DNA of 64,000 nucleotides from Planctomycetota bacterium (GTDB lineage: Bacteria > Planctomycetota > SZUA-567 > H5-PLA8): NCBI GenBank assembly GCA_037129555.1, contig JBAXUS010000003.1, positions 3,786 to 67,785 on the forward strand, read 5' to 3'. Positions 1-64,000 of the stretch are shown here, in pieces. A model generated the notes under the pieces. That model saw only the letters and a program-made list of their open reading frames with translations, had not been told where the DNA came from and made no database searches. A program made the translations under genes and the position numbers. The stretch's first letter is position 1. Each line of letters begins with the position of its first letter.

Positions 1-1
1 C

Positions 2-1105
2 GTGATCAATCTTGAGATCAATCGGGGACACATTCATTTCGACGACGACGGTGCCGAAGCGCATAAGGCCGGGAACAACCGCGTCATCTTCGGCTGCATC
101 CTGCGCAACGCCGCCGTAGCCGACGACTCCGTTCCAAATCTCAAGCTCAATCAAAAAGGCTGGCAGCGCTTCACGTCCCGGCATCACGCGGCGATCGACA
201 TCAAAGCGGGCGCGAATCTTCTCGTGGCCAACAACCGCATCCCGCAATCCGGCGATGACAATTTCACGATGAAGGGCTACGTGATTTTAGACACCAAGAA
301 AAAAGAGACAGTGCTCGACGGAATCGTGTTTGATTACGACAACCGTCCGGGCATGTACGTGAACCATTACGGCATCGGCGGGCCCGGCGGACAGGGGCCG
401 GACGGCACACCTGAAACGCATCCTTACGGCTTTCGCAAAGGCATCGTGATCCGCGATAATTTCATCTTCAACACCGGGCGACTCGGCATCAGTTTTTGTG
501 GAGACGGCGTCCAGTGTCTCAATAATATGGTGCGCATTCCCGACGACATCTGGCGGCCGACCGTCACCGGAACAGTCCTCACGACCGGCTCCGCCACGAA
601 CGACAATCGCGCCGTCGAAATGCGCGGATGGCGCTGGCTCGTCGATGGCAACGACTACATCGTCCATCGCAATTGGGCCTTTGAAAAGAAGCACAAGATC
701 AATGACGGCGAAGGCCTGATGCACGAGGATCATGTCAATTCCACCATCAAAGACAGCGTCCTCACGAACAACCGGGGCAACACGTATCTGTCGTTGTACA
801 AAACGGCGGGTATCGACGGATTGAGAGTTGAAGGCAACGACATCCGCCTCGGCGACGGTCGGCAAACCATCGCCAACGGCACCGCGATTTTCGTCAGCGC
901 GGACCGGACGAAGGACCGCTTTCCCATTCGAAACGTCAGCATCATCAAGAACACCGTCCAGTTCGGCGGGATACTTCTTTCGGGCGATCCGTCTGAGAAA
1001 AATGAAATCAAAGGCAACAAGAATGTCGGTGAAACCGCAGTGCCGATGATGTTAAAAGCCAACGCCGATGTCGCTGACAACTCCGGTTTTGACCTCAAAA
1101 AATAG
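2..1105 (+). CDS. Right-handed beta-helix (pectate lyase-like) repeat protein, 5'-truncated by the window edge
   Basis: Repeated short beta-strand/Asn-ladder motifs (IVIRDNFIFN, VQCLNNMV, WLVDGNDY, LRVEGNDI, VSIIKNTV); the frame is open from the window start. Confidence 0.6.
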   Translation: MINLEINRGHIHFDDDGAEAHKAGNNRVIFGCILRNAAVADDSVPNLKLNQKGWQRFTSRHHAAIDIKAGANLLVANNRIPQSGDDNFTMKGYVILDTKKKETVLDGIVFDYDNRPGMYVNHYGIGGPGGQGPDGTPETHPYGFRKGIVIRDNFIFNTGRLGISFCGDGVQCLNNMVRIPDDIWRPTVTGTVLTTGSATNDNRAVEMRGWRWLVDGNDYIVHRNWAFEKKHKINDGEGLMHEDHVNSTIKDSVLTNNRGNTYLSLYKTAGIDGLRVEGNDIRLGDGRQTIANGTAIFVSADRTKDRFPIRNVSIIKNTVQFGGILLSGDPSEKNEIKGNKNVGETAVPMMLKANADVADNSGFDLKK

Positions 1106-1156
1106 ACGTAGTAAGTTTCACTCCTTTCTCGAATCAACACGCTGGAGATCGCTCGA

Positions 1157-3517
1157 ATGAATCGTCAAAACGCGGTACTGAGTGCAGTCGGATTGTTTGC
1201 GTTAATCTCCGTCCAGGTACACAGCGCAGACGCCGCTGCTGAAGGCCCCAAATTTTGGAAGGACATCCCCGAACGCGCCGAAGTTCTCAACGCCACTTTC
1301 CTCGGCGGAAAGGGAAATGAGTGGCTTGTCGCTGGTGGGTTTCAGCCGGACGGGGCAGTCGTCGTCGTCGGAAATGTGCTGGGACCGGTGTTTGAATTGA
1401 GTGTTCCTACGTCCGTGATTGGAACCGATTTGCCGCCGCCTCCCGCGACCAAGCGAGTTCCAAAAATGTCCGGCGGTAAGGACTCGAAACAAGAGACCGA
1501 CAAGAAGACTGGCGAACCGATTTGGGAGAAACCCTCCTGGAAACATGAAGGCACCACCGGCTTCGTCGCGCGCTTGAGCAGCGATTTGAAAACGATCCTC
1601 TCCGTCACGCGTTTGCCCTGGGGCAGCGGCGCACTGACATCAGCGGCCATCGGGAAAGATGGATCGATTTATATCGCCGGACGAGCCAGCGACTCGATCA
1701 GCAGCATCGGCGGAAACGTTGAGGAATTGAAAGTTGAAGTGGACGCGACGCGCAAAGGCGGTGGCTGCGAGCACACGTTTGTCGCTAAGCTTTCCTCAGA
1801 CGGAAAAAAAGCCGACTGGCTCCGCCATATGCGCGGATTCTCGGATGCTCCACGTGTAACACTTACTGAAAGCGGTGCACTGAATTTCGCGGCGCAGGAC
1901 CTGCGTGTACTTGATACCAAAGGAAAATTGCAGCAGACCATTTCAGTCCCCGGCGGCATGAACGAAAAAACGTCCGTCAGTCCGCTCGATGGCAGCATCG
2001 TGAAAGGTGGCGAACACCACTGGCCCACCGGTCGCGAACCCTATCGCTGCCCGACGCTGAATATCCACAAGCCGGACGGCTCGTTAAACTATCAGTTCTA
2101 CGATTGGGGCGGCCCGTACATCGGTCTCGACAACCTGCGCCTGGAATCCGACTCCGCCGTCCGCGCGGTCACACACGATAAGGACGGAAACATTTTTATT
2201 TACGCTTGGTCCGACGGCGGGAACAGCGTCATGAATTTCGAGCCCAACGACGTCCGAAAGCAAACCACGCCGCGCGGCCTCGGCTTGACCACGGCGGGCG
2301 CGGGCGTCTTAAGTTGCGCGTACCTGATCAAGCTTGAACCGAAAGAATACAAGGCCATCGGTTGGACACTTTGGCTCGCGTTCAATCACAACAAACCCAA
2401 CAGCGTGTGGATCGGCGCGCTCGGATACGCAGGCGACGGCTCGGTCTGTTTCGGTGGCGTCTCAGCGAACGGGTTGTGGCAGACGACGAATAAATTGACC
2501 GACGCGCCAGCCGCTGGAAACTACATCACGGTGCTCACGCCGGACATGGGCGGGGTGCGTTTTTGCTCGGTGATCCCCGGAGCGGGTGCAACCGAAATCG
2601 GCAACGATGGCCGGCAGAATTGGGGCATCGCGTCAGGCGTGGTCAATGGAAAACAACGCGCGTTGTTCGTCAGCGGTGCGGTCGCCGACGAAGAGAATTA
2701 CGGCGTGAAAACGAAGACGCCCGTTAAGAATGCGCTGCAATCCGACTTCGGCGGCGGGATGTCGGACGGGTATATCGTGCTCCTCGATTTGTCGACTGGA
2801 GCGCCGGAGATATCAAAGCCAGCAGCCGCACCAGCCGCGACTGTGCCCGGCCCGAAACCGACCGCTGCAAGCTTCGAGATTGGAGCCATTACAAAAGTCG
2901 GCAAATCAAAAGGGACGCCACTCGTTCCCGCCGATGGGACAACATTTCATGTCAATCCGAACGTTCCAAAATGGGTCACGGTTGACGCTGAATTCCGTGA
3001 CCGAGATGGAAACTATTGGCCGACGTTCATGTCCGGGAAACCGGTCAGTGGTGAACTCCTTTTCAAAGCCGGACAACTCGAGCCGACATTCACCGTCGCA
3101 TGCTCGACCGTCTGTCAACCGCGCGGGGATCAAAGCCGCAGAATTCTCGGTGAATTTGTAAAAGGCGAGCAACCGCCGAAATTCGAATTCACATTGAATT
3201 CGCTGGGCCCGGCGAAGACGCACACGGTCACAAGCGTGGACCGGAAAGGCAACCCACAATCCCGCACATTCACTTATTACGAAGGTCAAGGCACGCTCGT
3301 GCTTGGCGACCGAAAATTGCCCGTCACGCCGCGCGTGACACTCACATATCACGGCCCGAAAGAAGGCGGAGTCGACACCGTGAACCTCAACGCATGGATC
3401 ACCCTTCCGGGCAAAGAATTGGGCCTGACCGCACCGGGCACAGCTGGCGATATCGACATCCGCATCGGCATGAGCGGCACGGTGAACACCGAGAATCCGC
3501 CCAAGAAAAAGAAGTGA
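1157..3517 (+). CDS. Secreted beta-propeller (SBBP-like) protein with C-terminal beta domain
   Basis: Signal peptide (…VQVHSA-DA), SD GGAG upstream, propeller-blade motifs (ATFLGGKGNE, DGSIYIAG, FVAKLSSDG, DKDGNIFI, FGGGMSDGYIVLLD), Pro/Ala linker. Confidence 0.6.
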   Translation: MNRQNAVLSAVGLFALISVQVHSADAAAEGPKFWKDIPERAEVLNATFLGGKGNEWLVAGGFQPDGAVVVVGNVLGPVFELSVPTSVIGTDLPPPPATKRVPKMSGGKDSKQETDKKTGEPIWEKPSWKHEGTTGFVARLSSDLKTILSVTRLPWGSGALTSAAIGKDGSIYIAGRASDSISSIGGNVEELKVEVDATRKGGGCEHTFVAKLSSDGKKADWLRHMRGFSDAPRVTLTESGALNFAAQDLRVLDTKGKLQQTISVPGGMNEKTSVSPLDGSIVKGGEHHWPTGREPYRCPTLNIHKPDGSLNYQFYDWGGPYIGLDNLRLESDSAVRAVTHDKDGNIFIYAWSDGGNSVMNFEPNDVRKQTTPRGLGLTTAGAGVLSCAYLIKLEPKEYKAIGWTLWLAFNHNKPNSVWIGALGYAGDGSVCFGGVSANGLWQTTNKLTDAPAAGNYITVLTPDMGGVRFCSVIPGAGATEIGNDGRQNWGIASGVVNGKQRALFVSGAVADEENYGVKTKTPVKNALQSDFGGGMSDGYIVLLDLSTGAPEISKPAAAPAATVPGPKPTAASFEIGAITKVGKSKGTPLVPADGTTFHVNPNVPKWVTVDAEFRDRDGNYWPTFMSGKPVSGELLFKAGQLEPTFTVACSTVCQPRGDQSRRILGEFVKGEQPPKFEFTLNSLGPAKTHTVTSVDRKGNPQSRTFTYYEGQGTLVLGDRKLPVTPRVTLTYHGPKEGGVDTVNLNAWITLPGKELGLTAPGTAGDIDIRIGMSGTVNTENPPKKKK

Positions 3518-3627
3518 GCATGATGGCGGTGAAGACGGCCCTGTGAAGTCTCTGCAACCCGTCTTGTACAATCGCTCCGTCTCTCTTAAGATGCGCGGAT
3601 TCGAGTCCGGTGTACACAGCACAGCGT

Positions 3628-6351
3628 ATGACCATTGAACCGTCCGACGACCATTTCGCGCAGCACCTGTTGCACACCTGCGCCGTCAGCTCCGAGCAAC
3701 TTGAAGCGGCGGAGGCTGAGCAGGCCATGCTCTCAGCCAGCGGCGAGACTATGCCGCTGTCGCGGGTGCTTGTGAAACAAGGTGTCCTGACGCAGGAGCA
3801 AGTCGAGCACGTCGCCGACTCCATGCCCGCAGGACAGCAGCAGAGCATCGGGCATTTTAAACTGATTCGAAAACTTGGCGAAGGCGGCATGGGTGCCGTT
3901 TATCTTGCGGATGACACGCTTGTCGGCAGGCAAGTTGCGATCAAAGTACTGCCCAAACGCTACGCGGGCAGCGCCGATTTTCTCTCCCGTTTCCGACGCG
4001 AGGCGAAGTCCGCCGGGCAGCTCAACCATCCCAACATCGTCGCCGCGTACTCGACCGGCGAAGATCGTGGCATCCATTATTATGTGATGGAATATTGTGA
4101 CGGCGATCCGCTCGACACGCTGCTGAAACGCGCAAAGCGTTTGCCCTGGGACAAGGCTATCGATTATACGTTACAAGTCGCTCGCGGCTTGAAACACGCG
4201 CACGACAAACACATCGTCCACCGCGACATCAAGCCCGGCAACATCTTCATCACGAGCGCGGGCGTCGCTAAAATTCTCGACATGGGCTTGTCGAAAAACA
4301 TCAGGGATTCCGAGCAATCGTTCAACACGGTCAGTGGCACCGCGCTGGGAACACCACATTATATTTCGCCCGAGCAGGCCAAGGGCGAACGCGAATTCGA
4401 CGGGCGCTCCGACATCTATTCACTCGGTGCCACGCTCTATCATCTTGTCACCGGCGAGACCCCGTTTCAGGGCGCGACGCCTGCGATGGTAATGCTGAAA
4501 CATTTGAACGATCAGCTCCCCAATCCGCAGGACGTCAATGAGGAGATTCCCGACCCAATCGTGCAGGTCATTCGCAAAATGATGGCGAAAGAGCCGAGCG
4601 ATCGTTACGGAAATTGCGCGCAAGTCATCAGCGATCTGGAATTGGCCGCAGCCGGGAAAATGCCTGAACACGCGGATGTTGATGCTGAAAAAACGAGCAT
4701 CGGCATGCGCGCGCTTCGCAACCGCAAGACTATCGCCTCGCGAAATCCCGGGGCGAAGATCAATGCGAACACCGTCGCGACGATCAAAGAAACATCGCGG
4801 GCGCTTGTGATTGCCGGTGGGGCTGCCGCGGTCATGATCATCGCCATCGTCGGCTATTCCCTCTATGGTATGAAACGGCATGAGCGCCCCGGAACGGTCA
4901 TCGCGACAACGCCTGAAACCGTCCCGGCACAGACTGCGCTGATCGAAGCCGTCGCAGAAACCAAACCCATCACCAATCCCGACGAAAACACACTATTGTT
5001 TCAAGAGGATTTTAAGAAGCTTGATTTGAACAAACTGCGACCGGGCATTGTTGCGTTGTCGCGCGAGAAATTGTCGATTGAGAAACTGCCCGAACGCGAC
5101 AGCGTTTTAAAGATCTCGACGGGTCCAACGGATAAGGGTTTGGAAGCGGGGTTGAAGATTTCGCTCGACGTCAAAAAGATTCGCGGCCGCACCATTCTCG
5201 CGACGGTTCAAGTCGCGTGCCCAAAGGGGTTCGTACCATTCCACGACGCGCCCAACCACCGTCCAGCCCTTCTTTCCGCGGTCTTTGAAAAGGGTGGAAA
5301 ACGGTCGGATCATGTGATGTATTTGCAACGCGATGAGAAGGAATGGAAGCAACTCGTCCGCCTCGTGAAAGTCCCCGACGACGCGCAATCGCTTCAATTT
5401 TTTATCAAGACCACCGACTTGCAAGGCGATGTGTTTGTTGATGATTTCAGAGTTGAAGTTGTTGCGGAAGACAAGCCCTCTACTGTTGCCGCATCAACGC
5501 CAGTCGTTAAATCCTTCCCGGTGATTGCACCCCCCATTGATGATCCGGCACATCGCGAAAAAGGCCCGACGAAAAAGCGCTTCACGTTTCCAGACGATCC
5601 ACGCATAAGAACTGATTTGGCGACTGTGTCGTCCGATATCCGCCCGTATCAAAACGAGTTCACCCTCTTCGATCTCTCGGGGATCTGTAACGCCGACGTG
5701 ATCACAACCGCGACACATGAAGCGGTGGACAGTTTCAAGGCTGACAGTGTTTCCAGTTGGACTACGACCAGTTGGCTGCGCGCGAAAGAGAAGAAAGAAC
5801 AAAAGGATGCCGGAATACCTGACGACGGGCTACTGCGCATCCCGAAATCGACGCCGCCCGGCGTGTTCTCACTGACGATGCCGCCGGCCAAAAACGCCGT
5901 CATGTTGACACCCGCCAAAGGTCGCTTTCCAAAGCCGGCGGTGCTGCAATTACCTGCGAATCAGCGCGAGAAGTATTCTGACATCGTCGTCTTGCACGGC
6001 GGTTCCTGGGGCGACGGGCGTGTCCGCGTGGCGCTGCATTATTCGTCCGGGAAAGATGATGTCGCGTGGCTGAAAATCGAAGACTGGCACCCACAGTTCC
6101 GCCTGCCGCTCGCGCCGCGCGAAACGGTCGCGGTTGCCACGCTCACGACTCACGACAAGCCTGCTGAAATGTGCGCTCAAGTTATTTCAGCTGACAGCGC
6201 TCGGATGCTTGAATCGCTGACTTTCAGCTTCGATCCGATCAACGCGCTCGCCGCAGAAGAAGTCCCGCACGACGATCGCTTCAGCGCCGGGATATTCGCA
6301 GTCAGCGCGTTGCCCGCAGCCAAACCCAACGCGGGAAAAATCACAAAATAG
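3628..6351 (+). CDS. Hanks-type serine/threonine protein kinase with TM helix and extracytoplasmic beta-sandwich domains
   Basis: LGEGGMGAVY, VAIK, HRDIKPGN, DMG, GTPHYISPEQ, DIYSLG; hydrophobic helix ~aa 399-420; CBM-like domain ending VFVDDFRVE. ATG 3628 chosen over GTG 3610. Confidence 0.93.
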   Translation: MTIEPSDDHFAQHLLHTCAVSSEQLEAAEAEQAMLSASGETMPLSRVLVKQGVLTQEQVEHVADSMPAGQQQSIGHFKLIRKLGEGGMGAVYLADDTLVGRQVAIKVLPKRYAGSADFLSRFRREAKSAGQLNHPNIVAAYSTGEDRGIHYYVMEYCDGDPLDTLLKRAKRLPWDKAIDYTLQVARGLKHAHDKHIVHRDIKPGNIFITSAGVAKILDMGLSKNIRDSEQSFNTVSGTALGTPHYISPEQAKGEREFDGRSDIYSLGATLYHLVTGETPFQGATPAMVMLKHLNDQLPNPQDVNEEIPDPIVQVIRKMMAKEPSDRYGNCAQVISDLELAAAGKMPEHADVDAEKTSIGMRALRNRKTIASRNPGAKINANTVATIKETSRALVIAGGAAAVMIIAIVGYSLYGMKRHERPGTVIATTPETVPAQTALIEAVAETKPITNPDENTLLFQEDFKKLDLNKLRPGIVALSREKLSIEKLPERDSVLKISTGPTDKGLEAGLKISLDVKKIRGRTILATVQVACPKGFVPFHDAPNHRPALLSAVFEKGGKRSDHVMYLQRDEKEWKQLVRLVKVPDDAQSLQFFIKTTDLQGDVFVDDFRVEVVAEDKPSTVAASTPVVKSFPVIAPPIDDPAHREKGPTKKRFTFPDDPRIRTDLATVSSDIRPYQNEFTLFDLSGICNADVITTATHEAVDSFKADSVSSWTTTSWLRAKEKKEQKDAGIPDDGLLRIPKSTPPGVFSLTMPPAKNAVMLTPAKGRFPKPAVLQLPANQREKYSDIVVLHGGSWGDGRVRVALHYSSGKDDVAWLKIEDWHPQFRLPLAPRETVAVATLTTHDKPAEMCAQVISADSARMLESLTFSFDPINALAAEEVPHDDRFSAGIFAVSALPAAKPNAGKITK

Positions 6352-6373
6352 GACGGGCTTTTAGTCCGTCCTA
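6349..6373. repeat. GTAG-family REP palindrome between convergent genes (possible bidirectional terminator)
   Basis: TAGGACGGGCTTTTAGTCCGTCCTA; same family at 16278-16300 and 61697-61751. Confidence 0.75.
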
Positions 6374-6380
6374 CTTTGTC

Positions 6381-6911
6381 TCAACTCAAGTGACAATACA
6401 GCACCGCGCTGAGCGTCTTTGCGTCGCGGATTTTTCCGCTCGCGATGGCCTTGCGCAATTGCTCGGGCGAGAAAGGAATCGGCGGCTCGATGTGCTCGTC
6501 GTCATCTTGCTCAGCCGTCGCGGGTTTCAAATCCCACGCTTTGAATACGTGAATCACTTCGCTGCAATATCCCGGGGCGAGCAGCACCGCTCCGAGCTTC
6601 TTCCACTTCTTCGCCGCGAAGCCTGTTTCTTCGATGAGTTCGCGCTTCGCGCACGCCAGCGGAGCCTCGCCTTTTTCCAGCGTTCCGGCGGGGATTTCGA
6701 CGAGCCAGTCGTTTGCGGCCGGGCGGAATTGTTTGATCAACAGCACGTTGCCGTCCGCGTCAAATGGGATGATCGCCACAGCACCGGGATGATAAATTGT
6801 GTGCCGCTGAAACATGCCTCCATCGGGCGCCTGCCACTGCTCATCGTGGACGGCGAAGACGCGCGCTTGAAGTACTTTTTTGCTTTTCACCAGTTTGATT
6901 TTGCCTGCCAT
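6381..6911 (-). CDS. NUDIX hydrolase (ADP-ribose pyrophosphatase-like)
   Basis: Nudix box GTLEKGEAPLACAKRELIEETG; HPGAVAI, QFRP, EIPAG and IRDAKT motifs; SD AGGAG. Confidence 0.9.
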   Translation of the reverse strand: MAGKIKLVKSKKVLQARVFAVHDEQWQAPDGGMFQRHTIYHPGAVAIIPFDADGNVLLIKQFRPAANDWLVEIPAGTLEKGEAPLACAKRELIEETGFAAKKWKKLGAVLLAPGYCSEVIHVFKAWDLKPATAEQDDDEHIEPPIPFSPEQLRKAIASGKIRDAKTLSAVLYCHLS

Positions 6912-7072
6912 AAAAACTCCTGAAATTGAGGGTTAACGTTCGGACGAGTTTAAAGCATCCCGGCGAATTCGCAAACGGGACCGATGGCGGCGACATGGGT
7001 TCATGCAATTTTTGTGGAGCACGTTGAAAATATTGAACGATGCACTAATCTATTTTATCTTCCATTTCGATC

Positions 7073-9082
7073 ATGACTTCGGCGCGCGAGACGATGACCA
7101 CAGCCAACTGCCCCACTTGCGGCGGACCCATTGAGTTCAAGATTGGCTCGTCGTATCTTGTTGTCTGCCCGTATTGCAAATCCGCCGTGGCTCGGACGGA
7201 TCGCGATCTCAAATCGCTTGGCACCGTCGCGGAGCTCGTTGAAACTGATTCGCCTCTTGCCATCGGACTCGCCGGAAAATTCAACGGCACATCCTTTCAA
7301 TTGACCGGCCGTGCGCAATTGCGCCATGCGATGGGCGGCGTTTGGGACGAGTGGTACGCCGCGTTCAGCGACGGGCAGTGGGGCTGGCTTGCCGAGGCGC
7401 AGGGCCGCTTCTACATCTCGTTCGAAAAGCCGAAGCAAACGCTCCCGGATTTCAGCAAACTCATCATCGGCCAAAGCGTGCCGATGCTCACGCCGCCATT
7501 TGTCGTATCTGAAAAAGGAACCGCGAATTACGCCGGTGCGCAAGGCGAAATCCCATACGCGCTGGTCCCGGAATCGCAATTGATTTACGCCGATTTGAGC
7601 GGCGACAACGGCGCGTTTGCCACGATCGATTACACGGACTTCGAGCCGGTCATGTACTCCGGCCGCGAAGTGACGTTGAACGAATTGGCTCTGGATGCCG
7701 GTGCCGCGCAATTACCCACCGCGAAGAAAACGCCAATCACAAATCTCGGTTGTCCGAATTGCGGCGGTGCGTTGAACCTCCTCGCACCGGATGCCACGGA
7801 ACGTGTCGGCTGTCCGTCCTGCGGTTCGCTGATCGATTGTACCCAGGGCAAATTCACGCTGCTGAAAGCGCTCAAAACGGTGGGTGAGAAGCCGTTGATT
7901 CCGCTCGGTTCGGAAGCTGAATTCGAAGGCACCAAGCAAATCGTGATCGGGTTCATGAAGCGCAGTTGCATCGTTGAAGGCGTGAAATATTTTTGGGCCG
8001 AATACCTTCTCTATAGCAAGTCGCTCAGTTTCCGCTGGCTGGTTCAGAGCGACAATCACTGGTCGTACGTGAAGGCGTTGCAGACGTCTCAAGTCCGCGA
8101 GAAAGGCAAAATCGCGTACTATTATGGCAAGTCGTTCAAGCGCTTTCAAGACGCACAGGCCGTCGTTGAATCGGTGCTCGGTGAATTTTATTGGAAGGTC
8201 ACTGTCGGCGAAAAAGTCTTCGCCAGCGATTTCGTTTGCGCGCCTCAGATGATCTCGAGCGAGCGAACGAATTTCGGCAAAGAGGGCGGCGAAATTGCGT
8301 GGTCCCTCGGTCAGTATATTACGCCTGAAGAAATCGAAACCAAGTTCAAGCTGAAGGCATTGAAACGCCCGACGACTGTCGGATCGTGCCAGCCCAATCC
8401 GCACCAGGGTTGGGGCCTGCGCTGGTTGGCCGGACTGGCCGCCGTGATTGCGTTGCTTATTGTGTTTTTAAGCATCAGTCCCGACCGCACCATCTTCGAT
8501 CAAGACGTGAAACTCGAAATGGTCGTGCCCGAAAAACCTGTCGTGACGCTCGTGCCGGGAATTCAGGACATCCCGACGACGCCAACGCCAGCGCCGCCTG
8601 CTGAATCCACAGCCGAAGCCGGCGCGGTGTGGTTGAGCGAGCCGTTTGAATTGACCGGAAAGCAGAAGTTCGCGCTGAGTGTCAAGACGACTTTGAACAA
8701 CGCGTGGATCGCGGTGGATGGCGCGTTGATTGATGAAACGAACGGACAGGTCCAGCCCTTCGATGTGAATGTCGAATATTGGAGCGGCACTGATGAAGAC
8801 GGTAGCTGGTCCGAGGGCAGCCAGGACGGATACATCTATCTTCCCGCGCAACCGCCGGGCAAGTATGTGCTGCGGCTCGAAGGCCATTGGGAGCACATGA
8901 ACCAGCCGCAGACGGTGCATATTAAAGCTGAGCAGACGTCGATTGATCCGGTGTTTTTGTTCCTCGCGTTGTTCTGCGTCTCGCTCATTCCCGGCATCAT
9001 GTTGATCACGAAATTCATGTTCGAAAGCAACCGCTGGAGCGAAAGCATGTACGGTTCCAGCAGCAGTGGCAGCGACGATTAA
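7073..9082 (+). CDS. DUF4178 domain protein (two zinc-ribbon + DUF4178 units, C-terminal membrane-bound domain)
   Basis: CPTCGG…CPYC and CPNCGG…CPSCG zinc ribbons; DUF4178-type WDEWY…WLAE and WAEYLL…WLVQ motifs; two TM helices near the C-terminus. Confidence 0.85.
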   Translation: MTSARETMTTANCPTCGGPIEFKIGSSYLVVCPYCKSAVARTDRDLKSLGTVAELVETDSPLAIGLAGKFNGTSFQLTGRAQLRHAMGGVWDEWYAAFSDGQWGWLAEAQGRFYISFEKPKQTLPDFSKLIIGQSVPMLTPPFVVSEKGTANYAGAQGEIPYALVPESQLIYADLSGDNGAFATIDYTDFEPVMYSGREVTLNELALDAGAAQLPTAKKTPITNLGCPNCGGALNLLAPDATERVGCPSCGSLIDCTQGKFTLLKALKTVGEKPLIPLGSEAEFEGTKQIVIGFMKRSCIVEGVKYFWAEYLLYSKSLSFRWLVQSDNHWSYVKALQTSQVREKGKIAYYYGKSFKRFQDAQAVVESVLGEFYWKVTVGEKVFASDFVCAPQMISSERTNFGKEGGEIAWSLGQYITPEEIETKFKLKALKRPTTVGSCQPNPHQGWGLRWLAGLAAVIALLIVFLSISPDRTIFDQDVKLEMVVPEKPVVTLVPGIQDIPTTPTPAPPAESTAEAGAVWLSEPFELTGKQKFALSVKTTLNNAWIAVDGALIDETNGQVQPFDVNVEYWSGTDEDGSWSEGSQDGYIYLPAQPPGKYVLRLEGHWEHMNQPQTVHIKAEQTSIDPVFLFLALFCVSLIPGIMLITKFMFESNRWSESMYGSSSSGSDD

Positions 9083-9097
9083 GAAAGGCGAAAACTG

Positions 9098-9277
9098 ATG
9101 ATCAAATTTTATTGGCTTTCAACCGCCGGCACGCTGGCGTTGTTCGGTGCGGCGACGATGCTGGGTTGGGGTTTCGCTCCCGTGCCGCGCGAAAAGTTGC
9201 CGGCTGACGCGCGGACATCGCCGGGCGGCTATCGCTCATTTCATTTCTGGCATTCAGGCTTAAGAGGAGGGAAGTAA
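9098..9277 (+). CDS. Small (59 aa) membrane protein with C-terminal GGK, not in the ORF track
   Basis: Translated by hand: MIKFYWLSTAGTLALFGAATMLGWGFAPVPREKLPADARTSPGGYRSFHFWHSGLRGGK*. Purine-rich SD (GAAAGG) upstream; fills the gap between the DUF4178 and DUF350 genes; its 3' end supplies the DUF350 SD (GAGGAGG). Confidence 0.8.
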   Translation: MIKFYWLSTAGTLALFGAATMLGWGFAPVPREKLPADARTSPGGYRSFHFWHSGLRGGK

Positions 9278-9280
9278 CCG

Positions 9281-9505
9281 ATGGACAGACTTTACAAGAT
9301 ATTTATTGATTTTGCTGAAAACGGTTTTAAATCCGCATTGTACACGCTGCTGGGCATCATGCTCTTTGCGCTAACGTACTGGGTCTTCGGCAAGATGTTC
9401 CCGATGCACAAGGAAATCGAAGAAGACCAGAACACGGCGCTGGCGATTTTGATGGGGTCGGTGATGCTCGGGATTGCGATTATTATTGCGGCGAGCATCC
9501 ATTAA
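9281..9505 (+). CDS. DUF350 (YjfL-like) small membrane protein
   Basis: Two TM helices and the family motif EIEEDQNTALAILMGSVMLGIAIIIAA; strong SD. Confidence 0.88.
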   Translation: MDRLYKIFIDFAENGFKSALYTLLGIMLFALTYWVFGKMFPMHKEIEEDQNTALAILMGSVMLGIAIIIAASIH

Positions 9506-9532
9506 GTTTCACTTCTAACGTCATTCCGTCTG

Positions 9533-9561
9533 GCCCTCTTCGCGTTCACGGTGAAGAGGGC
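9533..9561. terminator. Hairpin between convergent genes
   Basis: GCCCTCTTC-N11-GAAGAGGGC inverted repeat; no clear U-tract. Confidence 0.5.
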
Positions 9562-9571
9562 TCGCGAGCCA

Positions 9572-11473
9572 TTACTCTACACCCCGCCGCCATTGCATCG
9601 GATAGCTCTTCACAATTCCCAGCACCAGCGTCGAAAAGCGGTGACCGTTTTTTTCCATCGCGGATTTGATCGCTGAGATTTCGCGTTCGTCGGTCCATTC
9701 CAATTCGCGGCCGATGGCGTACGACAGCATGTTGCCGATCATACCGCGTTCGAAATCGTCCTGGTGTTTCAACACGATCTTTTTCAATTCAGCGGCTCCG
9801 TTGAATTTCTCTCCGCCGGGGAGTTGGCCGCTGGCGTCGATGTCTTTGCCGCTCTCGCGCCAGGTGCCGACGGCGTCGAAATTTTCCAGACCGAAGCCGA
9901 GTGGGTCAATCTTTTTGTGGCATCCGGCGCAGGTTGCATCGGTCGCGTGCATCGCCAGTTTCTCGCGGAAATTCTTCGGATCTTTTTTGTTGCGGCCTTC
10001 GTCTTTGAACATCCCGGCGTTTGCAGGCGGTGGCGCGGGCGGGTTGTCGAAGAGGACTTCGAGCACCCATTTTCCGCGCTGCGTCGGGCTGGTGCGATTC
10101 GTGTGTGAGGTCATCGCCAGAACGCTGCCCATACCCAGCAAGCCGCCGCGATGCTGTTCGGGTTTCAAGGCGGTGCGCTGCATTTTGTCGCCTTTGATTC
10201 CAGCGATTCCGTACAGCTTCGCGAGCGCTTCGTTGACGTAGGTGTAATCGGAGTCGAGCAACTCCAAGACGCTGCGGTCATCTTCGCGCAACTTGTCGAA
10301 GAACGTCGATGCTTCGTTGTACATTGCCGAGCGCATCTGGCCATTGAACGCCGGGAAGAACTCCGTGCTCGGGCGCGCTTCTTTGACTTTGCGGAATTGC
10401 AGCCAATGCGAGGCGAAATGCTCGGTCAACGCTTTGGCTTTCGGTGACGCCAGCATGCGTTTCACCTGATCGTCGAGCGACTTTTCGTCACTTAATTTAG
10501 TCTTCTCGGCCAGCGTAAGAAGCACTTCATCTGGCGGTGAGGACCAAAGGAAATAGGCGAGACGAGTGGCCAGTTCGACATCGGAAATTCGATACGGTTT
10601 CTTGGACTCTGTCTCCTTCTCTGTGCGATACACAAATGTAGGCGAGACGAGTACGGGTTTAATCATTGCGAGGCAGGCTTTGACGAACGGTTCTTGCTTG
10701 GCCGTGAGCGCGTCGAAGAGTTTCATCAGCTTCTCGGTTTCGTCCGGGCGAGCGGAACGGCGGAACGCTTTTCGAGCGAATGAAGTGATGAACGTTTGGG
10801 CGGCGATGCGGTCGTTGGCATTTTCGGTTGGCGCAGGAAAGAGGGCTTCGAGAGCCACGCGGTCTTTGTCTGATTTCTTGACCGCCGGATCTGACGCGGC
10901 TTTGAAACGCTCGACGACTTTGTCCGCTGCGGCGAAGTATTTTTCCATCAACGCCGCTGACATTGTCTGCCCGGCGGCGAAGGTTGCGTAGCCGGTGACG
11001 GGCGTGTCGTCCGGCATTCCGACCGAATCGGCGGCGTCGAAATCCAAGCCGGTGACGTCGCGGATCGTCAGGTTGTATTCGACGCGCGTCATGCGGCGGA
11101 GCAATGGCGGGCCGGGGTCGCGGGTGTTGGGGTCGTTGGAATCAAGCCGCGTGAGCAACGACCGAATCGCGCCTGCGAGCTTCGCGCGTTCGGCGTCGGG
11201 CAGCGCGCCGTCGTCGTCGGGCGGCATTTCTTTGGTTTGGATTTGGTCCAGAGCGTTGCGCCAGATTCTGTGCTTCTTCAGCGCTGAATTTGTGTCGCCA
11301 AAGAGCGAGAAATCAACACCGCCTTTTTGCTTCTTGTCGTTGTGACATTTGAAACAATGCGCCTCCATCATGGGGCGGATTTCTTTGGCATAATCCAGCG
11401 CGACGGGATCGGCGGCGGATGCGGCAGAGGTGATGGAGAGAACGAGCATGGCAAGCGAAAAGTTTTTCATCAT
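9572..11473 (-). CDS. DUF1592 / PSD1-5 planctomycete cytochrome c-like protein
   Basis: Signal peptide, CFKCH heme motif, LRRMTRVEYNLTIRD, ELATRLAYFLWSSPPD, TSPTQRGKWV, CAGCH…IDPLGFGLENFD. ATG 11473 chosen over 11542. Confidence 0.9.
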   Translation of the reverse strand: MMKNFSLAMLVLSITSAASAADPVALDYAKEIRPMMEAHCFKCHNDKKQKGGVDFSLFGDTNSALKKHRIWRNALDQIQTKEMPPDDDGALPDAERAKLAGAIRSLLTRLDSNDPNTRDPGPPLLRRMTRVEYNLTIRDVTGLDFDAADSVGMPDDTPVTGYATFAAGQTMSAALMEKYFAAADKVVERFKAASDPAVKKSDKDRVALEALFPAPTENANDRIAAQTFITSFARKAFRRSARPDETEKLMKLFDALTAKQEPFVKACLAMIKPVLVSPTFVYRTEKETESKKPYRISDVELATRLAYFLWSSPPDEVLLTLAEKTKLSDEKSLDDQVKRMLASPKAKALTEHFASHWLQFRKVKEARPSTEFFPAFNGQMRSAMYNEASTFFDKLREDDRSVLELLDSDYTYVNEALAKLYGIAGIKGDKMQRTALKPEQHRGGLLGMGSVLAMTSHTNRTSPTQRGKWVLEVLFDNPPAPPPANAGMFKDEGRNKKDPKNFREKLAMHATDATCAGCHKKIDPLGFGLENFDAVGTWRESGKDIDASGQLPGGEKFNGAAELKKIVLKHQDDFERGMIGNMLSYAIGRELEWTDEREISAIKSAMEKNGHRFSTLVLGIVKSYPMQWRRGVE

Positions 11474-11574
11474 GGGTTCGGAAGGGTGTAGGAAATTAGG
11501 CTTCATTTTTTGTACACTACACTTTAGATGAGCACTCCGCACCCATTAAATAGAAGCACGGAAGGAAATTCATA

Positions 11575-12408
11575 GTGCAGGCGACCACCCTTAAGAAGAG
11601 CGTTGAATTGTCCGGAGCCGGACTCCATTCCGGTCAGGTTGTCCGACTGGTACTGAATCCTGAACGCGACGGTCATGGTATTCGATTTGTTAGGACGGAT
11701 TTGCCCGGAAGTTCGATGATTCAATCCTGTGATGTGGACCGGAATTGTCCGCCGTTTCGCACGGCTTTGAAGAATGGAACCGCTGAAGTCCACACGGTCG
11801 AACATGTGTTCTCCGCGCTCGCCGCGCTGGGGGTGACTGATTGTTTGATTGAAGCGGACGGACCGGAGATTCCCGGGATGGATGGCAGTGCGTTGCATTT
11901 TGTTGAAGCTATACAGAGCGTCGGACTTGAAGCGATGCAGAACCGTGTTGTCGAGCCGGTGGTCGTGCGCGAAAAGATCGTCATTCAAGACGGGCCGGCC
12001 AGCCTCGAGGCGCTGCCGAACGCAGGCGGTTTGCGTATCACGTACACGCTCGATTATCCCGGCCATTCATTGGCGCAAGGCAACTACGATTTCGTTTTAT
12101 CGGAGCAGGCGTATCGCTCTGAAATCGCCCCGGCGCGAACGTTCGCGATTCGGCCTGAAGCGGAGAAGATGCGTGCCGCTGGATTCGGCAAAGGCGCGAA
12201 CACACAGAACACGGTCATCGTGGATGGGGAGAAAGCTGTTGATACGCAGTTGCGTTTTCCGAATGAGCCGGTGCGGCACAAGATTCTGGATTTGATCGGC
12301 GACTTGTACGTGCTCGGACGCCCGCTGCACGCGCATTTGATCGCGCGGTTCTCCGGGCACCGCACGAATCGGATGCTGGCGTTGGCGTTGATGGATGCGA
12401 AATTGTAG
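11575..12408 (+). CDS. lpxC: UDP-3-O-acyl-N-acetylglucosamine deacetylase
   Basis: GAGLHSG, TVEHVFSAL, EIPGMDGSA, EIAPARTF, LRFPNEPVRHKILDLIGDL, GH zinc-ligand motifs. Confidence 0.96.
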   Translation: MQATTLKKSVELSGAGLHSGQVVRLVLNPERDGHGIRFVRTDLPGSSMIQSCDVDRNCPPFRTALKNGTAEVHTVEHVFSALAALGVTDCLIEADGPEIPGMDGSALHFVEAIQSVGLEAMQNRVVEPVVVREKIVIQDGPASLEALPNAGGLRITYTLDYPGHSLAQGNYDFVLSEQAYRSEIAPARTFAIRPEAEKMRAAGFGKGANTQNTVIVDGEKAVDTQLRFPNEPVRHKILDLIGDLYVLGRPLHAHLIARFSGHRTNRMLALALMDAKL

Positions 12409-12446
12409 TGTGTGGTGATATGTGAGCGTTTGGATTGATCAACGCC

Positions 12447-12503
12447 TCCCCCACACCCCGCACACGAGTACGTGTGTCGGCCCTCTCCCCGAGGGGAGAG
12501 GGG
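12447..12503. repeat. boxC-like REP element (CCCTCTCCC…GGGAGAGGG hairpin)
   Basis: CCCTCTCCCC-GA-GGGGAGAGGG at 12481-12502; related copies at 38511-38548 and 49841-49861. Confidence 0.65.
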
Positions 12504-12630
12504 ATGCTTTTCCGCTGCTTGCTCTCGTGCACATCGGCACTATAATAATTATGTAATCAGCCGCATTATTTTACGCACAAATGAAGTCAATACAGATAGC
12601 GACAAGCGAATTCCTTTCAAATGAGGCGTC

Positions 12631-14496
12631 ATGGCATCGGGCATCGGCATTGACATCGGTAACGACTCCATCAAAATCGTGCGCGTCTCCGTATCGCGGG
12701 GGAAGGTTGCGGTTACGGGCGCGATGAAAATTCCGCGCAATTCTCCAGCGTTGGGCGCCGACGCGACTCAACCGGAAAAAGCTGGCTCTGACGGCAAGCC
12801 AGAGAAGAAGAGTGGCGACGCGTTTTTTGTTCCTACTGCGCTTGGAGCACTGATTAAAAGCGCTGGATTTGCTACGACGGGAACGGTCGGTGTCACTGGC
12901 CGTGAAGTCAACATCCGCTACTTGAGCGTTCCGCCCGTTCCGCCTGACAAATTGCGCATGCTTTTGAACATGGAACTGGCCGGCAAGCTCACGGGTGGAA
13001 AGATTCAGGACGACGTGCCGGCGGTCACGTACGACTGGCGCATTTTAAATGTCAGCGGCGGATTGAAGAGCGATCTGACGATCATGGCCGGGATCGCGAA
13101 GAACGATTTTCTGCTCGGCGCCCACGCGTTGTTGAAGAAAGCATCCATCGCTGCTGAAACGCTGACGCCGTCCGCGTTCGGATTGGTCAATGCGTATCTC
13201 AGCACTCAGACACCGCCGCCGGGCGAAACCGTCGTGCTCTGCGATGTGGGCCACGACTTGCTTGAAATTGCAGTCATCGAAGACCGCAGCGTTCTCTTTG
13301 CCCGCAGTGCCGCTGGGGGCGGAAAGAAGTTTAATCTTTCGCTCGATAAAGTGCTGCAAACCGGCTCCGAACGCGCGGCGGTTTTCAAGCATGATCGCGC
13401 CCGGATTTATCCGGAAGGTGCGGAGATGCGCAGCAAGCAGGACGAGAATTTCCAGCCCGCTTTGCGCGAAGGGGCCGACGCCATCGCTGCCGCGATTCGC
13501 TCGTCGATCATGTTCTGCCGAACACAGGCGAAACTGCCGAAGCTGGACTTCACGCGTGTGTATTTATCCGGCGGTGGCGCGCGTTTGAAAGGCTTGTGCG
13601 ATTACCTGGAAAAGAAGCTCGCGCGACCCGTCCAGCCGTTGAATGTGGCTGCGGGCGTCAACCTCAGTGGCTTGCGCCCGGACTCGGCGCTGCTCTTTCA
13701 AGACGCGATTTCGGATATGTCGGTCGCGCTGGGATTGGCGGTGATCGATGCGGATCACAAAGCCGTCCACTTCGATTTCGTGCCCGAACCGATTCTCAAC
13801 CGCCGCTCATTCTGGCGCAAAACGGTGGTTGGAATTGCCGCTGGCGTGGTGCTCATCGCCGGGCTGGTGCCGCCATATTTGTACGCTCAAAAAGCGGCGG
13901 CGGAATCCGCCAGCGTCGTTGCGAAGTTTGACGAATTTCAGAAGACTGCGGACAAAGACAAGAAGGAGTACGCGAAATTCGTTGAACAAAAACGGATGCA
14001 GGCGGCGAAGGCGGATTATTATGCTCGGCAGACGCGCATGGACCGCGTGTATGTTGAATTGTTGCGCGTCGTTCGCGAATCGACGCCCAAGCGTGTGATG
14101 CTGAATTATGTCGGTCCGCCCATTGGTGAAAGCTCGGGTACCGGATTGGGTTCGTGGAAAGCGACGGATCAGCCGATTCTTGATTTCGTGATTCGTGGAT
14201 CGTACGACAAAGAAGAATACCCCGAGCAAGCCGCGCCGCCGCGCATCACGATCAATGAGGCGTGGAACGGTAAGCATGACAAGGATGACAAGATCATTGT
14301 CGAAGGCATGCGCGACAAATTGTTGAAAGTACCGGGCGTCAAAGAAGCGAATCTCGTCGCGCTGGCGGACACTGATCCCGCGCTGGGAGCCAAGCTTGAT
14401 AAGGAAGGCAAGAAACCGTTTCAGGCCACGATCAAATTGCGCGACCCGGCGACGCCGTTAAAGGCTGCGCGCGAATCGAAAGAGGCGAAGCCATAG
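12631..14496 (+). CDS. pilM: Type IV pilus assembly protein PilM (actin-like) fused to a PilN-like TM/coiled-coil/periplasmic region
   Basis: GIDIGNDSIKIV, DVGHD, VYLSGGGARLKGL and ALGLA PilM motifs, then FVPE, a TM helix, a coiled coil and a TPKRVML PilN-like segment. Confidence 0.85.
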   Translation: MASGIGIDIGNDSIKIVRVSVSRGKVAVTGAMKIPRNSPALGADATQPEKAGSDGKPEKKSGDAFFVPTALGALIKSAGFATTGTVGVTGREVNIRYLSVPPVPPDKLRMLLNMELAGKLTGGKIQDDVPAVTYDWRILNVSGGLKSDLTIMAGIAKNDFLLGAHALLKKASIAAETLTPSAFGLVNAYLSTQTPPPGETVVLCDVGHDLLEIAVIEDRSVLFARSAAGGGKKFNLSLDKVLQTGSERAAVFKHDRARIYPEGAEMRSKQDENFQPALREGADAIAAAIRSSIMFCRTQAKLPKLDFTRVYLSGGGARLKGLCDYLEKKLARPVQPLNVAAGVNLSGLRPDSALLFQDAISDMSVALGLAVIDADHKAVHFDFVPEPILNRRSFWRKTVVGIAAGVVLIAGLVPPYLYAQKAAAESASVVAKFDEFQKTADKDKKEYAKFVEQKRMQAAKADYYARQTRMDRVYVELLRVVRESTPKRVMLNYVGPPIGESSGTGLGSWKATDQPILDFVIRGSYDKEEYPEQAAPPRITINEAWNGKHDKDDKIIVEGMRDKLLKVPGVKEANLVALADTDPALGAKLDKEGKKPFQATIKLRDPATPLKAARESKEAKP

Positions 14497-14521
14497 GAGT
14501 GAGATTAGGTTGTTTGCTGTT

Positions 14522-14719
14522 AGCCCCGAAGGGGCGAAATAATGTAGCCAAGGGCGTAAGCCCTGTGTGAAAGTGGTGTGCTAAATGTTAGCCCTGAAAG
14601 GGCGGTATAAAAGGGTGGCGAACCGAGCAATTTATGCCGCCCTTTCAGGGCAAACAATCAATGAACGTTCAAACCCAGGCCTTACGGCCTGGGCTACATT
14701 AGGTCGCCCCTTTGGGGCT
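14522..14719. repeat. REPIN/MITE-like nested inverted-repeat element
   Basis: ~50 bp imperfect outer arms (14522-14571 and 14668-14719) and ~21 bp inner arms (14591-14611 and 14631-14651). Confidence 0.8.
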
Positions 14720-14778
14720 GTACTGCAAGGGAATTTGAACCGTAATTGGGGCTGCATTGCACTAGAATTGGAACCGTT

Positions 14779-15822
14779 ATGTTTTTTGAAAAAAATAAAA
14801 ACCTTATGATCGCGACCGGTGCTGTGGCGCTGCTGTGGGTGATTTTGTTTTACACGCTCGTCGCCCCGAGTTGGGAGCAGGCTCAGGCGGCTCAGGAGGC
14901 GGCTCAAGCTAAACGCAAAGCGTGGGAAGCGTCCACGAATGCGGAGAAGGAACGCAAAGAAGCCAAGGAAGACAAGCGCAAGAACGAGTTCAAAATCCGC
15001 AAGGAAGCTGAAGCGGATTTGACGCGTGCCAGCGAAGTGATCGATGTGAAATCGAAAGAGTTGCGAAAAATTGAATTCGGAACCAAGGACTCGCTGCGGT
15101 CGTTCAGCGTGGCATCCGTCGGTAAGAACGGCGACACGAAGAATCTGCTGAACGAGAAATTGAAGCAGACGAAGGACCGCGCGAACGCGATAGTTCGCGT
15201 GAAGCTTGAGGCTGAAAAGCTGTCAGTTCGCTTTGGTGAGGACACGACGAGCGACGCGTTGAATTTATTGCGACTCGCGATGGTGGACCGCTTTTTGACC
15301 GCGTGCAAAGACGTCAAAGATCCCAGCACAAAGGACTGCAAGATCGAAGAGATCGCAGGCCTCGATTACTACAAACCTGAAATCATCCAACTCCCGGATG
15401 CTGAGAAGACGAAGGAAAAAACCAGCGACGAAGAAGAGGTCGCCGAAACGAAAAAACCGAAGGCAAAGGGGAAGGATAAAGATAAGGAAAAGGATGCGGA
15501 CAAAGCCGACGAGATTGAACGCCTCGTGGCGATTCCGATGAAGGTGCTGGTCCGCGCGCCCGAACGTTTCATGGCTCAATTGCTGTACGAATTGGGGCAG
15601 CCCACATCCGGTCGGCCCGACGGTGAAGACCGGCGCGGCTATTTCTGCGTAAAAGGGTTTCACGTTTCGGTGTCGAACGCCTCAGCCAGCACGGGTGAGA
15701 AATTGCTTGAAATGAGCGTCGCCGTTTCGGCGTTGTTGCGTGAATCGGAAATCAAAGCGCTTGGCATCACGTTAAAAAGCGACGGTCGAGGAAGCAGTCG
15801 GCGCGAAGTGGAATCTTATTAG
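14779..15822 (+). CDS. PilO/GspM-like membrane-anchored coiled-coil protein
   Basis: N-terminal TM helix, long coiled coil, C-terminal ferredoxin-like pattern (IPMKVLVRA…LLYEL…FCVKGFHV…LEMSVAV); position after pilMN. ATG 14779 chosen. Confidence 0.6.
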   Translation: MFFEKNKNLMIATGAVALLWVILFYTLVAPSWEQAQAAQEAAQAKRKAWEASTNAEKERKEAKEDKRKNEFKIRKEAEADLTRASEVIDVKSKELRKIEFGTKDSLRSFSVASVGKNGDTKNLLNEKLKQTKDRANAIVRVKLEAEKLSVRFGEDTTSDALNLLRLAMVDRFLTACKDVKDPSTKDCKIEEIAGLDYYKPEIIQLPDAEKTKEKTSDEEEVAETKKPKAKGKDKDKEKDADKADEIERLVAIPMKVLVRAPERFMAQLLYELGQPTSGRPDGEDRRGYFCVKGFHVSVSNASASTGEKLLEMSVAVSALLRESEIKALGITLKSDGRGSSRREVESY

Positions 15823-15829
15823 GACCATT

Positions 15830-16279
15830 ATGAAAGACTGGATCATCGAATTTCTCGACGCACAATTGGGACGCGTGCTGTTGGTCGTGGCGCTGGCGTG
15901 GACTGGGTGGAGCGTCTATGCCAATTGGTACGCTCCGGTACCGAAAGAATTGACGGAGGCGAAGGCCAAACCGGTCTATGTCGAAGTCGATACGAATGCG
16001 AAATTGCAGGACGACAAGGAAGTATATTTCGCGTCCGGCGGCATTGACCCGTACATCGTCCCCGGATTGTTTGTCTTCGTTCCGGAGAAAGTGCTGAAGC
16101 AATTCACGCCGGTCGATTTGGACATCCCGCCGGTGTCGGTGAAACGTCCACCGCAGATTCTGCCTGAGCCGGGGCCGTCGTTGGAAGGTGCCGACAAGTT
16201 GCCGAAGTTCGGTGATGAATTCACACCGCCGTCTGCAGCGGATTTGGCACCGCCGCCCAAGACGTCTGGACCTAAATGA
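15830..16279 (+). CDS. Membrane-anchored Pro-rich protein (PilP/GspC position)
   Basis: One TM helix, Pro-rich tail, SD AGGA; role inferred from operon position only. Confidence 0.5.
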   Translation: MKDWIIEFLDAQLGRVLLVVALAWTGWSVYANWYAPVPKELTEAKAKPVYVEVDTNAKLQDDKEVYFASGGIDPYIVPGLFVFVPEKVLKQFTPVDLDIPPVSVKRPPQILPEPGPSLEGADKLPKFGDEFTPPSAADLAPPPKTSGPK

Positions 16280-16300
16280 CGGGCTAAAAGCCCGTCCTAC
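16278..16300 (-). repeat. GTAG-family REP
   Basis: Reverse complement reads GTAGGACGGGCTTTTAGCCCGTC. Confidence 0.8.
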
Positions 16301-16350
16301 TTTCACGCAGTGCGGCGCTTCATTTTTACGTCTCAAACTTAGTGGTTATT

Positions 16351-18753
16351 ATGAATCCAATCGCTCCCCCACCCTTCTGTGTCTTCTGCCCCCGCTTTTG
16401 CAGCCTCGCCGTCGCGTTGTGCTGGGTGCTGGCCGGGAGCGTTGGGACGTCGTGTTTTGCGCTGGACGATGATTCTGATTTCAATGTGCTCAAAGAAGAC
16501 ACCATTATTCTGAAGAGCGGCGAAAAGCTACTGGGCCGGATTACGGAGCAAGACGACGGCAGCTACCAGTTCAATGGCGGACGATTTGCCCGGACGCTGC
16601 AGAAAAGTGAAATCAGCGTCGTTCGCAAGAAGGCCACGAAAGAAGAAGAGTTGGATCGACTGGCGAAAAAGTATGCCAGCGACGGGCCCAATATGCTGCG
16701 CATCGCCACGAAGGCGACGACGCGTTTCAATCTCAACGCGCGCGTGATTCCGATTCTCGAACGCTTCGTCGCGGCGCGCAATGATGAGGGCTGTTCGCAG
16801 TTGCTGGGTTCGCTGTATTTGAATGCGGATCAGGCCGACAAGGCGCTGCGCATTGGTGAAAAGCTGGTGGATCGCGATCCGAAAAAGCCGCGCAATTTGA
16901 TGCTGCGCGGCAAAGCGCTCGCGATGCTGAACAAAGTCGAAGCGGCTGAGAAAGATTTGACGACGGCTTACAAACTCGCGCCCCAGGACGACGAGATTGT
17001 GCTGGCGTATGCTGATTTGCAATTGCGTTTGGGCAAGGCGGACGCTGCAAAGAAGATCTTCACTGATGTGATCGCGTCCAATTCGCGCAACGCGTCGGCG
17101 CTGTCGGGGCTGGGGTTTGTTCAGATTCGGACGGGTGAATTTCCGGCGGCTGAGCAGTCGTTTCAAAAGGCGCTGGAAATCAACTCGGAATTCCGCAACG
17201 CGCTGATCGGCCTGGCTACGGCGGAGATGATGAACAAGCGCTACGACGACGCGTTCGCGGATAGCAATCGCATTTTGAATCTCGACAACAACTGCGCCGA
17301 AGCGTTGCAGATTCAAGCCATGGCGTTGATCTACAAAGGTGACCCGGCGTCGCTCGCGAAGGTGGACGACAAGAATTACATCAAAGACTCGCTCGAAGCC
17401 AAACCGAATCAGCCGCGCTTGCTGTTGGCTTGGGCTGCGATGCTGGATCGGCAGGCGAAATTTGACGAGATGAGAACGTCGAAGGATAAAGATCCGAATG
17501 GCGGTGCCGGGTTACCCAAAAAGCTCGCGGCGACGCAGAAGTTGAACGAGGTTCTCAACAGTGATGCGGCGGACAGCTACATCCAGTATTTCATTGGAGA
17601 ACGTCGCTTCCGTGAGGCTGAGGAAGCCAAGCGCCGCAACGAACCGGCTGTTGTCGAAACCGCGTTGGGTAAAGCGGAGGACGCGTACAAGCGCGCGGCC
17701 AAACTCAGTCCGAGCTACGCGCCTGCCAATGGTGCGCTGGGCGCGACGTTGTTGCGGCGGAAGAAATATGACGAAGCGAAAGCTGCGTTCGCCAAAGCGA
17801 TTGAATGCGATTCGACGTCGCAGGATGCAGCCGATTATTTTGCCGGCCAGGGTCTCGCACTGCTGCAATCGCGGAACTTTGAACAAGCGTCCGCGCTATT
17901 TAAAAAGGCACTCGCTCTGGATCCGACAAACGCTCCGGCGCATTGCGGTCGTGGCTACATTGCCAATTGGGAACGCGACAAGGATCGTGCAATTGATGGC
18001 TTCCAAAAGGCGCTCGCGTCCGACGGTGATTGCGCTTATGCAGCGAATGCGTTGCAGCAGATTTATAAGCAGGACGACCGCGAAATGGAGTACGTGCATT
18101 TCTCGGGCAGCGAATGGCCCCAGGGTTGGAAGCCGTTCAATCCGGGGCAATTGAAATTCGTGTTGAGCAACGGGCAGGCTGCGATTATTGGAACGCAAGG
18201 TCAGGCGCAGGGCACGCGGTTGGACCTCGCGCGGCAGTTTGCTCCGGCGTCGAAATTCGAACGGCTCGAAGCCGATTTGAACATCTCACCGAACACGCCA
18301 GCTGAATTTGGATTGCGTGTCGCGTCGGGCACTGGACCATCGCCTGCGTTTGAACTTCAGTTCGGAAAAGACGCGAGCAACGAGCTAAAAGTCTGGGTGC
18401 GAGACAGTTCGATTATGAATCCGGAATGGAAGACGACGGGCAAGGAATGGCCGGCGTCCGGGCGCGTTCGTTTGGGAATTGAAACGGAAGGGTTCACGCC
18501 GACTGAAGGCCTGTGCAAAGTGATCGTGAACGGTGTCACCATTGGGCGCGTACCGTTGAAATTCCAAGCGGTTCCAAAGACGTTGTCGATGGGTGTTTTC
18601 TTGATCGCCACGCCGAACGCGGCCATTAACGCGACGATCAATAACATTGCCATCGTGAAACGCGGCGCTTCGGATACGATGAAAGACAACACGGGCGACG
18701 TGAAATTTATCGCTGAACCTGACAAGCCTGAGAAGACAGACGAGAAGAAATAA
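16351..18753 (+). CDS. Exported tetratricopeptide repeat protein with C-terminal ConA-like beta-sandwich
   Basis: Signal-like N-terminus, small beta domain (DTIILKSGEKLLGRI), many TPR units (ALSGLG…AEQSFQKALEIN; FKKALALDPTNAPAH), beta-rich C-terminus. Confidence 0.85.
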   Translation: MNPIAPPPFCVFCPRFCSLAVALCWVLAGSVGTSCFALDDDSDFNVLKEDTIILKSGEKLLGRITEQDDGSYQFNGGRFARTLQKSEISVVRKKATKEEELDRLAKKYASDGPNMLRIATKATTRFNLNARVIPILERFVAARNDEGCSQLLGSLYLNADQADKALRIGEKLVDRDPKKPRNLMLRGKALAMLNKVEAAEKDLTTAYKLAPQDDEIVLAYADLQLRLGKADAAKKIFTDVIASNSRNASALSGLGFVQIRTGEFPAAEQSFQKALEINSEFRNALIGLATAEMMNKRYDDAFADSNRILNLDNNCAEALQIQAMALIYKGDPASLAKVDDKNYIKDSLEAKPNQPRLLLAWAAMLDRQAKFDEMRTSKDKDPNGGAGLPKKLAATQKLNEVLNSDAADSYIQYFIGERRFREAEEAKRRNEPAVVETALGKAEDAYKRAAKLSPSYAPANGALGATLLRRKKYDEAKAAFAKAIECDSTSQDAADYFAGQGLALLQSRNFEQASALFKKALALDPTNAPAHCGRGYIANWERDKDRAIDGFQKALASDGDCAYAANALQQIYKQDDREMEYVHFSGSEWPQGWKPFNPGQLKFVLSNGQAAIIGTQGQAQGTRLDLARQFAPASKFERLEADLNISPNTPAEFGLRVASGTGPSPAFELQFGKDASNELKVWVRDSSIMNPEWKTTGKEWPASGRVRLGIETEGFTPTEGLCKVIVNGVTIGRVPLKFQAVPKTLSMGVFLIATPNAAINATINNIAIVKRGASDTMKDNTGDVKFIAEPDKPEKTDEKK

Positions 18754-18762
18754 GCGGAACGT

Positions 18763-18784
18763 GCCGGCGAGACGCCGGCGGTAC
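18763..18784 (-). repeat. GTAC-type REP palindrome
   Basis: Reverse complement GTACCGCCGGCGTCTCGCCGGC; stem GCCGGCG/CGCCGGC. Only one copy seen in the window. Confidence 0.5.
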
Positions 18785-18810
18785 AGGGTCTTTTTGGAGC
18801 TCGAAAACAC

Positions 18811-19311
18811 ATGCGCAGGACGCCCTCAGGATTCACGTTGCTGGAATTGCTCGTGGTCATCACGATCATCGCTATTTTGGGCGCGGCGATCATGGCGTCC
18901 ATGGGCGCGATTCAGCGCAATACGCGCGTCAATTTGACTAAGACGCAGTTCCAATTGCTGAAATCCGCGCTGGATCGCTACGTCGGTGATTTTGATGATT
19001 ACCCGCCTTCTGAGGGCGACGCCTTGAAGGGGGCGCAGAGTCTTTTCGCGTGTTTGACGACCACGAAAAAAGGCGGGCCGTATATTCAGGCCGGCGACAT
19101 CCCGACTGTGGATCCGACCGGCAACGGCGACACGGCGTTCGCGGATCAGTTCAAGCATCCTATTTATTACCTGCACCACCGCGACTACCACAATCAAGTT
19201 CCGAACAAGCACGATTTCCGATTGATCTCGTGGGGTCCGAACGGGCGCTACGAAGATGGTGATCGCAACAGCGACGACATTGTGAATTGGAACAAAGACA
19301 AGCCGGAGTAA
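18811..19311 (+). CDS. gspG: GspG-like major (pseudo)pilin
   Basis: Prepilin site G|FTLLELLVVITII; ALDRY…DYP, DQFKHPIYY, LISWGPNG…DDIVNW T2SSG-type C-terminus. Confidence 0.8.
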   Translation: MRRTPSGFTLLELLVVITIIAILGAAIMASMGAIQRNTRVNLTKTQFQLLKSALDRYVGDFDDYPPSEGDALKGAQSLFACLTTTKKGGPYIQAGDIPTVDPTGNGDTAFADQFKHPIYYLHHRDYHNQVPNKHDFRLISWGPNGRYEDGDRNSDDIVNWNKDKPE

Positions 19312-19314
19312 GCC

Positions 19315-20442
19315 ATGTCCGTCGGCCCTCGACATTCGATGATTCACGCGGCTCGACCGGTACGACATGACATCGCCCCGGGGCGCGGTGTCACGCTGCT
19401 TGAAATGATCGTCGTCATCGGCTTGATCACGCTGCTGCTCGGAATGGGCGTTGGCTCGTACATTGCGATGTCGAAGAGTTACAAAGAAGAAGGTGCGGCG
19501 TCGCAGATTGATGTGATTCTGCGGCAGGTCCGGAATTCAGCGATTGGATCGCAATCGCCTGCGTGGGTCGAGATTAATACGGAGACTCGTCGCATCACGC
19601 CGTGGGCGTCGCGGACTGTTGCGCTGTGGCATTTTGAAGATTGCGACGATTTCAATCACACCACCGGCTCCCGGCATAATGCTGTGTTGCGCGGCGCCAA
19701 GCATGATCGCAACGGCAAGATCGGAAAGTGTGCGCGACTGGCTCCCGGAAATTATGTGGATGGCGGCAACGATCCGGATTTTGATCTTGAAGACGGTGGC
19801 TACATCGAAGCCTATATACGTCCGCTCTCGGGCGATTTCACTGGCGATAATTTCATCTTCTCCAAAGACGGCGCGTTCTCGTTAAAGATCGGCAAGAAGG
19901 GTGTGCTGATCGGTGAGATTTCTGGCGACGGAAAACGACCGCTGACGAAAGTGTTCAGCAAGACATATAGAATTGCGCCGGGGCGCTGGACGAAAGTGGC
20001 GTTTGCGTGGGACCGGAATGTGACGCGCGTCATGGCTGATGATTTGGTGCTCGCGACCGGTCCGGGCGCGACGCCGCCGGTCAATTCGAACTCGTTTATT
20101 GTGGGCAGCGAATCGTCGAGTTTTGAAGGGTTGGTCGATGAAGTGCGCGTCCAAGCGGCCATTGCTGGGAACAAACTGGAAGTCAATCCAACCGTGACGA
20201 TCACGCATAACACGGCCCCGTGGAACGCCATTTATTTTGGGAGCGACGGTGCGCTGGATATGCGGTTCCACGGCGGTCCGGTCCGTATCACGCTTGAAAG
20301 CGAAGGGCGTATTCGGGGCGTTGCAGTCGATATGTTTGGCACACCGACACGACTTGAATTGAAGAAAAAAGGTGAGGTGGACGAGTCTGAATCAACTCCT
20401 GAACCTGAGCCGAAACCGAAAGCGAAGGCGGTGAAACCATGA
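19315..20442 (+). CDS. GspH/FimT-like minor pilin with inserted LamG domain
   Basis: G|VTLLEMIVVI; ILRQVRNSAI; LamG motifs ALWHFE, IEAYIRP, WTKVAFAWD, FEGLVDEVRV; GspH-like end IYFGSDG…VAVDMFG. Confidence 0.8.
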   Translation: MSVGPRHSMIHAARPVRHDIAPGRGVTLLEMIVVIGLITLLLGMGVGSYIAMSKSYKEEGAASQIDVILRQVRNSAIGSQSPAWVEINTETRRITPWASRTVALWHFEDCDDFNHTTGSRHNAVLRGAKHDRNGKIGKCARLAPGNYVDGGNDPDFDLEDGGYIEAYIRPLSGDFTGDNFIFSKDGAFSLKIGKKGVLIGEISGDGKRPLTKVFSKTYRIAPGRWTKVAFAWDRNVTRVMADDLVLATGPGATPPVNSNSFIVGSESSSFEGLVDEVRVQAAIAGNKLEVNPTVTITHNTAPWNAIYFGSDGALDMRFHGGPVRITLESEGRIRGVAVDMFGTPTRLELKKKGEVDESESTPEPEPKPKAKAVKP

Positions 20443-23400
20443 TGCGCGAAATCCGATATGTGCGTCCGCGCGGTGTGGCCATTTTGATGGTCATCGCGGT
20501 GCTGGCTGCGCTGCTGGCCATTGTGACGCCGTTTGTGTTTTCGATGCTGCAGCACGGTAAATCAGCGCGCAACGACGCCAGCCAACAGATCGCCCGAGAA
20601 GGCTCGGAAGCCTCGATTCAACACGCGCTCGCCGACCGGCAGCGCAAGGACCTCGCGTTTTTTGGGACGCACAACGCTTCTGAACTCAACGTGGATCTTC
20701 CGCCTGAAGTCACGACGCCGAAAGACTTGCTCGTTGACATGGGCATCACGATTTCGGACGACATGATTTCGAAGTACAAACTCGATACGAATTTTCAGAA
20801 TCCGCGCGGGATGATGTGGTCGGCGAAGATGGAGGACGAGCAGGGCAAGATTAATGTGAACTCGGCTCCGCCTGCTTTGATCGGGAATTTGCTTGCGTCG
20901 GCGCTGTTGACCGAGAGCGTGCAAAAAGGCGAGACGTCGCTTTCGGTGGATGATGCCAGCGAATTCAATCCGACCGGTGGCATCATTTGCATGAATGGCG
21001 AGCGCGCGCCACTGCATTATTCGAGCGCCAGCCGGGGCAGTATTCAGCTGGATCAAGCACTCGAATTTTCGCATGGCGTTGGGACGCTGATTTTTGATGG
21101 ACGAGGGCGCTTGATCAGCAATGGTACGATGCCCAGTGGCCCGGCGTTCGCGCCATACCGATCGAATTTTGAAATCAAGACAGCTCCAGGATTGACGGCT
21201 GAAAACGCGTTGCCCCCGGAGGATTTTGCGCGGATCGAACGGCATATCACGGTCGAAAACGGGATGGGCAATCCGACGTGGGGACACGGCGAGCGGATCG
21301 GCGACGCGAGTCTGTCGGGCGACATGTCCGGCGTGGGATTGAAGAACGGCCAGGGCTACAGTCCCGGCACGCTCGTCCGCATCGTGACCAACGGTAACGC
21401 GACGGGTTTTGGCCGCGTCCTCTCCATTAAAATGAAAGAGGACGGCAGCGCGAATGTTGAATTCGAGCAACCGATTGGCGGCGGTGGCGACGAAACGACT
21501 GTCGGCGGGACGTATGTTGAACCGCAGATGAAACATCCGGTGAACATTAATACGGCATCGGACGAAGTGCTGGCGGCGGTGTTCACCGGCGTCTGCGCGC
21601 GGGGCAGCAAGACGGCGGTGCCGAAGAGTATCGCCATCGCGCTGGTTGATTATTTGCGCGGGCGGACGCCGGGACTGGGGACGGGCGGACGGCGTGTGTT
21701 TACGACGGCGGAGGATATTCGCAAAGCGATTTACCGCGCGTTTGAGGCCGGGATTATTACGCTGCCGATGCGCGACGCGCTGGCGATCAACGCGACGGAG
21801 CCGAACAGTTCGCGGTTGAGTTTGTGCACGGTTCCGTTCATTTGTCATTCGCACGGCAGCTACACGATTGAAGGGTCAGGCGTGGCGAATGCGGACACGG
21901 GGATGCAGTTGGCGCGGCACACGGTCCGGGAATTGGTCACGGTTCCGACGCCGTTGCCGGGGCGATACCGCATCAATTGGCAGGCTGGATTCCAGACGCT
22001 GATCGATCAAGGTATGTCGTCCCGAGTCGCCACGTTTCCGGAAGTGTTGGGCACTCATCGTTTCCGGAAGGGCGCTCCGCTAGACCGCTTTCCGCGTGTG
22101 GATACCGGGAATGTGCGGTTGACTGTGGGTGAAAGCGGCTCGCTCAAGGGGCGCTCCAGTGTCACCGACGAATATCTCAATCATTGCGACGATGAAACGG
22201 ATTCACGCTTCAAGCAAGAAGGTTATGACATCAGTAAAGGTTCGGCGTTCGTGCTGGATCCGGTGCAGGCCACCGGTGCGCGCGGAAATGGTTTTCGCGG
22301 AGTCGCGACGCCGGCCACGTCGTGCGAATTGTGGTTCCGTCCGAAAGGTGGCGGGCAGTGCACGTTCTATGATGAAGGCTTGGCGGACGACCGTAACCGC
22401 GTCAATTTTTCGTACGATCCCAGCGAAGGCGGGCTTGTGATCCGCATTTGGGATTCGACGTTGCCGAGCGATAAATTCAAACACGTGGTCGAATTCGTTT
22501 ATCCGATCACGTTGAATTCGGGCGACTGGTACCACGTCGCCGGATCGTGGAAGACGAGTCATCCGGGCGGGCAGGAAATCCGCGTCGATGCGCAGCCGTT
22601 TCCGCAAAACAATCCGAAGTTGCTGCAATTCAAACCGGGTGGCCGGCTTGGTGATGATCTGGGATTGACGAGCGATCCGAGCGACACGATTTCGTTATCC
22701 GATGGTGACGGAAAAGATTTTCCGAAGGCTGGGGCGTTGAAGATCGGTGAAGAAATTATTGAGTATACGTCGAACAGCGGCGGGTCGTTCTCGGGGTTGT
22801 ACCGTGGCGCGCGCATGAGTGCGGTGATTAAACACAAAGCGGGCGAATGGGTCGTGCCGTTTGGTTTCGTCAACAATACGTCCCAGGATTTGGTTGTTGG
22901 AAATGCGAAACTGGTTGAGGATTTTCCATCCGTCGGCAAGACACACACAAAAGTTCAATTCGCTCCGAACGCGAAGCCGAATTTTGTTTTGGATACGGCA
23001 GTGGATAAAATCCCGGTTGAAGACGCGAGCGATTTTCCGCCATCGGGATTTGTGACGTGCGCGGGTGAGTGTATTTTTTACGGATCAAAAAAGAAGGGTG
23101 CGAATGGCACGTGGGAATTGAATAAATTGCAACGCGCTGAGAGTAGCGCAGGCCAAACCGCGCCTGCGCGCAATCTGCACAACGGCCAAGGTATTTCGCT
23201 GTGCAGCGTCGCGATTTCGAACAGCAACGACTATGACATTCCCGGCATCATCCAGCTTGATGACGAAAACAATCCGAAGAAAGTTGAATGGGTGTATTAC
23301 GCGGACAAGCGCGACATGAATGGAAAGCATTTTTTGGTCGCTCAATTGGCGCATGGCACACCCGGCACGATTCAAAATGGGAATCCTGAAATTCCGAAAA

Positions 23401-25100
23401 CCAACCAGCCCAATGTCCACATTTATCAATTTCGACACGTCTTCGGCATCGGGGATTATTTGTATTTAGGCGTGGCGAAAGGTACGACCAGTTCACACGC
23501 CAAATCGGCGAAAGTGATTCCGGTCATTCGCATGAGCGCGGCGCATTGTGGCGGCTGGGATCCTTCTGCTGTCGGTGATCCCAACGCGGTCCCTGTGGCG
23601 GGTTCCAATCCCGCAGCTGCTGCGAATACCGATATAAAACTGATTCATGATTCTCCCTATGGAGCGGACGGTGTCAGCGAAGTTTCGATTGTCGAGCAAG
23701 GCAAACAGGATGGCGATTTGCGCTGGGTCAAGCAAGCGTATATGCATCAGTATTCGAACTCAAACGGTCAGCCGTGCCCGCAATTGCGATTCACAGGTTG
23801 GAGTTTTGATTTTTACGTCGGCTTGAACGATTTTGTCTCGCGGCGTTATCCGTCCAACACGACGCGCTTTTTGCGTTGGCCGACGGGCGAATTGCCGGAT
23901 GCGGTCAACGCCAAACGCAATGTGTGTCAGGACCGGAATGGTGACGGTAAAGTCAACGGGGATGTGGACGAAATTCGCGTGAACACGTTCAACTCGATTG
24001 GCGGACGCATCGCGATGACGTTGGAAGCTGAACCGCTTGATGCCAGTGCGACTGAAATTCTGGTTGAAAACTACGACGCGTGGGCTGCGCCGGGTGCGCG
24101 TGGGCAAAATGTTGGAGGCGGCGGACAATCGAATCCGTTGAACTGGCCGACCAATGGAAGCTTGGCGCGCATTGAAGATGAGTTGATTTACTTCACGACC
24201 GTGAGTTCCGCGCAACTGACGTATTACGCGGACACCTATCCGCCTTTGAAGGACAAGCCGCCGGAGAGAAATAAAGCTGACCGACGCTGGATCAATCCCT
24301 GCACGACCGTTCACGAACTGCATCCGAACATCGTCACGAAAACGGTCTCGAAATTGACCAACGTAAAACGCGGTGTTTTGAATACGAAAGCGAGCGAGCA
24401 TCCTGTCGGCGCACAGATCATGGTGCTCGATGCGATGGCGGTGAGCCATTTGTCCGGATCATACGGCGCGATGGCGGACTCGTTTAGCGTCGCGGATGCT
24501 CACGGATTTCCGAAAGAAGGATACGCGTTGATTAATGATGAAGTCGTGTCGTGGAAAAAGATGAACGGGACGTCGTTCACCGGTACGCAATATTTCCGGG
24601 GGCGGTTTGGGACGTCGGCGAGTGATCATGAGAAGGATGATATTGTGCGCTGCCTGCCGTTCCGGTATTGGGATCGGAATGCGTCGGGGTACGATGGGGA
24701 TGGATTGGCGTTTATTCAATCCGGGTATCGCGCTGCGAGTGGGAAATGGTTTGGCTACGAATTGAATTTGATGGGCACGGAGGAGTTGCCGCAGGTTCCA
24801 AACGGGGTCAGTCCGCATGTGCTGGTGCGTTTTGATGGTAAGCCGGGATGGGACGCGGATGTCACGAATCGCGAGGGCGGGTTGTTTGAATTCACGGGCA
24901 AACGCGTGATGCGATTCTCGGGGACTCAGGGCATCAAAGCGGATCAGATGGAAGTGCGCGTGATGTGGAAGTACATGCCCAGCGCGTTTAATAAGGGCAA
25001 TGGAATGGATTGGAAACGCACGTTCTCGATTGAAAAAATGCGCGCGCGGTATGAGTCGCCGTTGATCATGCGGCGGTTGGATGAGGTGGAGAAACGGTGA
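20439..25100 (+). CDS. Giant GspK/PilX-like minor pilin with split LamG domain and repeated phage-virion-like modules
   Basis: G|VAILMVIAVL (no Glu5, as in GspK/PilX); DEQGKINVN and VNINTASDEVL GspK motifs; ATGA overlap with the upstream gene. Confidence 0.8.
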   Translation: MMREIRYVRPRGVAILMVIAVLAALLAIVTPFVFSMLQHGKSARNDASQQIAREGSEASIQHALADRQRKDLAFFGTHNASELNVDLPPEVTTPKDLLVDMGITISDDMISKYKLDTNFQNPRGMMWSAKMEDEQGKINVNSAPPALIGNLLASALLTESVQKGETSLSVDDASEFNPTGGIICMNGERAPLHYSSASRGSIQLDQALEFSHGVGTLIFDGRGRLISNGTMPSGPAFAPYRSNFEIKTAPGLTAENALPPEDFARIERHITVENGMGNPTWGHGERIGDASLSGDMSGVGLKNGQGYSPGTLVRIVTNGNATGFGRVLSIKMKEDGSANVEFEQPIGGGGDETTVGGTYVEPQMKHPVNINTASDEVLAAVFTGVCARGSKTAVPKSIAIALVDYLRGRTPGLGTGGRRVFTTAEDIRKAIYRAFEAGIITLPMRDALAINATEPNSSRLSLCTVPFICHSHGSYTIEGSGVANADTGMQLARHTVRELVTVPTPLPGRYRINWQAGFQTLIDQGMSSRVATFPEVLGTHRFRKGAPLDRFPRVDTGNVRLTVGESGSLKGRSSVTDEYLNHCDDETDSRFKQEGYDISKGSAFVLDPVQATGARGNGFRGVATPATSCELWFRPKGGGQCTFYDEGLADDRNRVNFSYDPSEGGLVIRIWDSTLPSDKFKHVVEFVYPITLNSGDWYHVAGSWKTSHPGGQEIRVDAQPFPQNNPKLLQFKPGGRLGDDLGLTSDPSDTISLSDGDGKDFPKAGALKIGEEIIEYTSNSGGSFSGLYRGARMSAVIKHKAGEWVVPFGFVNNTSQDLVVGNAKLVEDFPSVGKTHTKVQFAPNAKPNFVLDTAVDKIPVEDASDFPPSGFVTCAGECIFYGSKKKGANGTWELNKLQRAESSAGQTAPARNLHNGQGISLCSVAISNSNDYDIPGIIQLDDENNPKKVEWVYYADKRDMNGKHFLVAQLAHGTPGTIQNGNPEIPKTNQPNVHIYQFRHVFGIGDYLYLGVAKGTTSSHAKSAKVIPVIRMSAAHCGGWDPSAVGDPNAVPVAGSNPAAAANTDIKLIHDSPYGADGVSEVSIVEQGKQDGDLRWVKQAYMHQYSNSNGQPCPQLRFTGWSFDFYVGLNDFVSRRYPSNTTRFLRWPTGELPDAVNAKRNVCQDRNGDGKVNGDVDEIRVNTFNSIGGRIAMTLEAEPLDASATEILVENYDAWAAPGARGQNVGGGGQSNPLNWPTNGSLARIEDELIYFTTVSSAQLTYYADTYPPLKDKPPERNKADRRWINPCTTVHELHPNIVTKTVSKLTNVKRGVLNTKASEHPVGAQIMVLDAMAVSHLSGSYGAMADSFSVADAHGFPKEGYALINDEVVSWKKMNGTSFTGTQYFRGRFGTSASDHEKDDIVRCLPFRYWDRNASGYDGDGLAFIQSGYRAASGKWFGYELNLMGTEELPQVPNGVSPHVLVRFDGKPGWDADVTNREGGLFEFTGKRVMRFSGTQGIKADQMEVRVMWKYMPSAFNKGNGMDWKRTFSIEKMRARYESPLIMRRLDEVEKR

Positions 25101-25216
25101 GTGAGCATTTGTCTCTCGCAAAGGCGCAAAGACGCAAAGAAAAGCAAACGAGAGGGAGTGAAGAGGGATTGGATCCTACCTTGGGTGCACGATGTGAATG
25201 TGTGGGAATGGGAGTG

Positions 25217-25318
25217 TCGCCGCTGACGCGGCTAGGACGCTTCGGTCTCGGATCCGTGGCCTTGTTCGCTTCGCTCACTACGACCACGGCTACTTGAACT
25301 TGCCGCCACTCCGTGGCT
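25217..25318. repeat. Composite REP-like element (three hairpin units) in the gspK-gspJ gap
   Basis: CGCCGCTGACGCGGCT … CCGTGG…CCACGG … GCCACTCCGTGGC; architecture like the right arm of 14522-14719 and like 47815-47913. Confidence 0.55.
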
Positions 25319-25450
25319 TAGGATAGGAAAATGTGGTTCGAGACACTACAGGTAGTGGTTGGACGCATCGGGACGCCGTGCACATGTGCATGTTTGGGAA
25401 CGTGAATTCGATTTAGAGACTTGAAAGCAGACGCTTTGTTGATGCCGTTG

Positions 25451-26665
25451 ATGACCACTTACTCGTTGAAGCAACCGCGCAACGTCCGCACCGGGCTTTC
25501 GTTGATCGAAGTCGTGGTGTCGCTTGGCATTTTTGTGATGCTGGCGGCGTTCATGTTTTTGGCGGTGAAGGAAGTGGTGGGGTCGTGGAAAGTGAGTGAG
25601 CGGCGGCGGGCATTGTATGAAAAAGCAGCCGGCGTCGTGGATATTCTGGCTGACGATATTCGCGTTGCGGCGACGCTTGAACCGGTCGGCGCGACGGACG
25701 TGAAATGCAAGTTCATCAGCGATTTTACGGGCGATTCGGCGAATCCGAAGCAGCAGCGGCTGATGTTTGTTCGCACATTTGAAGCGGGGCCTGAACGCGC
25801 GATGGTTGGCAACGCGGGCGGCGGTCGAGCGAACAGCGCTGTCTTCCGTGCACCCGGCGACACCAGCGACCCGCAAAACGACGGGCCGATGGCTCCTGGC
25901 AACGCCAGCTACGACGGCTTGAAAACCGGAGATTTCAAAGCGCTCGGCGGCATGGCGATGATCGCTTATTTTGTGAAAGACAAGACTCTATATCGAGGGA
26001 TCAAGGCGCCGGTGGAAGGGCCGCTCACGGCGATCGCCACGCCCGGCGCGTCGCAGGCCATCGCTACGGACGTGCTGTATTTGGGTTTCGATTACTGGGG
26101 CCAGGACACGCAGGATTGGGACGATCCGCCTGCGCGTGATGTCACGAAGAACACGGGCCCGCACCGGATTTGGGATTCGACGCGCGGCATCACGGCGACG
26201 CCGTTGAACCACTTTTTTCTGCACCGCCCGGGTTCGCTCGACGATTCTGCCGACGATGTTTTTCCGCGTAAAGTCCGGGTGACGGTGGTCGTCGATTCGC
26301 CGATGCCGCGCTGCGTTCACACGAGGTTGCTGGATAATATTGGTGATGGCGATACGACGATTGACGTCGATGATGTGCGCGGATTTGCGGATGGCGACGA
26401 CGAGGATTCGTATCTGTTGATCGACGATGAGTGGATGCACTTTACGAAGCGGGAGGATGGGGTTTTTCATGTCGATAAACGCGGCGCCCGCAACACCCCT
26501 CCGCGCGAACACAAACGCGGCGCTACGGTTCGGACAGGCAAGGTCTTTCAACGCGTCGTTTTCATTCCAAACTGGCGCGAGGATTTTATGAGCGACGAGG
26601 ACTATCAAGCGAAAAAAGACGCTCAGACGATCCAGCCCAAACGTATTTTGAAGCCCGTGAAGTGA
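25451..26665 (+). CDS. GspJ/PilW-like minor pilin with one phage-virion-like module
   Basis: G|LSLIEVVVSL; ILADDIR; IAYFV…LYR; DVLYLGFDYW; FPRKVRVTV. ATG 25451 chosen over TTG 25421. Confidence 0.8.
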   Translation: MTTYSLKQPRNVRTGLSLIEVVVSLGIFVMLAAFMFLAVKEVVGSWKVSERRRALYEKAAGVVDILADDIRVAATLEPVGATDVKCKFISDFTGDSANPKQQRLMFVRTFEAGPERAMVGNAGGGRANSAVFRAPGDTSDPQNDGPMAPGNASYDGLKTGDFKALGGMAMIAYFVKDKTLYRGIKAPVEGPLTAIATPGASQAIATDVLYLGFDYWGQDTQDWDDPPARDVTKNTGPHRIWDSTRGITATPLNHFFLHRPGSLDDSADDVFPRKVRVTVVVDSPMPRCVHTRLLDNIGDGDTTIDVDDVRGFADGDDEDSYLLIDDEWMHFTKREDGVFHVDKRGARNTPPREHKRGATVRTGKVFQRVVFIPNWREDFMSDEDYQAKKDAQTIQPKRILKPVK

Positions 26666-26688
26666 GCGAACCAGGAGCAACTGCTCGA

Positions 26689-27111
26689 ATGAAAGTGGTA
26701 ACGGCACGACCCGCGCGCGGCATGACGCTCATTGAGTTGCTGATTTCGATCGGCATTCTGATGGGCGGCATGGTTTGCATCTTTGCGTTTCTGCTCTCGG
26801 GAACGAGCAGCCACCGGCGCGCGATCAAGGAGACGGAGGCGACGATGATCGCGGCGTCGGCCATGGCCGATCTGCGTGGCGATTTCGCGGCGGGCACGAT
26901 TCCGCGCAGTGACGGGACGACGTATATGGAAGTGAAAAACAAACCGGGATACACGTTGAATCGGGTCATTCTGTGCGTCGATCCCATCAAAGCCGAGAAG
27001 CGCGAATTCTTTGTTCGCATCCGAGTGCGCTGGTCCGAAAAAGGCGACAATCAATTCATCGAATTCAGTTCGGTGATGTGCAGCGGTAAACCGAAAGTGC
27101 TTGAACCGTAA
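26689..27111 (+). CDS. GspI/PilV-like minor pilin
   Basis: G|MTLIELLISI; VRIRVRW C-terminal strand; SD AGGAG before ATG 26689 (alternative GTG 26662 overlaps the upstream stop). Confidence 0.8.
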   Translation: MKVVTARPARGMTLIELLISIGILMGGMVCIFAFLLSGTSSHRRAIKETEATMIAASAMADLRGDFAAGTIPRSDGTTYMEVKNKPGYTLNRVILCVDPIKAEKREFFVRIRVRWSEKGDNQFIEFSSVMCSGKPKVLEP

Positions 27112-27123
27112 ACGGTCGATTCG

Positions 27124-29226
27124 TTATTCCTGGGAGCGTAAGACGACGTTGTCCAACGCGCAGGCGCATTGGCGGGCGCGGAAGGTGATCGTGCCTTTTA
27201 GTTTGGCGATGCCGGGAATGGACAGCGTTCCGGCGGGCTTGCCGTCGAGTGACAACGCGACCGTGTCGCTGTCAATGGCGAGGTCCACACGGGCTTTGTC
27301 GCGCGTCCATTTGATCGCCGGGATTTTGGCGTTGGATTTGTCTTGAAGCGTGACCTCTGTCGCGTTGAAGGAGAGCACCACCGCTTGTTTTTCGCTGCCC
27401 AATTCGCAGATAAAAAACCATCCGGCCGAGGGTTTTCGGATTTCGAATTCAAAGCTGACGCGGGCGGTTTCGAGCGGGAATTCTCCGCCGATGCTCGTGG
27501 GCTTCAATGCTGTTTCGCCGCCGTCAGCGCTTTCCAAAACATACTTTCCGTCCTGGCTGAGCCAGCTGCCGGAGAGCGCTTCCCAGTCGAGTTGCTGCCG
27601 CCAGTTTTTGAAATCGTAGAGATGCAGATTTTTCGAATTCGTGAGCAGGCCGGCGAGCGTGGTGGCGAGAGGCGTGTCGCCCGGGCGTTTCAAGGCTGCC
27701 TGCGACGCTTTGCGCGCGTCGTCCTGCCGTCCCAGCACGCTCCAGAGGCAAGCGAGTTCGGCGTAGTGGTCGGACAATTCCAGCGGGTCGAGAAAACTGA
27801 TGATCTCTTTGGTGTCGAGATTTTTCAGGCTCACCGGCATTTCGATCTGGCCTTTTCCGACGCGCATTTGCGCTTGGAGACCGTTCACGCGTTGCAGCGA
27901 ACCGTCGATTTTTTTAGCGGCGTAGGACATCAGAATGAGCTCGCCGGTGGCGGCCCGCTTCGCGCGTTCGGATTCGACTTTTTCAAGGAAGCCCATCGTG
28001 ACGATCAGTTGAAATTGCAGCGTGTCGATGTCGCCGGCCCAGCGCGTTCCGGTCAATTCGCCCATGACGCTTTCGACGGCTGTGCGCGCTTGCGCCAGTT
28101 GCCCGCGCGCGACGGCGTCGAGCGCTTTAGCTTTCGCGGTGGCGGCGGCTTGAGCGGTGAGTTCGTCGATGCGTTCGAGCATCTCGCGCGCTTTTTTTCC
28201 ATACGGCCCGTTAAGGTCGTTCGAAATCAGGTTGGTGCAACGCTGCGCGACGAGGTGAAAATGGCGGGCGATCATGGCGGAGCGCGCTTGGTCGAGCGAG
28301 AGATCGAGCGCGGCGTTCGCGACTTTCGTGGTGTCGTCCAATTCGATTCGCGCGCGACGGACGCGGTCATCGTTTTCAAGACCTGCCGGGACGGACGCGA
28401 GGAACGATTGCAGCGCGGCTTTTGCTCCCAGCAAATTGCCTCCGCCCAGCGCACGGTCGCGCGCGGCTAGCGCGGATTTCAGTTGGTCGTCCAACGTGAC
28501 GCGCGGCGTTTCGGGTTTGGTTTCGACGGACTTGGGAGGCTCGGGCACTGGATCGCGTTTGGGCGGAACGGGATCGGCGATCACGACGCGCTCGGGTTCT
28601 TTTTGAGGCGCGGTGGCTTTTGCGACGGTCGGAGTTCGGGGCGCAGTGGGCGCAGGCGTCGGGGCGGGTTGAGCTTGCCAGATGATAATCCCGGCCACAG
28701 TGGCGACGAGGCCAATCAGCACCACGACCGATACGGTCGATTCAGTCCCAACAGGCATCGACTTTCGAGCGGGCCGGACGATTTTGGCAGGAGGCGTGTT
28801 CGGACGAATCGCGGCTGCGACGGCGGCGGGCGACACGTTTTTGGTCGGAGTTTCCGGAAGAAAATCGTCCGGTATGATTGCGTGGACGTCGCTGGAAACA
28901 GCAGTGAGCAAAACCTTCGTTTGCTTCAATTTTTCGGGCGAATCGTTTTCGCAATAAATGATCGTGGTCGCGCCGATGGAGATGCGGTCGTTGTGTTTCA
29001 GGTCGTGCTTGGTGATCCGGTTGCCGTTGACGAAAACACCGTTGGCGCTGTTCAAATCTTCGACCGTGGCCTGCCCGCGCGCATACTGGACGGTGCAGTG
29101 CATGCGCGACGCTTTTTCTTCGGCGAGGTGGATCGAATTGTTGACGTGCCGTCCGATGGAATGGGTGCGTTCCAATTCATATTCGCGGACAGCCAGATTC
29201 GGGCCGATGACGATCAACGTGGGCAT
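27124..29226 (-). CDS. FHA-domain membrane protein with helical region and C-terminal ConA/DUF1080-like domain
   Basis: Intact FHA motifs IGR…ASRMH…DLNSANGVFVNG; TM helix, Pro-rich linker, ends ALDNVVLR. ATG 29226 chosen. Confidence 0.88.
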   Translation of the reverse strand: MPTLIVIGPNLAVREYELERTHSIGRHVNNSIHLAEEKASRMHCTVQYARGQATVEDLNSANGVFVNGNRITKHDLKHNDRISIGATTIIYCENDSPEKLKQTKVLLTAVSSDVHAIIPDDFLPETPTKNVSPAAVAAAIRPNTPPAKIVRPARKSMPVGTESTVSVVVLIGLVATVAGIIIWQAQPAPTPAPTAPRTPTVAKATAPQKEPERVVIADPVPPKRDPVPEPPKSVETKPETPRVTLDDQLKSALAARDRALGGGNLLGAKAALQSFLASVPAGLENDDRVRRARIELDDTTKVANAALDLSLDQARSAMIARHFHLVAQRCTNLISNDLNGPYGKKAREMLERIDELTAQAAATAKAKALDAVARGQLAQARTAVESVMGELTGTRWAGDIDTLQFQLIVTMGFLEKVESERAKRAATGELILMSYAAKKIDGSLQRVNGLQAQMRVGKGQIEMPVSLKNLDTKEIISFLDPLELSDHYAELACLWSVLGRQDDARKASQAALKRPGDTPLATTLAGLLTNSKNLHLYDFKNWRQQLDWEALSGSWLSQDGKYVLESADGGETALKPTSIGGEFPLETARVSFEFEIRKPSAGWFFICELGSEKQAVVLSFNATEVTLQDKSNAKIPAIKWTRDKARVDLAIDSDTVALSLDGKPAGTLSIPGIAKLKGTITFRARQCACALDNVVLRSQE

Positions 29227-29294
29227 GACTTTTTTCCGGAGCCTTTTTGGAGCATTCGTCGGGCGATTCAATCGACTTCATTTTAAAAGATGCG

Positions 29295-29334
29295 AAACAA
29301 AAAAGCCGCACCCTTTTTTGTTCAGGCACGGCTT
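29295..29334 (-). terminator. Rho-independent terminator after the DUF4912 gene
   Basis: Minus strand AAGCCGTGCC…GGTGCGGCTT (two G-U pairs) followed by TTTTGTTT. Confidence 0.65.
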
Positions 29335-29359
29335 ATTTTGAGGGCTTGTAAACGTGCTT

Positions 29360-30550
29360 TTAATTCACGGTTTTGAGCGCGACTTTGGAACTGATCGGTG
29401 GCCAGGTCTGCTTTGGAATTAAGACTTTGTAGACGATGCGCGGAAGCTTGACTTTGAAGTGCGGCTGGTGCGTTTTGCCGGACGGTTTCTCAGGCAAATT
29501 GGGTTGCTCGTTCCAGTTCGGTCCAGTGCCGAAAATTTGCGGACGGACGAGCACGGGTTCTTGCGCGCCTGTCGGTGCTATGACCCAGCCGAAACCACCT
29601 GATCCGCCTGAACCACCGGGGCCGGGAATTCCAGCTGATCCCGGGACGCGTCCACTGGATCCCGGCAAATGCCAGCTGCCGGGCACAGAGCCGCTTGTCG
29701 CGGTTGAGGCGATGCCACCGCTGCTTTGCAGGAACGGACGGCTTTCGCTTCCGCCCACGAACCCTCCGCTGCTTCCCACTCCGACCACGCCGAAGCTGCT
29801 GCGCACGCGGGATGATCCCAGCGAATTCACGCTGCGCGATCCGCCCTGGCTGCTGCTCGCGTTCGAATCCATGACGTCTTGAATCACGCCGCTGAGCGCG
29901 GCTTCTTCTTCCGGCGTCAAGCGCCAGACGTCGTCGATGCGTTCCGAAACGCCTGCATAAGGCGCACCGAGAATCGACGACACAATCAAACTGATCCACT
30001 CGCCATCGGGTGACAACAGCGCCATTTCGAAGACGTATTTTCCGGGCCGCCCGACGTGGATGTACCAGCCACCCGCCGACGGATTAATCTCCATGTCCGC
30101 CGCAGATTCCTCGTCCGCGCGGTAGAGCCGCATGACCCACGCGCATGAGTCCACGAAATCGGCTCCGCGTTCTTGGATGAGGCGATCGAGCGTCTTGCCG
30201 CTCAACTCCCAATACACGAAGACCCACTCGGGATCGCGGACGAGCGCGACGAGGCGGTCGAGGCCGTAGGTTTCTGGCAGTGGTAAGCCGCGGTCGATGT
30301 AAGTTGACGCAAGGGGCGGCGGTTCGACAATCTGTTGAGCAACGAGCGAAGACGTTGTTTTGGTGCCGGAGCTGCCGACAAAGTGCAGCTTTGACAGCGC
30401 TTCGATCAAGCCGGCTGACAAGTCTTCTTGAATGCCGTCGGGTTCAAACGTGGCAGCGGGGCGCTTGCGACCGCGAACGGCGCGTTCCGGAAATTCGACC
30501 TGAAAACTTTGTACGTCCGCCGGCTCGAGAGTGCTGTTGCTCATGGACAT
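29360..30550 (-). CDS. DUF4912 domain protein with Gly/Ser-rich tail
   Basis: LPETYGLDRLVALVRDPEWVFVYWEL and GWYIHV…Y..E motifs. ATG 30550 chosen; the ORF-track extension to 30790 runs through AT-rich intergenic DNA. Confidence 0.85.
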   Translation of the reverse strand: MSMSNSTLEPADVQSFQVEFPERAVRGRKRPAATFEPDGIQEDLSAGLIEALSKLHFVGSSGTKTTSSLVAQQIVEPPPLASTYIDRGLPLPETYGLDRLVALVRDPEWVFVYWELSGKTLDRLIQERGADFVDSCAWVMRLYRADEESAADMEINPSAGGWYIHVGRPGKYVFEMALLSPDGEWISLIVSSILGAPYAGVSERIDDVWRLTPEEEAALSGVIQDVMDSNASSSQGGSRSVNSLGSSRVRSSFGVVGVGSSGGFVGGSESRPFLQSSGGIASTATSGSVPGSWHLPGSSGRVPGSAGIPGPGGSGGSGGFGWVIAPTGAQEPVLVRPQIFGTGPNWNEQPNLPEKPSGKTHQPHFKVKLPRIVYKVLIPKQTWPPISSKVALKTVN

Positions 30551-30886
30551 GATTCTTTCGCTTGGTTTCGCGTTTTCAATCTCGCGACACTGTTGCACCG
30601 TTTCGACACACGAAAAGCCGCCAATGATATCATTGACCTCATAGCCATTTTCAAGCGGAACTACTATGTACTGCTCGTTAGATGGTTGCGAGGCCCTGAA
30701 TCGATGGACTTCTCTATAGTAAGGCATAGAAATTCGTGTGCCATATTTTGAACAATGGCCGAATAACTCCATAATACTAACGTGAGGCATAGAAAAAAGT
30801 CAGAAATTCCGCATGAATTTGAGTTGAAAACATTGCATGATCATCAAAGCTCGTTATAATGCGCCCTTCATTTTTGGGGTGATGCC

Positions 30887-31279
30887 GTGGGTATTCCGAC
30901 AAACTACATCAAGAAGCGCGACCTGCTGCACTCTGAAAAGAGTTCTAAGGAGTCGTTGGCGAAAGTCGGACGCGAGTTCCTCGCGCTCGAACGCTATTCC
31001 GACGCCTTGGACTTCTTTGAAAAGGCAAAAGATTTGACCGCGCTGAATGAAATCAAACAGTTGGCGATCAAAAGTGGCGATACCTTCTTACTGTCTCGGC
31101 TTGATCGCTTTGATCGGACGCTGGTATCGCGCGATGAATGGAACGCCGCAGCCTTGACAGCGGAAGCATCAGGTCGCGGGAGCATGGCGGATTTTGCGAT
31201 GAAGCGGTTTGCAGTTTTGGATGCTGCCGCGCAGAAGCCGGTTCTGCTACCAGGAGCCGCGCCGCTGTCAGAGAACTAA
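30887..31279 (+). CDS. Hypothetical alpha-helical (TPR-like) protein
   Basis: GREFLALERYSDALDFFEKA helical repeat; a sigma70-like TTGCAT-N16-TATAAT lies upstream (30833-30860). Confidence 0.65.
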   Translation: MGIPTNYIKKRDLLHSEKSSKESLAKVGREFLALERYSDALDFFEKAKDLTALNEIKQLAIKSGDTFLLSRLDRFDRTLVSRDEWNAAALTAEASGRGSMADFAMKRFAVLDAAAQKPVLLPGAAPLSEN

Positions 31280-31417
31280 AGAGCCGCGCACGTCAGGATG
31301 AGGCAGACGATTTTCGCAGGACGAACGACATGACGGAAGTGAAGTCCGTCGAAGTTTAAGACTCGCGCCAATTTCGGCGCGCGCAATGAAACGGAAGAAG
31401 AGAGGACTCGAACGACC

Positions 31418-31534
31418 ATGGCAGCCAAGGACAAGAATCGACCGCTGAAGAACCGCCGCAGCAAGCGCGCCAACCACGGCATCAAACCGGGTTGCGGCCA
31501 GCCGCGCAGCCAGTTCAAACGCGCACGCCGATAA
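31418..31534 (+). CDS. Small basic protein resembling 50S ribosomal protein bL37, not in the ORF track
   Basis: MAAKDKNRPLKNRRSKRANHGIKPGCGQPRSQFKRARR* (38 aa); SD AGAGGA; ANHGxKP matches the bL37 KANHGKRP motif; terminator follows. Confidence 0.75.
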   Translation: MAAKDKNRPLKNRRSKRANHGIKPGCGQPRSQFKRARR

Positions 31535-31563
31535 GACACACGGCGTTTTTACAACGCCATCCG

Positions 31564-31601
31564 AACAGCCATGTGTCCTGTGACACGTGGCTGTTTCATT
31601 T
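31564..31601 (+). terminator. Terminator hairpin after the bL37-like gene
   Basis: AACAGCCATGTGTC-CTGT-GACACGTGGCTGTT followed by TCATTT. Confidence 0.7.
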
Positions 31602-31621
31602 GATCCGCGAGGGTTGCAACT

Positions 31622-32140
31622 GTGGCCGGAAACAAGCCATCCGCACTCGACCGCGCACGCGCCGACCTGACCGTCGGACGCCCGGACCTTGCACGTGATC
31701 GTGTTCACGGCTACCTCGTGACATTAAATCAACGCGGTGAGTATTCTCAGGAAACGTATTCGCTGATGGGCGAAATCTATTTCGCGATGCGCGATTATCC
31801 CCGCGCTGGTGCGATGTGGATGTTGACCGAACGCGACGATGCAGACGCGCAGAAAGCCTTCGACGCGTTTGCAAAACGCTATCCCAAAAACAGCGGAAGA
31901 GAAGCTGTCAATCCGCGCGCTCCATCCGAATTGTACCCACCGAAAGTTCAAGAACGACTGAAGCAATGGAACTATCGTTACGTCCCGCGCCGCATACGCA
32001 AACAAGGCATCAACGCAAACGACGAAGGGGAAGTCACTGGAGTTCGCCCGATTGAGGCCGGCTGTCTGGTGGCCGGTGTAATCCTCTTAGTGATGGCGTG
32101 TTTTTATATTTATCTCACGTTCTTTGGACGACGGCACTAG
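31622..32140 (+). CDS. DUF6584-like helical protein with C-terminal TM helix
   Basis: LDRARADL..GR..LARDRVHG…GEIY……RAG.MW.LT pattern; hydrophobic C-terminus. Confidence 0.55.
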   Translation: MAGNKPSALDRARADLTVGRPDLARDRVHGYLVTLNQRGEYSQETYSLMGEIYFAMRDYPRAGAMWMLTERDDADAQKAFDAFAKRYPKNSGREAVNPRAPSELYPPKVQERLKQWNYRYVPRRIRKQGINANDEGEVTGVRPIEAGCLVAGVILLVMACFYIYLTFFGRRH

Positions 32141-32144
32141 TTCG

Positions 32145-34538
32145 CTAAACGATCTCCAGATTCACATGCTTGCGCGCGAGGTCGATGTCGATCACGCGGA
32201 CTTCAACTTTGTCGCCGAGCTGGAAACAACGTCCGCGTTTTCGGCCTTGAATCAAGTGCCGTTCCTCGACGTATTCGTACCAATCGTCCTGCATGTCTTC
32301 TTTCCGAACCATCCCTTCGACGAAGCAATCTTGAAGCTGAATCGTGAGACCGAAATCGCGGACGCGTGTGATGATGCCGGGATGGGCCTCGCGCAGATTT
32401 CGTCGGAGGAATTGCATCTGCCTGAATTTAACGACTTCATTCTCAGCACCCGCCGCTTCACGCTCGCGACGCGAACAATGATCGGCCATCGAACGAAGCA
32501 AATCAACGCGCTTGAAATGCTCGCGATTCTTGTCGCCGCCTGCGCGCCGCTGGCCGGTTTCGGGCAGCGCTGTTTCGCCGGGCTTGAAACGGTCGTCGAG
32601 CGCGCGATGAACGAGTAAATCCGGATAGCGGCGGATGGGGCTGGTGAAGTGCAGATAGCGTGAAAAGTTCAACGCGAAATGCGGCAGGCATTCGACTGAA
32701 TACTTCGCCTGTTTCAAACTCGTCAGCAGCGCGAGGTGAACGGAGTGTCCGATTTCCGGCATCGCTGCTGCGCGGTCAAGGGCGTACTTTAATTTCAAAC
32801 GGTCGTAGGGCGGCTTGAGCGAAATGCCGAACTCGCGAACGAACTCGGCGAACTTTGCAAGCGCCTCGGGATTGGGTTCTTCGTGAACGCGGAAGAGTCC
32901 CGGGATTTCGTTGTCCAACAAATGCTCGGCGACCGCTCGGTTCGCGGCGAGCATCATTTCTTCGATCAATTCATGCGCCCAATGATGCTCGCGTTCCGTC
33001 CAGCCTTTGACTTCGCCGCGCTCATCCAAGAGCAGTTTCGTTTCGGGCAGATCGAGATTCAACGACCCGCTGTCGAAGCGCTTTTTGCGAAGCCGTGCGG
33101 AAAAGTCGCGCATCTCTTGACACGCTTTGAAAATCTCTGGCGTCCGGACGAGTTCGGGTTTGTTGCCTTCGAGCGCGTCGCGGACTTGATCGTATGTCAA
33201 GAACGCTGCCGATCGAATGACGCTGCGCTCGATCTTGCGCTTGAGGACCGTCATGTTTGAGCCGTACGTCATCGAGATCGTTTTGGTCAGACGCAGCTTG
33301 CCTTCTTTCAGCGAACACATGTTGTTGCTGAGTTTCGGCGGGAGCATGGGATAGACTTTGCCGGGCAGGTAGACGCTGGTCGCGCGCTCGCGGGCCTCGC
33401 GGTCAATCGGGCTGCCTTCTTTGACGTAATACGACACGTCGGCGATGTGGACGAGGAGCGTGAATTTTCCGTCGGGCTCGACACGCAGCGCGACGGCGTC
33501 GTCGTGATCCTTCGCGTCTTCAGGATCAATCGTGAACGTGACGGGATGTTCGTAGAAGACGCGCTGCGCGAGTTCTTCTTCCGGGATGTCATCTGGAATC
33601 GCCTCGGCTTCGTCGAGCGCGTCTTCTGGGAATTCCAGTTTCACATGGAAGTTTTCGAGGATCGCGGCGATGTCCGCTTCGGCTTCGCCGGCCTTGCCGT
33701 AGATTTTTGTGACGCGCGCAGTGGGTCGGTCACCGGAGCGTTTTGAATCAGAAGACTCGACCAATTCGATCGCAACTTTGTCCTGATCTTTCGCTTCGCC
33801 GCGATGTTCGAAGAGGACGTCGAGTTCCGAAAACACGCCGCGTGTGTCGGGGACAACGTGACCGACGACGAGTCCTTCGAGTTTATTCTTCTCACGATTG
33901 CGGTGAACCGACGCGGGGAGCGGGCTGGTTTGACGATGCGAAAAATAGGTGCCGACGATGATCGTGTTCGCACGTTCGATGATCTTGACGACGCGACCGG
34001 TCGGCTTTGAAAACCCACCGCCGCCCCGGAAAAACTTTCCACGCCGATTTGAATTATGTTGCTCGCGGCGCATCAATTCAACGGCGACGGTATCACCGTT
34101 CAACGCAGCCCCGACATCTTCTTGAGCGATGTAGAGATCGTTGCCGGGCGGATCGCTGAGCAGATACGCCATCCCGCCGCGCTTCACATCGATGCGACCG
34201 ATGCGCACATTTTTGGGAAACGGCTTTTCGACCGGCTTGCGTGGAGTATCGGAATTTGAATCTGCATCTTCGGGCGATTCCTCGTCAGAATCCGCGCGTG
34301 AGCCAGTCCCTTTACGCGCAGGTTTTGCACCGCCGAGCGGCAGGCCCCATTTGCCTTTTTTCAACTCGTCAATCGTACCCTCTTCAGCCATTTCGCTGAG
34401 CAGGTCTTTGAACGCGAGGTACTCCTCGTCGTCGATGTCAAGTTGCCGCGCCAGCCCGCGCTTGCGCATCGGCATGTAAGAAGGGGAAGCGAGAAGTTCC
34501 AGCACCGCAGTTTTCAAGTCGTCGCGTTTCATGCGCAT
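32145..34538 (-). CDS. rnr: Ribonuclease R
   Basis: N-terminal wHTH, cold-shock domains, RNB motifs TIDPEDAKDHDDA and HFTSPIRRYPDLLVHR, C-terminal S1 domain. Confidence 0.95.
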   Translation of the reverse strand: MRMKRDDLKTAVLELLASPSYMPMRKRGLARQLDIDDEEYLAFKDLLSEMAEEGTIDELKKGKWGLPLGGAKPARKGTGSRADSDEESPEDADSNSDTPRKPVEKPFPKNVRIGRIDVKRGGMAYLLSDPPGNDLYIAQEDVGAALNGDTVAVELMRREQHNSNRRGKFFRGGGGFSKPTGRVVKIIERANTIIVGTYFSHRQTSPLPASVHRNREKNKLEGLVVGHVVPDTRGVFSELDVLFEHRGEAKDQDKVAIELVESSDSKRSGDRPTARVTKIYGKAGEAEADIAAILENFHVKLEFPEDALDEAEAIPDDIPEEELAQRVFYEHPVTFTIDPEDAKDHDDAVALRVEPDGKFTLLVHIADVSYYVKEGSPIDREARERATSVYLPGKVYPMLPPKLSNNMCSLKEGKLRLTKTISMTYGSNMTVLKRKIERSVIRSAAFLTYDQVRDALEGNKPELVRTPEIFKACQEMRDFSARLRKKRFDSGSLNLDLPETKLLLDERGEVKGWTEREHHWAHELIEEMMLAANRAVAEHLLDNEIPGLFRVHEEPNPEALAKFAEFVREFGISLKPPYDRLKLKYALDRAAAMPEIGHSVHLALLTSLKQAKYSVECLPHFALNFSRYLHFTSPIRRYPDLLVHRALDDRFKPGETALPETGQRRAGGDKNREHFKRVDLLRSMADHCSRREREAAGAENEVVKFRQMQFLRRNLREAHPGIITRVRDFGLTIQLQDCFVEGMVRKEDMQDDWYEYVEERHLIQGRKRGRCFQLGDKVEVRVIDIDLARKHVNLEIV

Positions 34539-34677
34539 ATCATCCGCCGAATGCCGATAAATATCAAGGCGTTGCCGCGGCTGTCCTCTTTTCAACATGA
34601 TCCACAGAGATTCGTGAAGGGTTGAGTTGCCCACTCGTCTCCATTACATTAGAGGGAACTTTATTGTGGAGATCGTA

Positions 34678-35238
34678 ATGACCCGATTTATTGGACGAGT
34701 TGTAGTGGTAAGTTTATGCAGTCTATTTTGTTCGACATTGATATTAAGCGCAGATGCGACGAAGCCAGTTGAGGCTGCTGCAAAAGTGGACGATATTTTG
34801 GGCGCGCTGAAAGGCACCGGCGCGAAAGTTATTTTAGTCAACGTGTGGTCGGCTGAATGCACGCCCTGCATCGCTGAAATGCCGACGCTGATGCGCGCGG
34901 CGGTGAAATTCAAATCCAACGCGAACGTGGCATTTCTGGGCCTGTGTCTTCCCGGCGAAGAGACGAATTTCAAAATCGCGATCGAAGCTGCGACGAAAAT
35001 CGTGCAGTCAAAAGTCGTGACATACCGCAACATGCTGTGGACCGGAAAAGGTGAAACGCTGCTCGACCGCTTCAACATCATCGGCACACCCTACATTGTG
35101 TTTCTCTCGGGCGATGGCAAAGTGCTCGGCGATTTAGAGTTGCCTGAAGATCAGGTGAAGGCGGGTGACATGATCGAGAAAAGCATCGCCAAAGCGTTGG
35201 CCGTTCCGGCCACGTCTGACGCTCCGAAGAAGCTGTAG
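34678..35238 (+). CDS. TlpA/ResA-family thioredoxin-like disulfide reductase
   Basis: Signal peptide; ILVNVWSAECTPCIAEMP; cis-Pro motif GTP. Confidence 0.85.
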   Translation: MTRFIGRVVVVSLCSLFCSTLILSADATKPVEAAAKVDDILGALKGTGAKVILVNVWSAECTPCIAEMPTLMRAAVKFKSNANVAFLGLCLPGEETNFKIAIEAATKIVQSKVVTYRNMLWTGKGETLLDRFNIIGTPYIVFLSGDGKVLGDLELPEDQVKAGDMIEKSIAKALAVPATSDAPKKL

Positions 35239-35249
35239 AAAACTTGCCT

Positions 35250-36635
35250 TCAAATCACATCAATGCCGCGTGTAACTTCTTCACTCGTGACCACGTGCAC
35301 GGAACCGAGGCGCGCTTCGTCTGTAAACGGATCGAGTGTACACGGCGCGTTTCGCACGATAATAATCTTCATCGCCGCACCCAAATCGCGAATCGTGTGC
35401 GCGAATTTTTGACGCGCAGCATCCCAATCCAAGAAGACGCAAATCACCGCGCCGATGGAGGCGAGGTTCTGGCCCAATTCAGGTTCGATGCGGTCGAAGC
35501 CGTCATTCGGCCCGGAATCGACGCAGGCTAAAATGTCGAGAATCTGATCGATGAAAGCCAGATGCCGCCCGGCTTGCAGATGATACAGATCCGGCCCCGC
35601 TGCGAGAATATCGACGACGTATTCCTTGCGCGCGAGCCAGTCACTCACGGACGCGCAAACTGAAATCGCGCTTTCAAACGCCTGGCGTTCCACGTCGCTC
35701 GGAAATTTTGGCAGCTGTGTATCGAGCACGACCGCGACGCGCAGCAGGTATTCTTCGCGGTACTCGCGGACAATCGGCTTGTTCAAACGCGCAGAGGCGC
35801 GCCAATCGATGTCGCGGATGTTGTCGCCCGCTCGGTATTCGCGGTTGCCGACGAATTCGACGGACTCGCCAATCGTCGCCGCGAGCGCAACGCCTCCGGG
35901 CTGGTAGCGCCGGGATGATGGCAAGTCGATGCGTTCGAGCGGTTCAAATCGCGGATAGACGATCAAGCGTCGCTGGCGTTCGAAAACGCGATAACTGCGC
36001 CACATGCCGAAAGGGAAATCCGTCTCGGCGCGAAATCCATTCATCGAAAACGCGCCGCGATGCGAGCAAATTAATCGTAGGACGACTCGAACGCGCTCAC
36101 CTTTTTTCAAAACTGGGAGCGGCACGCCGTCGGTTTCGACAGCGTCGATGGATGCCGGAAGTTGTTGGGGCAGCACATGCAGATCGTGTCCGCCGATCCA
36201 GCCGAGTTGCTCGATTTCAACTTCCACCGGCATGATCTCGCCCGCGACGACATGTTGAGCGTGTTGGACAGTCAACTTGACGCGCGGCTTGAAGAAGAGC
36301 GGCGCGATCAGAGCGAGCGCCCACAGCGCCGAAACATAGCAAAACGGAATGTACGCCTGCATCGTCAGCGAGGTCGATGCGTAAGCGAACAAAAAGACGG
36401 TGGGGATGAGCATCCAGCGCCCGGCGGATGTCATGCGCCCGATGAACAAGCGCCACACCCAGCGCCCGCCGAAGCTGCGGAAGAGCGAGTGTCCGCGCGT
36501 GTCTTTAGCGGCAGAGAACGACGGCATCTCGACGGTTTGAGACAGCAGACTCGCGTGCTTCTTCGCACGCGGCTCGCGCCGGCGTTCGTGACGTTGGGGA
36601 GTTGGAGTGGACGTTGCCAATATGTTCGCCGCCAA
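35250..36635 (-). CDS. DUF58 domain protein (MoxR-associated family)
   Basis: Two TM helices; DFPFG; EFVGNREYRAGDNIRDIDWRASAR…VREY; FESAISVCAS. Start uncertain. Confidence 0.9.
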   Translation of the reverse strand: MAANILATSTPTPQRHERRREPRAKKHASLLSQTVEMPSFSAAKDTRGHSLFRSFGGRWVWRLFIGRMTSAGRWMLIPTVFLFAYASTSLTMQAYIPFCYVSALWALALIAPLFFKPRVKLTVQHAQHVVAGEIMPVEVEIEQLGWIGGHDLHVLPQQLPASIDAVETDGVPLPVLKKGERVRVVLRLICSHRGAFSMNGFRAETDFPFGMWRSYRVFERQRRLIVYPRFEPLERIDLPSSRRYQPGGVALAATIGESVEFVGNREYRAGDNIRDIDWRASARLNKPIVREYREEYLLRVAVVLDTQLPKFPSDVERQAFESAISVCASVSDWLARKEYVVDILAAGPDLYHLQAGRHLAFIDQILDILACVDSGPNDGFDRIEPELGQNLASIGAVICVFLDWDAARQKFAHTIRDLGAAMKIIIVRNAPCTLDPFTDEARLGSVHVVTSEEVTRGIDVI

Positions 36636-36765
36636 GGGAAATCCGGTGTGTCAGAATGCCATCGTGCGGGGGAAAATAAAGGGGAAAACGAAATCAGAAT
36701 TTCAGAACGCGAGTTTCAAAAAGAAGAATAGTGCTTTGGCGACGTGATCGTTGTAAAGTAAGAGC

Positions 36766-37356
36766 ATGTTGACTGCGACTTCAAACATGACCCTGCTGGA
36801 CAGGATGGTGATGAGCGTGGAGCGAGTGCGTGAGCGTTTGTTGCGAGCTGCAGGAGCGCTCGACGCGGCGGGAATTCCGTACGCGGTCGTCGGCGGGAAC
36901 GCGGTGGCTGCGTGGGTCGCAACGGTCGATGAAGCTGCGGTGCGGAACACGCAGGATGTGGATATTTTGCTGCGGCGTTCGGATTTGGACGCAGCGGAAA
37001 AAGCGCTCGCCGCGGTGGGTTTCACCCGACGCAATGTACAAGGTATCGAAATTTTCTTGGACGGTCCCGGCGCGAAAATGCGTGACGCGGTTCACGTGGT
37101 CTTCGCGGGTGAAAAAGTGCGACAGGAGTACGAAGCCGCTGCGCCGGATATTTTCGAATCCGAGCGCCCCGGTAATTTCAGCGTGATTAAATTGGAAGCG
37201 CTCGTTCGGATGAAATTGACGTCGAATCGACGCAAAGACCAAGTCCACATTCAGGACATGCTGGACGTCGGCATGATCGACGCGAGTTGGACGATGCGGT
37301 TGGGACCGGTGCTGGGCGCGCGGTTGCAGCATTTGATCGACACGCCGGAAGGGTAA
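36766..37356 (+). CDS. Nucleotidyltransferase-fold protein (DUF6036/AbiEii-like)
   Basis: GIPYAVVGGNAV…RNTQDVDILL (GG/DxD) and LVRMKL…RRKD motifs. Confidence 0.75.
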   Translation: MLTATSNMTLLDRMVMSVERVRERLLRAAGALDAAGIPYAVVGGNAVAAWVATVDEAAVRNTQDVDILLRRSDLDAAEKALAAVGFTRRNVQGIEIFLDGPGAKMRDAVHVVFAGEKVRQEYEAAAPDIFESERPGNFSVIKLEALVRMKLTSNRRKDQVHIQDMLDVGMIDASWTMRLGPVLGARLQHLIDTPEG

Positions 37357-37365
37357 TATCCAGGG

Positions 37366-37776
37366 TCATTTTTCATTCCAGTGACCCACATAAGGACTCA
37401 GTATCAGTACGAGTATGGACAAGATCAGGAAGCACACTATTGACATGACGAACATTCCTAACAGCGTATCCGTGACGTCCCGTTTTCGAATTCTCAATTC
37501 AAGACCAATGCCTATAGTGAGCAAGAAACTCAGCGCAACCCAAATATCATATAGTAGAGGCACAGGTTCAAATGGATCAAAATGCCAGCCCCTCGACTCC
37601 TGAACACCACCTTCGCGGTAGAATTTAGACGGAAAACCTAGTGTGTAAAAGGATGTACCTGGAGCAGTGTCTTGCTTCACGGTATTCGCCCAAATCATCC
37701 CGCCCGCAACAAACAGCAGCGCCACAGCCGTGGAGAGATGCAATTGAAAGCGAAACGTGTTCGGCTTCTCATCCAT
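37366..37776 (-). CDS. Hypothetical membrane protein (visibly AT-richer DNA)
   Basis: FRFQLHLSTAVALLFVAGGMIWAN leader, GFP motif, three hydrophobic helices. Confidence 0.65.
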   Translation of the reverse strand: MDEKPNTFRFQLHLSTAVALLFVAGGMIWANTVKQDTAPGTSFYTLGFPSKFYREGGVQESRGWHFDPFEPVPLLYDIWVALSFLLTIGIGLELRIRKRDVTDTLLGMFVMSIVCFLILSILVLILSPYVGHWNEK

Positions 37777-37798
37777 GCAATCGCGAGCCTCGTTGGTG

Positions 37799-38506
37799 CT
37801 ACTTCTTCGTCGCAAACAACCGATAAATCGGCCGACCAGCTTTCATGTATTTGATCTCAAAATTCGTCCGACCCAATGGAGCGTCTTCCCAGGGTTCGGG
37901 ATGTTCGGTCACAGCGAAGAAGCGCTGCAGCAGCGGCAGGATGCTGGAGTAATACTCCTTGTGATCGGTCGCGAAATAGAGCGTTCCGGTTGGGGCGAGC
38001 GTGCGCTGCAAATCCGCGCAAAATGAATCCTGAAACAGGCGTCGCTTGAGGTGCTTTTTCTTGGGCCACGGGTCCGGGAAATAAATGTGATATTGGTGGA
38101 CACTGGAGTCGGTGAAAAAGCGCTTGATCAGATAGGCTGCATCGATGCGGCCGCAGCGGAAATTGGCGAGCTGCTTGCGTGCGGCGCGGTCGCGCATGAT
38201 GCGGTAGTATTCGCCGCAACGTTCGATGCCCATGCAATTCCAATCGGCGTGATCAGTGGCCATAGTCATGACCGTGCGCCCGCCTCCGCAACCAATTTCA
38301 ACAACGAGTGGTGCAGTGCGACCGTAGATCGCGGACCAATCAGCGGGCACGGGAAGAACATCGAGCGGCAATTCCCACGCGTGAGTGGCCGTTGGCAGCA
38401 AGACGCGACCGAATGGGCCGTCGTCCGGAAGCACCCGACCGACGCCTTCGATTTCTTTTTCGACGAAGTCATCGTCGTCTTCGTTCACGTCGCTTAATGC
38501 GCTCAC
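37799..38506 (-). CDS. trmB: tRNA (guanine-N7)-methyltransferase
   Basis: VEIGCGGG, GIE, YFPDPWPKKKHLKRRL, ATDHKEY, TNFEIKY. GTG 38506 chosen. Confidence 0.93.
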   Translation of the reverse strand: MSALSDVNEDDDDFVEKEIEGVGRVLPDDGPFGRVLLPTATHAWELPLDVLPVPADWSAIYGRTAPLVVEIGCGGGRTVMTMATDHADWNCMGIERCGEYYRIMRDRAARKQLANFRCGRIDAAYLIKRFFTDSSVHQYHIYFPDPWPKKKHLKRRLFQDSFCADLQRTLAPTGTLYFATDHKEYYSSILPLLQRFFAVTEHPEPWEDAPLGRTNFEIKYMKAGRPIYRLFATKK

Positions 38507-38507
38507 A

Positions 38508-39191
38508 TTACCCCTCACCCCGGCCCTCTCCCGCAAGGGCAGAGGGGGAACTGCCTGAAACTGCATTGAGCCACGCGCTCGCGATCACGCCGTGGCCTGC
38601 CACGGTCGGATGACAGCCGTCGGTCGTCCATTTGACTTCCGGCGTCGCCCGGATCGCAGCATGAAGCGCTTCGCGTGCTGGGACGTAAATCGCACTGTAT
38701 TCGCGCGCCAGTTCTTTTACAGCGTCGCCGTAGTCAACCAACATCTTATTCAAGTCTGAATTCAAGTCTTCGTCGATGGTCGTCGGCGACATCAACACAA
38801 AACGCTTGTACCCAGCACGCAACGCCTGGTCGAGCAGCGATCGGTAATTGGCAATATAGTCGGGCAGCGGAACGTACGATTGCCCCATCCATTGCAGCCG
38901 CTTGCGCCAGACATCGTTGCAACCGACCATGATCGAGAGCCATTCGGCTTGGAGCCCGACGCAGTCACGCTCCCAGCGTGCGAGCATATCGACAGTGCGG
39001 TCACCCGCTACGCCGCGATTCAGAACGTCGATTTTCTTGTCAGGCCAGCGTTGCGACATGAAGCCGCGCAGGATCGAGACATAGCCGTTTCCGAGCTTGC
39101 TGCTGCCGTTGATTTCGCGACGACCGCAATCGGTGATGCTGTCGCCTTGGAACAGAATCCAGTCGCCGTTATTGAATGGGCATTTCGACAT
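38508..39191 (-). CDS. SGNH/GDSL hydrolase
   Basis: GDSITD, NRGVAG, GCND and DGCHP blocks. Confidence 0.92.
   Translation of the reverse strand: MSKCPFNNGDWILFQGDSITDCGRREINGSSKLGNGYVSILRGFMSQRWPDKKIDVLNRGVAGDRTVDMLARWERDCVGLQAEWLSIMVGCNDVWRKRLQWMGQSYVPLPDYIANYRSLLDQALRAGYKRFVLMSPTTIDEDLNSDLNKMLVDYGDAVKELAREYSAIYVPAREALHAAIRATPEVKWTTDGCHPTVAGHGVIASAWLNAVSGSSPSALAGEGRGEG
38511..38548. repeat. boxC-like REP element overlapping the SGNH gene 3' end
   Basis: CCCCTCACCCCGGCCCTCTCCCGCAAGGGCAGAGGGGG. Confidence 0.75.
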
Positions 39192-39210
39192 CACTGAATC
39201 CTGTCCGGGC

Positions 39211-39256
39211 AAAAACAAAAAAGCGTGGCGAAACAATCACGCGTCTCGCCACGCTT
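39211..39256 (-). terminator. Rho-independent terminator of gltBD
   Basis: AAGCGTGGCGA/TCGCCACGCTT stem followed by a long T run on the minus strand. Confidence 0.85.
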
Positions 39257-39265
39257 GGATTGAAC

Positions 39266-40717
39266 TTAATACGATTTGGTGAGCGTCGTCTGACCCATCA
39301 AATACTTATCGACACCGTACGCTGCATTGCGGCCTTCGGCGATGGCCCAGACGATCAAGCTTTGACCGCGTGTCATGTCGCCGGCGGTGAAGACGCCGGG
39401 GACGTTGGTCATCTTGTTTTCGTCGGACCAGACACACCACGTGTCGCCGCGTTCAGTGGTCTTCAAGCCGAGTTTCTCGACGATGGCGGGCTTTTCAGGT
39501 CCTCGGAAACCCATCGCCAACAGAATCAAATCGGCATCAATCGTGAAGCCAGAATCCGGAACGTCTTCAGGCGTCGGAGGACCACCGGCGAGGTTCGGGA
39601 ACCATTTGACTTTGACAGCGTGGAGCTTTTTGACGTCGCCGTTATCGCCGGTCAATTTCGTGGTCTTGATGCAGAAATCGCGCGCTTCGCATTCTTCGTG
39701 CGCGGAGGACGAGCGCCAGATATTGGCCCATTGCGGCCACGGGTTCGAGGCGGCGCGTTCCGTCGGCGGGCGCGGCATCAATTCGAATTGCTTGATCGAC
39801 TTCGCGCCCTGACGCACCGCGGTGCCGAGACAATCTGCGCCGGTGTCGCCGCCGCCGATGATCACGACATGCTTGCCCTTAGCGCTGATCTGTTCTTTGA
39901 CGTCGCCGCCCAAACAAACTTTATTCGATTGCGGGAGGTACTCCATCGCGTAGTACGTGCCCTTCAAGTCGCGGCCGGGAACCTGCAAGTCGCGGCTGAA
40001 CGTCGAACCGCCGCAGAGGACGATGGCGTCGAAACTCTTGCGCAAATCTTCAATCGGATGCGTCACACCGATGTGGGCGTTGACGACGAACTTCACGCCT
40101 TCAGCGGTCATCTGTTCGAGGCGACGGTCGATGACGCGCTTTTCCATTTTGAATTCAGGAATACCGTAGCGCAGCAGCCCACCGATTTTATCGGCGCGTT
40201 CGAAGACGGTGACGTCATGGCCGACGCGGACGAGTTGCTGAGCCGCAGCCAAACCAGCGGGGCCGGAACCGACGACAGCGACTTTCTTGCCGGTCTTGTG
40301 CGCGGCGGGTTGCGGCTTCACCCAGCCTTCCTGGAAGGCACGGTCGATGATCGTGACTTCGATCTGCTTGATCGTCACGGCGGGTTCGTTGATGCCGAGC
40401 ACACAGGCCGTTTCGCACGGTGCCGGGCAGAGGCGGCCGGTGAATTCGGGGAAGTTATTCGTCAGATGCAAGCGGTCAATGGCTTCATGCCACTGGTTCT
40501 TGAAGACGAGATCGTTCCAATCCGGAATGATGTTGCCGAGCGGGCAGCCGGTGTGGCAGAACGGGACGCCGCAATCCATGCAGCGCGCCGCCTGGGTCTT
40601 AAGATGGTCTTCCGGGAAGGGAAGATAGACCTCGTTCCAATCTTTAATGCGCTCGTCCACTGGCCGTCGTTTCGGCAGTTCGCGAGTCGCTTCCATGAAT
40701 CCTGTCGGCTTGCCCAT
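39266..40717 (-). CDS. gltD: Glutamate synthase small subunit
   Basis: MGKPTGF, RCMDCGVPFC, NNFPEFTGRLCPAPCE, GSGPAG, GGGDTGADC, RGQSLIVWAIAEGR. Confidence 0.97.
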   Translation of the reverse strand: MGKPTGFMEATRELPKRRPVDERIKDWNEVYLPFPEDHLKTQAARCMDCGVPFCHTGCPLGNIIPDWNDLVFKNQWHEAIDRLHLTNNFPEFTGRLCPAPCETACVLGINEPAVTIKQIEVTIIDRAFQEGWVKPQPAAHKTGKKVAVVGSGPAGLAAAQQLVRVGHDVTVFERADKIGGLLRYGIPEFKMEKRVIDRRLEQMTAEGVKFVVNAHIGVTHPIEDLRKSFDAIVLCGGSTFSRDLQVPGRDLKGTYYAMEYLPQSNKVCLGGDVKEQISAKGKHVVIIGGGDTGADCLGTAVRQGAKSIKQFELMPRPPTERAASNPWPQWANIWRSSSAHEECEARDFCIKTTKLTGDNGDVKKLHAVKVKWFPNLAGGPPTPEDVPDSGFTIDADLILLAMGFRGPEKPAIVEKLGLKTTERGDTWCVWSDENKMTNVPGVFTAGDMTRGQSLIVWAIAEGRNAAYGVDKYLMGQTTLTKSY

Positions 40718-40881
40718 TAATGTCGCTCCACCATTTCTACTGACTTAAACTCAATTCGAACTGTCTACTTCTTTATTTCGATCTGTGGCACAATAAGTCT
40801 GAACCTCGAAAATATGTTAGGAAATAGCTTCGTGACTCGAGCCGTGCATCCGGCTCTAGTCTAGTGTTTACTTATTTACAT

Positions 40882-43800
40882 TTATTCTCCAGCCGCCGCC
40901 AGCGTCACTTTCGCCGCTGCTTCGCGCTGGGCCTTCAGCACTTTCTTGAAATCCACAGGCATGACTTTGGCGAACTTCGTTTTGGCGGTATCCCAATGTG
41001 CGAGGACTTCCGCTGCCACTGTGCTGCCGGTGTACTTCTTGTGGTTTTCGATCATGGTCTTGATCGTGTCGAAGTCTTCCTTCTCCGCCTTTTCCAACTC
41101 GACCATGCCCGTGTTCAGATTCACCGCGAACGTGTTTTCCGGATCGTAGACGTACGCGATGCCGCCGCTCATGCCGGCTGCGAAGTTGCGACCGGTTTTG
41201 CCGAGCACCACGACGCGACCGTTGGTCATGTATTCGCAGCCGTGATCGCCGACGCCTTCGACGACCGCTGTCGCGCCGGAATTTCGGACGCAGAAGCGTT
41301 CGCCGACCACGCCGCGCAGGTACACTTCACCTGCGGTTGCGCCGTACAGAATCACGTTGCCGGCGATGACGTTGTTCTTCGGATCGAACGGCGCGTTTTT
41401 GAACGGTCGGACGATGATCTTCGCGCCGCTCAGGCCCTTGCCGACGTAATCGTTCGAATCGCCTTCGAGTTCAAACGTGATGCCCTTGGGCATGAACGCG
41501 CCGAAGCTCTGTCCCGCCGAGCCGTTGAAGCGGATCGTGATCGTGTCGTCCGGCAGGCCGTTGACGCCCTGCTTGCGCGTCAATTCGCTGCCCAGCATCG
41601 TGCCGCAGGTGCGGTTGACGTTGCGGATGACCTGATTGAACTCCACCTTCTTACGATTTTCGAGCGCGTCTTTGCACTTCGTGATTAACTCGTTGTCAAG
41701 CGCGTGCTGGATGCCGTGATCCTGTTCGACTGACTTGTAGAGCGTCGAACCGGGGCGCGCTTCGGGCTTGTGGAAGATCGACGTGAAGTCGAGACCCTTC
41801 GCTTTCCAATGTTCGATGGCCTGCTTCATGTCGAGCAGGTCGCTGCGACCGACCATTTCGTTCAGCGTTTTGAAGCCGAGTTGCGCCATCAATTCGCGGA
41901 CTTCTTCGGCGATGTAGTTCATGAAGTTGACGACGTGTTCAGGTTCGCCCATGAACTTTTTGCGCAATTCAGGGTTCTGCGTCGCGACACCAACGGGGCA
42001 CGTGTCGAGATGGCAGACGCGCATCATGATGCAGCCGGACGCCACGAGCGGCGCGGTCGCGAAACCGAATTCTTCGGCTCCGAGCAGCGTCGCAATGACC
42101 ACGTCGCGGCCCGTCTTCATCTGGCCGTCTGCTTGGACGACGATGCGGCTGCGCAGATCGTTGAGCACCAGCGTCTGCTGGGTTTCAGCGAGGCCGAGTT
42201 CCCACGGAATGCCGGCGTGTTTGATCGACGTGAGCGCGGAGGCTCCGGTGCCGCCGTCGTATCCGGCGATCAACACCACGTCGGAGTGCGCTTTACTGAC
42301 GCCCGCCGCGACGGTGCCGACGCCGACTTCAGCGACGAGCTTCACGCTGATGCGCGCGTGTTTGTTTGAGTTCTTCAGATCGTGGATCAGCTGCGCCAAA
42401 TCTTCGATCGAGTAAATGTCGTGATGCGGCGGAGGCGAAATCAATCCGACGAACGGCGTCGAGTGACGCGTCTTCGCGATCCACGGATAGACTTTGTGGC
42501 CGGGCAACTGGCCACCTTCGCCGGGCTTCGCGCCCTGCGCCATCTTGATCTGCAATTCTTTCGAGTTGACCAGGTACATGCTGGTCACACCGAAGCGCGC
42601 GGACGCGACTTGCTTGATCGCGCTGTTGGCCGAATCGCCGTTGGGGCGCGTTTCGAAGCGTTCGTAATCTTCGCCCCCTTCGCCCGTGTTGCTGCGACCA
42701 CCGATGCGGTTCATCGCAATGGCGAGATTCTCGTGTGCTTCTTTACTGATCGATCCGTAACTCATCGCACCGGTCGCGAAGCGTTTGACGATCTCGCTCA
42801 CCGGCTCGACGTCGCTCAACGGAATCGGGGTGCGCAACGACGTCTTGATGTCGAACAAGCCACGAATCGTCGCGAGGCGTTTGGACTGGTCGTCCACGCC
42901 CTTCGAGTACTCTTTGAACGACTTGTAGCTGCCCGTGCGGACGGCGTGCTGCAATTTGTGGATGGTGTCCGGGTTGAAGAGATGGAATTCACCGTCGCGG
43001 CGCCACTGGTATTGGCCACCGATGTCGAGTGAATCGACCGGCACATCGCGATCCGGATACGCGCGCTTGTGGCGTGCGAGCGTTTCCTTCGCGATGATGT
43101 CGAAGCCCGCGCCTTCGATGCGCGAGGCTGTGCCGGTGAAGTATTTATCGACGACTTCTTTGTTTAAACCGACCGCTTCGAAAATCTGTGCGCCACGGTA
43201 GCTTTGCACCGTGCTGATGCCCATCTTAGACATCACTTTGACGACGCCTTTTTTGACGGCCTTGTTGTAATTCTTGACGGCGGTCTTGTGATCGACTTTC
43301 GCTAATGTGCCGTCGCGGATCATGTCGTCGAATGTTTCGAACGCGAGGTACGGATTGATCGCGCCCGCGCCGTAACCGATCAGCAGCGCGAAGTGATGGA
43401 TTTCGCGCGGTTCGCCGGATTCGATGACGAGGCCGACCTTCGTGCGCAAGCCGTTGCGGACGAGGTGATGATGGACACCAGATGTCGCGAGCAACGCCGG
43501 GATCGGCGCGTTGTCTTTGTCAACGCCGCGATCAGACAGAATCACGATCTTGAAACCGTCGGTGATCGCTTTCGCCGCTTTTTCGCAGAGCAATTCGATG
43601 GCTTTGCGCAAGCCTTCGCCGCCCGCAGACGCTTCGAAGAGCATCGGGAGCGTGATCGTTTTGTAACCATTCGCTGTGATTTCGCGCAACTTCGCCAACT
43701 CGTGGTTATCGAGCACCGGCGTGTGCAGCTTGATCTGCTTGCAGCAGTCCGGGCCGGGGTTGAGGATGTTGCCTTCGGGTCCGATGGTCGTTTGGACGGA

Positions 43801-45429
43801 CGTGACCAACTCTTCACGGATCGCGTCCAACGGCGGATTCGTGACTTGGGCGAAGAGCTGTTTGAAGTACGAATACAGCGGCTGCGGCTTTTCTGAGAGG
43901 ACCGCCATCGGCGTGTCGGTGCCCATCGAGCCGACGGCTTCTTCGCCGTTGACGGCCATCGGTGACATCAGAATCTTGATGTCTTCAGCCGTGTAGCCGA
44001 ATGCCTGCTGGCGATGGAAGACCGACGCGTGATCGGATTCCGGAACGTTCTTCGTGTCGGGCTGCGAATCGAGGTCGATCAGGTTGCCCTTGAGCCATTC
44101 GCCGTAAGGCTGCGCGGTCGCGATCTTCTGCTTGATTTCAGAATCGTCGATGATGCGGCCTTCGGTCATGTCGATCAGGAACATCTTGCCGGGCTGCAAG
44201 CGGCCTTTGAGGACCACGTCTTCGGGCTTGATGTCGGGCAACACGCCGACTTCGCTGGCCATGACGACATCGTCGTCCTTGGTCACGTAGTAGCGCGACG
44301 GGCGGAGACCGTTTCGATCCAGCACCGCGCCGATGACACGACCGTCAGTGAATGCGACCGACGCCGGACCGTCCCACGGCTCCATCATGCAGGAGTGGAA
44401 TTCATAGAAATCTTTCTTCTCCTGGCTCATGCTTTCATGGCCGGACCAGGCTTCGGGGATCAACATCATCATCGCGTGAGGCAGCGAGCGTCCGCACATG
44501 ACGAGCATTTCGAGGGCGTTGTCGAGGATCGCGGAATCGGAGCCGCCTTCGATGCAGACGGGCATCAATTCGGCCATCTCTTCTTTTGTGAAGAGCGGCG
44601 TCTGGAAGAGCGCTTGGCGCGCGCGCATCCAATTCACGTTACCGCGCAACGTGTTGATTTCGCCGTTGTGCGCGAGATAACGGAACGGGTGAGCGAGCGA
44701 CCACGTCGGGAACGTGTTCGTGCTGAAGCGCTGATGGACCAGCGCGAGCGCGGACTCGACGTCTTTGTCGTACAATTCCGGGAAGAAGTTCATCTGGTCG
44801 GCATTCAACATGCCCTTATAGATGATCGTGCGGCACGAACAGCTCGGGACGTAGAAGAAGTTCTTCTCGCGCAAGTCCGAGTTCTTGACCTTCAATTCGG
44901 TGCGCTTGCGGATCAGGAAAAGCTTGCGTTCAAACGCGTCGTCGTCTTTGACGTTCGAGCCGCGACCGATGAAGAACTGACGGATGTCGGGTTCCACGTT
45001 CTGAGCGCTAGGACCGATGTCGCCGTTGTATTGTGGGAGGTTGCGCCAGCCGATGACGGACTGGCCTTCCTTGCGGACGGCCTGTTCGAAGAGCATTTGC
45101 GCAGCTTCACGCTCTGACGACGTAGGCGGCAGGAAGACGTGGGCGACGCCGTAGTGTCCGGGTTCGGGTAGGTTGACGCCGAGGACGGCCATTTCGCGCT
45201 TGAAGAACTTGTGAGGAATCTGCATCAAAATACCGGCACCGTCACCGGTGTTGATTTCACAGCCACAGGCACCGCGGTGCTTAAGGTTGACGAGGATCTG
45301 GAGCGCATCTTGGACGATCTTATGCGACTTGCGCCCCTTCATGTTGGCGACGAAACCGACGCCGCATGCATCATGCTCGTTCAAGCCGTCGTAAAGCCCC
45401 TGCGCGGAGGGATGCCCGGGATAGTTCAT
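40882..45429 (-). CDS. gltB: Glutamate synthase large subunit
   Basis: EHDA|CGVGF Ntn site, [35 protein letters not shown] 3Fe-4S motif, GXGXG domain. ATG 45429 chosen. Confidence 0.98.
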
Positions 45430-45526
45430 TGTGTTTGCCACCTCTAAAAACAAAGACAATTTAACCCGCTCACCATTCCGATGGAGGTTAAATTTGACCA
45501 CGACCAAAAAGTATTGACAGAAATAG

Positions 45527-45542
45527 AGCAAAACCAGTGCCA
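45527..45542 (-). promoter_or_regulatory. sigma-54 (-24/-12) promoter upstream of gltB
   Basis: Minus strand TGGCACTGGTTTTGCT = TGGCAC-N5-TTGCT (GG-N10-GC), ~100 bp before the start codon. Confidence 0.8.
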
Positions 45543-46001
45543 CGTAACGACTTCATGCGGCCGGAGGGTCAGCACTTCCATTTCGAGCCAACTTCCGTAT
45601 CGGAGGCACTGGATATACAGAACAACAGCGCCGCGTACAACCGACAGGAATAACCTTCGAACGTTAAGCTTTTAGCACACTTAACGATGAATTCTAGCGA
45701 ATAATCTAATTTATTCGAACAAAAACAAGCACCAAACACAGACTTCACAGTTTTTGCACATGGTCCCGCCAAAATCAGTATCGAACCATGGATTTGAGTG
45801 TGTTGAGACATCTATAATGCGAGCAATTAGGTTGAATTGCAACAACAAAATCATGAGGCCAAGAACGTGCTTGGGACGGAGTCGGCGGACTGTCGCAATC
45901 CACGGAATTTTTTCGAATAATCCATTCGGCGATTGAGCCGTTTACGTCTATAATGGTCGCGTTGAGACGTTTTAACCCAATTTATGTTTGGAACTGCTTC
46001 C

Positions 46002-46370
46002 ATGAGCGATACACCCGTCACACCGTCAACTGAAACACCGACCCTTCCAGTCGCATCCGGCACAGCCACTGTGGATGAGATGCGCGAGGCGATGAAGGAG
46101 ATTTTCGATCCGGAAATCCCGATCAACATCGTGGACCTTGGCTTGATTTATAAGCTCGAAGAAACTGAAGGCAAAGTGGCCGTCGAGATGACGCTGACCA
46201 GTCCGCATTGCCCGGTCGCCGACCAGCTCAAGGCGCGCGTCAATGAAGTCGTGACGAAGCAAAAAGGCGTGACCGGCGTCACCGTGAACATGGTCTTCGA
46301 ACCGCCGTGGACGAAAGAAAAGATGACGTTTGAAGGGAAGTTGCAGGCGTCGATGCTGGGTATTATGTAA
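46002..46370 (+). CDS. DUF59/SufT/PaaD-like Fe-S cluster assembly protein
   Basis: IFDPEIPINIVDLGLIY, MTLTSPHCP, VFEPPW. Confidence 0.93.
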   Translation: MSDTPVTPSTETPTLPVASGTATVDEMREAMKEIFDPEIPINIVDLGLIYKLEETEGKVAVEMTLTSPHCPVADQLKARVNEVVTKQKGVTGVTVNMVFEPPWTKEKMTFEGKLQASMLGIM

Positions 46371-46395
46371 ACAAATCCGGCGCGGAATTCATTCT

Positions 46396-47187
46396 ATGTC
46401 ACTGATCACGCTCACGACGGACTTTGGCTTGTGCGACTCCTACGTGGGCGTGATGAAGGGCGTGATACTGTCGATTGCGCCGACGGCTCGGATCGTCGAT
46501 TTGTGCCACGGCATTCCGCCGCAGGATATTGTTGCGGGAGCACTGGCGCTGGATCAGAGCACGTCGTTTTTTCCAGCGGGGACGATCCATGTCGCGGTCG
46601 TTGATCCCGGCGTGGGTTCTGCGCGTACAACGGTCATAATCGAAACCGAACGCGCAACCTATATCGGCCCGGACAACGGGCTGTTCGATCTGGTGGTTCA
46701 ACGCGAACGGTTCAAACATGCGGTTGAATTGAAGTACCCACGCTACCGTCTGCCAGTTGTCAGCGCCACGTTTCACGGTCGCGATATTTTCGCACCTGCC
46801 GCCGCGCATCGGTTCAGCGGTGTCCCGATGGATGATTTCGGTCCAGCGATGGACTACTTGCCGAAATTAAAGCTCACGCACCCCCTTCCCCACGGGGAAA
46901 CGTTACAAGTTCACATTCTGCGCGTGGACCACTTCGGCAACATCGTGACCGACCTGACGCCCTCGGTTTTATCAGCTTGGAATCCAGACACCACGCCATT
47001 GACGTTCGAATTCCTCCATTCCAATTTCACCGGCGTAGTTTCAACGACTTACGCGGACGTGCCGGAAGGTGCGCCGGTCGCGTATTTTGGGAGCAGCGGG
47101 CGATTGGAAATCGCGATTCGGAATGGCAACGCCGCCGGATTTTTCAAAGCGGCTCGGGGGTTTTCGGTGGCGGTGAAGAAGTGGTAG
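46396..47187 (+). CDS. SAM hydrolase (DUF62; SAM-dependent chlorinase/fluorinase superfamily)
   Basis: LTTDFG, VVDPGVGSAR, GPDNG, SATFHGRDIF, VDHFGN, LEIAIRNG. Confidence 0.93.
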   Translation: MSLITLTTDFGLCDSYVGVMKGVILSIAPTARIVDLCHGIPPQDIVAGALALDQSTSFFPAGTIHVAVVDPGVGSARTTVIIETERATYIGPDNGLFDLVVQRERFKHAVELKYPRYRLPVVSATFHGRDIFAPAAAHRFSGVPMDDFGPAMDYLPKLKLTHPLPHGETLQVHILRVDHFGNIVTDLTPSVLSAWNPDTTPLTFEFLHSNFTGVVSTTYADVPEGAPVAYFGSSGRLEIAIRNGNAAGFFKAARGFSVAVKKW

Positions 47188-47779
47188 TAGCGTTGTAGTC
47201 ATAAAAAAGGGCAACGAAGAAAAGGCCGAATGCAAGCAATAAAATATAGAAGCTGGCTATCAATCCAATCCCAAATGGATCGTTTGACCATGAAAATACT
47301 CGTGCCAGCCAGAAGTGTGTCGTGAGTAATAAAGCCAACGTAATCCCAGCCAACACGAGCGCAAAAAAATGACGTCCGACATTGGCCGTCGTTCCAATTG
47401 TCGCGCGGACGAGTATCCCGCAAAATACGCAATATATCACAGGACACGCTACAGCACTAAAGTGGGAATTGCTTCGTGATGGTTGGCGAATGACATACAT
47501 CACAGGAATCAACCACCGCGTCGGTAGATTCACACGAGGATCTAACACAAAAATCATCGACAAGGGCGATATGATAAACATGATCACCGGAATCAAATAA
47601 GCAAAAAGAGTCGCGCCCATTTTTAATGAATTCGTCACACGAGCACTCGCGAAAGCGAGCGCGAATGGAAATCCCAATAAACCAAACAAATACAATATTG
47701 AATGGTACTCGCTGCCACGATAGTGATACGCAACCGCCTGCGGAAGCAAACTCAACAGCCCCCACATAAAAAATTCCAT
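47144..47779 (-). CDS. Hypothetical multi-TM membrane protein (AT-rich DNA)
   Basis: About six hydrophobic helices; visibly lower GC; 3' end overlaps the convergent gene. Confidence 0.55.
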   Translation of the reverse strand: MEFFMWGLLSLLPQAVAYHYRGSEYHSILYLFGLLGFPFALAFASARVTNSLKMGATLFAYLIPVIMFIISPLSMIFVLDPRVNLPTRWLIPVMYVIRQPSRSNSHFSAVACPVIYCVFCGILVRATIGTTANVGRHFFALVLAGITLALLLTTHFWLARVFSWSNDPFGIGLIASFYILLLAFGLFFVALFYDYNATTTSSPPPKTPEPL

Positions 47780-47814
47780 TCGCGAAGGAGGTTTCACGTT
47801 GGCCGCCTTTAGTT

Positions 47815-47913
47815 CGCCCCGGTGGGGCTAGGGAATCTTTCCGGCTATATACCCAGGCCTACGCCGGAGTACCGGCTCCAACCTGGGCTGTAGAAGGTCG
47901 CTCCTTTGGAGCT
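47815..47913. repeat. Composite REP-like element related to 14522-14719
   Basis: CGCCCCGGTGGGGCT … ACCCAGG…CCTGGGCT … GGTCGCTCCTTTGGAGCT. Confidence 0.65.
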
Positions 47914-48046
47914 GAAAAGCAACGGCGTGATTCAATGCGTCAAGACTATCTTGGTACGCACGCACGTCAATAGAACCCTGCCGGAATCGTCTCGCCCACC
48001 TCTGCTTTGCATTGCACCGCCCCGCCATTTCAGCTACTATTCGTTC

Positions 48047-49831
48047 ATGCACGACACCTCGATTGAACACTCCGAACAAGACGTTCGACAACCCGGCTGG
48101 GCGGTTCCGCTAGCGTTGGCGGCGTTGATTTTTTGCGTCTATTTTTTCATCTCGCTCTGCTCCACAATCTGGGATCGCGATGAGGCTCGCTTTGCGCGCG
48201 CGACCACCGAGATGGTCGCCACCGGCAATTATCTGTATCCAACGTTCAATGGAAAATTGCGGCCGGACAAACCGATTTTGATCTACTGGTTGATGTCGGT
48301 CCCGGTGAGTCTGTTCGGGCACACGGAATGGGCGTACCGGTTGTGCCCAGTATTGGGTACGACTCTGGCGTGTCTGTTTGCGTATTCGATTGGGCGCTCG
48401 CTGTTCTCGCATCGCGCGGGGTTGTGGGCGATGCTGCTGCTTGCGGCTAATCCGCTCGTGGCGTACACGGGAGCGGTAGCGACGAGCGATGCGGTGCTGC
48501 TCGCGTTTATCACGGGGATGTTTGCGGTCTTTGCGGATTCGTTGAAAAACGGCCTGACGATCAAACACATCGCGGGGCTCGCGGTTCTTTTTTCGGGCGG
48601 GATGCTGACCAAGGGACCGGTCGCGCTGCTGCCGGTCGTATCGTTTCTGTTGACGCACATCATCCTTCGAAAAGAGTTGGGCAGTCCGCTTAAAGCTATG
48701 GGGAAAATTGCGATCAGTCTGCTGGTCATGGCGGCTGCGTTTGGGTCGTGGTTTTATCTCGCGAACAAGGCTACGAACGGCGATTTGTACGACCAGATGT
48801 TCATTCACCACGTCGTCGAACGCATGCAATCGCCGCTCGAAAATCATGGTGGATATTCCCCGTTTTATCTGTGCTTTTACGTGATCGTGATCGTCGCAGC
48901 CTTTTTCCCGTGGACGTTGTATTTGCCGGGCGCATTGTCGGACCTGATCGCGTCGCCCCGGGACGCTCGACAGCAAACGGGGCGCGTGGTGTTGTTGACG
49001 TGGATGGGCACGTTTCTCGTGGTGATGATCGCGATCAGCACGAAGTTGCCGCATTATATTCTGCCGATGTGGCCCGCGATGGCGCTGTGCGTCGGCGCGT
49101 TTTTGGACGCGAACGAAGGCGAGAACGCGAAGGCGATGAAGACGCAGTGGGCCGTTCTCGGCGGATTGTTCTTCCTGCTGCTTGCGCTGGGATTGGCTGC
49201 GGGGATTGGATTTGGGCCGGAGTACATCGGAAAATATGCGAAGAAGCCGGATGCGTTGTGGCTGCCATACGCGGGGGATTCGCAGAGCGTTCGATCCGTT
49301 TTTGGAGCGTTGTGTTTGATCATCGCGCTGCCGCTGATCTTCCGGCACCGAGCAATTCATTACACGTCGAATGCTCGGATTTTGCTCGGCGCGGCGCTGA
49401 TGTGCATCGTGCTCGGCGGCAGTCTGCTGATTCCCAGTTTCGAACGGATCAAGATTTCAGAACGGTTGGCTCGTGAGATTCAAGCGCATACGGCTGCGGA
49501 CGCACCGGTGACCGTGTGCGGGTATAGCGAGGCGAGCTTGATTTTTTATTTAAAGCGCAACGTGTCGGACATCGTTCCACCTCGACCAGCGGACGCGCCG
49601 CCAGTGGACAAAAAGACTGCCGCATTGAACGCACCCAAAAAAGTCGAACAAGCGGTGATCGACTGGGCCTCAAAAAATGGGCCGGGCGTTTTGGTGATTC
49701 CGAAGACGATGTACGAACGCTACAAATCCGATCCCGCCGTTTCGAGCCTGATTCCGATCGGCGACGTGAACGGATTCAATTATTCAAAGGGGCAGTGGGT
49801 CAACGTGCTGGCGTTTCGACGGCGGAATTAA
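48047..49831 (+). CDS. ArnT-like GT-C glycosyltransferase (dolichyl-phosphate-mannose-protein mannosyltransferase family)
   Basis: WDRDEARFA, DKPILIYW, LTKGPVA, FFPW, TKLPHYILP; many TM helices. Confidence 0.9.
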   Translation: MHDTSIEHSEQDVRQPGWAVPLALAALIFCVYFFISLCSTIWDRDEARFARATTEMVATGNYLYPTFNGKLRPDKPILIYWLMSVPVSLFGHTEWAYRLCPVLGTTLACLFAYSIGRSLFSHRAGLWAMLLLAANPLVAYTGAVATSDAVLLAFITGMFAVFADSLKNGLTIKHIAGLAVLFSGGMLTKGPVALLPVVSFLLTHIILRKELGSPLKAMGKIAISLLVMAAAFGSWFYLANKATNGDLYDQMFIHHVVERMQSPLENHGGYSPFYLCFYVIVIVAAFFPWTLYLPGALSDLIASPRDARQQTGRVVLLTWMGTFLVVMIAISTKLPHYILPMWPAMALCVGAFLDANEGENAKAMKTQWAVLGGLFFLLLALGLAAGIGFGPEYIGKYAKKPDALWLPYAGDSQSVRSVFGALCLIIALPLIFRHRAIHYTSNARILLGAALMCIVLGGSLLIPSFERIKISERLAREIQAHTAADAPVTVCGYSEASLIFYLKRNVSDIVPPRPADAPPVDKKTAALNAPKKVEQAVIDWASKNGPGVLVIPKTMYERYKSDPAVSSLIPIGDVNGFNYSKGQWVNVLAFRRRN

Positions 49832-49840
49832 GCCGCTTTT

Positions 49841-49861
49841 CCCCTCTCCTGAGGGAGAGGG
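49841..49861. repeat. boxC-like REP hairpin after the ArnT-like gene
   Basis: CCCCTCTCCTGAGGGAGAGGG. Confidence 0.55.
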
Positions 49862-49947
49862 AACAGCGAAACAAGTCCGGTGATGCGCCCAAAAGACATT
49901 GCAACTCTGTTTGATCGTGGGAAACCTGCGATGAATATGACATCGAT

Positions 49948-51195
49948 TTGAGTAAAAAGGGAGTGCGTTTGTTGAGCCAACACCGTCAAATAAAATGGAG
50001 TGCTGTCTGCGTGATGCTAGCCGGACTGGCGGGGTCGTGCGTGAGTGCAGGCGAGCTGGTGGCGCCGAAGCCGAGCGCTGCGGACGTGATCAAAAACATG
50101 CGCTCGTTTTGCAGCGGGTTGAACAGCTTGGCGTGCGAGATCGATTATAAGCGCGTGTTGAAATCCGCACGGCTCGACAGTGAACGCAGCGTACATTTCG
50201 ATGCTGCGTTTCAGCGTCCGAATTTGCTTTCGATTCTGATGAAAGACGAAGACCGCGTCACGTATGCATGGATTTGCGATGGTTCGGACGTGTCGACGTA
50301 CATGGCCGGCGCTGAAAAATACATGAAGTACAAAGCGCCTGGGGCGCTAGGAGAATTGCTCTCGGGTGAAGAAATTTACGTCGTCAAGCCGAGCCTTGAA
50401 GACGCGTTTTTGCTCGATGAATTGTCCGACAAGAGCGCGGTCGGACATCCGCTGAATGGAGTGACGTCGGTTGTGTATGTGGGACGAGATGATGTGCGCG
50501 GTGAAGCGGCGCATCATCTGCGATTGAATCGAAAGCAAGGGACGTGGGACCTTTGGGTTTCGGCGGGCCCGGCACCGCTGCCGCTGCGTATTCATTCGGA
50601 CACGTCCACGAGCGAGCCGATTCCGCCCGGGGGCAAAGCGGAGTTCACGGTTGAATTCACGCGTTGGCTTCCCGACGCGAAACTAGATCCGCGCGCATTT
50701 CAATTTGATCCGTCATCCAAAGCAAAACGCGTGAGCGGATTTTTGCCGGACGATCCGCCGCACCCGTTGTTGAATCGCCCGGCACCGGCGGCGAATTTGG
50801 AACTGCTCGACGGCAGCCGCACGACGCTGGCTGCGCATAAAGGGCGCAACGTGGTGGTGCTGGATTTTTGGTCGCTGTCGTGTGTGCCGTGCATCGGATT
50901 GATGCCAAAAGTGGACACGGTTGCGCAGCGTTTTAAAGCGCGCGGCGTGGTGTTTTATGCGATGAATGAAAATGACGCAGCGGCGGACATCCGCGACTTT
51001 TTGAAAGCGCGCGGCATCGCGTTGACTTCGACGTTGCATAATAAAGCGGCTAACTTTGCAGCGTTCAAAGTCGATTCAATTCCGCGCATGTTCGTCATCG
51101 ATAAAACGGGAACGATCCGCTTTGTTCACAGTGTTCAATCGAAAGATTTGGTGACTGAATTGTCGGAGCAACTTGAAAAGGTGTTGGGGGAGTAG
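49948..51195 (+). CDS. DUF2092 (LolA-like fold) + TlpA redoxin fusion
   Basis: Signal peptide; QRPNLL…CDG…WDLWVSAG..PLPLR; VVVLDFWSLSCVPC…SIP. Confidence 0.85.
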   Translation: MSKKGVRLLSQHRQIKWSAVCVMLAGLAGSCVSAGELVAPKPSAADVIKNMRSFCSGLNSLACEIDYKRVLKSARLDSERSVHFDAAFQRPNLLSILMKDEDRVTYAWICDGSDVSTYMAGAEKYMKYKAPGALGELLSGEEIYVVKPSLEDAFLLDELSDKSAVGHPLNGVTSVVYVGRDDVRGEAAHHLRLNRKQGTWDLWVSAGPAPLPLRIHSDTSTSEPIPPGGKAEFTVEFTRWLPDAKLDPRAFQFDPSSKAKRVSGFLPDDPPHPLLNRPAPAANLELLDGSRTTLAAHKGRNVVVLDFWSLSCVPCIGLMPKVDTVAQRFKARGVVFYAMNENDAAADIRDFLKARGIALTSTLHNKAANFAAFKVDSIPRMFVIDKTGTIRFVHSVQSKDLVTELSEQLEKVLGE

Positions 51196-51276
51196 CGGTT
51201 CGACGATTCGGAAGTCTGAACGATTGTGAAAAGCGAAACAATTTTGCCCTTGCCACTCGCAAAAATGAGTACATAA

Positions 51277-51297
51277 TCCCTATAGGAATACTAGGGA
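51277..51297 (+). promoter_or_regulatory. Putative Rrf2 operator overlapping a sigma70-like promoter
   Basis: TCCCTA-N9-TAGGGA dyad directly before the Rrf2 start; TTGCCA (51250) and CATAAT (51272) upstream. Confidence 0.6.
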
Positions 51298-51305
51298 ACA
51301 GATAC

Positions 51306-51749
51306 ATGAGGGTCTCTCAAAAGACAGAGTATGCCCTCCGGGCGATGCTGGAATTGGCGAAGCATGCGCAGCAGCCGAACCCGGTGCGAACGATGGACAT
51401 TGCGCGGAACCAGGCGATACCGGAGAAGTTTCTGGAATCGATTTTGGTCGAGTTGCGGCGTTCGAGTTTAGTGACCAGTCAGCGTGGGCCGGTGGGCGGG
51501 CATCGACTGGCGCGTGAGGCGGAGCGGATTTCGGTCGGCGATATTTGGCGGGCGATTGAAGGTCCGCCAGACGACTCGCAGGTGGCTAAAAGTGCGGCGG
51601 ATGGGCGCAATAAGCGCGTGGACAATCCGTTTGGATTTGTTTGGCAGCGCGTCAATCTGGCTGTCGCTGAAGCTGTCGATGGTGTAAGCCTTGAAGATGT
51701 TCTGCAACGTTCGGAGTCCGGGGAAGCTGTCGAGGATTTCGCGATTTAG
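51306..51749 (+). CDS. Rrf2-family regulator, CymR-like (no Cys)
   Basis: EYALRAM, IA..Q.IP..FLE.IL, SQRGPVGG; no cysteine; adjacent to cysK. Confidence 0.9.
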   Translation: MRVSQKTEYALRAMLELAKHAQQPNPVRTMDIARNQAIPEKFLESILVELRRSSLVTSQRGPVGGHRLAREAERISVGDIWRAIEGPPDDSQVAKSAADGRNKRVDNPFGFVWQRVNLAVAEAVDGVSLEDVLQRSESGEAVEDFAI

Positions 51750-51812
51750 CGGGGCTGAAATTTGAAGTGAGAACATGGAACGTCAACCACAGGTTTGAGG
51801 AGGCATCGCGTC

Positions 51813-52784
51813 ATGGGTCGAATATACGAAGACAATTCATTGAGTATCGGCAACACGCCGCTGGTTCGCATTAATCGCATCACGCAAGGCTGTGGCGCGA
51901 CGATTCTGGCGAAAATTGAAGGCCGCAATCCGGCGTATTCGGTGAAGTGCCGCTTGGGTGCCGCGATGATTTGGGCCGCTGAACGCGATGGTAAATTGCG
52001 CCAGGGTTCGAAGGATGTGACGGTCGTCGAACCGACGTCGGGCAACACTGGAATTGCGCTGGCGTTTGTGTGCGCGGCGCGCGGATACCCGCTGATTCTC
52101 ACGATGCCGGAAACGATGTCGCTGGAACGCCGCCGCATGTTGAAGGCGTTCGGCGCTGAATTGGTATTGACCGAAGGTGCCAAGGGCATGCCCGGCGCGA
52201 TCGCCAAAGCGGAAGAAATCGTCGCGAGCAACCCAGCGAAATATTTCATGCCGCAGCAGTTCAAAAACCCGGCGAATCCAGAGATTCATTTCAAGACGAC
52301 CGGCCCGGAAATCTGGGACGACACCGATGGCTTGATGGACATCTTCGTCGCAGGCGTGGGCACGGGCGGAACGATCACGGGTGTGACGCGCTACTTCAAA
52401 AATGAGAAGAAGCGCGCGATCCAATCGATCGCCGTCGAGCCGATTCATTCACCCATTTTGACGCAGATCCGTACGGGTCAACCGGTCAAGCCGGGCCCGC
52501 ACAAAATTCAAGGCGTGGGTGCTGGTTTCAAGCCCGACGTGATGGATTTGAACATCGTCGATGATATCGTCACGGTCACGAACGACGAATCGGTGGAAAT
52601 GGCCAAGCGCCTGCATCGCGAAGAAGGCATCACGTGCGGCATTTCGTGCGGTGCTGCGATGGCGGCTGCGTTGAAGGTCGGCCAGCGACCGGAGAACAAA
52701 GGCAAGCTGATCGTCACGGTCCTTCCGGACGCAGGCGAACGCTACTTGTCGAGCATCCTCTTCCAAGACATCCCGGCGCAGTAA
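51813..52784 (+). CDS. cysK: Cysteine synthase A
   Basis: [16 protein letters not shown] (PLP Lys), [26 protein letters not shown]; SD GAGGAGG. Confidence 0.97.
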
Positions 52785-52823
52785 GTACGCGGCGGTTTTT
52801 CACGGAACTGAATTTAATCCATA

Positions 52824-52860
52824 GCTGCAGAGCGGATCGTTCGCTCTGCAGTTTATTTTA
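52824..52860 (+). terminator. Terminator-like hairpin between cysK and the DUF2061 gene
   Basis: CTGCAGAGCG/CGCTCTGCAG stem followed by TTTATTTTA. Confidence 0.7.
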
Positions 52861-52904
52861 TAAACTGCTCGACACGAAGACCGAATAATGAAGGATTCGT
52901 TGAC

Positions 52905-53156
52905 ATGGAAAGTAAACGGCGCAGTATCGCCAAGACATGCAGTTGGCGGTTTCTCGCCACGATCATCACGATGTGTGTCGCGTATTTTATGACCACATCG
53001 ACCCATGGAACGATGGGTAATGGGAAGCTGGCGATGATTATCGGATTGATGGATACGTCGTTGAAATTCGGGGTCTACTTTTTTCACGAACGCATGTGGA
53101 ACAAAATCGACTACGGTCGCGAGATTCCGAAAAAGGCGGGCGACTTCGATATTTAA
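52905..53156 (+). CDS. DUF2061 small membrane protein
   Basis: RSIAKTCSWR…YFFHERMWNKI.YG family pattern. Confidence 0.9.
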   Translation: MESKRRSIAKTCSWRFLATIITMCVAYFMTTSTHGTMGNGKLAMIIGLMDTSLKFGVYFFHERMWNKIDYGREIPKKAGDFDI

Positions 53157-53165
53157 ATCGCGTAT

Positions 53166-54275
53166 TTATTTTTTCGGGAGCAGATGGTCCGGCGGATCTT
53201 TTTGTAGTACCTCGATGTAACTTTCACGCTTCTGCCGTGCGTACATCTCCTTTTTTTTCTGCTTGAATTTTTCGTTGTAAACAAGCGCTTCGGCTCGGTC
53301 GCTAACGTCATCGAATTTCTTAGTGTGCGCCTCCTGATGGCCGAGTCGGCGGATCAGGACGAAGGCTTCGCCATCATCCACCGGATCAGAAACCTCACCG
53401 TCCTTCATTGTCGCCGCGATTTTTTCTTCGGCGGGGAACGAGCGGGAAGGGAGATCGGTCAGGCCGTTGCGCGTCATCAAACCGCCATTGGGCGCGAAGA
53501 TGGGATCGTCGCTGATGGCTGAGGCGATCTTGGCGAAATCGCCACCGTCGTCGAGTTTCGCCTTCGTGCGCTTGGCAGCCGCGAGCGCCACTTCAGGTGA
53601 TGAGAATTTCTTTTTATCAATGCGAATCCGGGCGAGCCGCCACGCTTCAGTCTGGCCGAATTGCTCCGGATGCTTTTCGTAATAGTCCTTGATCTCCATC
53701 GGCCGGACCATGATCTGGCCCATTTCCATACCGAGGATGTCGCGCCGGAACAGTTCTTTTGGAAGATTGTCTTCCCAAGCCTGCATCGTCTGGCCACTGC
53801 GCTTCAAAGCAGTGCGCAATTCTTCTTCGCCACCGGCGGCGATAATTTTTTCGCGGCGAAGTTTGCGGACGTAATCCGATTCGAGGCGATGGAACATTTC
53901 GAGTGCTTTATCGCTGCCGACGACGGCCCCGGCGCGTTGCAGATAGAATGTCATGATTTCGCGTTTGCGCTTGTCGGCGCGTTGGTCGAGCAGTTTGTCC
54001 TGAGTGGCGGTGTCGAGCGCTTCAGTCCACGCGAGGCGGATGGCGCTTTCAAGAGTGTCAGCCGCCATTTCGCCGCGCCGGAGCTTATCCTGGATCAGCA
54101 CGAGGCTGTCGTTGAACAGCACTTCAACATCCTTCACGCTGACGTTCTGCGAGTTCACTTTGACCGCGACGGCGTTGAGCATGAAACGGTCGCCATCCGC
54201 CGCGCGCAATTCGGGTGGCGTTCCGAGGGTCACGGCGGCCAGAAACACGAGAGCAGGTAGTGCACGATTCATCAT
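53166..54275 (-). CDS. SurA/PpiC-type peptidyl-prolyl isomerase chaperone
   Basis: Signal peptide, VAVKVN, EIKDYYEKH, GGDFAKIA..ISDD…NGG, GEVSDPV. Confidence 0.85.
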   Translation of the reverse strand: MMNRALPALVFLAAVTLGTPPELRAADGDRFMLNAVAVKVNSQNVSVKDVEVLFNDSLVLIQDKLRRGEMAADTLESAIRLAWTEALDTATQDKLLDQRADKRKREIMTFYLQRAGAVVGSDKALEMFHRLESDYVRKLRREKIIAAGGEEELRTALKRSGQTMQAWEDNLPKELFRRDILGMEMGQIMVRPMEIKDYYEKHPEQFGQTEAWRLARIRIDKKKFSSPEVALAAAKRTKAKLDDGGDFAKIASAISDDPIFAPNGGLMTRNGLTDLPSRSFPAEEKIAATMKDGEVSDPVDDGEAFVLIRRLGHQEAHTKKFDDVSDRAEALVYNEKFKQKKKEMYARQKRESYIEVLQKDPPDHLLPKK

Positions 54276-57200
54276 CACGGTTTTCCGTTTCGATTGGATT
54301 GGGCGTTGGGATCAGGTTTCTTCGGTGCAGGTCCGGCCGCACTTGTTGGTGTGGTTCCGAGTGGCGGGATGGGTGCGGGTGGCGGTGTCACCTCGGGCTC
54401 GGCGAAGAGGAGAATTTTCAACGAGTCGAGCGGACTCAAGAGCGGCGTTTCGGGCCGGGCCACAGTGGTCAGAGCGACGGTGTCTTGAATTTTCGGAGGC
54501 ATCTTGACGGCGCGGTCCACGAGGGTCAAACGAGTCAGGCGCGATGACAATGTGCCGGGAAGTCCTGCGCCTAAACGGTCTGCGAGCATGGCTGCGGAAA
54601 GCAGTGCGGCGTCCTCTTTGCCCCAGACGCGGAGCAGGTGTTCACGCGCTTTTGCAAGTGATTCGGCGTCGGTGATCGCATCGATTCCAAAGAGCGCGGA
54701 GCGGGCCATGGTGCTGGCGTCGGTCCACGGGAATTTGACTGACGGTGCGGCGAGCGGGCCGGAGAGGCGCAGCGGCATACGTCCGGCATTCATCGACGTC
54801 AGGAACAATTGGCTCAATACTGCAGGCCACTTTTGCAACGCCATGCGGTCCTGCGCGTCCTGGGGCAAAGCAGTGGCGTAAATCAAGGCGTCGTCGGCGA
54901 ACGTTTCGTCGGCGAGGTTGATTTTGAGATTGCGAATTCGGATGTCAAACCCGGCGCTGGCTCCTTTGCCTTTCAATTCAAACGGCTCGAATTCAGCGAG
55001 GCCTTTGTCGATGCGGACGGTGGTCGAAAACGGTTCGAATTCCATGCGCGGTAATTCGACACCGCAGACTTTTGCGAAGTACAATTCGGCGCAGGCGAGG
55101 AAGCCGTCGAAGACGGTCGCGGCGTTTGAGGTTGGGAGCGGGCTGGGACCGCTCATGTCGATGACTGGCGTTGAATCGGTGGCGGCGGCGCGAGCCATAA
55201 GCGGGCCGCGACCGGCTGCGTGGTTTTTAAAATGCTCCATCCACGGCAGCGGAGCGGTGGCGTTTTCAGTGGGGACGATGGGAGCGCCAATTGAAAAATC
55301 AGCGAACTCGATTTTCAGCGCGCCGCTCCAGCTGAGACGGTCCATACCTTTGAAATCGACGCCATTGAACGGACCTTGCGCGCTGATTTTTCCGCAGACG
55401 GTGTAGCGCGCGGGAGTCTGTTGCGGGCCGCCGATGAATTGACACAGGTCGCCACCGGTGAACATCACGCGCTGGGAGTGGCGCAGTCCGCGCGCTCCGC
55501 CGCCGACACTGCTCTTCGCGGCCATTTTGGAAAAATCGTATTCAGCGTCTTCGATTTTCAAGCGACCGTTGAGGAGCGCAGATGACGCGAGTGGCATGGA
55601 CAATTTCAAGTCGCGGAAGACGACGTTGTGGGTTTCAAATTGAGCGGCTTCAAGGCCTGCGAGCGATACGCCGGGTGCTTTCATTCCGCCATTAACGAAG
55701 AGCTTCGCGATCAGTGGCCAGCCGAGTACACCGGTCGGAAGAGCGTCAGGAGCGACGGTTTTCAAAGCGCGTCGCAGATCGGCGAGTTGCTCGTCGGTGA
55801 GCGCTTTTTCGCATTCGACATCGCCTCGGATTTCGAGTGGCAGGCCGGGTGTACTGAAAGCTGAAGCGAGGCCCATTTTGGGGTCAGCGGCTTTGATATG
55901 GAGCTTGGGAATTGAGAATTTTTGAATGCGTCGCGCTTTTTGAATGTCGCCGTCTGAACTGCTGAACGGCACCCATTCGCGGATGACCGCCGTAAAATTT
56001 TTACATGAGATGTCGTTCGCCGAGATGCGCAGTCGTCCGCCCAATTCGACGCTGTGTTCAGGCGTCGCGTCGATGCGAACGGAGTCGAGATCGCCTTCCA
56101 ATTCGAAGGCGTCTAAATCGGGCTGAAATCCAAAACGGCGAGGGTCATCGGGGTCGATTTTGGGTCGAAGCTTTGGCGGGAGGGTGGAGAGGAGGGCCGT
56201 CAAGCCGCCCTTGTAGGCGAACGCGGCATTTTTTAATTTACCGGCTCCCTGGTCGTTCCGGAGGCCGAGCCGCCAGAGTTCAGGCAGGCCGCGCAAATTG
56301 AGCGACGGTGATGTGAGTCGCGCTTCGAGTTTGTCGCTGCGCCAGTCGAAATGCGGAACCGCGCCTACGCATTCGAAAGCGGGGCTTTTCAGGCCGAAGT
56401 TTTCGACCGAGAATTGGAACGCGGGACCGGTGGGTGCGGTGAGGAAGTTGCGCATTTCGAAGTCGCCGAATTTTCCGGACACGTTCAGTTTCGCGATCGA
56501 TGTTGGGAGGACGCCGCGTGTGGAGGCGCAGCCTTCAAGCATGACTTTGAACGGTTCGTTGGCGGGCTTGTCGAAATCGAATTGCAGGCCGGGAATCGTG
56601 GCTCGGAGGCGCGCGTTGTCGAATGAGATGTCACCGTGGATTGACGCGGCCCCATCTTTGTTGAGCGACAGTCCGAGGGCGACGGTCCACGGATGCGTCA
56701 GCGAAAGCGAGGGGCCAGGGCCGTCGTCGGTGGGAGGAAATTGAATGTTGAAATCGCTGCGGAACGAGCCGTTCAGTCGCCACGTGTCGTCATAATTGAG
56801 GTCGCGCGCGAGCTGTACTTGCTCTGCACGCCAGACGCCTTCGGGCTCCCAGGTCTTGTCGCGAATTCCGGCGAAGAGCGATGGAATTTTGCGCGCAACG
56901 TCCCCGGTTTTGAAGGTCTGCTCCACCCATTTGCGAAATAGTTTTGCGTCGAGTTCGAGCGATTGGATGCGCAGTTCTTTTCCGAGATGATCGAAGAAGG
57001 CGGACGGTCCGCTTTCGTCGAGCCATCCGGCGGCGCGTTCGGCGAGTGTCGATTGGTTCGGCTGTGTTGGGAACAACCGCGCAGAAATGCCGCGCACTTT
57101 GGACAGCGTCCCAGTGGCGGACAGTGACGTGATGTAAAAATCACCGCTCTGTTTGAAATCGAATTTAGCGAGATCCAGCGAGTCTTTCGCGCGGTCGAAC

Positions 57201-60169
57201 ACCATTTCCAGGACGAGTGTTCCGGAGACGGGGTCGAGCGGGTCGAGGATGCCGATGGCTTTGGCGAGTAGGGAGGCCTGTGGAGAAATGGTGCCGGAGA
57301 GGGTCATGCTGGCGAGCGCGTCGGTCCACGTTTTGTTCGCGGCGGTGCGCAGGCCGGGGAGGGCGAGGAGGTCGAGTTCGTTGAGCCGCAGTGAAAAACG
57401 GCCGAGACTGCCTTCGACGGCGAGCGTGTCGATGTTTAATAAACGCAGCTTGTCCGGCTCTTCAGGGCTTGTACTCAGACATTGCTCGTAGGAGCCGACG
57501 AGTTCCATGGAGAGCTTCGGTTCGTTCCATTGTCCGACGACTCGCGGGGCTCCCGGCGCGCCCGGAGTAGTGGGTTCGAAGGACTGCGCTTTAAAGCCGG
57601 CGCGGGTGCTGAATTCGAAATCGACGTGGTCGGTTGCGTTGGCTGTTTCGGAGGAGACGCGTTTGATTTTGACGCGGCCTTCGTGGTGGATCGATCCGGT
57701 CGCGTCGGAGGAATTGTAGACTTTGAGGAGGTCTCCACCGGTCTTGCCGGTAAGGAATCCTGATTTCAGAAGTACTTCGATGTAGGGGCTGAAGCGGTCG
57801 CGGAAGGCGGCGACGTCGGCGTCGATTTTGATGCCGGGCTCGTGGGTGTCGTTGCCGTTTTTGTCGAGGTGGATGAGTTCAATTGCTTCGCATCCGTCGC
57901 GCCGAGTGCAATTGGCTTCGACGGAGATATCGAGATGTTTTTCGCCGGTTGAGAACGTGTGGAGATTCAATGTGAGAAAAGGGAGCGCACCCAGCAAACG
58001 CGGGTCGCGGGTGTCGCGCATGAGTTTGTTAAAATACAAATCCAGTTCGAGTTTCACGGGCGCGGGATCGTTTGCTGCAACGGTGCGGAGTTGCCCTGGG
58101 ACGGCGGCGGGCTTCCACGTGCGCGAGGCCGTGCCGACGGAGTGAATGCCGACGATATTTTTGCGGCCGTGAACGAGGACTTCGAGCGCGAAGTCTTCGT
58201 TCAAAGCGTCTTTCAATCCGAACAAGGAAAGGATCGGCGAGAATTCGCGGCAGAAGTCGCTGCCACGCAGATCGAGTTTGAATTTTGCTTCGGCGGCGAG
58301 GCGGTCTTCTTTACGATTGAATTCAATCCGCGAGGCGGTTTCACTGCGCGCGGTGAAGGACGATGCGACGAGGGAGAATTGGGCGAGGTCGATGTAATCC
58401 AAATCACCGACCGCGTCGCGCTTGGCGTTGCCGATGCACTCGAAATTCAGCGGGATTGGCTGCTTCAGCGGCGGCTTGGATGGGTCTTTGAGATCGCGGA
58501 GATTGACATAGGTGTCTTTGCCATCGAACTTCGCAACGATTTTGAGGCCGTTGTTGGCATCGACGATCACATCGGCTCGACCATTGAGGGAACCGCCGAG
58601 GCTGCCGTCGAGCTTCAAGCGCTGGCCGACATCGGTGTTGAGTAATTCTTTCAATTCGCAGTTGAGTTCGACGAGATACGTGCTGGTGCTGGTGTTCGGA
58701 TTCATCGCGCCGTTGGCGCTGAGCGTCAAGAATGCCGGGTCGCGGCGGGATGGGTGCGTCCAGCTTTTGAGGGTCAGGTTCACGTTGCGGGGAACAAATG
58801 ACGCGCCGTCTTTATCCTCTTTGATGAAATGCAATTCGTCGCATTTCAGGTCGCTCGAAATGTTGCCGAACGAGGGCTTGCCCTCTTCTTTGATGGAGAT
58901 CAGACTGTCGCTGGTGACGCGGCCACGGATGGTGATGTCGCGGGGGGTTGGGGCGTCGATTTCGACGCGACCGTCGAAGGGTTTTCCGAGCACGACTTTG
59001 AAGTTGGCGTCGTTGGGTTCCCAGGCGTAGCCGAAATGTTCGAAGACGCGGGCGAGGTCAAATTTTGCCATGGTGATCACGAGGGACTCGGCGCTGAACT
59101 TGGACACATCGAGGGCGCAGACGTCGTCGAGCAGACCGATTTTGCCCGTGATGGAGAGCGTCCCCAGTTCGGGCGGTTTGGGGATGGCGTTGACCCGCAT
59201 CTCACATTTTTCAATGTCAACTGGAATCCCAGGGCCTTTCAGGCGCAGTGCGAGGTCGATGTTTTCAAGGCTTGTTTCAGCGATATTGTTGAACGGGTCG
59301 CGCAGGCGCACGACACCTTTTTTGAGCGTTAGGATGGCGTTCAATTTTGTGAGCGGGAGGCGATGGGCGCGGCCCGCGTTGACTTTTTGAATGCAATCAT
59401 CAATGTTCAACGTGCCGTCGGTTTTGGAGCGTTCGAGAACGATCTCGGGTACGTGGCCTCCGATGTCGCCGTCTATGGTGATGTCGAGGTTGAGGAGTTC
59501 GCGTTTCCAGCTGAGGATGAACGCCCAGGCATCGAACTTCACGACGATGTTGGGAATGGAGACGAAGTTCGATGGCGCGGATTGAAAATCGAAGCGTTCT
59601 TTGATTTTGAGATTCGAAATATCGATGCGCCCGTCCCAAAAACGAACATCGAATTTCTCGACGTCGACGTCATCGCCGGAACGTCCAAGGGTGTCGTGAA
59701 CGGTGTCTTTGATGCGGCGGCGGAGCGAGTCTTCGCCGAGCACCACGAAGCGGACGTAGATGAAGGAAATCAGGAGTAGGGCGGCGGTACTGAGGACGGA
59801 ATACAGCGCGATGCGAGCCCATTTACCAGTCCCGGGGCTGGCGGCTTTTAGCTCTTTGCCGCGTTGCAAGGTCAATTGGACGGAGCCGATGCCGATGCGT
59901 TGGCCGGGGAGGACCATGGTGGGTCCGGTGACCAGACTGCCTTCGACGGTGATGGCGGCGCGCGGCGTGTCGGGGGAGACGTCAAGGTAAGACGGACGGA
60001 TTAAAAGCTTGTCGCCATCGGCTCGAAGGTAGGCGTGAGTGGGTAAAATGCCGTCGTCGCGGATGCAGATGTCGCACGCCGCGTCGCTGCCCACTCGGCT
60101 TTCGCCCGGTGGAAGGGGGAAGGAGCCGAGCGCTCCGAAGAGCAGAAAATCAGAACGGGTCGGCTTCAA
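54275..60169 (-). CDS. Giant membrane-anchored protein: degenerate FHA + TM + AsmA-like beta-rich repeats
   Basis: N-terminal FHA-like fold, one TM helix, AsmA-like PEIVLERSKTDGTLNIDD and C-terminal MPLRLSGPLAAPSV; amphipathic beta pattern throughout. Confidence 0.7.
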   Translation of the reverse strand: MKPTRSDFLLFGALGSFPLPPGESRVGSDAACDICIRDDGILPTHAYLRADGDKLLIRPSYLDVSPDTPRAAITVEGSLVTGPTMVLPGQRIGIGSVQLTLQRGKELKAASPGTGKWARIALYSVLSTAALLLISFIYVRFVVLGEDSLRRRIKDTVHDTLGRSGDDVDVEKFDVRFWDGRIDISNLKIKERFDFQSAPSNFVSIPNIVVKFDAWAFILSWKRELLNLDITIDGDIGGHVPEIVLERSKTDGTLNIDDCIQKVNAGRAHRLPLTKLNAILTLKKGVVRLRDPFNNIAETSLENIDLALRLKGPGIPVDIEKCEMRVNAIPKPPELGTLSITGKIGLLDDVCALDVSKFSAESLVITMAKFDLARVFEHFGYAWEPNDANFKVVLGKPFDGRVEIDAPTPRDITIRGRVTSDSLISIKEEGKPSFGNISSDLKCDELHFIKEDKDGASFVPRNVNLTLKSWTHPSRRDPAFLTLSANGAMNPNTSTSTYLVELNCELKELLNTDVGQRLKLDGSLGGSLNGRADVIVDANNGLKIVAKFDGKDTYVNLRDLKDPSKPPLKQPIPLNFECIGNAKRDAVGDLDYIDLAQFSLVASSFTARSETASRIEFNRKEDRLAAEAKFKLDLRGSDFCREFSPILSLFGLKDALNEDFALEVLVHGRKNIVGIHSVGTASRTWKPAAVPGQLRTVAANDPAPVKLELDLYFNKLMRDTRDPRLLGALPFLTLNLHTFSTGEKHLDISVEANCTRRDGCEAIELIHLDKNGNDTHEPGIKIDADVAAFRDRFSPYIEVLLKSGFLTGKTGGDLLKVYNSSDATGSIHHEGRVKIKRVSSETANATDHVDFEFSTRAGFKAQSFEPTTPGAPGAPRVVGQWNEPKLSMELVGSYEQCLSTSPEEPDKLRLLNIDTLAVEGSLGRFSLRLNELDLLALPGLRTAANKTWTDALASMTLSGTISPQASLLAKAIGILDPLDPVSGTLVLEMVFDRAKDSLDLAKFDFKQSGDFYITSLSATGTLSKVRGISARLFPTQPNQSTLAERAAGWLDESGPSAFFDHLGKELRIQSLELDAKLFRKWVEQTFKTGDVARKIPSLFAGIRDKTWEPEGVWRAEQVQLARDLNYDDTWRLNGSFRSDFNIQFPPTDDGPGPSLSLTHPWTVALGLSLNKDGAASIHGDISFDNARLRATIPGLQFDFDKPANEPFKVMLEGCASTRGVLPTSIAKLNVSGKFGDFEMRNFLTAPTGPAFQFSVENFGLKSPAFECVGAVPHFDWRSDKLEARLTSPSLNLRGLPELWRLGLRNDQGAGKLKNAAFAYKGGLTALLSTLPPKLRPKIDPDDPRRFGFQPDLDAFELEGDLDSVRIDATPEHSVELGGRLRISANDISCKNFTAVIREWVPFSSSDGDIQKARRIQKFSIPKLHIKAADPKMGLASAFSTPGLPLEIRGDVECEKALTDEQLADLRRALKTVAPDALPTGVLGWPLIAKLFVNGGMKAPGVSLAGLEAAQFETHNVVFRDLKLSMPLASSALLNGRLKIEDAEYDFSKMAAKSSVGGGARGLRHSQRVMFTGGDLCQFIGGPQQTPARYTVCGKISAQGPFNGVDFKGMDRLSWSGALKIEFADFSIGAPIVPTENATAPLPWMEHFKNHAAGRGPLMARAAATDSTPVIDMSGPSPLPTSNAATVFDGFLACAELYFAKVCGVELPRMEFEPFSTTVRIDKGLAEFEPFELKGKGASAGFDIRIRNLKINLADETFADDALIYATALPQDAQDRMALQKWPAVLSQLFLTSMNAGRMPLRLSGPLAAPSVKFPWTDASTMARSALFGIDAITDAESLAKAREHLLRVWGKEDAALLSAAMLADRLGAGLPGTLSSRLTRLTLVDRAVKMPPKIQDTVALTTVARPETPLLSPLDSLKILLFAEPEVTPPPAPIPPLGTTPTSAAGPAPKKPDPNAQSNRNGKP

Positions 60170-60522
60170 TGCGCAGCCTTTGTTTCCGTGTGCCCGTCGT
60201 GAGAGGCCGCTGCTTCCGCGTGGCCTTTTCCATGGCTATCTGCAGCGCCCAACGCGAGGCTGGTCGAAACGACAAAGGCCAGGACACAGGCCATCCCGAT
60301 GCCCATGAGAACGAGAAACCAGGGAGCGACGGCGGGTAACGTGCTGGGCCCCGGCGGTTCGGTGTTGTAGTCGCCGGCGCCACCCCCGTGGCCATGATCG
60401 TCGTGGCCGTGTCCGCCATGTTCGTCATGCCCGCCGTGTGAATCGTGAGCGGCGTGGCTGTCAGGCGCGGCGTGATCATCATGTCCGTGGCTGCCGTGTT
60501 CGTCGTGACCGTGTTCCGACAT
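60166..60522 (-). CDS. Small His-rich single-pass membrane protein
   Basis: 15 His in the first 45 aa, one TM helix, His-rich tail; SD GAGG; stop overlaps the next start (TTGA). Confidence 0.75.
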   Translation of the reverse strand: MSEHGHDEHGSHGHDDHAAPDSHAAHDSHGGHDEHGGHGHDDHGHGGGAGDYNTEPPGPSTLPAVAPWFLVLMGIGMACVLAFVVSTSLALGAADSHGKGHAEAAASHDGHTETKAAH

Positions 60523-60706
60523 TCGAGTATCCTCGTTCTAGACGTTTCAAAACAAGCGCAGACTGCCATCGCGTGTTGCATGAGTCGCGGTGGCGCTGGT
60601 TTGGTTTAGACTGTTTCAAGTCGACGCGGCATTTTACCGCAAATCAGACGCAATTGCAGCATCATTCCTTCAACACGAGGCGGTGGAAAAAGTTTCTTGA
60701 CAACGA

Positions 60707-60792
60707 ATCAAGAGCCGCGCACGTTAGTAAGTGGCAAAGGTTATATTAATCGCATCGGATTTTGCCGCTTACTAACGTGCGCGGCTCTTGAT
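60707..60792. repeat. REPIN-like inverted doublet
   Basis: 32 bp arms (ATCAAGAGCCGCGCACGTTAGTAAGTGGCAAA, one mismatch) around a 22 bp spacer; partial copy at 31279-31293. Confidence 0.85.
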
Positions 60793-60918
60793 GAACCCAC
60801 CTTGATTGACGAGTGAGTGCGCGATAAATTGGTGGTTGAATGCGTCAATGACGGGTTGTTCACGATGGATAGACGGACGTGAAATTCATCCGAATCGCGC
60901 GAGTGTGGAAAGAGCAGA

Positions 60919-61674
60919 ATGACATTCGAACATATGAACGGGACGCACTCGCGACGAGTCGTCATATCGCTGCTTGTTCTGGCGATCTCATTCGGGATCC
61001 ACGCGGGGGAATTGTATTCGGACCCGATTGCCGGGTATTCGGTTTCGATTCCCACCGGGTATCGAAAGTTGACGGAGGACGAGACGCGGGATGTCTTCAC
61101 CGGATTGAGCGACGCGTTGGGCAAAGACGCGGGCGAACGTGTGCGCAAACGCCCGCCGGTGTGGTTCATCGGGCCGTCGAATCCGAAAGTGGCGAACGAA
61201 CATCCGCCGTCGTTTGCGATTGCGTTCAGCGAAAATCAGGAGCAGATCGACCCGGCTCAAATCCCGGCGTATCGCGACATGATTTTGGAAAAAAGAAAGC
61301 GCGACGGCGACAAGCCCGGTGATGTGACTTTAAGTGTGATCAAAGTGGACGGCATTAATGCGTTGCAGGAAGAATGCGATTTGTTGAATCGGGCGAATCA
61401 GGAACGCAGCTTTTTGATTCGTGTGGCGGTGCCGGGAAAAGGGAAGTGGTACGAACTGGTTTTCAATTACAGTGCGGAACAGAATGAGGGTGTGCGCGTG
61501 GCGTTGAAAGAGGCGTTGGCGACATTTAAGGTGATGGAGCATCCGCCTGAAAATGTGGAGAACGCGGCGAAATGGTTGCGTGTTTTGTATTACACGGTGG
61601 GGTTTGGATTGGTGGGGGTGGTGTTGAGTTTTATTATGAGGAAATTGGGTGGGGAGAAGGATGGGAGTAAGTAA
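60919..61674 (+). CDS. Exported/membrane-anchored hypothetical protein (PsbP/DcrB-like fold)
   Basis: Signal peptide, YSDPIAGYSVSIPTGY, VDGINAL…YELVF…LATFKV pattern, C-terminal TM helix. Confidence 0.65.
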   Translation: MTFEHMNGTHSRRVVISLLVLAISFGIHAGELYSDPIAGYSVSIPTGYRKLTEDETRDVFTGLSDALGKDAGERVRKRPPVWFIGPSNPKVANEHPPSFAIAFSENQEQIDPAQIPAYRDMILEKRKRDGDKPGDVTLSVIKVDGINALQEECDLLNRANQERSFLIRVAVPGKGKWYELVFNYSAEQNEGVRVALKEALATFKVMEHPPENVENAAKWLRVLYYTVGFGLVGVVLSFIMRKLGGEKDGSK

Positions 61675-61696
61675 TGCGGGGCTCTGAATTTAAGCA

Positions 61697-61751
61697 GACG
61701 GGCTATAAGCCCGTCCTACTTATGCTACGTAGGACACGCTTATAGCCCGTC
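61697..61751. repeat. GTAG-family REP doublet between convergent genes
   Basis: GACGGGCTATAAGCCCGTCCTAC-N9-GTAGGACACGCTTATAGCCCGTC. Confidence 0.85.
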
Positions 61752-61769
61752 AGTGTGAATTCGAAAATG

Positions 61770-62387
61770 TTAATGCGGTTGGGCTGCGTGTTCTGCGGTC
61801 TTTTCGCCAGCTTTTTCTTCGTGACCACCTGCATGTTTTTCATGCTTTGGAATGTGCGTGTAGGCGATGATCATGAAACAAATACCGACCGCTCCAAGGC
61901 ACAACGACACGTACCAAAATCCTCGGCGTTTGGTCAGCACGGAGATGGCTCCGATGGCGATGGACATTTGAAACATCGTGACGGACAGCGCGAAGTTTTC
62001 CTGCGCTTCAGAGTGGGCCTTTGACAACGTGGTCACGGTTTCTGCTTCCACTTTTGCGGCGGCGCGCTTGGCGTCGTATTCATCGATTTTGGCTTTGTCC
62101 TTCGGGTCGGCCACTTTGCCCACTGCGGCTAAAATGTCGACCTTGGATTGGAGCAGGACTTTCTCAATGCCCTTGGATTGATAGTACGACCATTTGTCGA
62201 ACGCTTCGCTGTGTTCTTTCATCGACTCGCTTTCAAAATGGCTCGAGCACAGCGCGGCGACGGCTGCAAACGCGGCGAGGAACGCGGTGCTCAGCGCCAC
62301 CATACTAATCCATTTCTCTTTCGATTCGTGCGCGTTGTGTTGGATGTGTTCATGAAGTTCTTCGAGTGGGACTTCGATTTCAGCCAT
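61770..62387 (-). CDS. DUF4337 membrane protein
   Basis: VALSTAFLAAFAA, DKWSYYQSKGI, FQMSIAIGAISVLT; SD GGAG. Confidence 0.88.
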   Translation of the reverse strand: MAEIEVPLEELHEHIQHNAHESKEKWISMVALSTAFLAAFAAVAALCSSHFESESMKEHSEAFDKWSYYQSKGIEKVLLQSKVDILAAVGKVADPKDKAKIDEYDAKRAAAKVEAETVTTLSKAHSEAQENFALSVTMFQMSIAIGAISVLTKRRGFWYVSLCLGAVGICFMIIAYTHIPKHEKHAGGHEEKAGEKTAEHAAQPH

Positions 62388-62497
62388 GGTGTTCTCCGAT
62401 GATAAAGGGTCCCGAGCCTTTCTGGATGGCTGCGGGAACGTAAAAAAACGAGTGGATATCGACGCCTATTATTCGCGAAAACGGCGGCGATTCAATG

Positions 62498-63994
62498 CTA
62501 TTTCCACTGCTCCACAATATGCGTGAGCAAGCGCGTTCCGAATCCTGTCGGGCCGGAGCAGAAGGGCGCTTTGTCGTGGTCGATGTCGGCGACTCCGGCA
62601 ATGTCGATGTGCGCCCAGGGAATTTTGGAGTCGATGAAATTGCACAGGAACGCGGCACCTTGAATGGGGTGGGCGTCGCGGGTTGGGGCGCTGTTCCAGA
62701 GGTCGGCTTGTTTGGCTTTCATCATCTCGCGGTAGTCGTCGTGCATCGGGAGTCGCCAGACGCGTTCGCCGGTGACAGAGGACGAATGCTCGATTTGCTC
62801 GCGCAGCACCGCATCGGCGCACCAATATCCGGCGAACGTTTTGCCCAAACCGACGACGACTCCGCCGGTCAATGTGGCGACGTCGATCACGGCGCTGGGC
62901 GCGAATTCTTTGCTGCCGTAGATCAAGGCGTCGGCGAGGACCAGGCGGCCTTCGGCGTCGGTGTTGGTGACTTCGACGCTGACGCCATTGGGGTATTGCA
63001 GGATGTCATCGACGCGCAGCGCGTTGTTGGAGATCGAATTTTCAGCGGTCGGAAGCAGGCCGACGACTCGGACGCCGGGCTTCATGCGCGAGATGGCGTG
63101 CATCGCTCCGAGCACGGCCATGCCGCCGCATTTGTCGTATTTCATACCGCGCATGCCTTCGCGCGTTTTGATCGAGAGACCGCCGGTGTCGTAGCTGATC
63201 GTTTTGCCGATGAGCACAATCGTCTTGGTGAATTTGCTGGTGGGCGTGTAAACCAATTCGATCATGCAGGGCGGATTTTCAGAAGCTTTGCCGACGTGTT
63301 CCAAGCCAACGAAACGCGCCTTTTTGAGCGCCGGGCCTTTGATGACTTTGCATTTCAGGTTGCCGCAGGCTTCGGCCAGTTGTAGCGCATATTCGGCGAT
63401 GTATTTAGTGGTGGCCACGTTGGGCGGTGTTGCGGCGAGCGTGCGGGCGACGTTGGCTGATGCGGCAAGCGCTACACCTTTCTTGGTGGCTTCAATCAAA
63501 TCGTCCGGATCGATGTTTGAAACCAGCGAGAGCGAGAGTTCGCCAATCGGAGCATCTTCCGATTTTTTCTTTTTGAACGTGAGATATTTCCAATTCGCGA
63601 GGCCTATGCCTTCACCCAAGGCTATACCGACGGTTTTCGCGTTGAGGGAGGCGAAGAGTTCGTTGGGGAATGAGACGAGCACGTCCTGAACTTCGAGCTT
63701 AAGGAGGCGCTTCAGCACTTTTCCAAATGCGGAGCGGATGATGTCGGCGGAGAGGTCTTTGCGATTGCCGAGGCCGAGCAGACCGACGACGGAACCGTCG
63801 GCACATTGAATGGGCGTCCATTCGCCGCTGTCACCGCTGACGTCCGGGCGTTTAATGGTGGAGGAAATAATCCGGGCATGGTGGGCGTCGAGCGGTTGGT
63901 CGCACGAGTGGAGCGTCTTGTCCGCGAACATGAGGCAAATGGAAACATGGGGCTGGGTCGGCAGTTTGCCGAAAACGCGGATGGATTCGTACAC
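62498..63994 (-). CDS. pepA: Leucyl aminopeptidase (M17), start possibly beyond the window
   Basis: GKTISYDTGG, MKYDKCG, NTDAEGRLVLAD, ATLTG, WAHIDIAG. Confidence 0.93.
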   Translation of the reverse strand: MYESIRVFGKLPTQPHVSICLMFADKTLHSCDQPLDAHHARIISSTIKRPDVSGDSGEWTPIQCADGSVVGLLGLGNRKDLSADIIRSAFGKVLKRLLKLEVQDVLVSFPNELFASLNAKTVGIALGEGIGLANWKYLTFKKKKSEDAPIGELSLSLVSNIDPDDLIEATKKGVALAASANVARTLAATPPNVATTKYIAEYALQLAEACGNLKCKVIKGPALKKARFVGLEHVGKASENPPCMIELVYTPTSKFTKTIVLIGKTISYDTGGLSIKTREGMRGMKYDKCGGMAVLGAMHAISRMKPGVRVVGLLPTAENSISNNALRVDDILQYPNGVSVEVTNTDAEGRLVLADALIYGSKEFAPSAVIDVATLTGGVVVGLGKTFAGYWCADAVLREQIEHSSSVTGERVWRLPMHDDYREMMKAKQADLWNSAPTRDAHPIQGAAFLCNFIDSKIPWAHIDIAGVADIDHDKAPFCSGPTGFGTRLLTHIVEQWK

Positions 63995-64000
63995 GCGAGA

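Follow-up and report, generated by a model that had tools for sequence, protein, structure and literature searches.

Tailed-phage-type barrel modules on two putative tip subunits of a type IV filament in a Planctomycetota bacterium

The window, a stretch of 64,000 nucleotides from a Planctomycetota bacterium, carries a block of pseudopilin-like genes in which a giant GspK-like protein (K) and a GspJ-like protein (J) contain copies of a single short module. The block and the genes upstream of it, all on the forward strand, are as follows.

12631..14496 (+): PilM-like platform protein of the inner membrane, 621 aa, encoded ahead of the pseudopilin genes; PilM_2, E 3.2e-15
14746..15822 (+): possible GspM/PilO-like protein, 358 aa; weak T2SSM match, E 3.7e-4, 21.2 bits vs 27.8
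16342..18753 (+): TPR-repeat protein, 803 aa, first in the block; multiple TPR families, E to 4e-26
18811..19311 (+): GspG-like major pseudopilin (G), 166 aa; N_methyl E 6.8e-8 and T2SSG E 3.3e-5, over cut-offs
19315..20442 (+): GspH-like pseudopilin (H) with its own LamG domain, 375 aa; Laminin_G_3 E 5.8e-10, over cut-off
20439-25100 (+): K, putative giant GspK-like tip pseudopilin, 1553 aa, between H and J
25421-26665 (+): J, GspJ-like minor pseudopilin, 414 aa from TTG, or 407 aa from ATG at 25442
26662..27111 (+): GspI/PilV-like minor pseudopilin (I), 149 aa, last of the block; weak TIGR02523, XpsI and GspI matches, N_methyl E 3.2e-4

The stop of the GspH-like gene overlaps the start of K by 4 nt. 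The GspH-like protein gave weak matches to GspH/prepilin HMMs, and the GspG-like protein matched TIGR01710 at E 2.7e-13, yet below the cut-off. Among 14 loci from Planctomycetota metagenome-assembled genomes, the order TPR-G-H-K-J-I was found in all 11 that are fully flanked, and synteny of the block persists at identities as low as 28-41%; the TPR gene keeps its position in all 11 loci whose upstream flank is complete, and the GspI-like gene in 13 of 14 related loci. PilM-like genes lie upstream in three of 16 distant loci too. On this contig the PilM-like gene is the sole platform gene found, with no ATPase or secretin gene; elsewhere in the host genome there are 14 T2SSE and five secretin matches.

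The GspJ-likeness of J, proposed earlier from sequence, is borne out by its predicted fold, in which a pilin N-terminal helix is followed by the two-sheet globular fold of GspJ/XcpW/EpsJ. The AlphaFold model (pLDDT 87.4, pTM 0.82) has a helix of 54 residues (28-81); Foldseek retrieved XcpW/EpsJ/GspJ chains at E 1.8e-5 to 1.7e-3 (9a1f_S at 1.8e-5; also 3cfi_B, 2ret, 5vtm_W, 3nje_B and 3ci0_J), and VIA gave Z scores of 10.9-11.5 (3nje_A 11.4, 3ci0_J 11.0, 2ret_B 10.9). The scores against TIGR01711 (gspJ) and the N-terminal motif PF07963 were below the cut-offs (15.1 bits vs 64.85, and 17.2 vs 21.2); many members of the J family do carry PF07963 in precomputed annotation. An identical database protein has 407 aa and starts at ATG 25442.

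As translated, K begins with R-G and a hydrophobic stretch with Met at +5 and no Glu, a pattern repeated in K-like representatives. It matched NF037980 at E 5.6e-5 (22.8 bits, below the curated cut-off of 130) and PF03934 at E 0.0048 (17.7 bits over 17 residues, below 24.2), and a search of PDB sequences with a K-family profile recovered no GspK chain. These sub-cut-off scores, the N-terminal sequence and the gene order suggest that K may be GspK-like. Its homologues number 39, the named ones being from Planctomycetota.

The module is about 60-80 residues long and is recognized by the short motifs F-P..G, E, R-G..G-T and H..G. Six copies lie in K, four intact and two with insertions, and one lies in J.

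20901..21104 (+): copy 1, K 155-222, within the N-terminal pilin part; without the R-G..G-T segment
22680..22868 (+): copy 2, K 748-810, first of three apparently nested in a LamG domain; HMM 68 bits
22989..23207 (+): copy 3, K 851-923; HMM 46.8 bits
23205..23516 (+): copy 4, K 923-1026, with about 40 residues inserted; least well supported of the seven
24006..24419 (+): copy 5, K 1190-1327, with two insertions
24444..24662 (+): copy 6, K 1336-1408; HMM 77.6 bits
26306..26542 (+): J copy, J 296-374, near the C-terminal end of the GspJ fold; HMM 76.9 bits

The E, R-G, G-T and H motif residues are conserved in all intact copies but copy 1, which is itself kept across the K family. A module HMM (E<=1) matched the K and J frames alone among 58,729 stop-to-stop frames of at least 60 aa in the host genome. 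It also matched 39 of 39 K-family and 91 of 96 J-family proteins, the latter including the query's own. The J module is present in all 16 distant loci, in 12 of which J adjoins a K-like giant with 2-5 detectable modules. Separately, copy 4 gave Atlas feature matches to small viral proteins (0.91), which serve as a lead only.

Pairwise identity among the copies is just 19-29%, as might be seen if the repeats were a matter of chance or compositional similarity. Since an HMM built from the five intact copies matches those copies by construction, the real test is to leave one out. HMMs made from four copies each recovered five of five omitted copies, at E (Z=100000) of 0.24, 0.034, 0.026, 2.9e-5 and 4.9e-6. 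When a J-family module profile was aligned with the K-family profile by hhalign, the intact copies matched at 3.8e-10 (K 1336-1405, copy 6), 6.8e-9 (735-805, copy 2), 7.6e-8 (155-222, copy 1) and 1.5e-6 (851-915, copy 3), and the interrupted ones at 9.2e-6 (K 1190-1327, over 74 columns), 1.7e-3 (K 923-958) and 0.23 (K 999-1026). The best E among the controls was 0.16 with a reversed profile and 0.062 in 30 column shuffles. An independent profile of 152 modules, taken from proteins outside the K and J families, gave 8e-11 for copy 1, 4.5e-18 for copy 2, 8e-19 for copy 3, 1.1e-20 for copy 6 and 1e-13 for K 1185-1335; the first half of copy 4 (K 923-957) matched at 2.4e-7 and its second half, co-linear with the first, at 1.1e-3 (controls: best 0.078 in 30 shuffles and 0.19 reversed). 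The leave-one-out HMMs, the two independent profile-profile tests with their 62 shuffled or reversed controls, and the same fold predicted for two copies (the J module and copy 6) contradict chance or compositional similarity, to which we attach practically no weight. Seven of the eight copies proposed by the sequence-only reading are thus real by these alignments and lie within about 30 nt of where it had placed them, K 923-1026 being accepted on weaker evidence. The eighth, a "weak copy" at 21300-21480, had no support from either profile: the J-family profile did not match K 288-348, and the 152-module profile reached K 270-360 with an E of 0.022 and a probability of 2.2%.

The same reading had likened the module to repeats of tailed-phage structural proteins, and searches of the PHROGs agreed. 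K matched phrog_1101 (tail) at 3.2e-8, phrog_4406 (virion structural) at 1.1e-7 and phrog_11439 (tail fibre) at 8.4e-7, with the matches landing on copy 2, and J matched at 5.9e-5; overall, tail, tail-fibre, baseplate and virion families matched at E 3e-8 to 6e-5 over the module alone. A profile of the five window copies, searched against 1.84 billion proteins, retrieved 1885 representatives at E<=1e-3 and 358 at E<=1e-10. When 36 of the listed matches without the K-specific segment were scanned against PHROGs, at least eight carried phage structural families beyond the module as well, for example P0189 (phrog_4406 over its full length), P0202 (a long tail fibre) and P0144 (a tailspike); the profile thus retrieves genuine phage structural proteins, and the same motif columns align between these and the window modules.

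The proposed resemblance to the tail-tip proteins of gene transfer agents (GTA) was borne out indirectly. None of five window modules gave any Pfam match at E<=10, PF23666 (Rcc01698_C) included. Four related proteins (P0187, P0192, P0193 and P0206), which the window-module profile retrieved with E values of 2e-21 to 2e-23, score 28.8-32.4 bits against PF23666 (cut-off 27), and in all four the match sits on a module copy. Through these intermediates the module is linked, at the level of sequence, to the family named after the RcGTA tail-tip "megatron" protein; the 1420-aa baseplate chain of roseophage R4C is in addition a fold match to the J module (Z 7.5).

The module is predicted to be a six-stranded beta-barrel. 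In the AlphaFold model, J 292-373 matched five phage chains with Z 9.1-10.1 and rmsd 1.8-2.3 over 68-77 residues (9in6_M 10.1, rmsd 1.8 over 73 residues; 8jov_1 9.9; 8rk3_o 9.9; 8vjh_A 9.6; 9n71_B 9.1), the chain types being phage hub, tail tip, tail tube and capsid. Weaker matches included 7w1c_A, 8gtc_M and lambda gpJ (8iyk_J). A search of BFVD gave 50 matches at E<=1e-3, tail and tail-fibre proteins among them, and eight of nine Atlas structure rows for the J module were 100% viral. Copy 6 of K (model residues 743-823) behaved alike, matching 8rk3_o (Z 9.4), 9in6_M (Z 9.2) and 8jov_1 (Z 9.1, rmsd 1.5 over 71 residues, 25% identity); copy 2 shows a five-strand pattern in the model. By sequence and by predicted fold, then, the module is one found in tailed-phage virion proteins.

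The barrel with its sequence motif is common to the phage and GTA hub and tail-tip proteins compared (Z 6.4-9.9), namely JBD30 gp53 domain VI (8rk3), the Chi tail tip (8vjh), R4C (8gtc), lambda gpJ (8iyk) and RcGTA g15, and in these hubs, as in K and J, it forms an accessory domain, either set into a larger protein or added on to one. Unlike the hub proteins, K and J have no other hub, fibre or baseplate domain, and their genes are chromosomal, lie in a pilin operon and are conserved across the phylum. The tail and virion matches from PHROGs could suggest that K and J have been mistaken for pilins and are tail genes of a phage, recently transferred to the host or left as a prophage remnant. 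Against this, the matches listed cover the module alone, and J has a predicted GspJ fold with its pilin helix. Flanking genes comprise pilins, PilM-like, TPR, FHA, LpxC, kinase and similar genes, with no phage genes among the neighbours of K and J; G+C is 0.52-0.61 in the region vs 0.53-0.62 in the flanks. The block is also syntenic at the low identities given above, and among 301 sampled Planctomycetota genomes J-like genes occur in 195 and K-like giants in 166, more than half in each case. These observations contradict a prophage or a recent phage transfer, which we regard as highly improbable. Recruitment of the module from phage, as had been proposed, is likewise not supported, as the operon is old and phylum-wide and the module also occurs in many non-phage surface proteins, among them proteins of the cell surface that have DUF11, Kelch/TIG, PA14/FG-GAP or SdrD-type domains; the profile search also found giants in which it is repeated 13-23 times.

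The distal part of K was modelled from residue 590 to 1553 (964 residues; pLDDT 82.2, pTM 0.77) and is predicted to form a single compact head of about 960 residues, compactness being read from the pTM. Its remaining parts are as follows.

22212..22658 (+): N-terminal part of a LamG lectin-like beta-sandwich, about K 592-740; Laminin_G_3 and fold matches
23679..23990 (+): C-terminal part of the LamG beta-sandwich, about K 1081-1184, which completes it beyond copies 2-4
24714..25097 (+): beta-rich domain at the C-terminal end, K 1426-1553, modelled with long strands; its last residues are strongly conserved

K 592-1184 matched Laminin_G_3 (PF13385) at E 0.0011 (19.6 bits vs a cut-off of 27.6). 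Laminin G, neurexin and pentraxin chains matched the fold at Z 12-13.2 (2jd4_B 13.2, rmsd 2.6 over 142 residues; 1pz7_A 12.4; 1qu0_A 12.2), with alignments running from model residue 3 to 594-597, and a conserved D-E-x-[RK]-V strand lies at K 1177-1181 in the C-terminal part. In the model, three barrels (copies 2-4) are therefore nested inside a split LamG lectin-like domain. Residues R1546, E1551 and R1553 at the C-terminus are invariant. An arrangement of the modules as a stalk, as had been suggested, does not fit three copies nested inside LamG within one compact body.

With a probability of roughly 0.6, we favor a tip complex of modular build that carries its own adhesive head, on a type IV filament of many Planctomycetota. 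The region would encode the cap (initiation/tip) subunits of such a filament, be it a pseudopilus of the T2SS kind or a type IV pilus, and the conserved order K-J-I is consistent with an I-J-K tip complex. K and J would be modular pilins carrying seven barrel copies on pilin parts, the head of K comprising the split LamG around three barrels, then two barrels and the beta-rich C-terminal domain. Because a GspK-type subunit lacking Glu5 occupies the very tip of the fibre, K would probably sit at the filament tip and display its head at the fibre end. There the head may act as an adhesin: ligand binding by its LamG part is assumed from the fold, a carbohydrate being the likeliest ligand. The barrels would mainly serve as rigid braces and spacers, keeping the head in one piece and joining it to J, by analogy with the matching barrel of JBD30 hub domain VI, whose role is given as "stabilising the baseplate architecture".

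Alternatively, the barrels might themselves bind ligand, making K and J a multivalent lectin or adhesin array of seven weak sites, with LamG as one more. Such an array would fit the abundance of the module both in the cell-surface proteins mentioned above and in tail fibres, tailspikes and structural virion proteins of phages, the existence of the multi-copy giants, and the fact that all intact copies other than copy 1 retain E, R-G, G-T and H. But these residues are identical across phage and pilin contexts, which fits fold determinants better than a common ligand; two copies tolerate insertions of at least 40 residues, the JBD30 barrel, the one solved case consulted, is described as structural, and no site for a ligand was identified. 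We consider binding by the pilin barrels rather unlikely; a binding role is possible for the phage fibre, spike and capsid copies.

The barrels might instead be docking modules that clamp J to K or bring another partner to the tip, and the module is indeed present in both of these adjacent tip subunits. In the accessible part of one report, the C-terminal "fiber-binding" domain (residues 985-1304) of the RcGTA megatron, the protein for which Rcc01698_C is named, is the attachment site that holds the tail fibre (PMC7296036); in that of another, it is C-terminal strands that allow the tips of other filaments to assemble (PMC13533445), and the C-terminus of K is invariant. PF23666 is tied to the fiber-binding domain by name and position only, and apart from the TPR gene no candidate partner gene is conserved beside the operon in the related loci. 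Docking seems quite unlikely.

The preferred reading, a tip complex with barrels as braces, has several partial precedents. The available part of a survey of more than 1,200 modular type IV pilins (PMC8179133), among them Streptococcus sanguinis PilB with a vWA module and PilC with a ConA-like lectin, describes proteins with an N-terminal pilin part and modules that are not specific to filaments, presumably exposed at the tip, lectin-type (LamG/ConA-like) modules being among the commonest additions. K and J fit this definition with a barrel common to phage and surface proteins and, in K, a LamG fold. Unlike the pilins described there, the carriers here are GspK-like and GspJ-like cap subunits, with seven copies of one module spread over two subunits and three of them inside a lectin domain. 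Since the module has no Pfam coverage at threshold, a domain-database survey of this kind would miss it.

The gene set and order G-H-K-J-I are those of the T2SS tip, GspK-GspI-GspJ with GspH (3ci0, 5vtm, 2ret); J has the GspJ/XcpW/EpsJ fold (Z about 11), and the K N-terminus is without Glu at +5, as in GspK. E. coli GspK has about 325 aa. In contrast to the T2SS tip, K is several-fold larger than the known K subunits that partner GspJ and has its head of some 960 residues, J has an 80-residue barrel insertion, the cut-offs of the curated GspJ/GspK HMMs are not reached, and a T2SS ATPase or secretin is not linked. The PilY1/PilC tip adhesins of type IVa pili, like the proposed head, place a large adhesive body on a minor-pilin tip complex; unlike K, PilY1 is not a pilin but a protein of its own that has a beta-propeller, and no propeller or vWA domain was found in K or J. 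CpaL of Caulobacter Tad pili, as described in the available part of PMC13533445, resembles K as a pilin-like protein with a large non-pilin body. Modular pilins are therefore known as a class, at least in the accessible text of PMC8179133, and in agreement with the sequence-only reading no paper describing this module in pilins was found in the literature searched; its identity, its nesting in LamG and the GspJ copy appear to be new.

A bolder and quite unlikely extension sees in the K-J(-I-H) cap a capture device that resembles a phage baseplate and sits at the tip of a retractile fibre; its rigid head, a lectin domain braced by phage-type barrels, would catch polysaccharides or other cells and reel them to the envelope. 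If so, pilus tips and phage tail tips would draw on one construction kit, and the cap would identify, at the molecular level, the dextran-binding pili-like fibres observed on cultured Planctomycetes (PMC5394234).

Seven copies of a six-stranded beta-barrel module are present in two adjoining subunits of a filament operon: six in the giant GspK-like protein (K), two of which carry insertions, with weaker evidence for one of these two, and one in the neighbouring GspJ-like protein (J). The filament genes form a run on the forward strand at 12.6-27.1 kb of the window, as follows.

12631-14496, +, PilM-like protein (PilM_2, E 3.2e-15)
14746-15822, +, possible GspM/PilO-like protein (weak match, E 3.7e-4)
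16342-18753, +, TPR protein
18811-19311, +, GspG-like major pseudopilin
19315-20442, +, GspH-like pseudopilin with its own LamG domain (Laminin_G_3, E 5.8e-10)
20439-25100, +, K, 1553 aa
25421-26665 (or 25442 from the first ATG), +, J, 414 aa
26662-27111, +, GspI/PilV-like protein

The stop of the GspH-like gene and the start of K overlap by 4 nt, and a 320-nt spacer without a listed open reading frame (25101-25420) separates K from J. One terminator-like hairpin lies at 25484-25496, within the start of J; counts in a promoter and terminator scan of 18500-27600 were not above those in shuffled sequences. The G+C content of the region (0.52-0.61) is similar to that of its flanks. A prophage origin of K and J was considered and discarded. 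No ATPase or secretin gene was found on this contig; elsewhere in the genome (7.18 Mb in 599 contigs, 91% complete), other contigs hold 14 T2SSE matches and 5 secretin matches. FHA/YscD-cytoplasmic-type N-terminal domains were seen on two large proteins encoded on the reverse strand, one of 715 aa (27124-29271), directly downstream of the operon, and one of 1964 aa (54275-60169).

A sequence-only reading of the window had proposed eight copies, at K 156-219, 748-808, 854-921, 923-1029 (interrupted), 1199-1331 (interrupted) and 1336-1406, with a weak one at K 288-348, and at J 300-372. The five clean copies share a pairwise identity of just 19-29%, and HMMs built from four of them retrieved the left-out copy in every case (E 0.24 to 4.9e-6 at Z=100000). 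A module profile drawn from 94 J-family proteins matched a profile of 34 K-family proteins five times (3.8e-10 to 9.2e-6), at K 1336-1405, 735-805, 155-222, 851-915 and the interrupted 1190-1327, while copy 4 gave co-linear half-matches at K 923-958 (1.7e-3) and 999-1026 (0.23); the best E value among the controls, a reversed profile and 30 column-shuffled ones, was 0.062. A second profile, made from 152 modules of other proteins and independent of the K and J families, matched the four intact K copies at 8e-11 to 1.1e-20, K 1185-1335 at 1e-13 and the two halves of K 923-1026 at 2.4e-7 and 1.1e-3, against 0.078 or worse in its controls. Chance similarity among the repeats was discarded as an explanation. 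Seven of the proposed copies thus stood in the HMM and profile-profile tests, and the eighth, K 288-348, fell to control level: it had no match in the first comparison, scored E 0.022 (probability 2.2%) in the second, and gave E 0.61, inside the control range, in a control run. No other module match was found among the 58,729 frames of the window's own genome.

The fold of the module is clearest in J, for which a model was built from 59 sequences (pLDDT 87.4, pTM 0.82). The body of J has the GspJ/XcpW/EpsJ fold (Foldseek E 1.8e-5 and weaker; Z 10.9-11.5), and J 292-373 forms a separate barrel in the predicted model. After the pilins, the top fold matches of this barrel are all phage virion chains: 9in6_M of a VP1 capsid entry (Z 10.1, rmsd 1.8 over 73), 8rk3_o of the JBD30 baseplate (Z 9.9), 8vjh_A of the Chi tail tip (Z 9.6), 9n71_B of the Mystique tail tube (Z 9.1), and 8jov_1 (Z 9.9), which is named just as a chain of the GP4 portal-tail entry and whose protein identity was not settled from the GP4 capsid paper (PMC9698820). 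Weaker matches include 7w1c_A, 8gtc_M (R4C baseplate), 8iyk_J (lambda gpJ) and the P22 I-domain. In BFVD the J model had 50 matches at E<=1e-3; several extend over 72-80 columns with rmsd 1.1-1.7 and were ascribed to the module by length alone, because the table has no query ranges. Apart from the J family itself, a structure search of the ESM Atlas with J 296-378 brought up eight rows, all of them (100%) viral (TM 0.82-0.86), among them T4 gp15-type, SU10 adaptor and tail proteins. By sequence, the module profile found only a chance-level Cmr3 match in the PDB (E 1.8), and the K-family profile found nothing meaningful there; the best match of the latter, sub-threshold at E 0.41, joins the first half of copy 4 (K 923-958, window 23205-23312) to the ribosomal protein eL33, itself a small beta-barrel.

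The phage-virion likeness advanced in the sequence-only reading was borne out in PHROGs, where tail, tail-fibre and virion families match the module at 3.2e-8 to 5.9e-5: K reached phrog_1101 (tail, 3.2e-8), phrog_4406 (virion structural, 1.1e-7), phrog_11439 (tail fibre, 8.4e-7) and others, J reached phrog_11439 (5.9e-5), and all of these matches covered the module and nothing else. A profile of the five clean copies, run against 1.84 billion representative proteins, retrieved 1885 at E<=1e-3, 358 of them at E<=1e-10, and so marks out a large domain family, with poor annotation, in phage and cell-surface proteins. Among the best 150 matches 143 were new, 77 with a non-module segment common to K, so that the giant family is large and diverse, and 66 without it. 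Sixteen of these 66 are metagenomic proteins of giant size, 3300-7600 aa long, in which the module recurs up to 23 times (P0138-P0147, P0184, P0189, P0196, P0205, P0255 and P0275). Four giants were scanned: P0189, P0142 and P0144 resemble phage structural proteins, the last two with tail families, and P0196 matched through the module only. When 36 of the 66 were scanned with PHROGs, 35 had matches at E<=1e-10, mostly via the module, and at least 8 of the 36 bear phage structural families outside it, namely P0189 (phrog_4406 end to end), P0202 (long tail fibre), P0144 (tailspike), P0142, P0174, P0175, P0233 and P0274. Among the few names attached to cluster members of 10 module-bearing proteins, one is "Planctomycetes bacterium".

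The module is not confined to phages. Pfam domains were matched in 14 of 37 module proteins outside the K family, and these place it in surface proteins that are clearly cellular (DUF11, Kelch/TIG, multihaem cytochromes, FG-GAP/PA14, SdrD-B, RHS with peptidase C39) as well as in phage-type ones (Peptidase_S74, Prophage_tail). Four module proteins reached PF23666, "Rcc01698_C", and in 4/4 the match lies exactly on a module copy. Rcc01698 is given as the RcGTA "megatron" baseplate protein g15 in PMC7296036, so the GTA tail-tip motif that the earlier reader had proposed proved sound. At least four further module proteins have a classical prepilin N-terminus (P0187, P0193, P0231 and P0247); they carry 3-7 copies and, the module aside, have no relation to K or J, which suggests that the module has been grafted onto pilins more than once. 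It would tie pilus tips and phage tail tips together through a common, mobile building block. Single modules had no Pfam match at E<=10 (0/5); since the module is nearly invisible to Pfam, domain-database surveys of modular pilins would miss it.

In K the barrels belong to a large head (K 590-1553), modelled from 34 sequences with a pLDDT of 82.2; the pTM of 0.77 over 964 residues suggests one packed body, not beads on a string. Laminin-G, neurexin and pentraxin chains align to this model at Z 12-13.2 from model residue 3 to 594-597, so the LamG sandwich is split in the predicted model: it begins with a part at about K 592-740 and is completed by last strands at about K 1081-1184. Copies 2, 3 and 4 lie between the two parts; copies 5 and 6 come after the second, and then a beta-rich C-terminal domain. 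The fold search of the whole model was dominated by LamG matches, with copy 6 (model residues 743-823) as the only barrel to surface; its matches are the phage chains already seen for the J barrel (Z 9.1-9.4), including 8jov_1 at 25% identity and rmsd 1.5 over 71. The architecture pairs barrels nested in a lectin domain with a matching barrel on the adjoining subunit, an arrangement not found described in the literature covered. Because the GspH-like pseudopilin has a LamG domain too, two subunits of the operon each bear a lectin-like domain. The last residues, K 1535-1553 (window 25040-25097; R1546, E1551, R1553), are near-invariant across the family and of low confidence in the model of the head alone; the C-terminus might run back to the pilin portion, as the C-terminal strand does in GspK or CpaL.

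A K-type subunit lacking Glu5 caps the filament atop I and J, in the GspK-I-J complex. Glu at +5 is absent from the N-terminus of K, and this N-terminus and the gene order both fit K as a putative tip cap; K scores far short of the curated GspK HMMs. The absence of Glu at +5 from PilK homologues is restated in PMC13533445. A predicted complex of K 1-560 with J 22-414 scored 0.32, 0.29 and 0.16 against a mark of 0.32, which speaks neither for nor against a contact between the two. By analogy with the modular pilins treated in PMC8179133, the head would stand at the fibre tip, where its LamG domain is predicted to be the likeliest ligand site and its barrels may act as braces, as in the JBD30 hub. 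Alternatively, the barrels may be binders in their own right, or docking sites like the GTA fibre-binding domain. The head offers a specific candidate, open to testing, for the end at which planctomycete fibres would bind ligands. The functions that type IV filaments acquire depend largely on what they carry at the tip.

Each of the ingredients is known, from modular pilins and the T2SS tip complex to the phage barrel domain and tip adhesins of the PilY1/CpaL type; the combination is not. In the literature covered, largely outside subscription journals, phage-type barrels on GspK- or GspJ-like subunits were not found described, nor were giant planctomycete GspK-like proteins or PF23666. The new elements are the module's definition and copy number, the connection to Rcc01698_C and to solved phage barrels, the nesting within LamG, the copy in J and the tallies across the phylum.

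Family searches yielded 39 K and 96 J proteins, each count including the query's own sequence, and all named members come from Planctomycetota MAGs. The module HMM matches 39/39 K-family and 91/96 J-family proteins at the same positions. Fourteen loci in GTDB species genomes, all titled Planctomycetota MAGs, have the genes, and the order TPR-G-H-K-J-I is kept in 11/11 fully flanked loci, down to 28-41% identity. Across an even sample of the phylum, J-like genes occur in 195 of 301 genomes and 158 of 237 genera (E<=1e-10) and K-like giants in 166 and 139, respectively (E<=1e-20); more than half of the genomes sampled would accordingly encode a cap subunit whose built-in head spans about 960 residues. 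At 16 distant loci, drawn from different families within the 301-genome sample, a J frame with the module is present in 16/16, and a K-like frame (1700-2360 aa, with 2-5 detectable modules) lies just upstream of J in 12. K is absent from the other four loci (L015, L025, L026 and L029); the G008 genome, one of these four, has a K-like match some 77 kb away. Many J-like matches in other genomes were reported with one TGA, TAG or TAA in frame "inside" them, and these may be matches that run on into the overlapping next gene.
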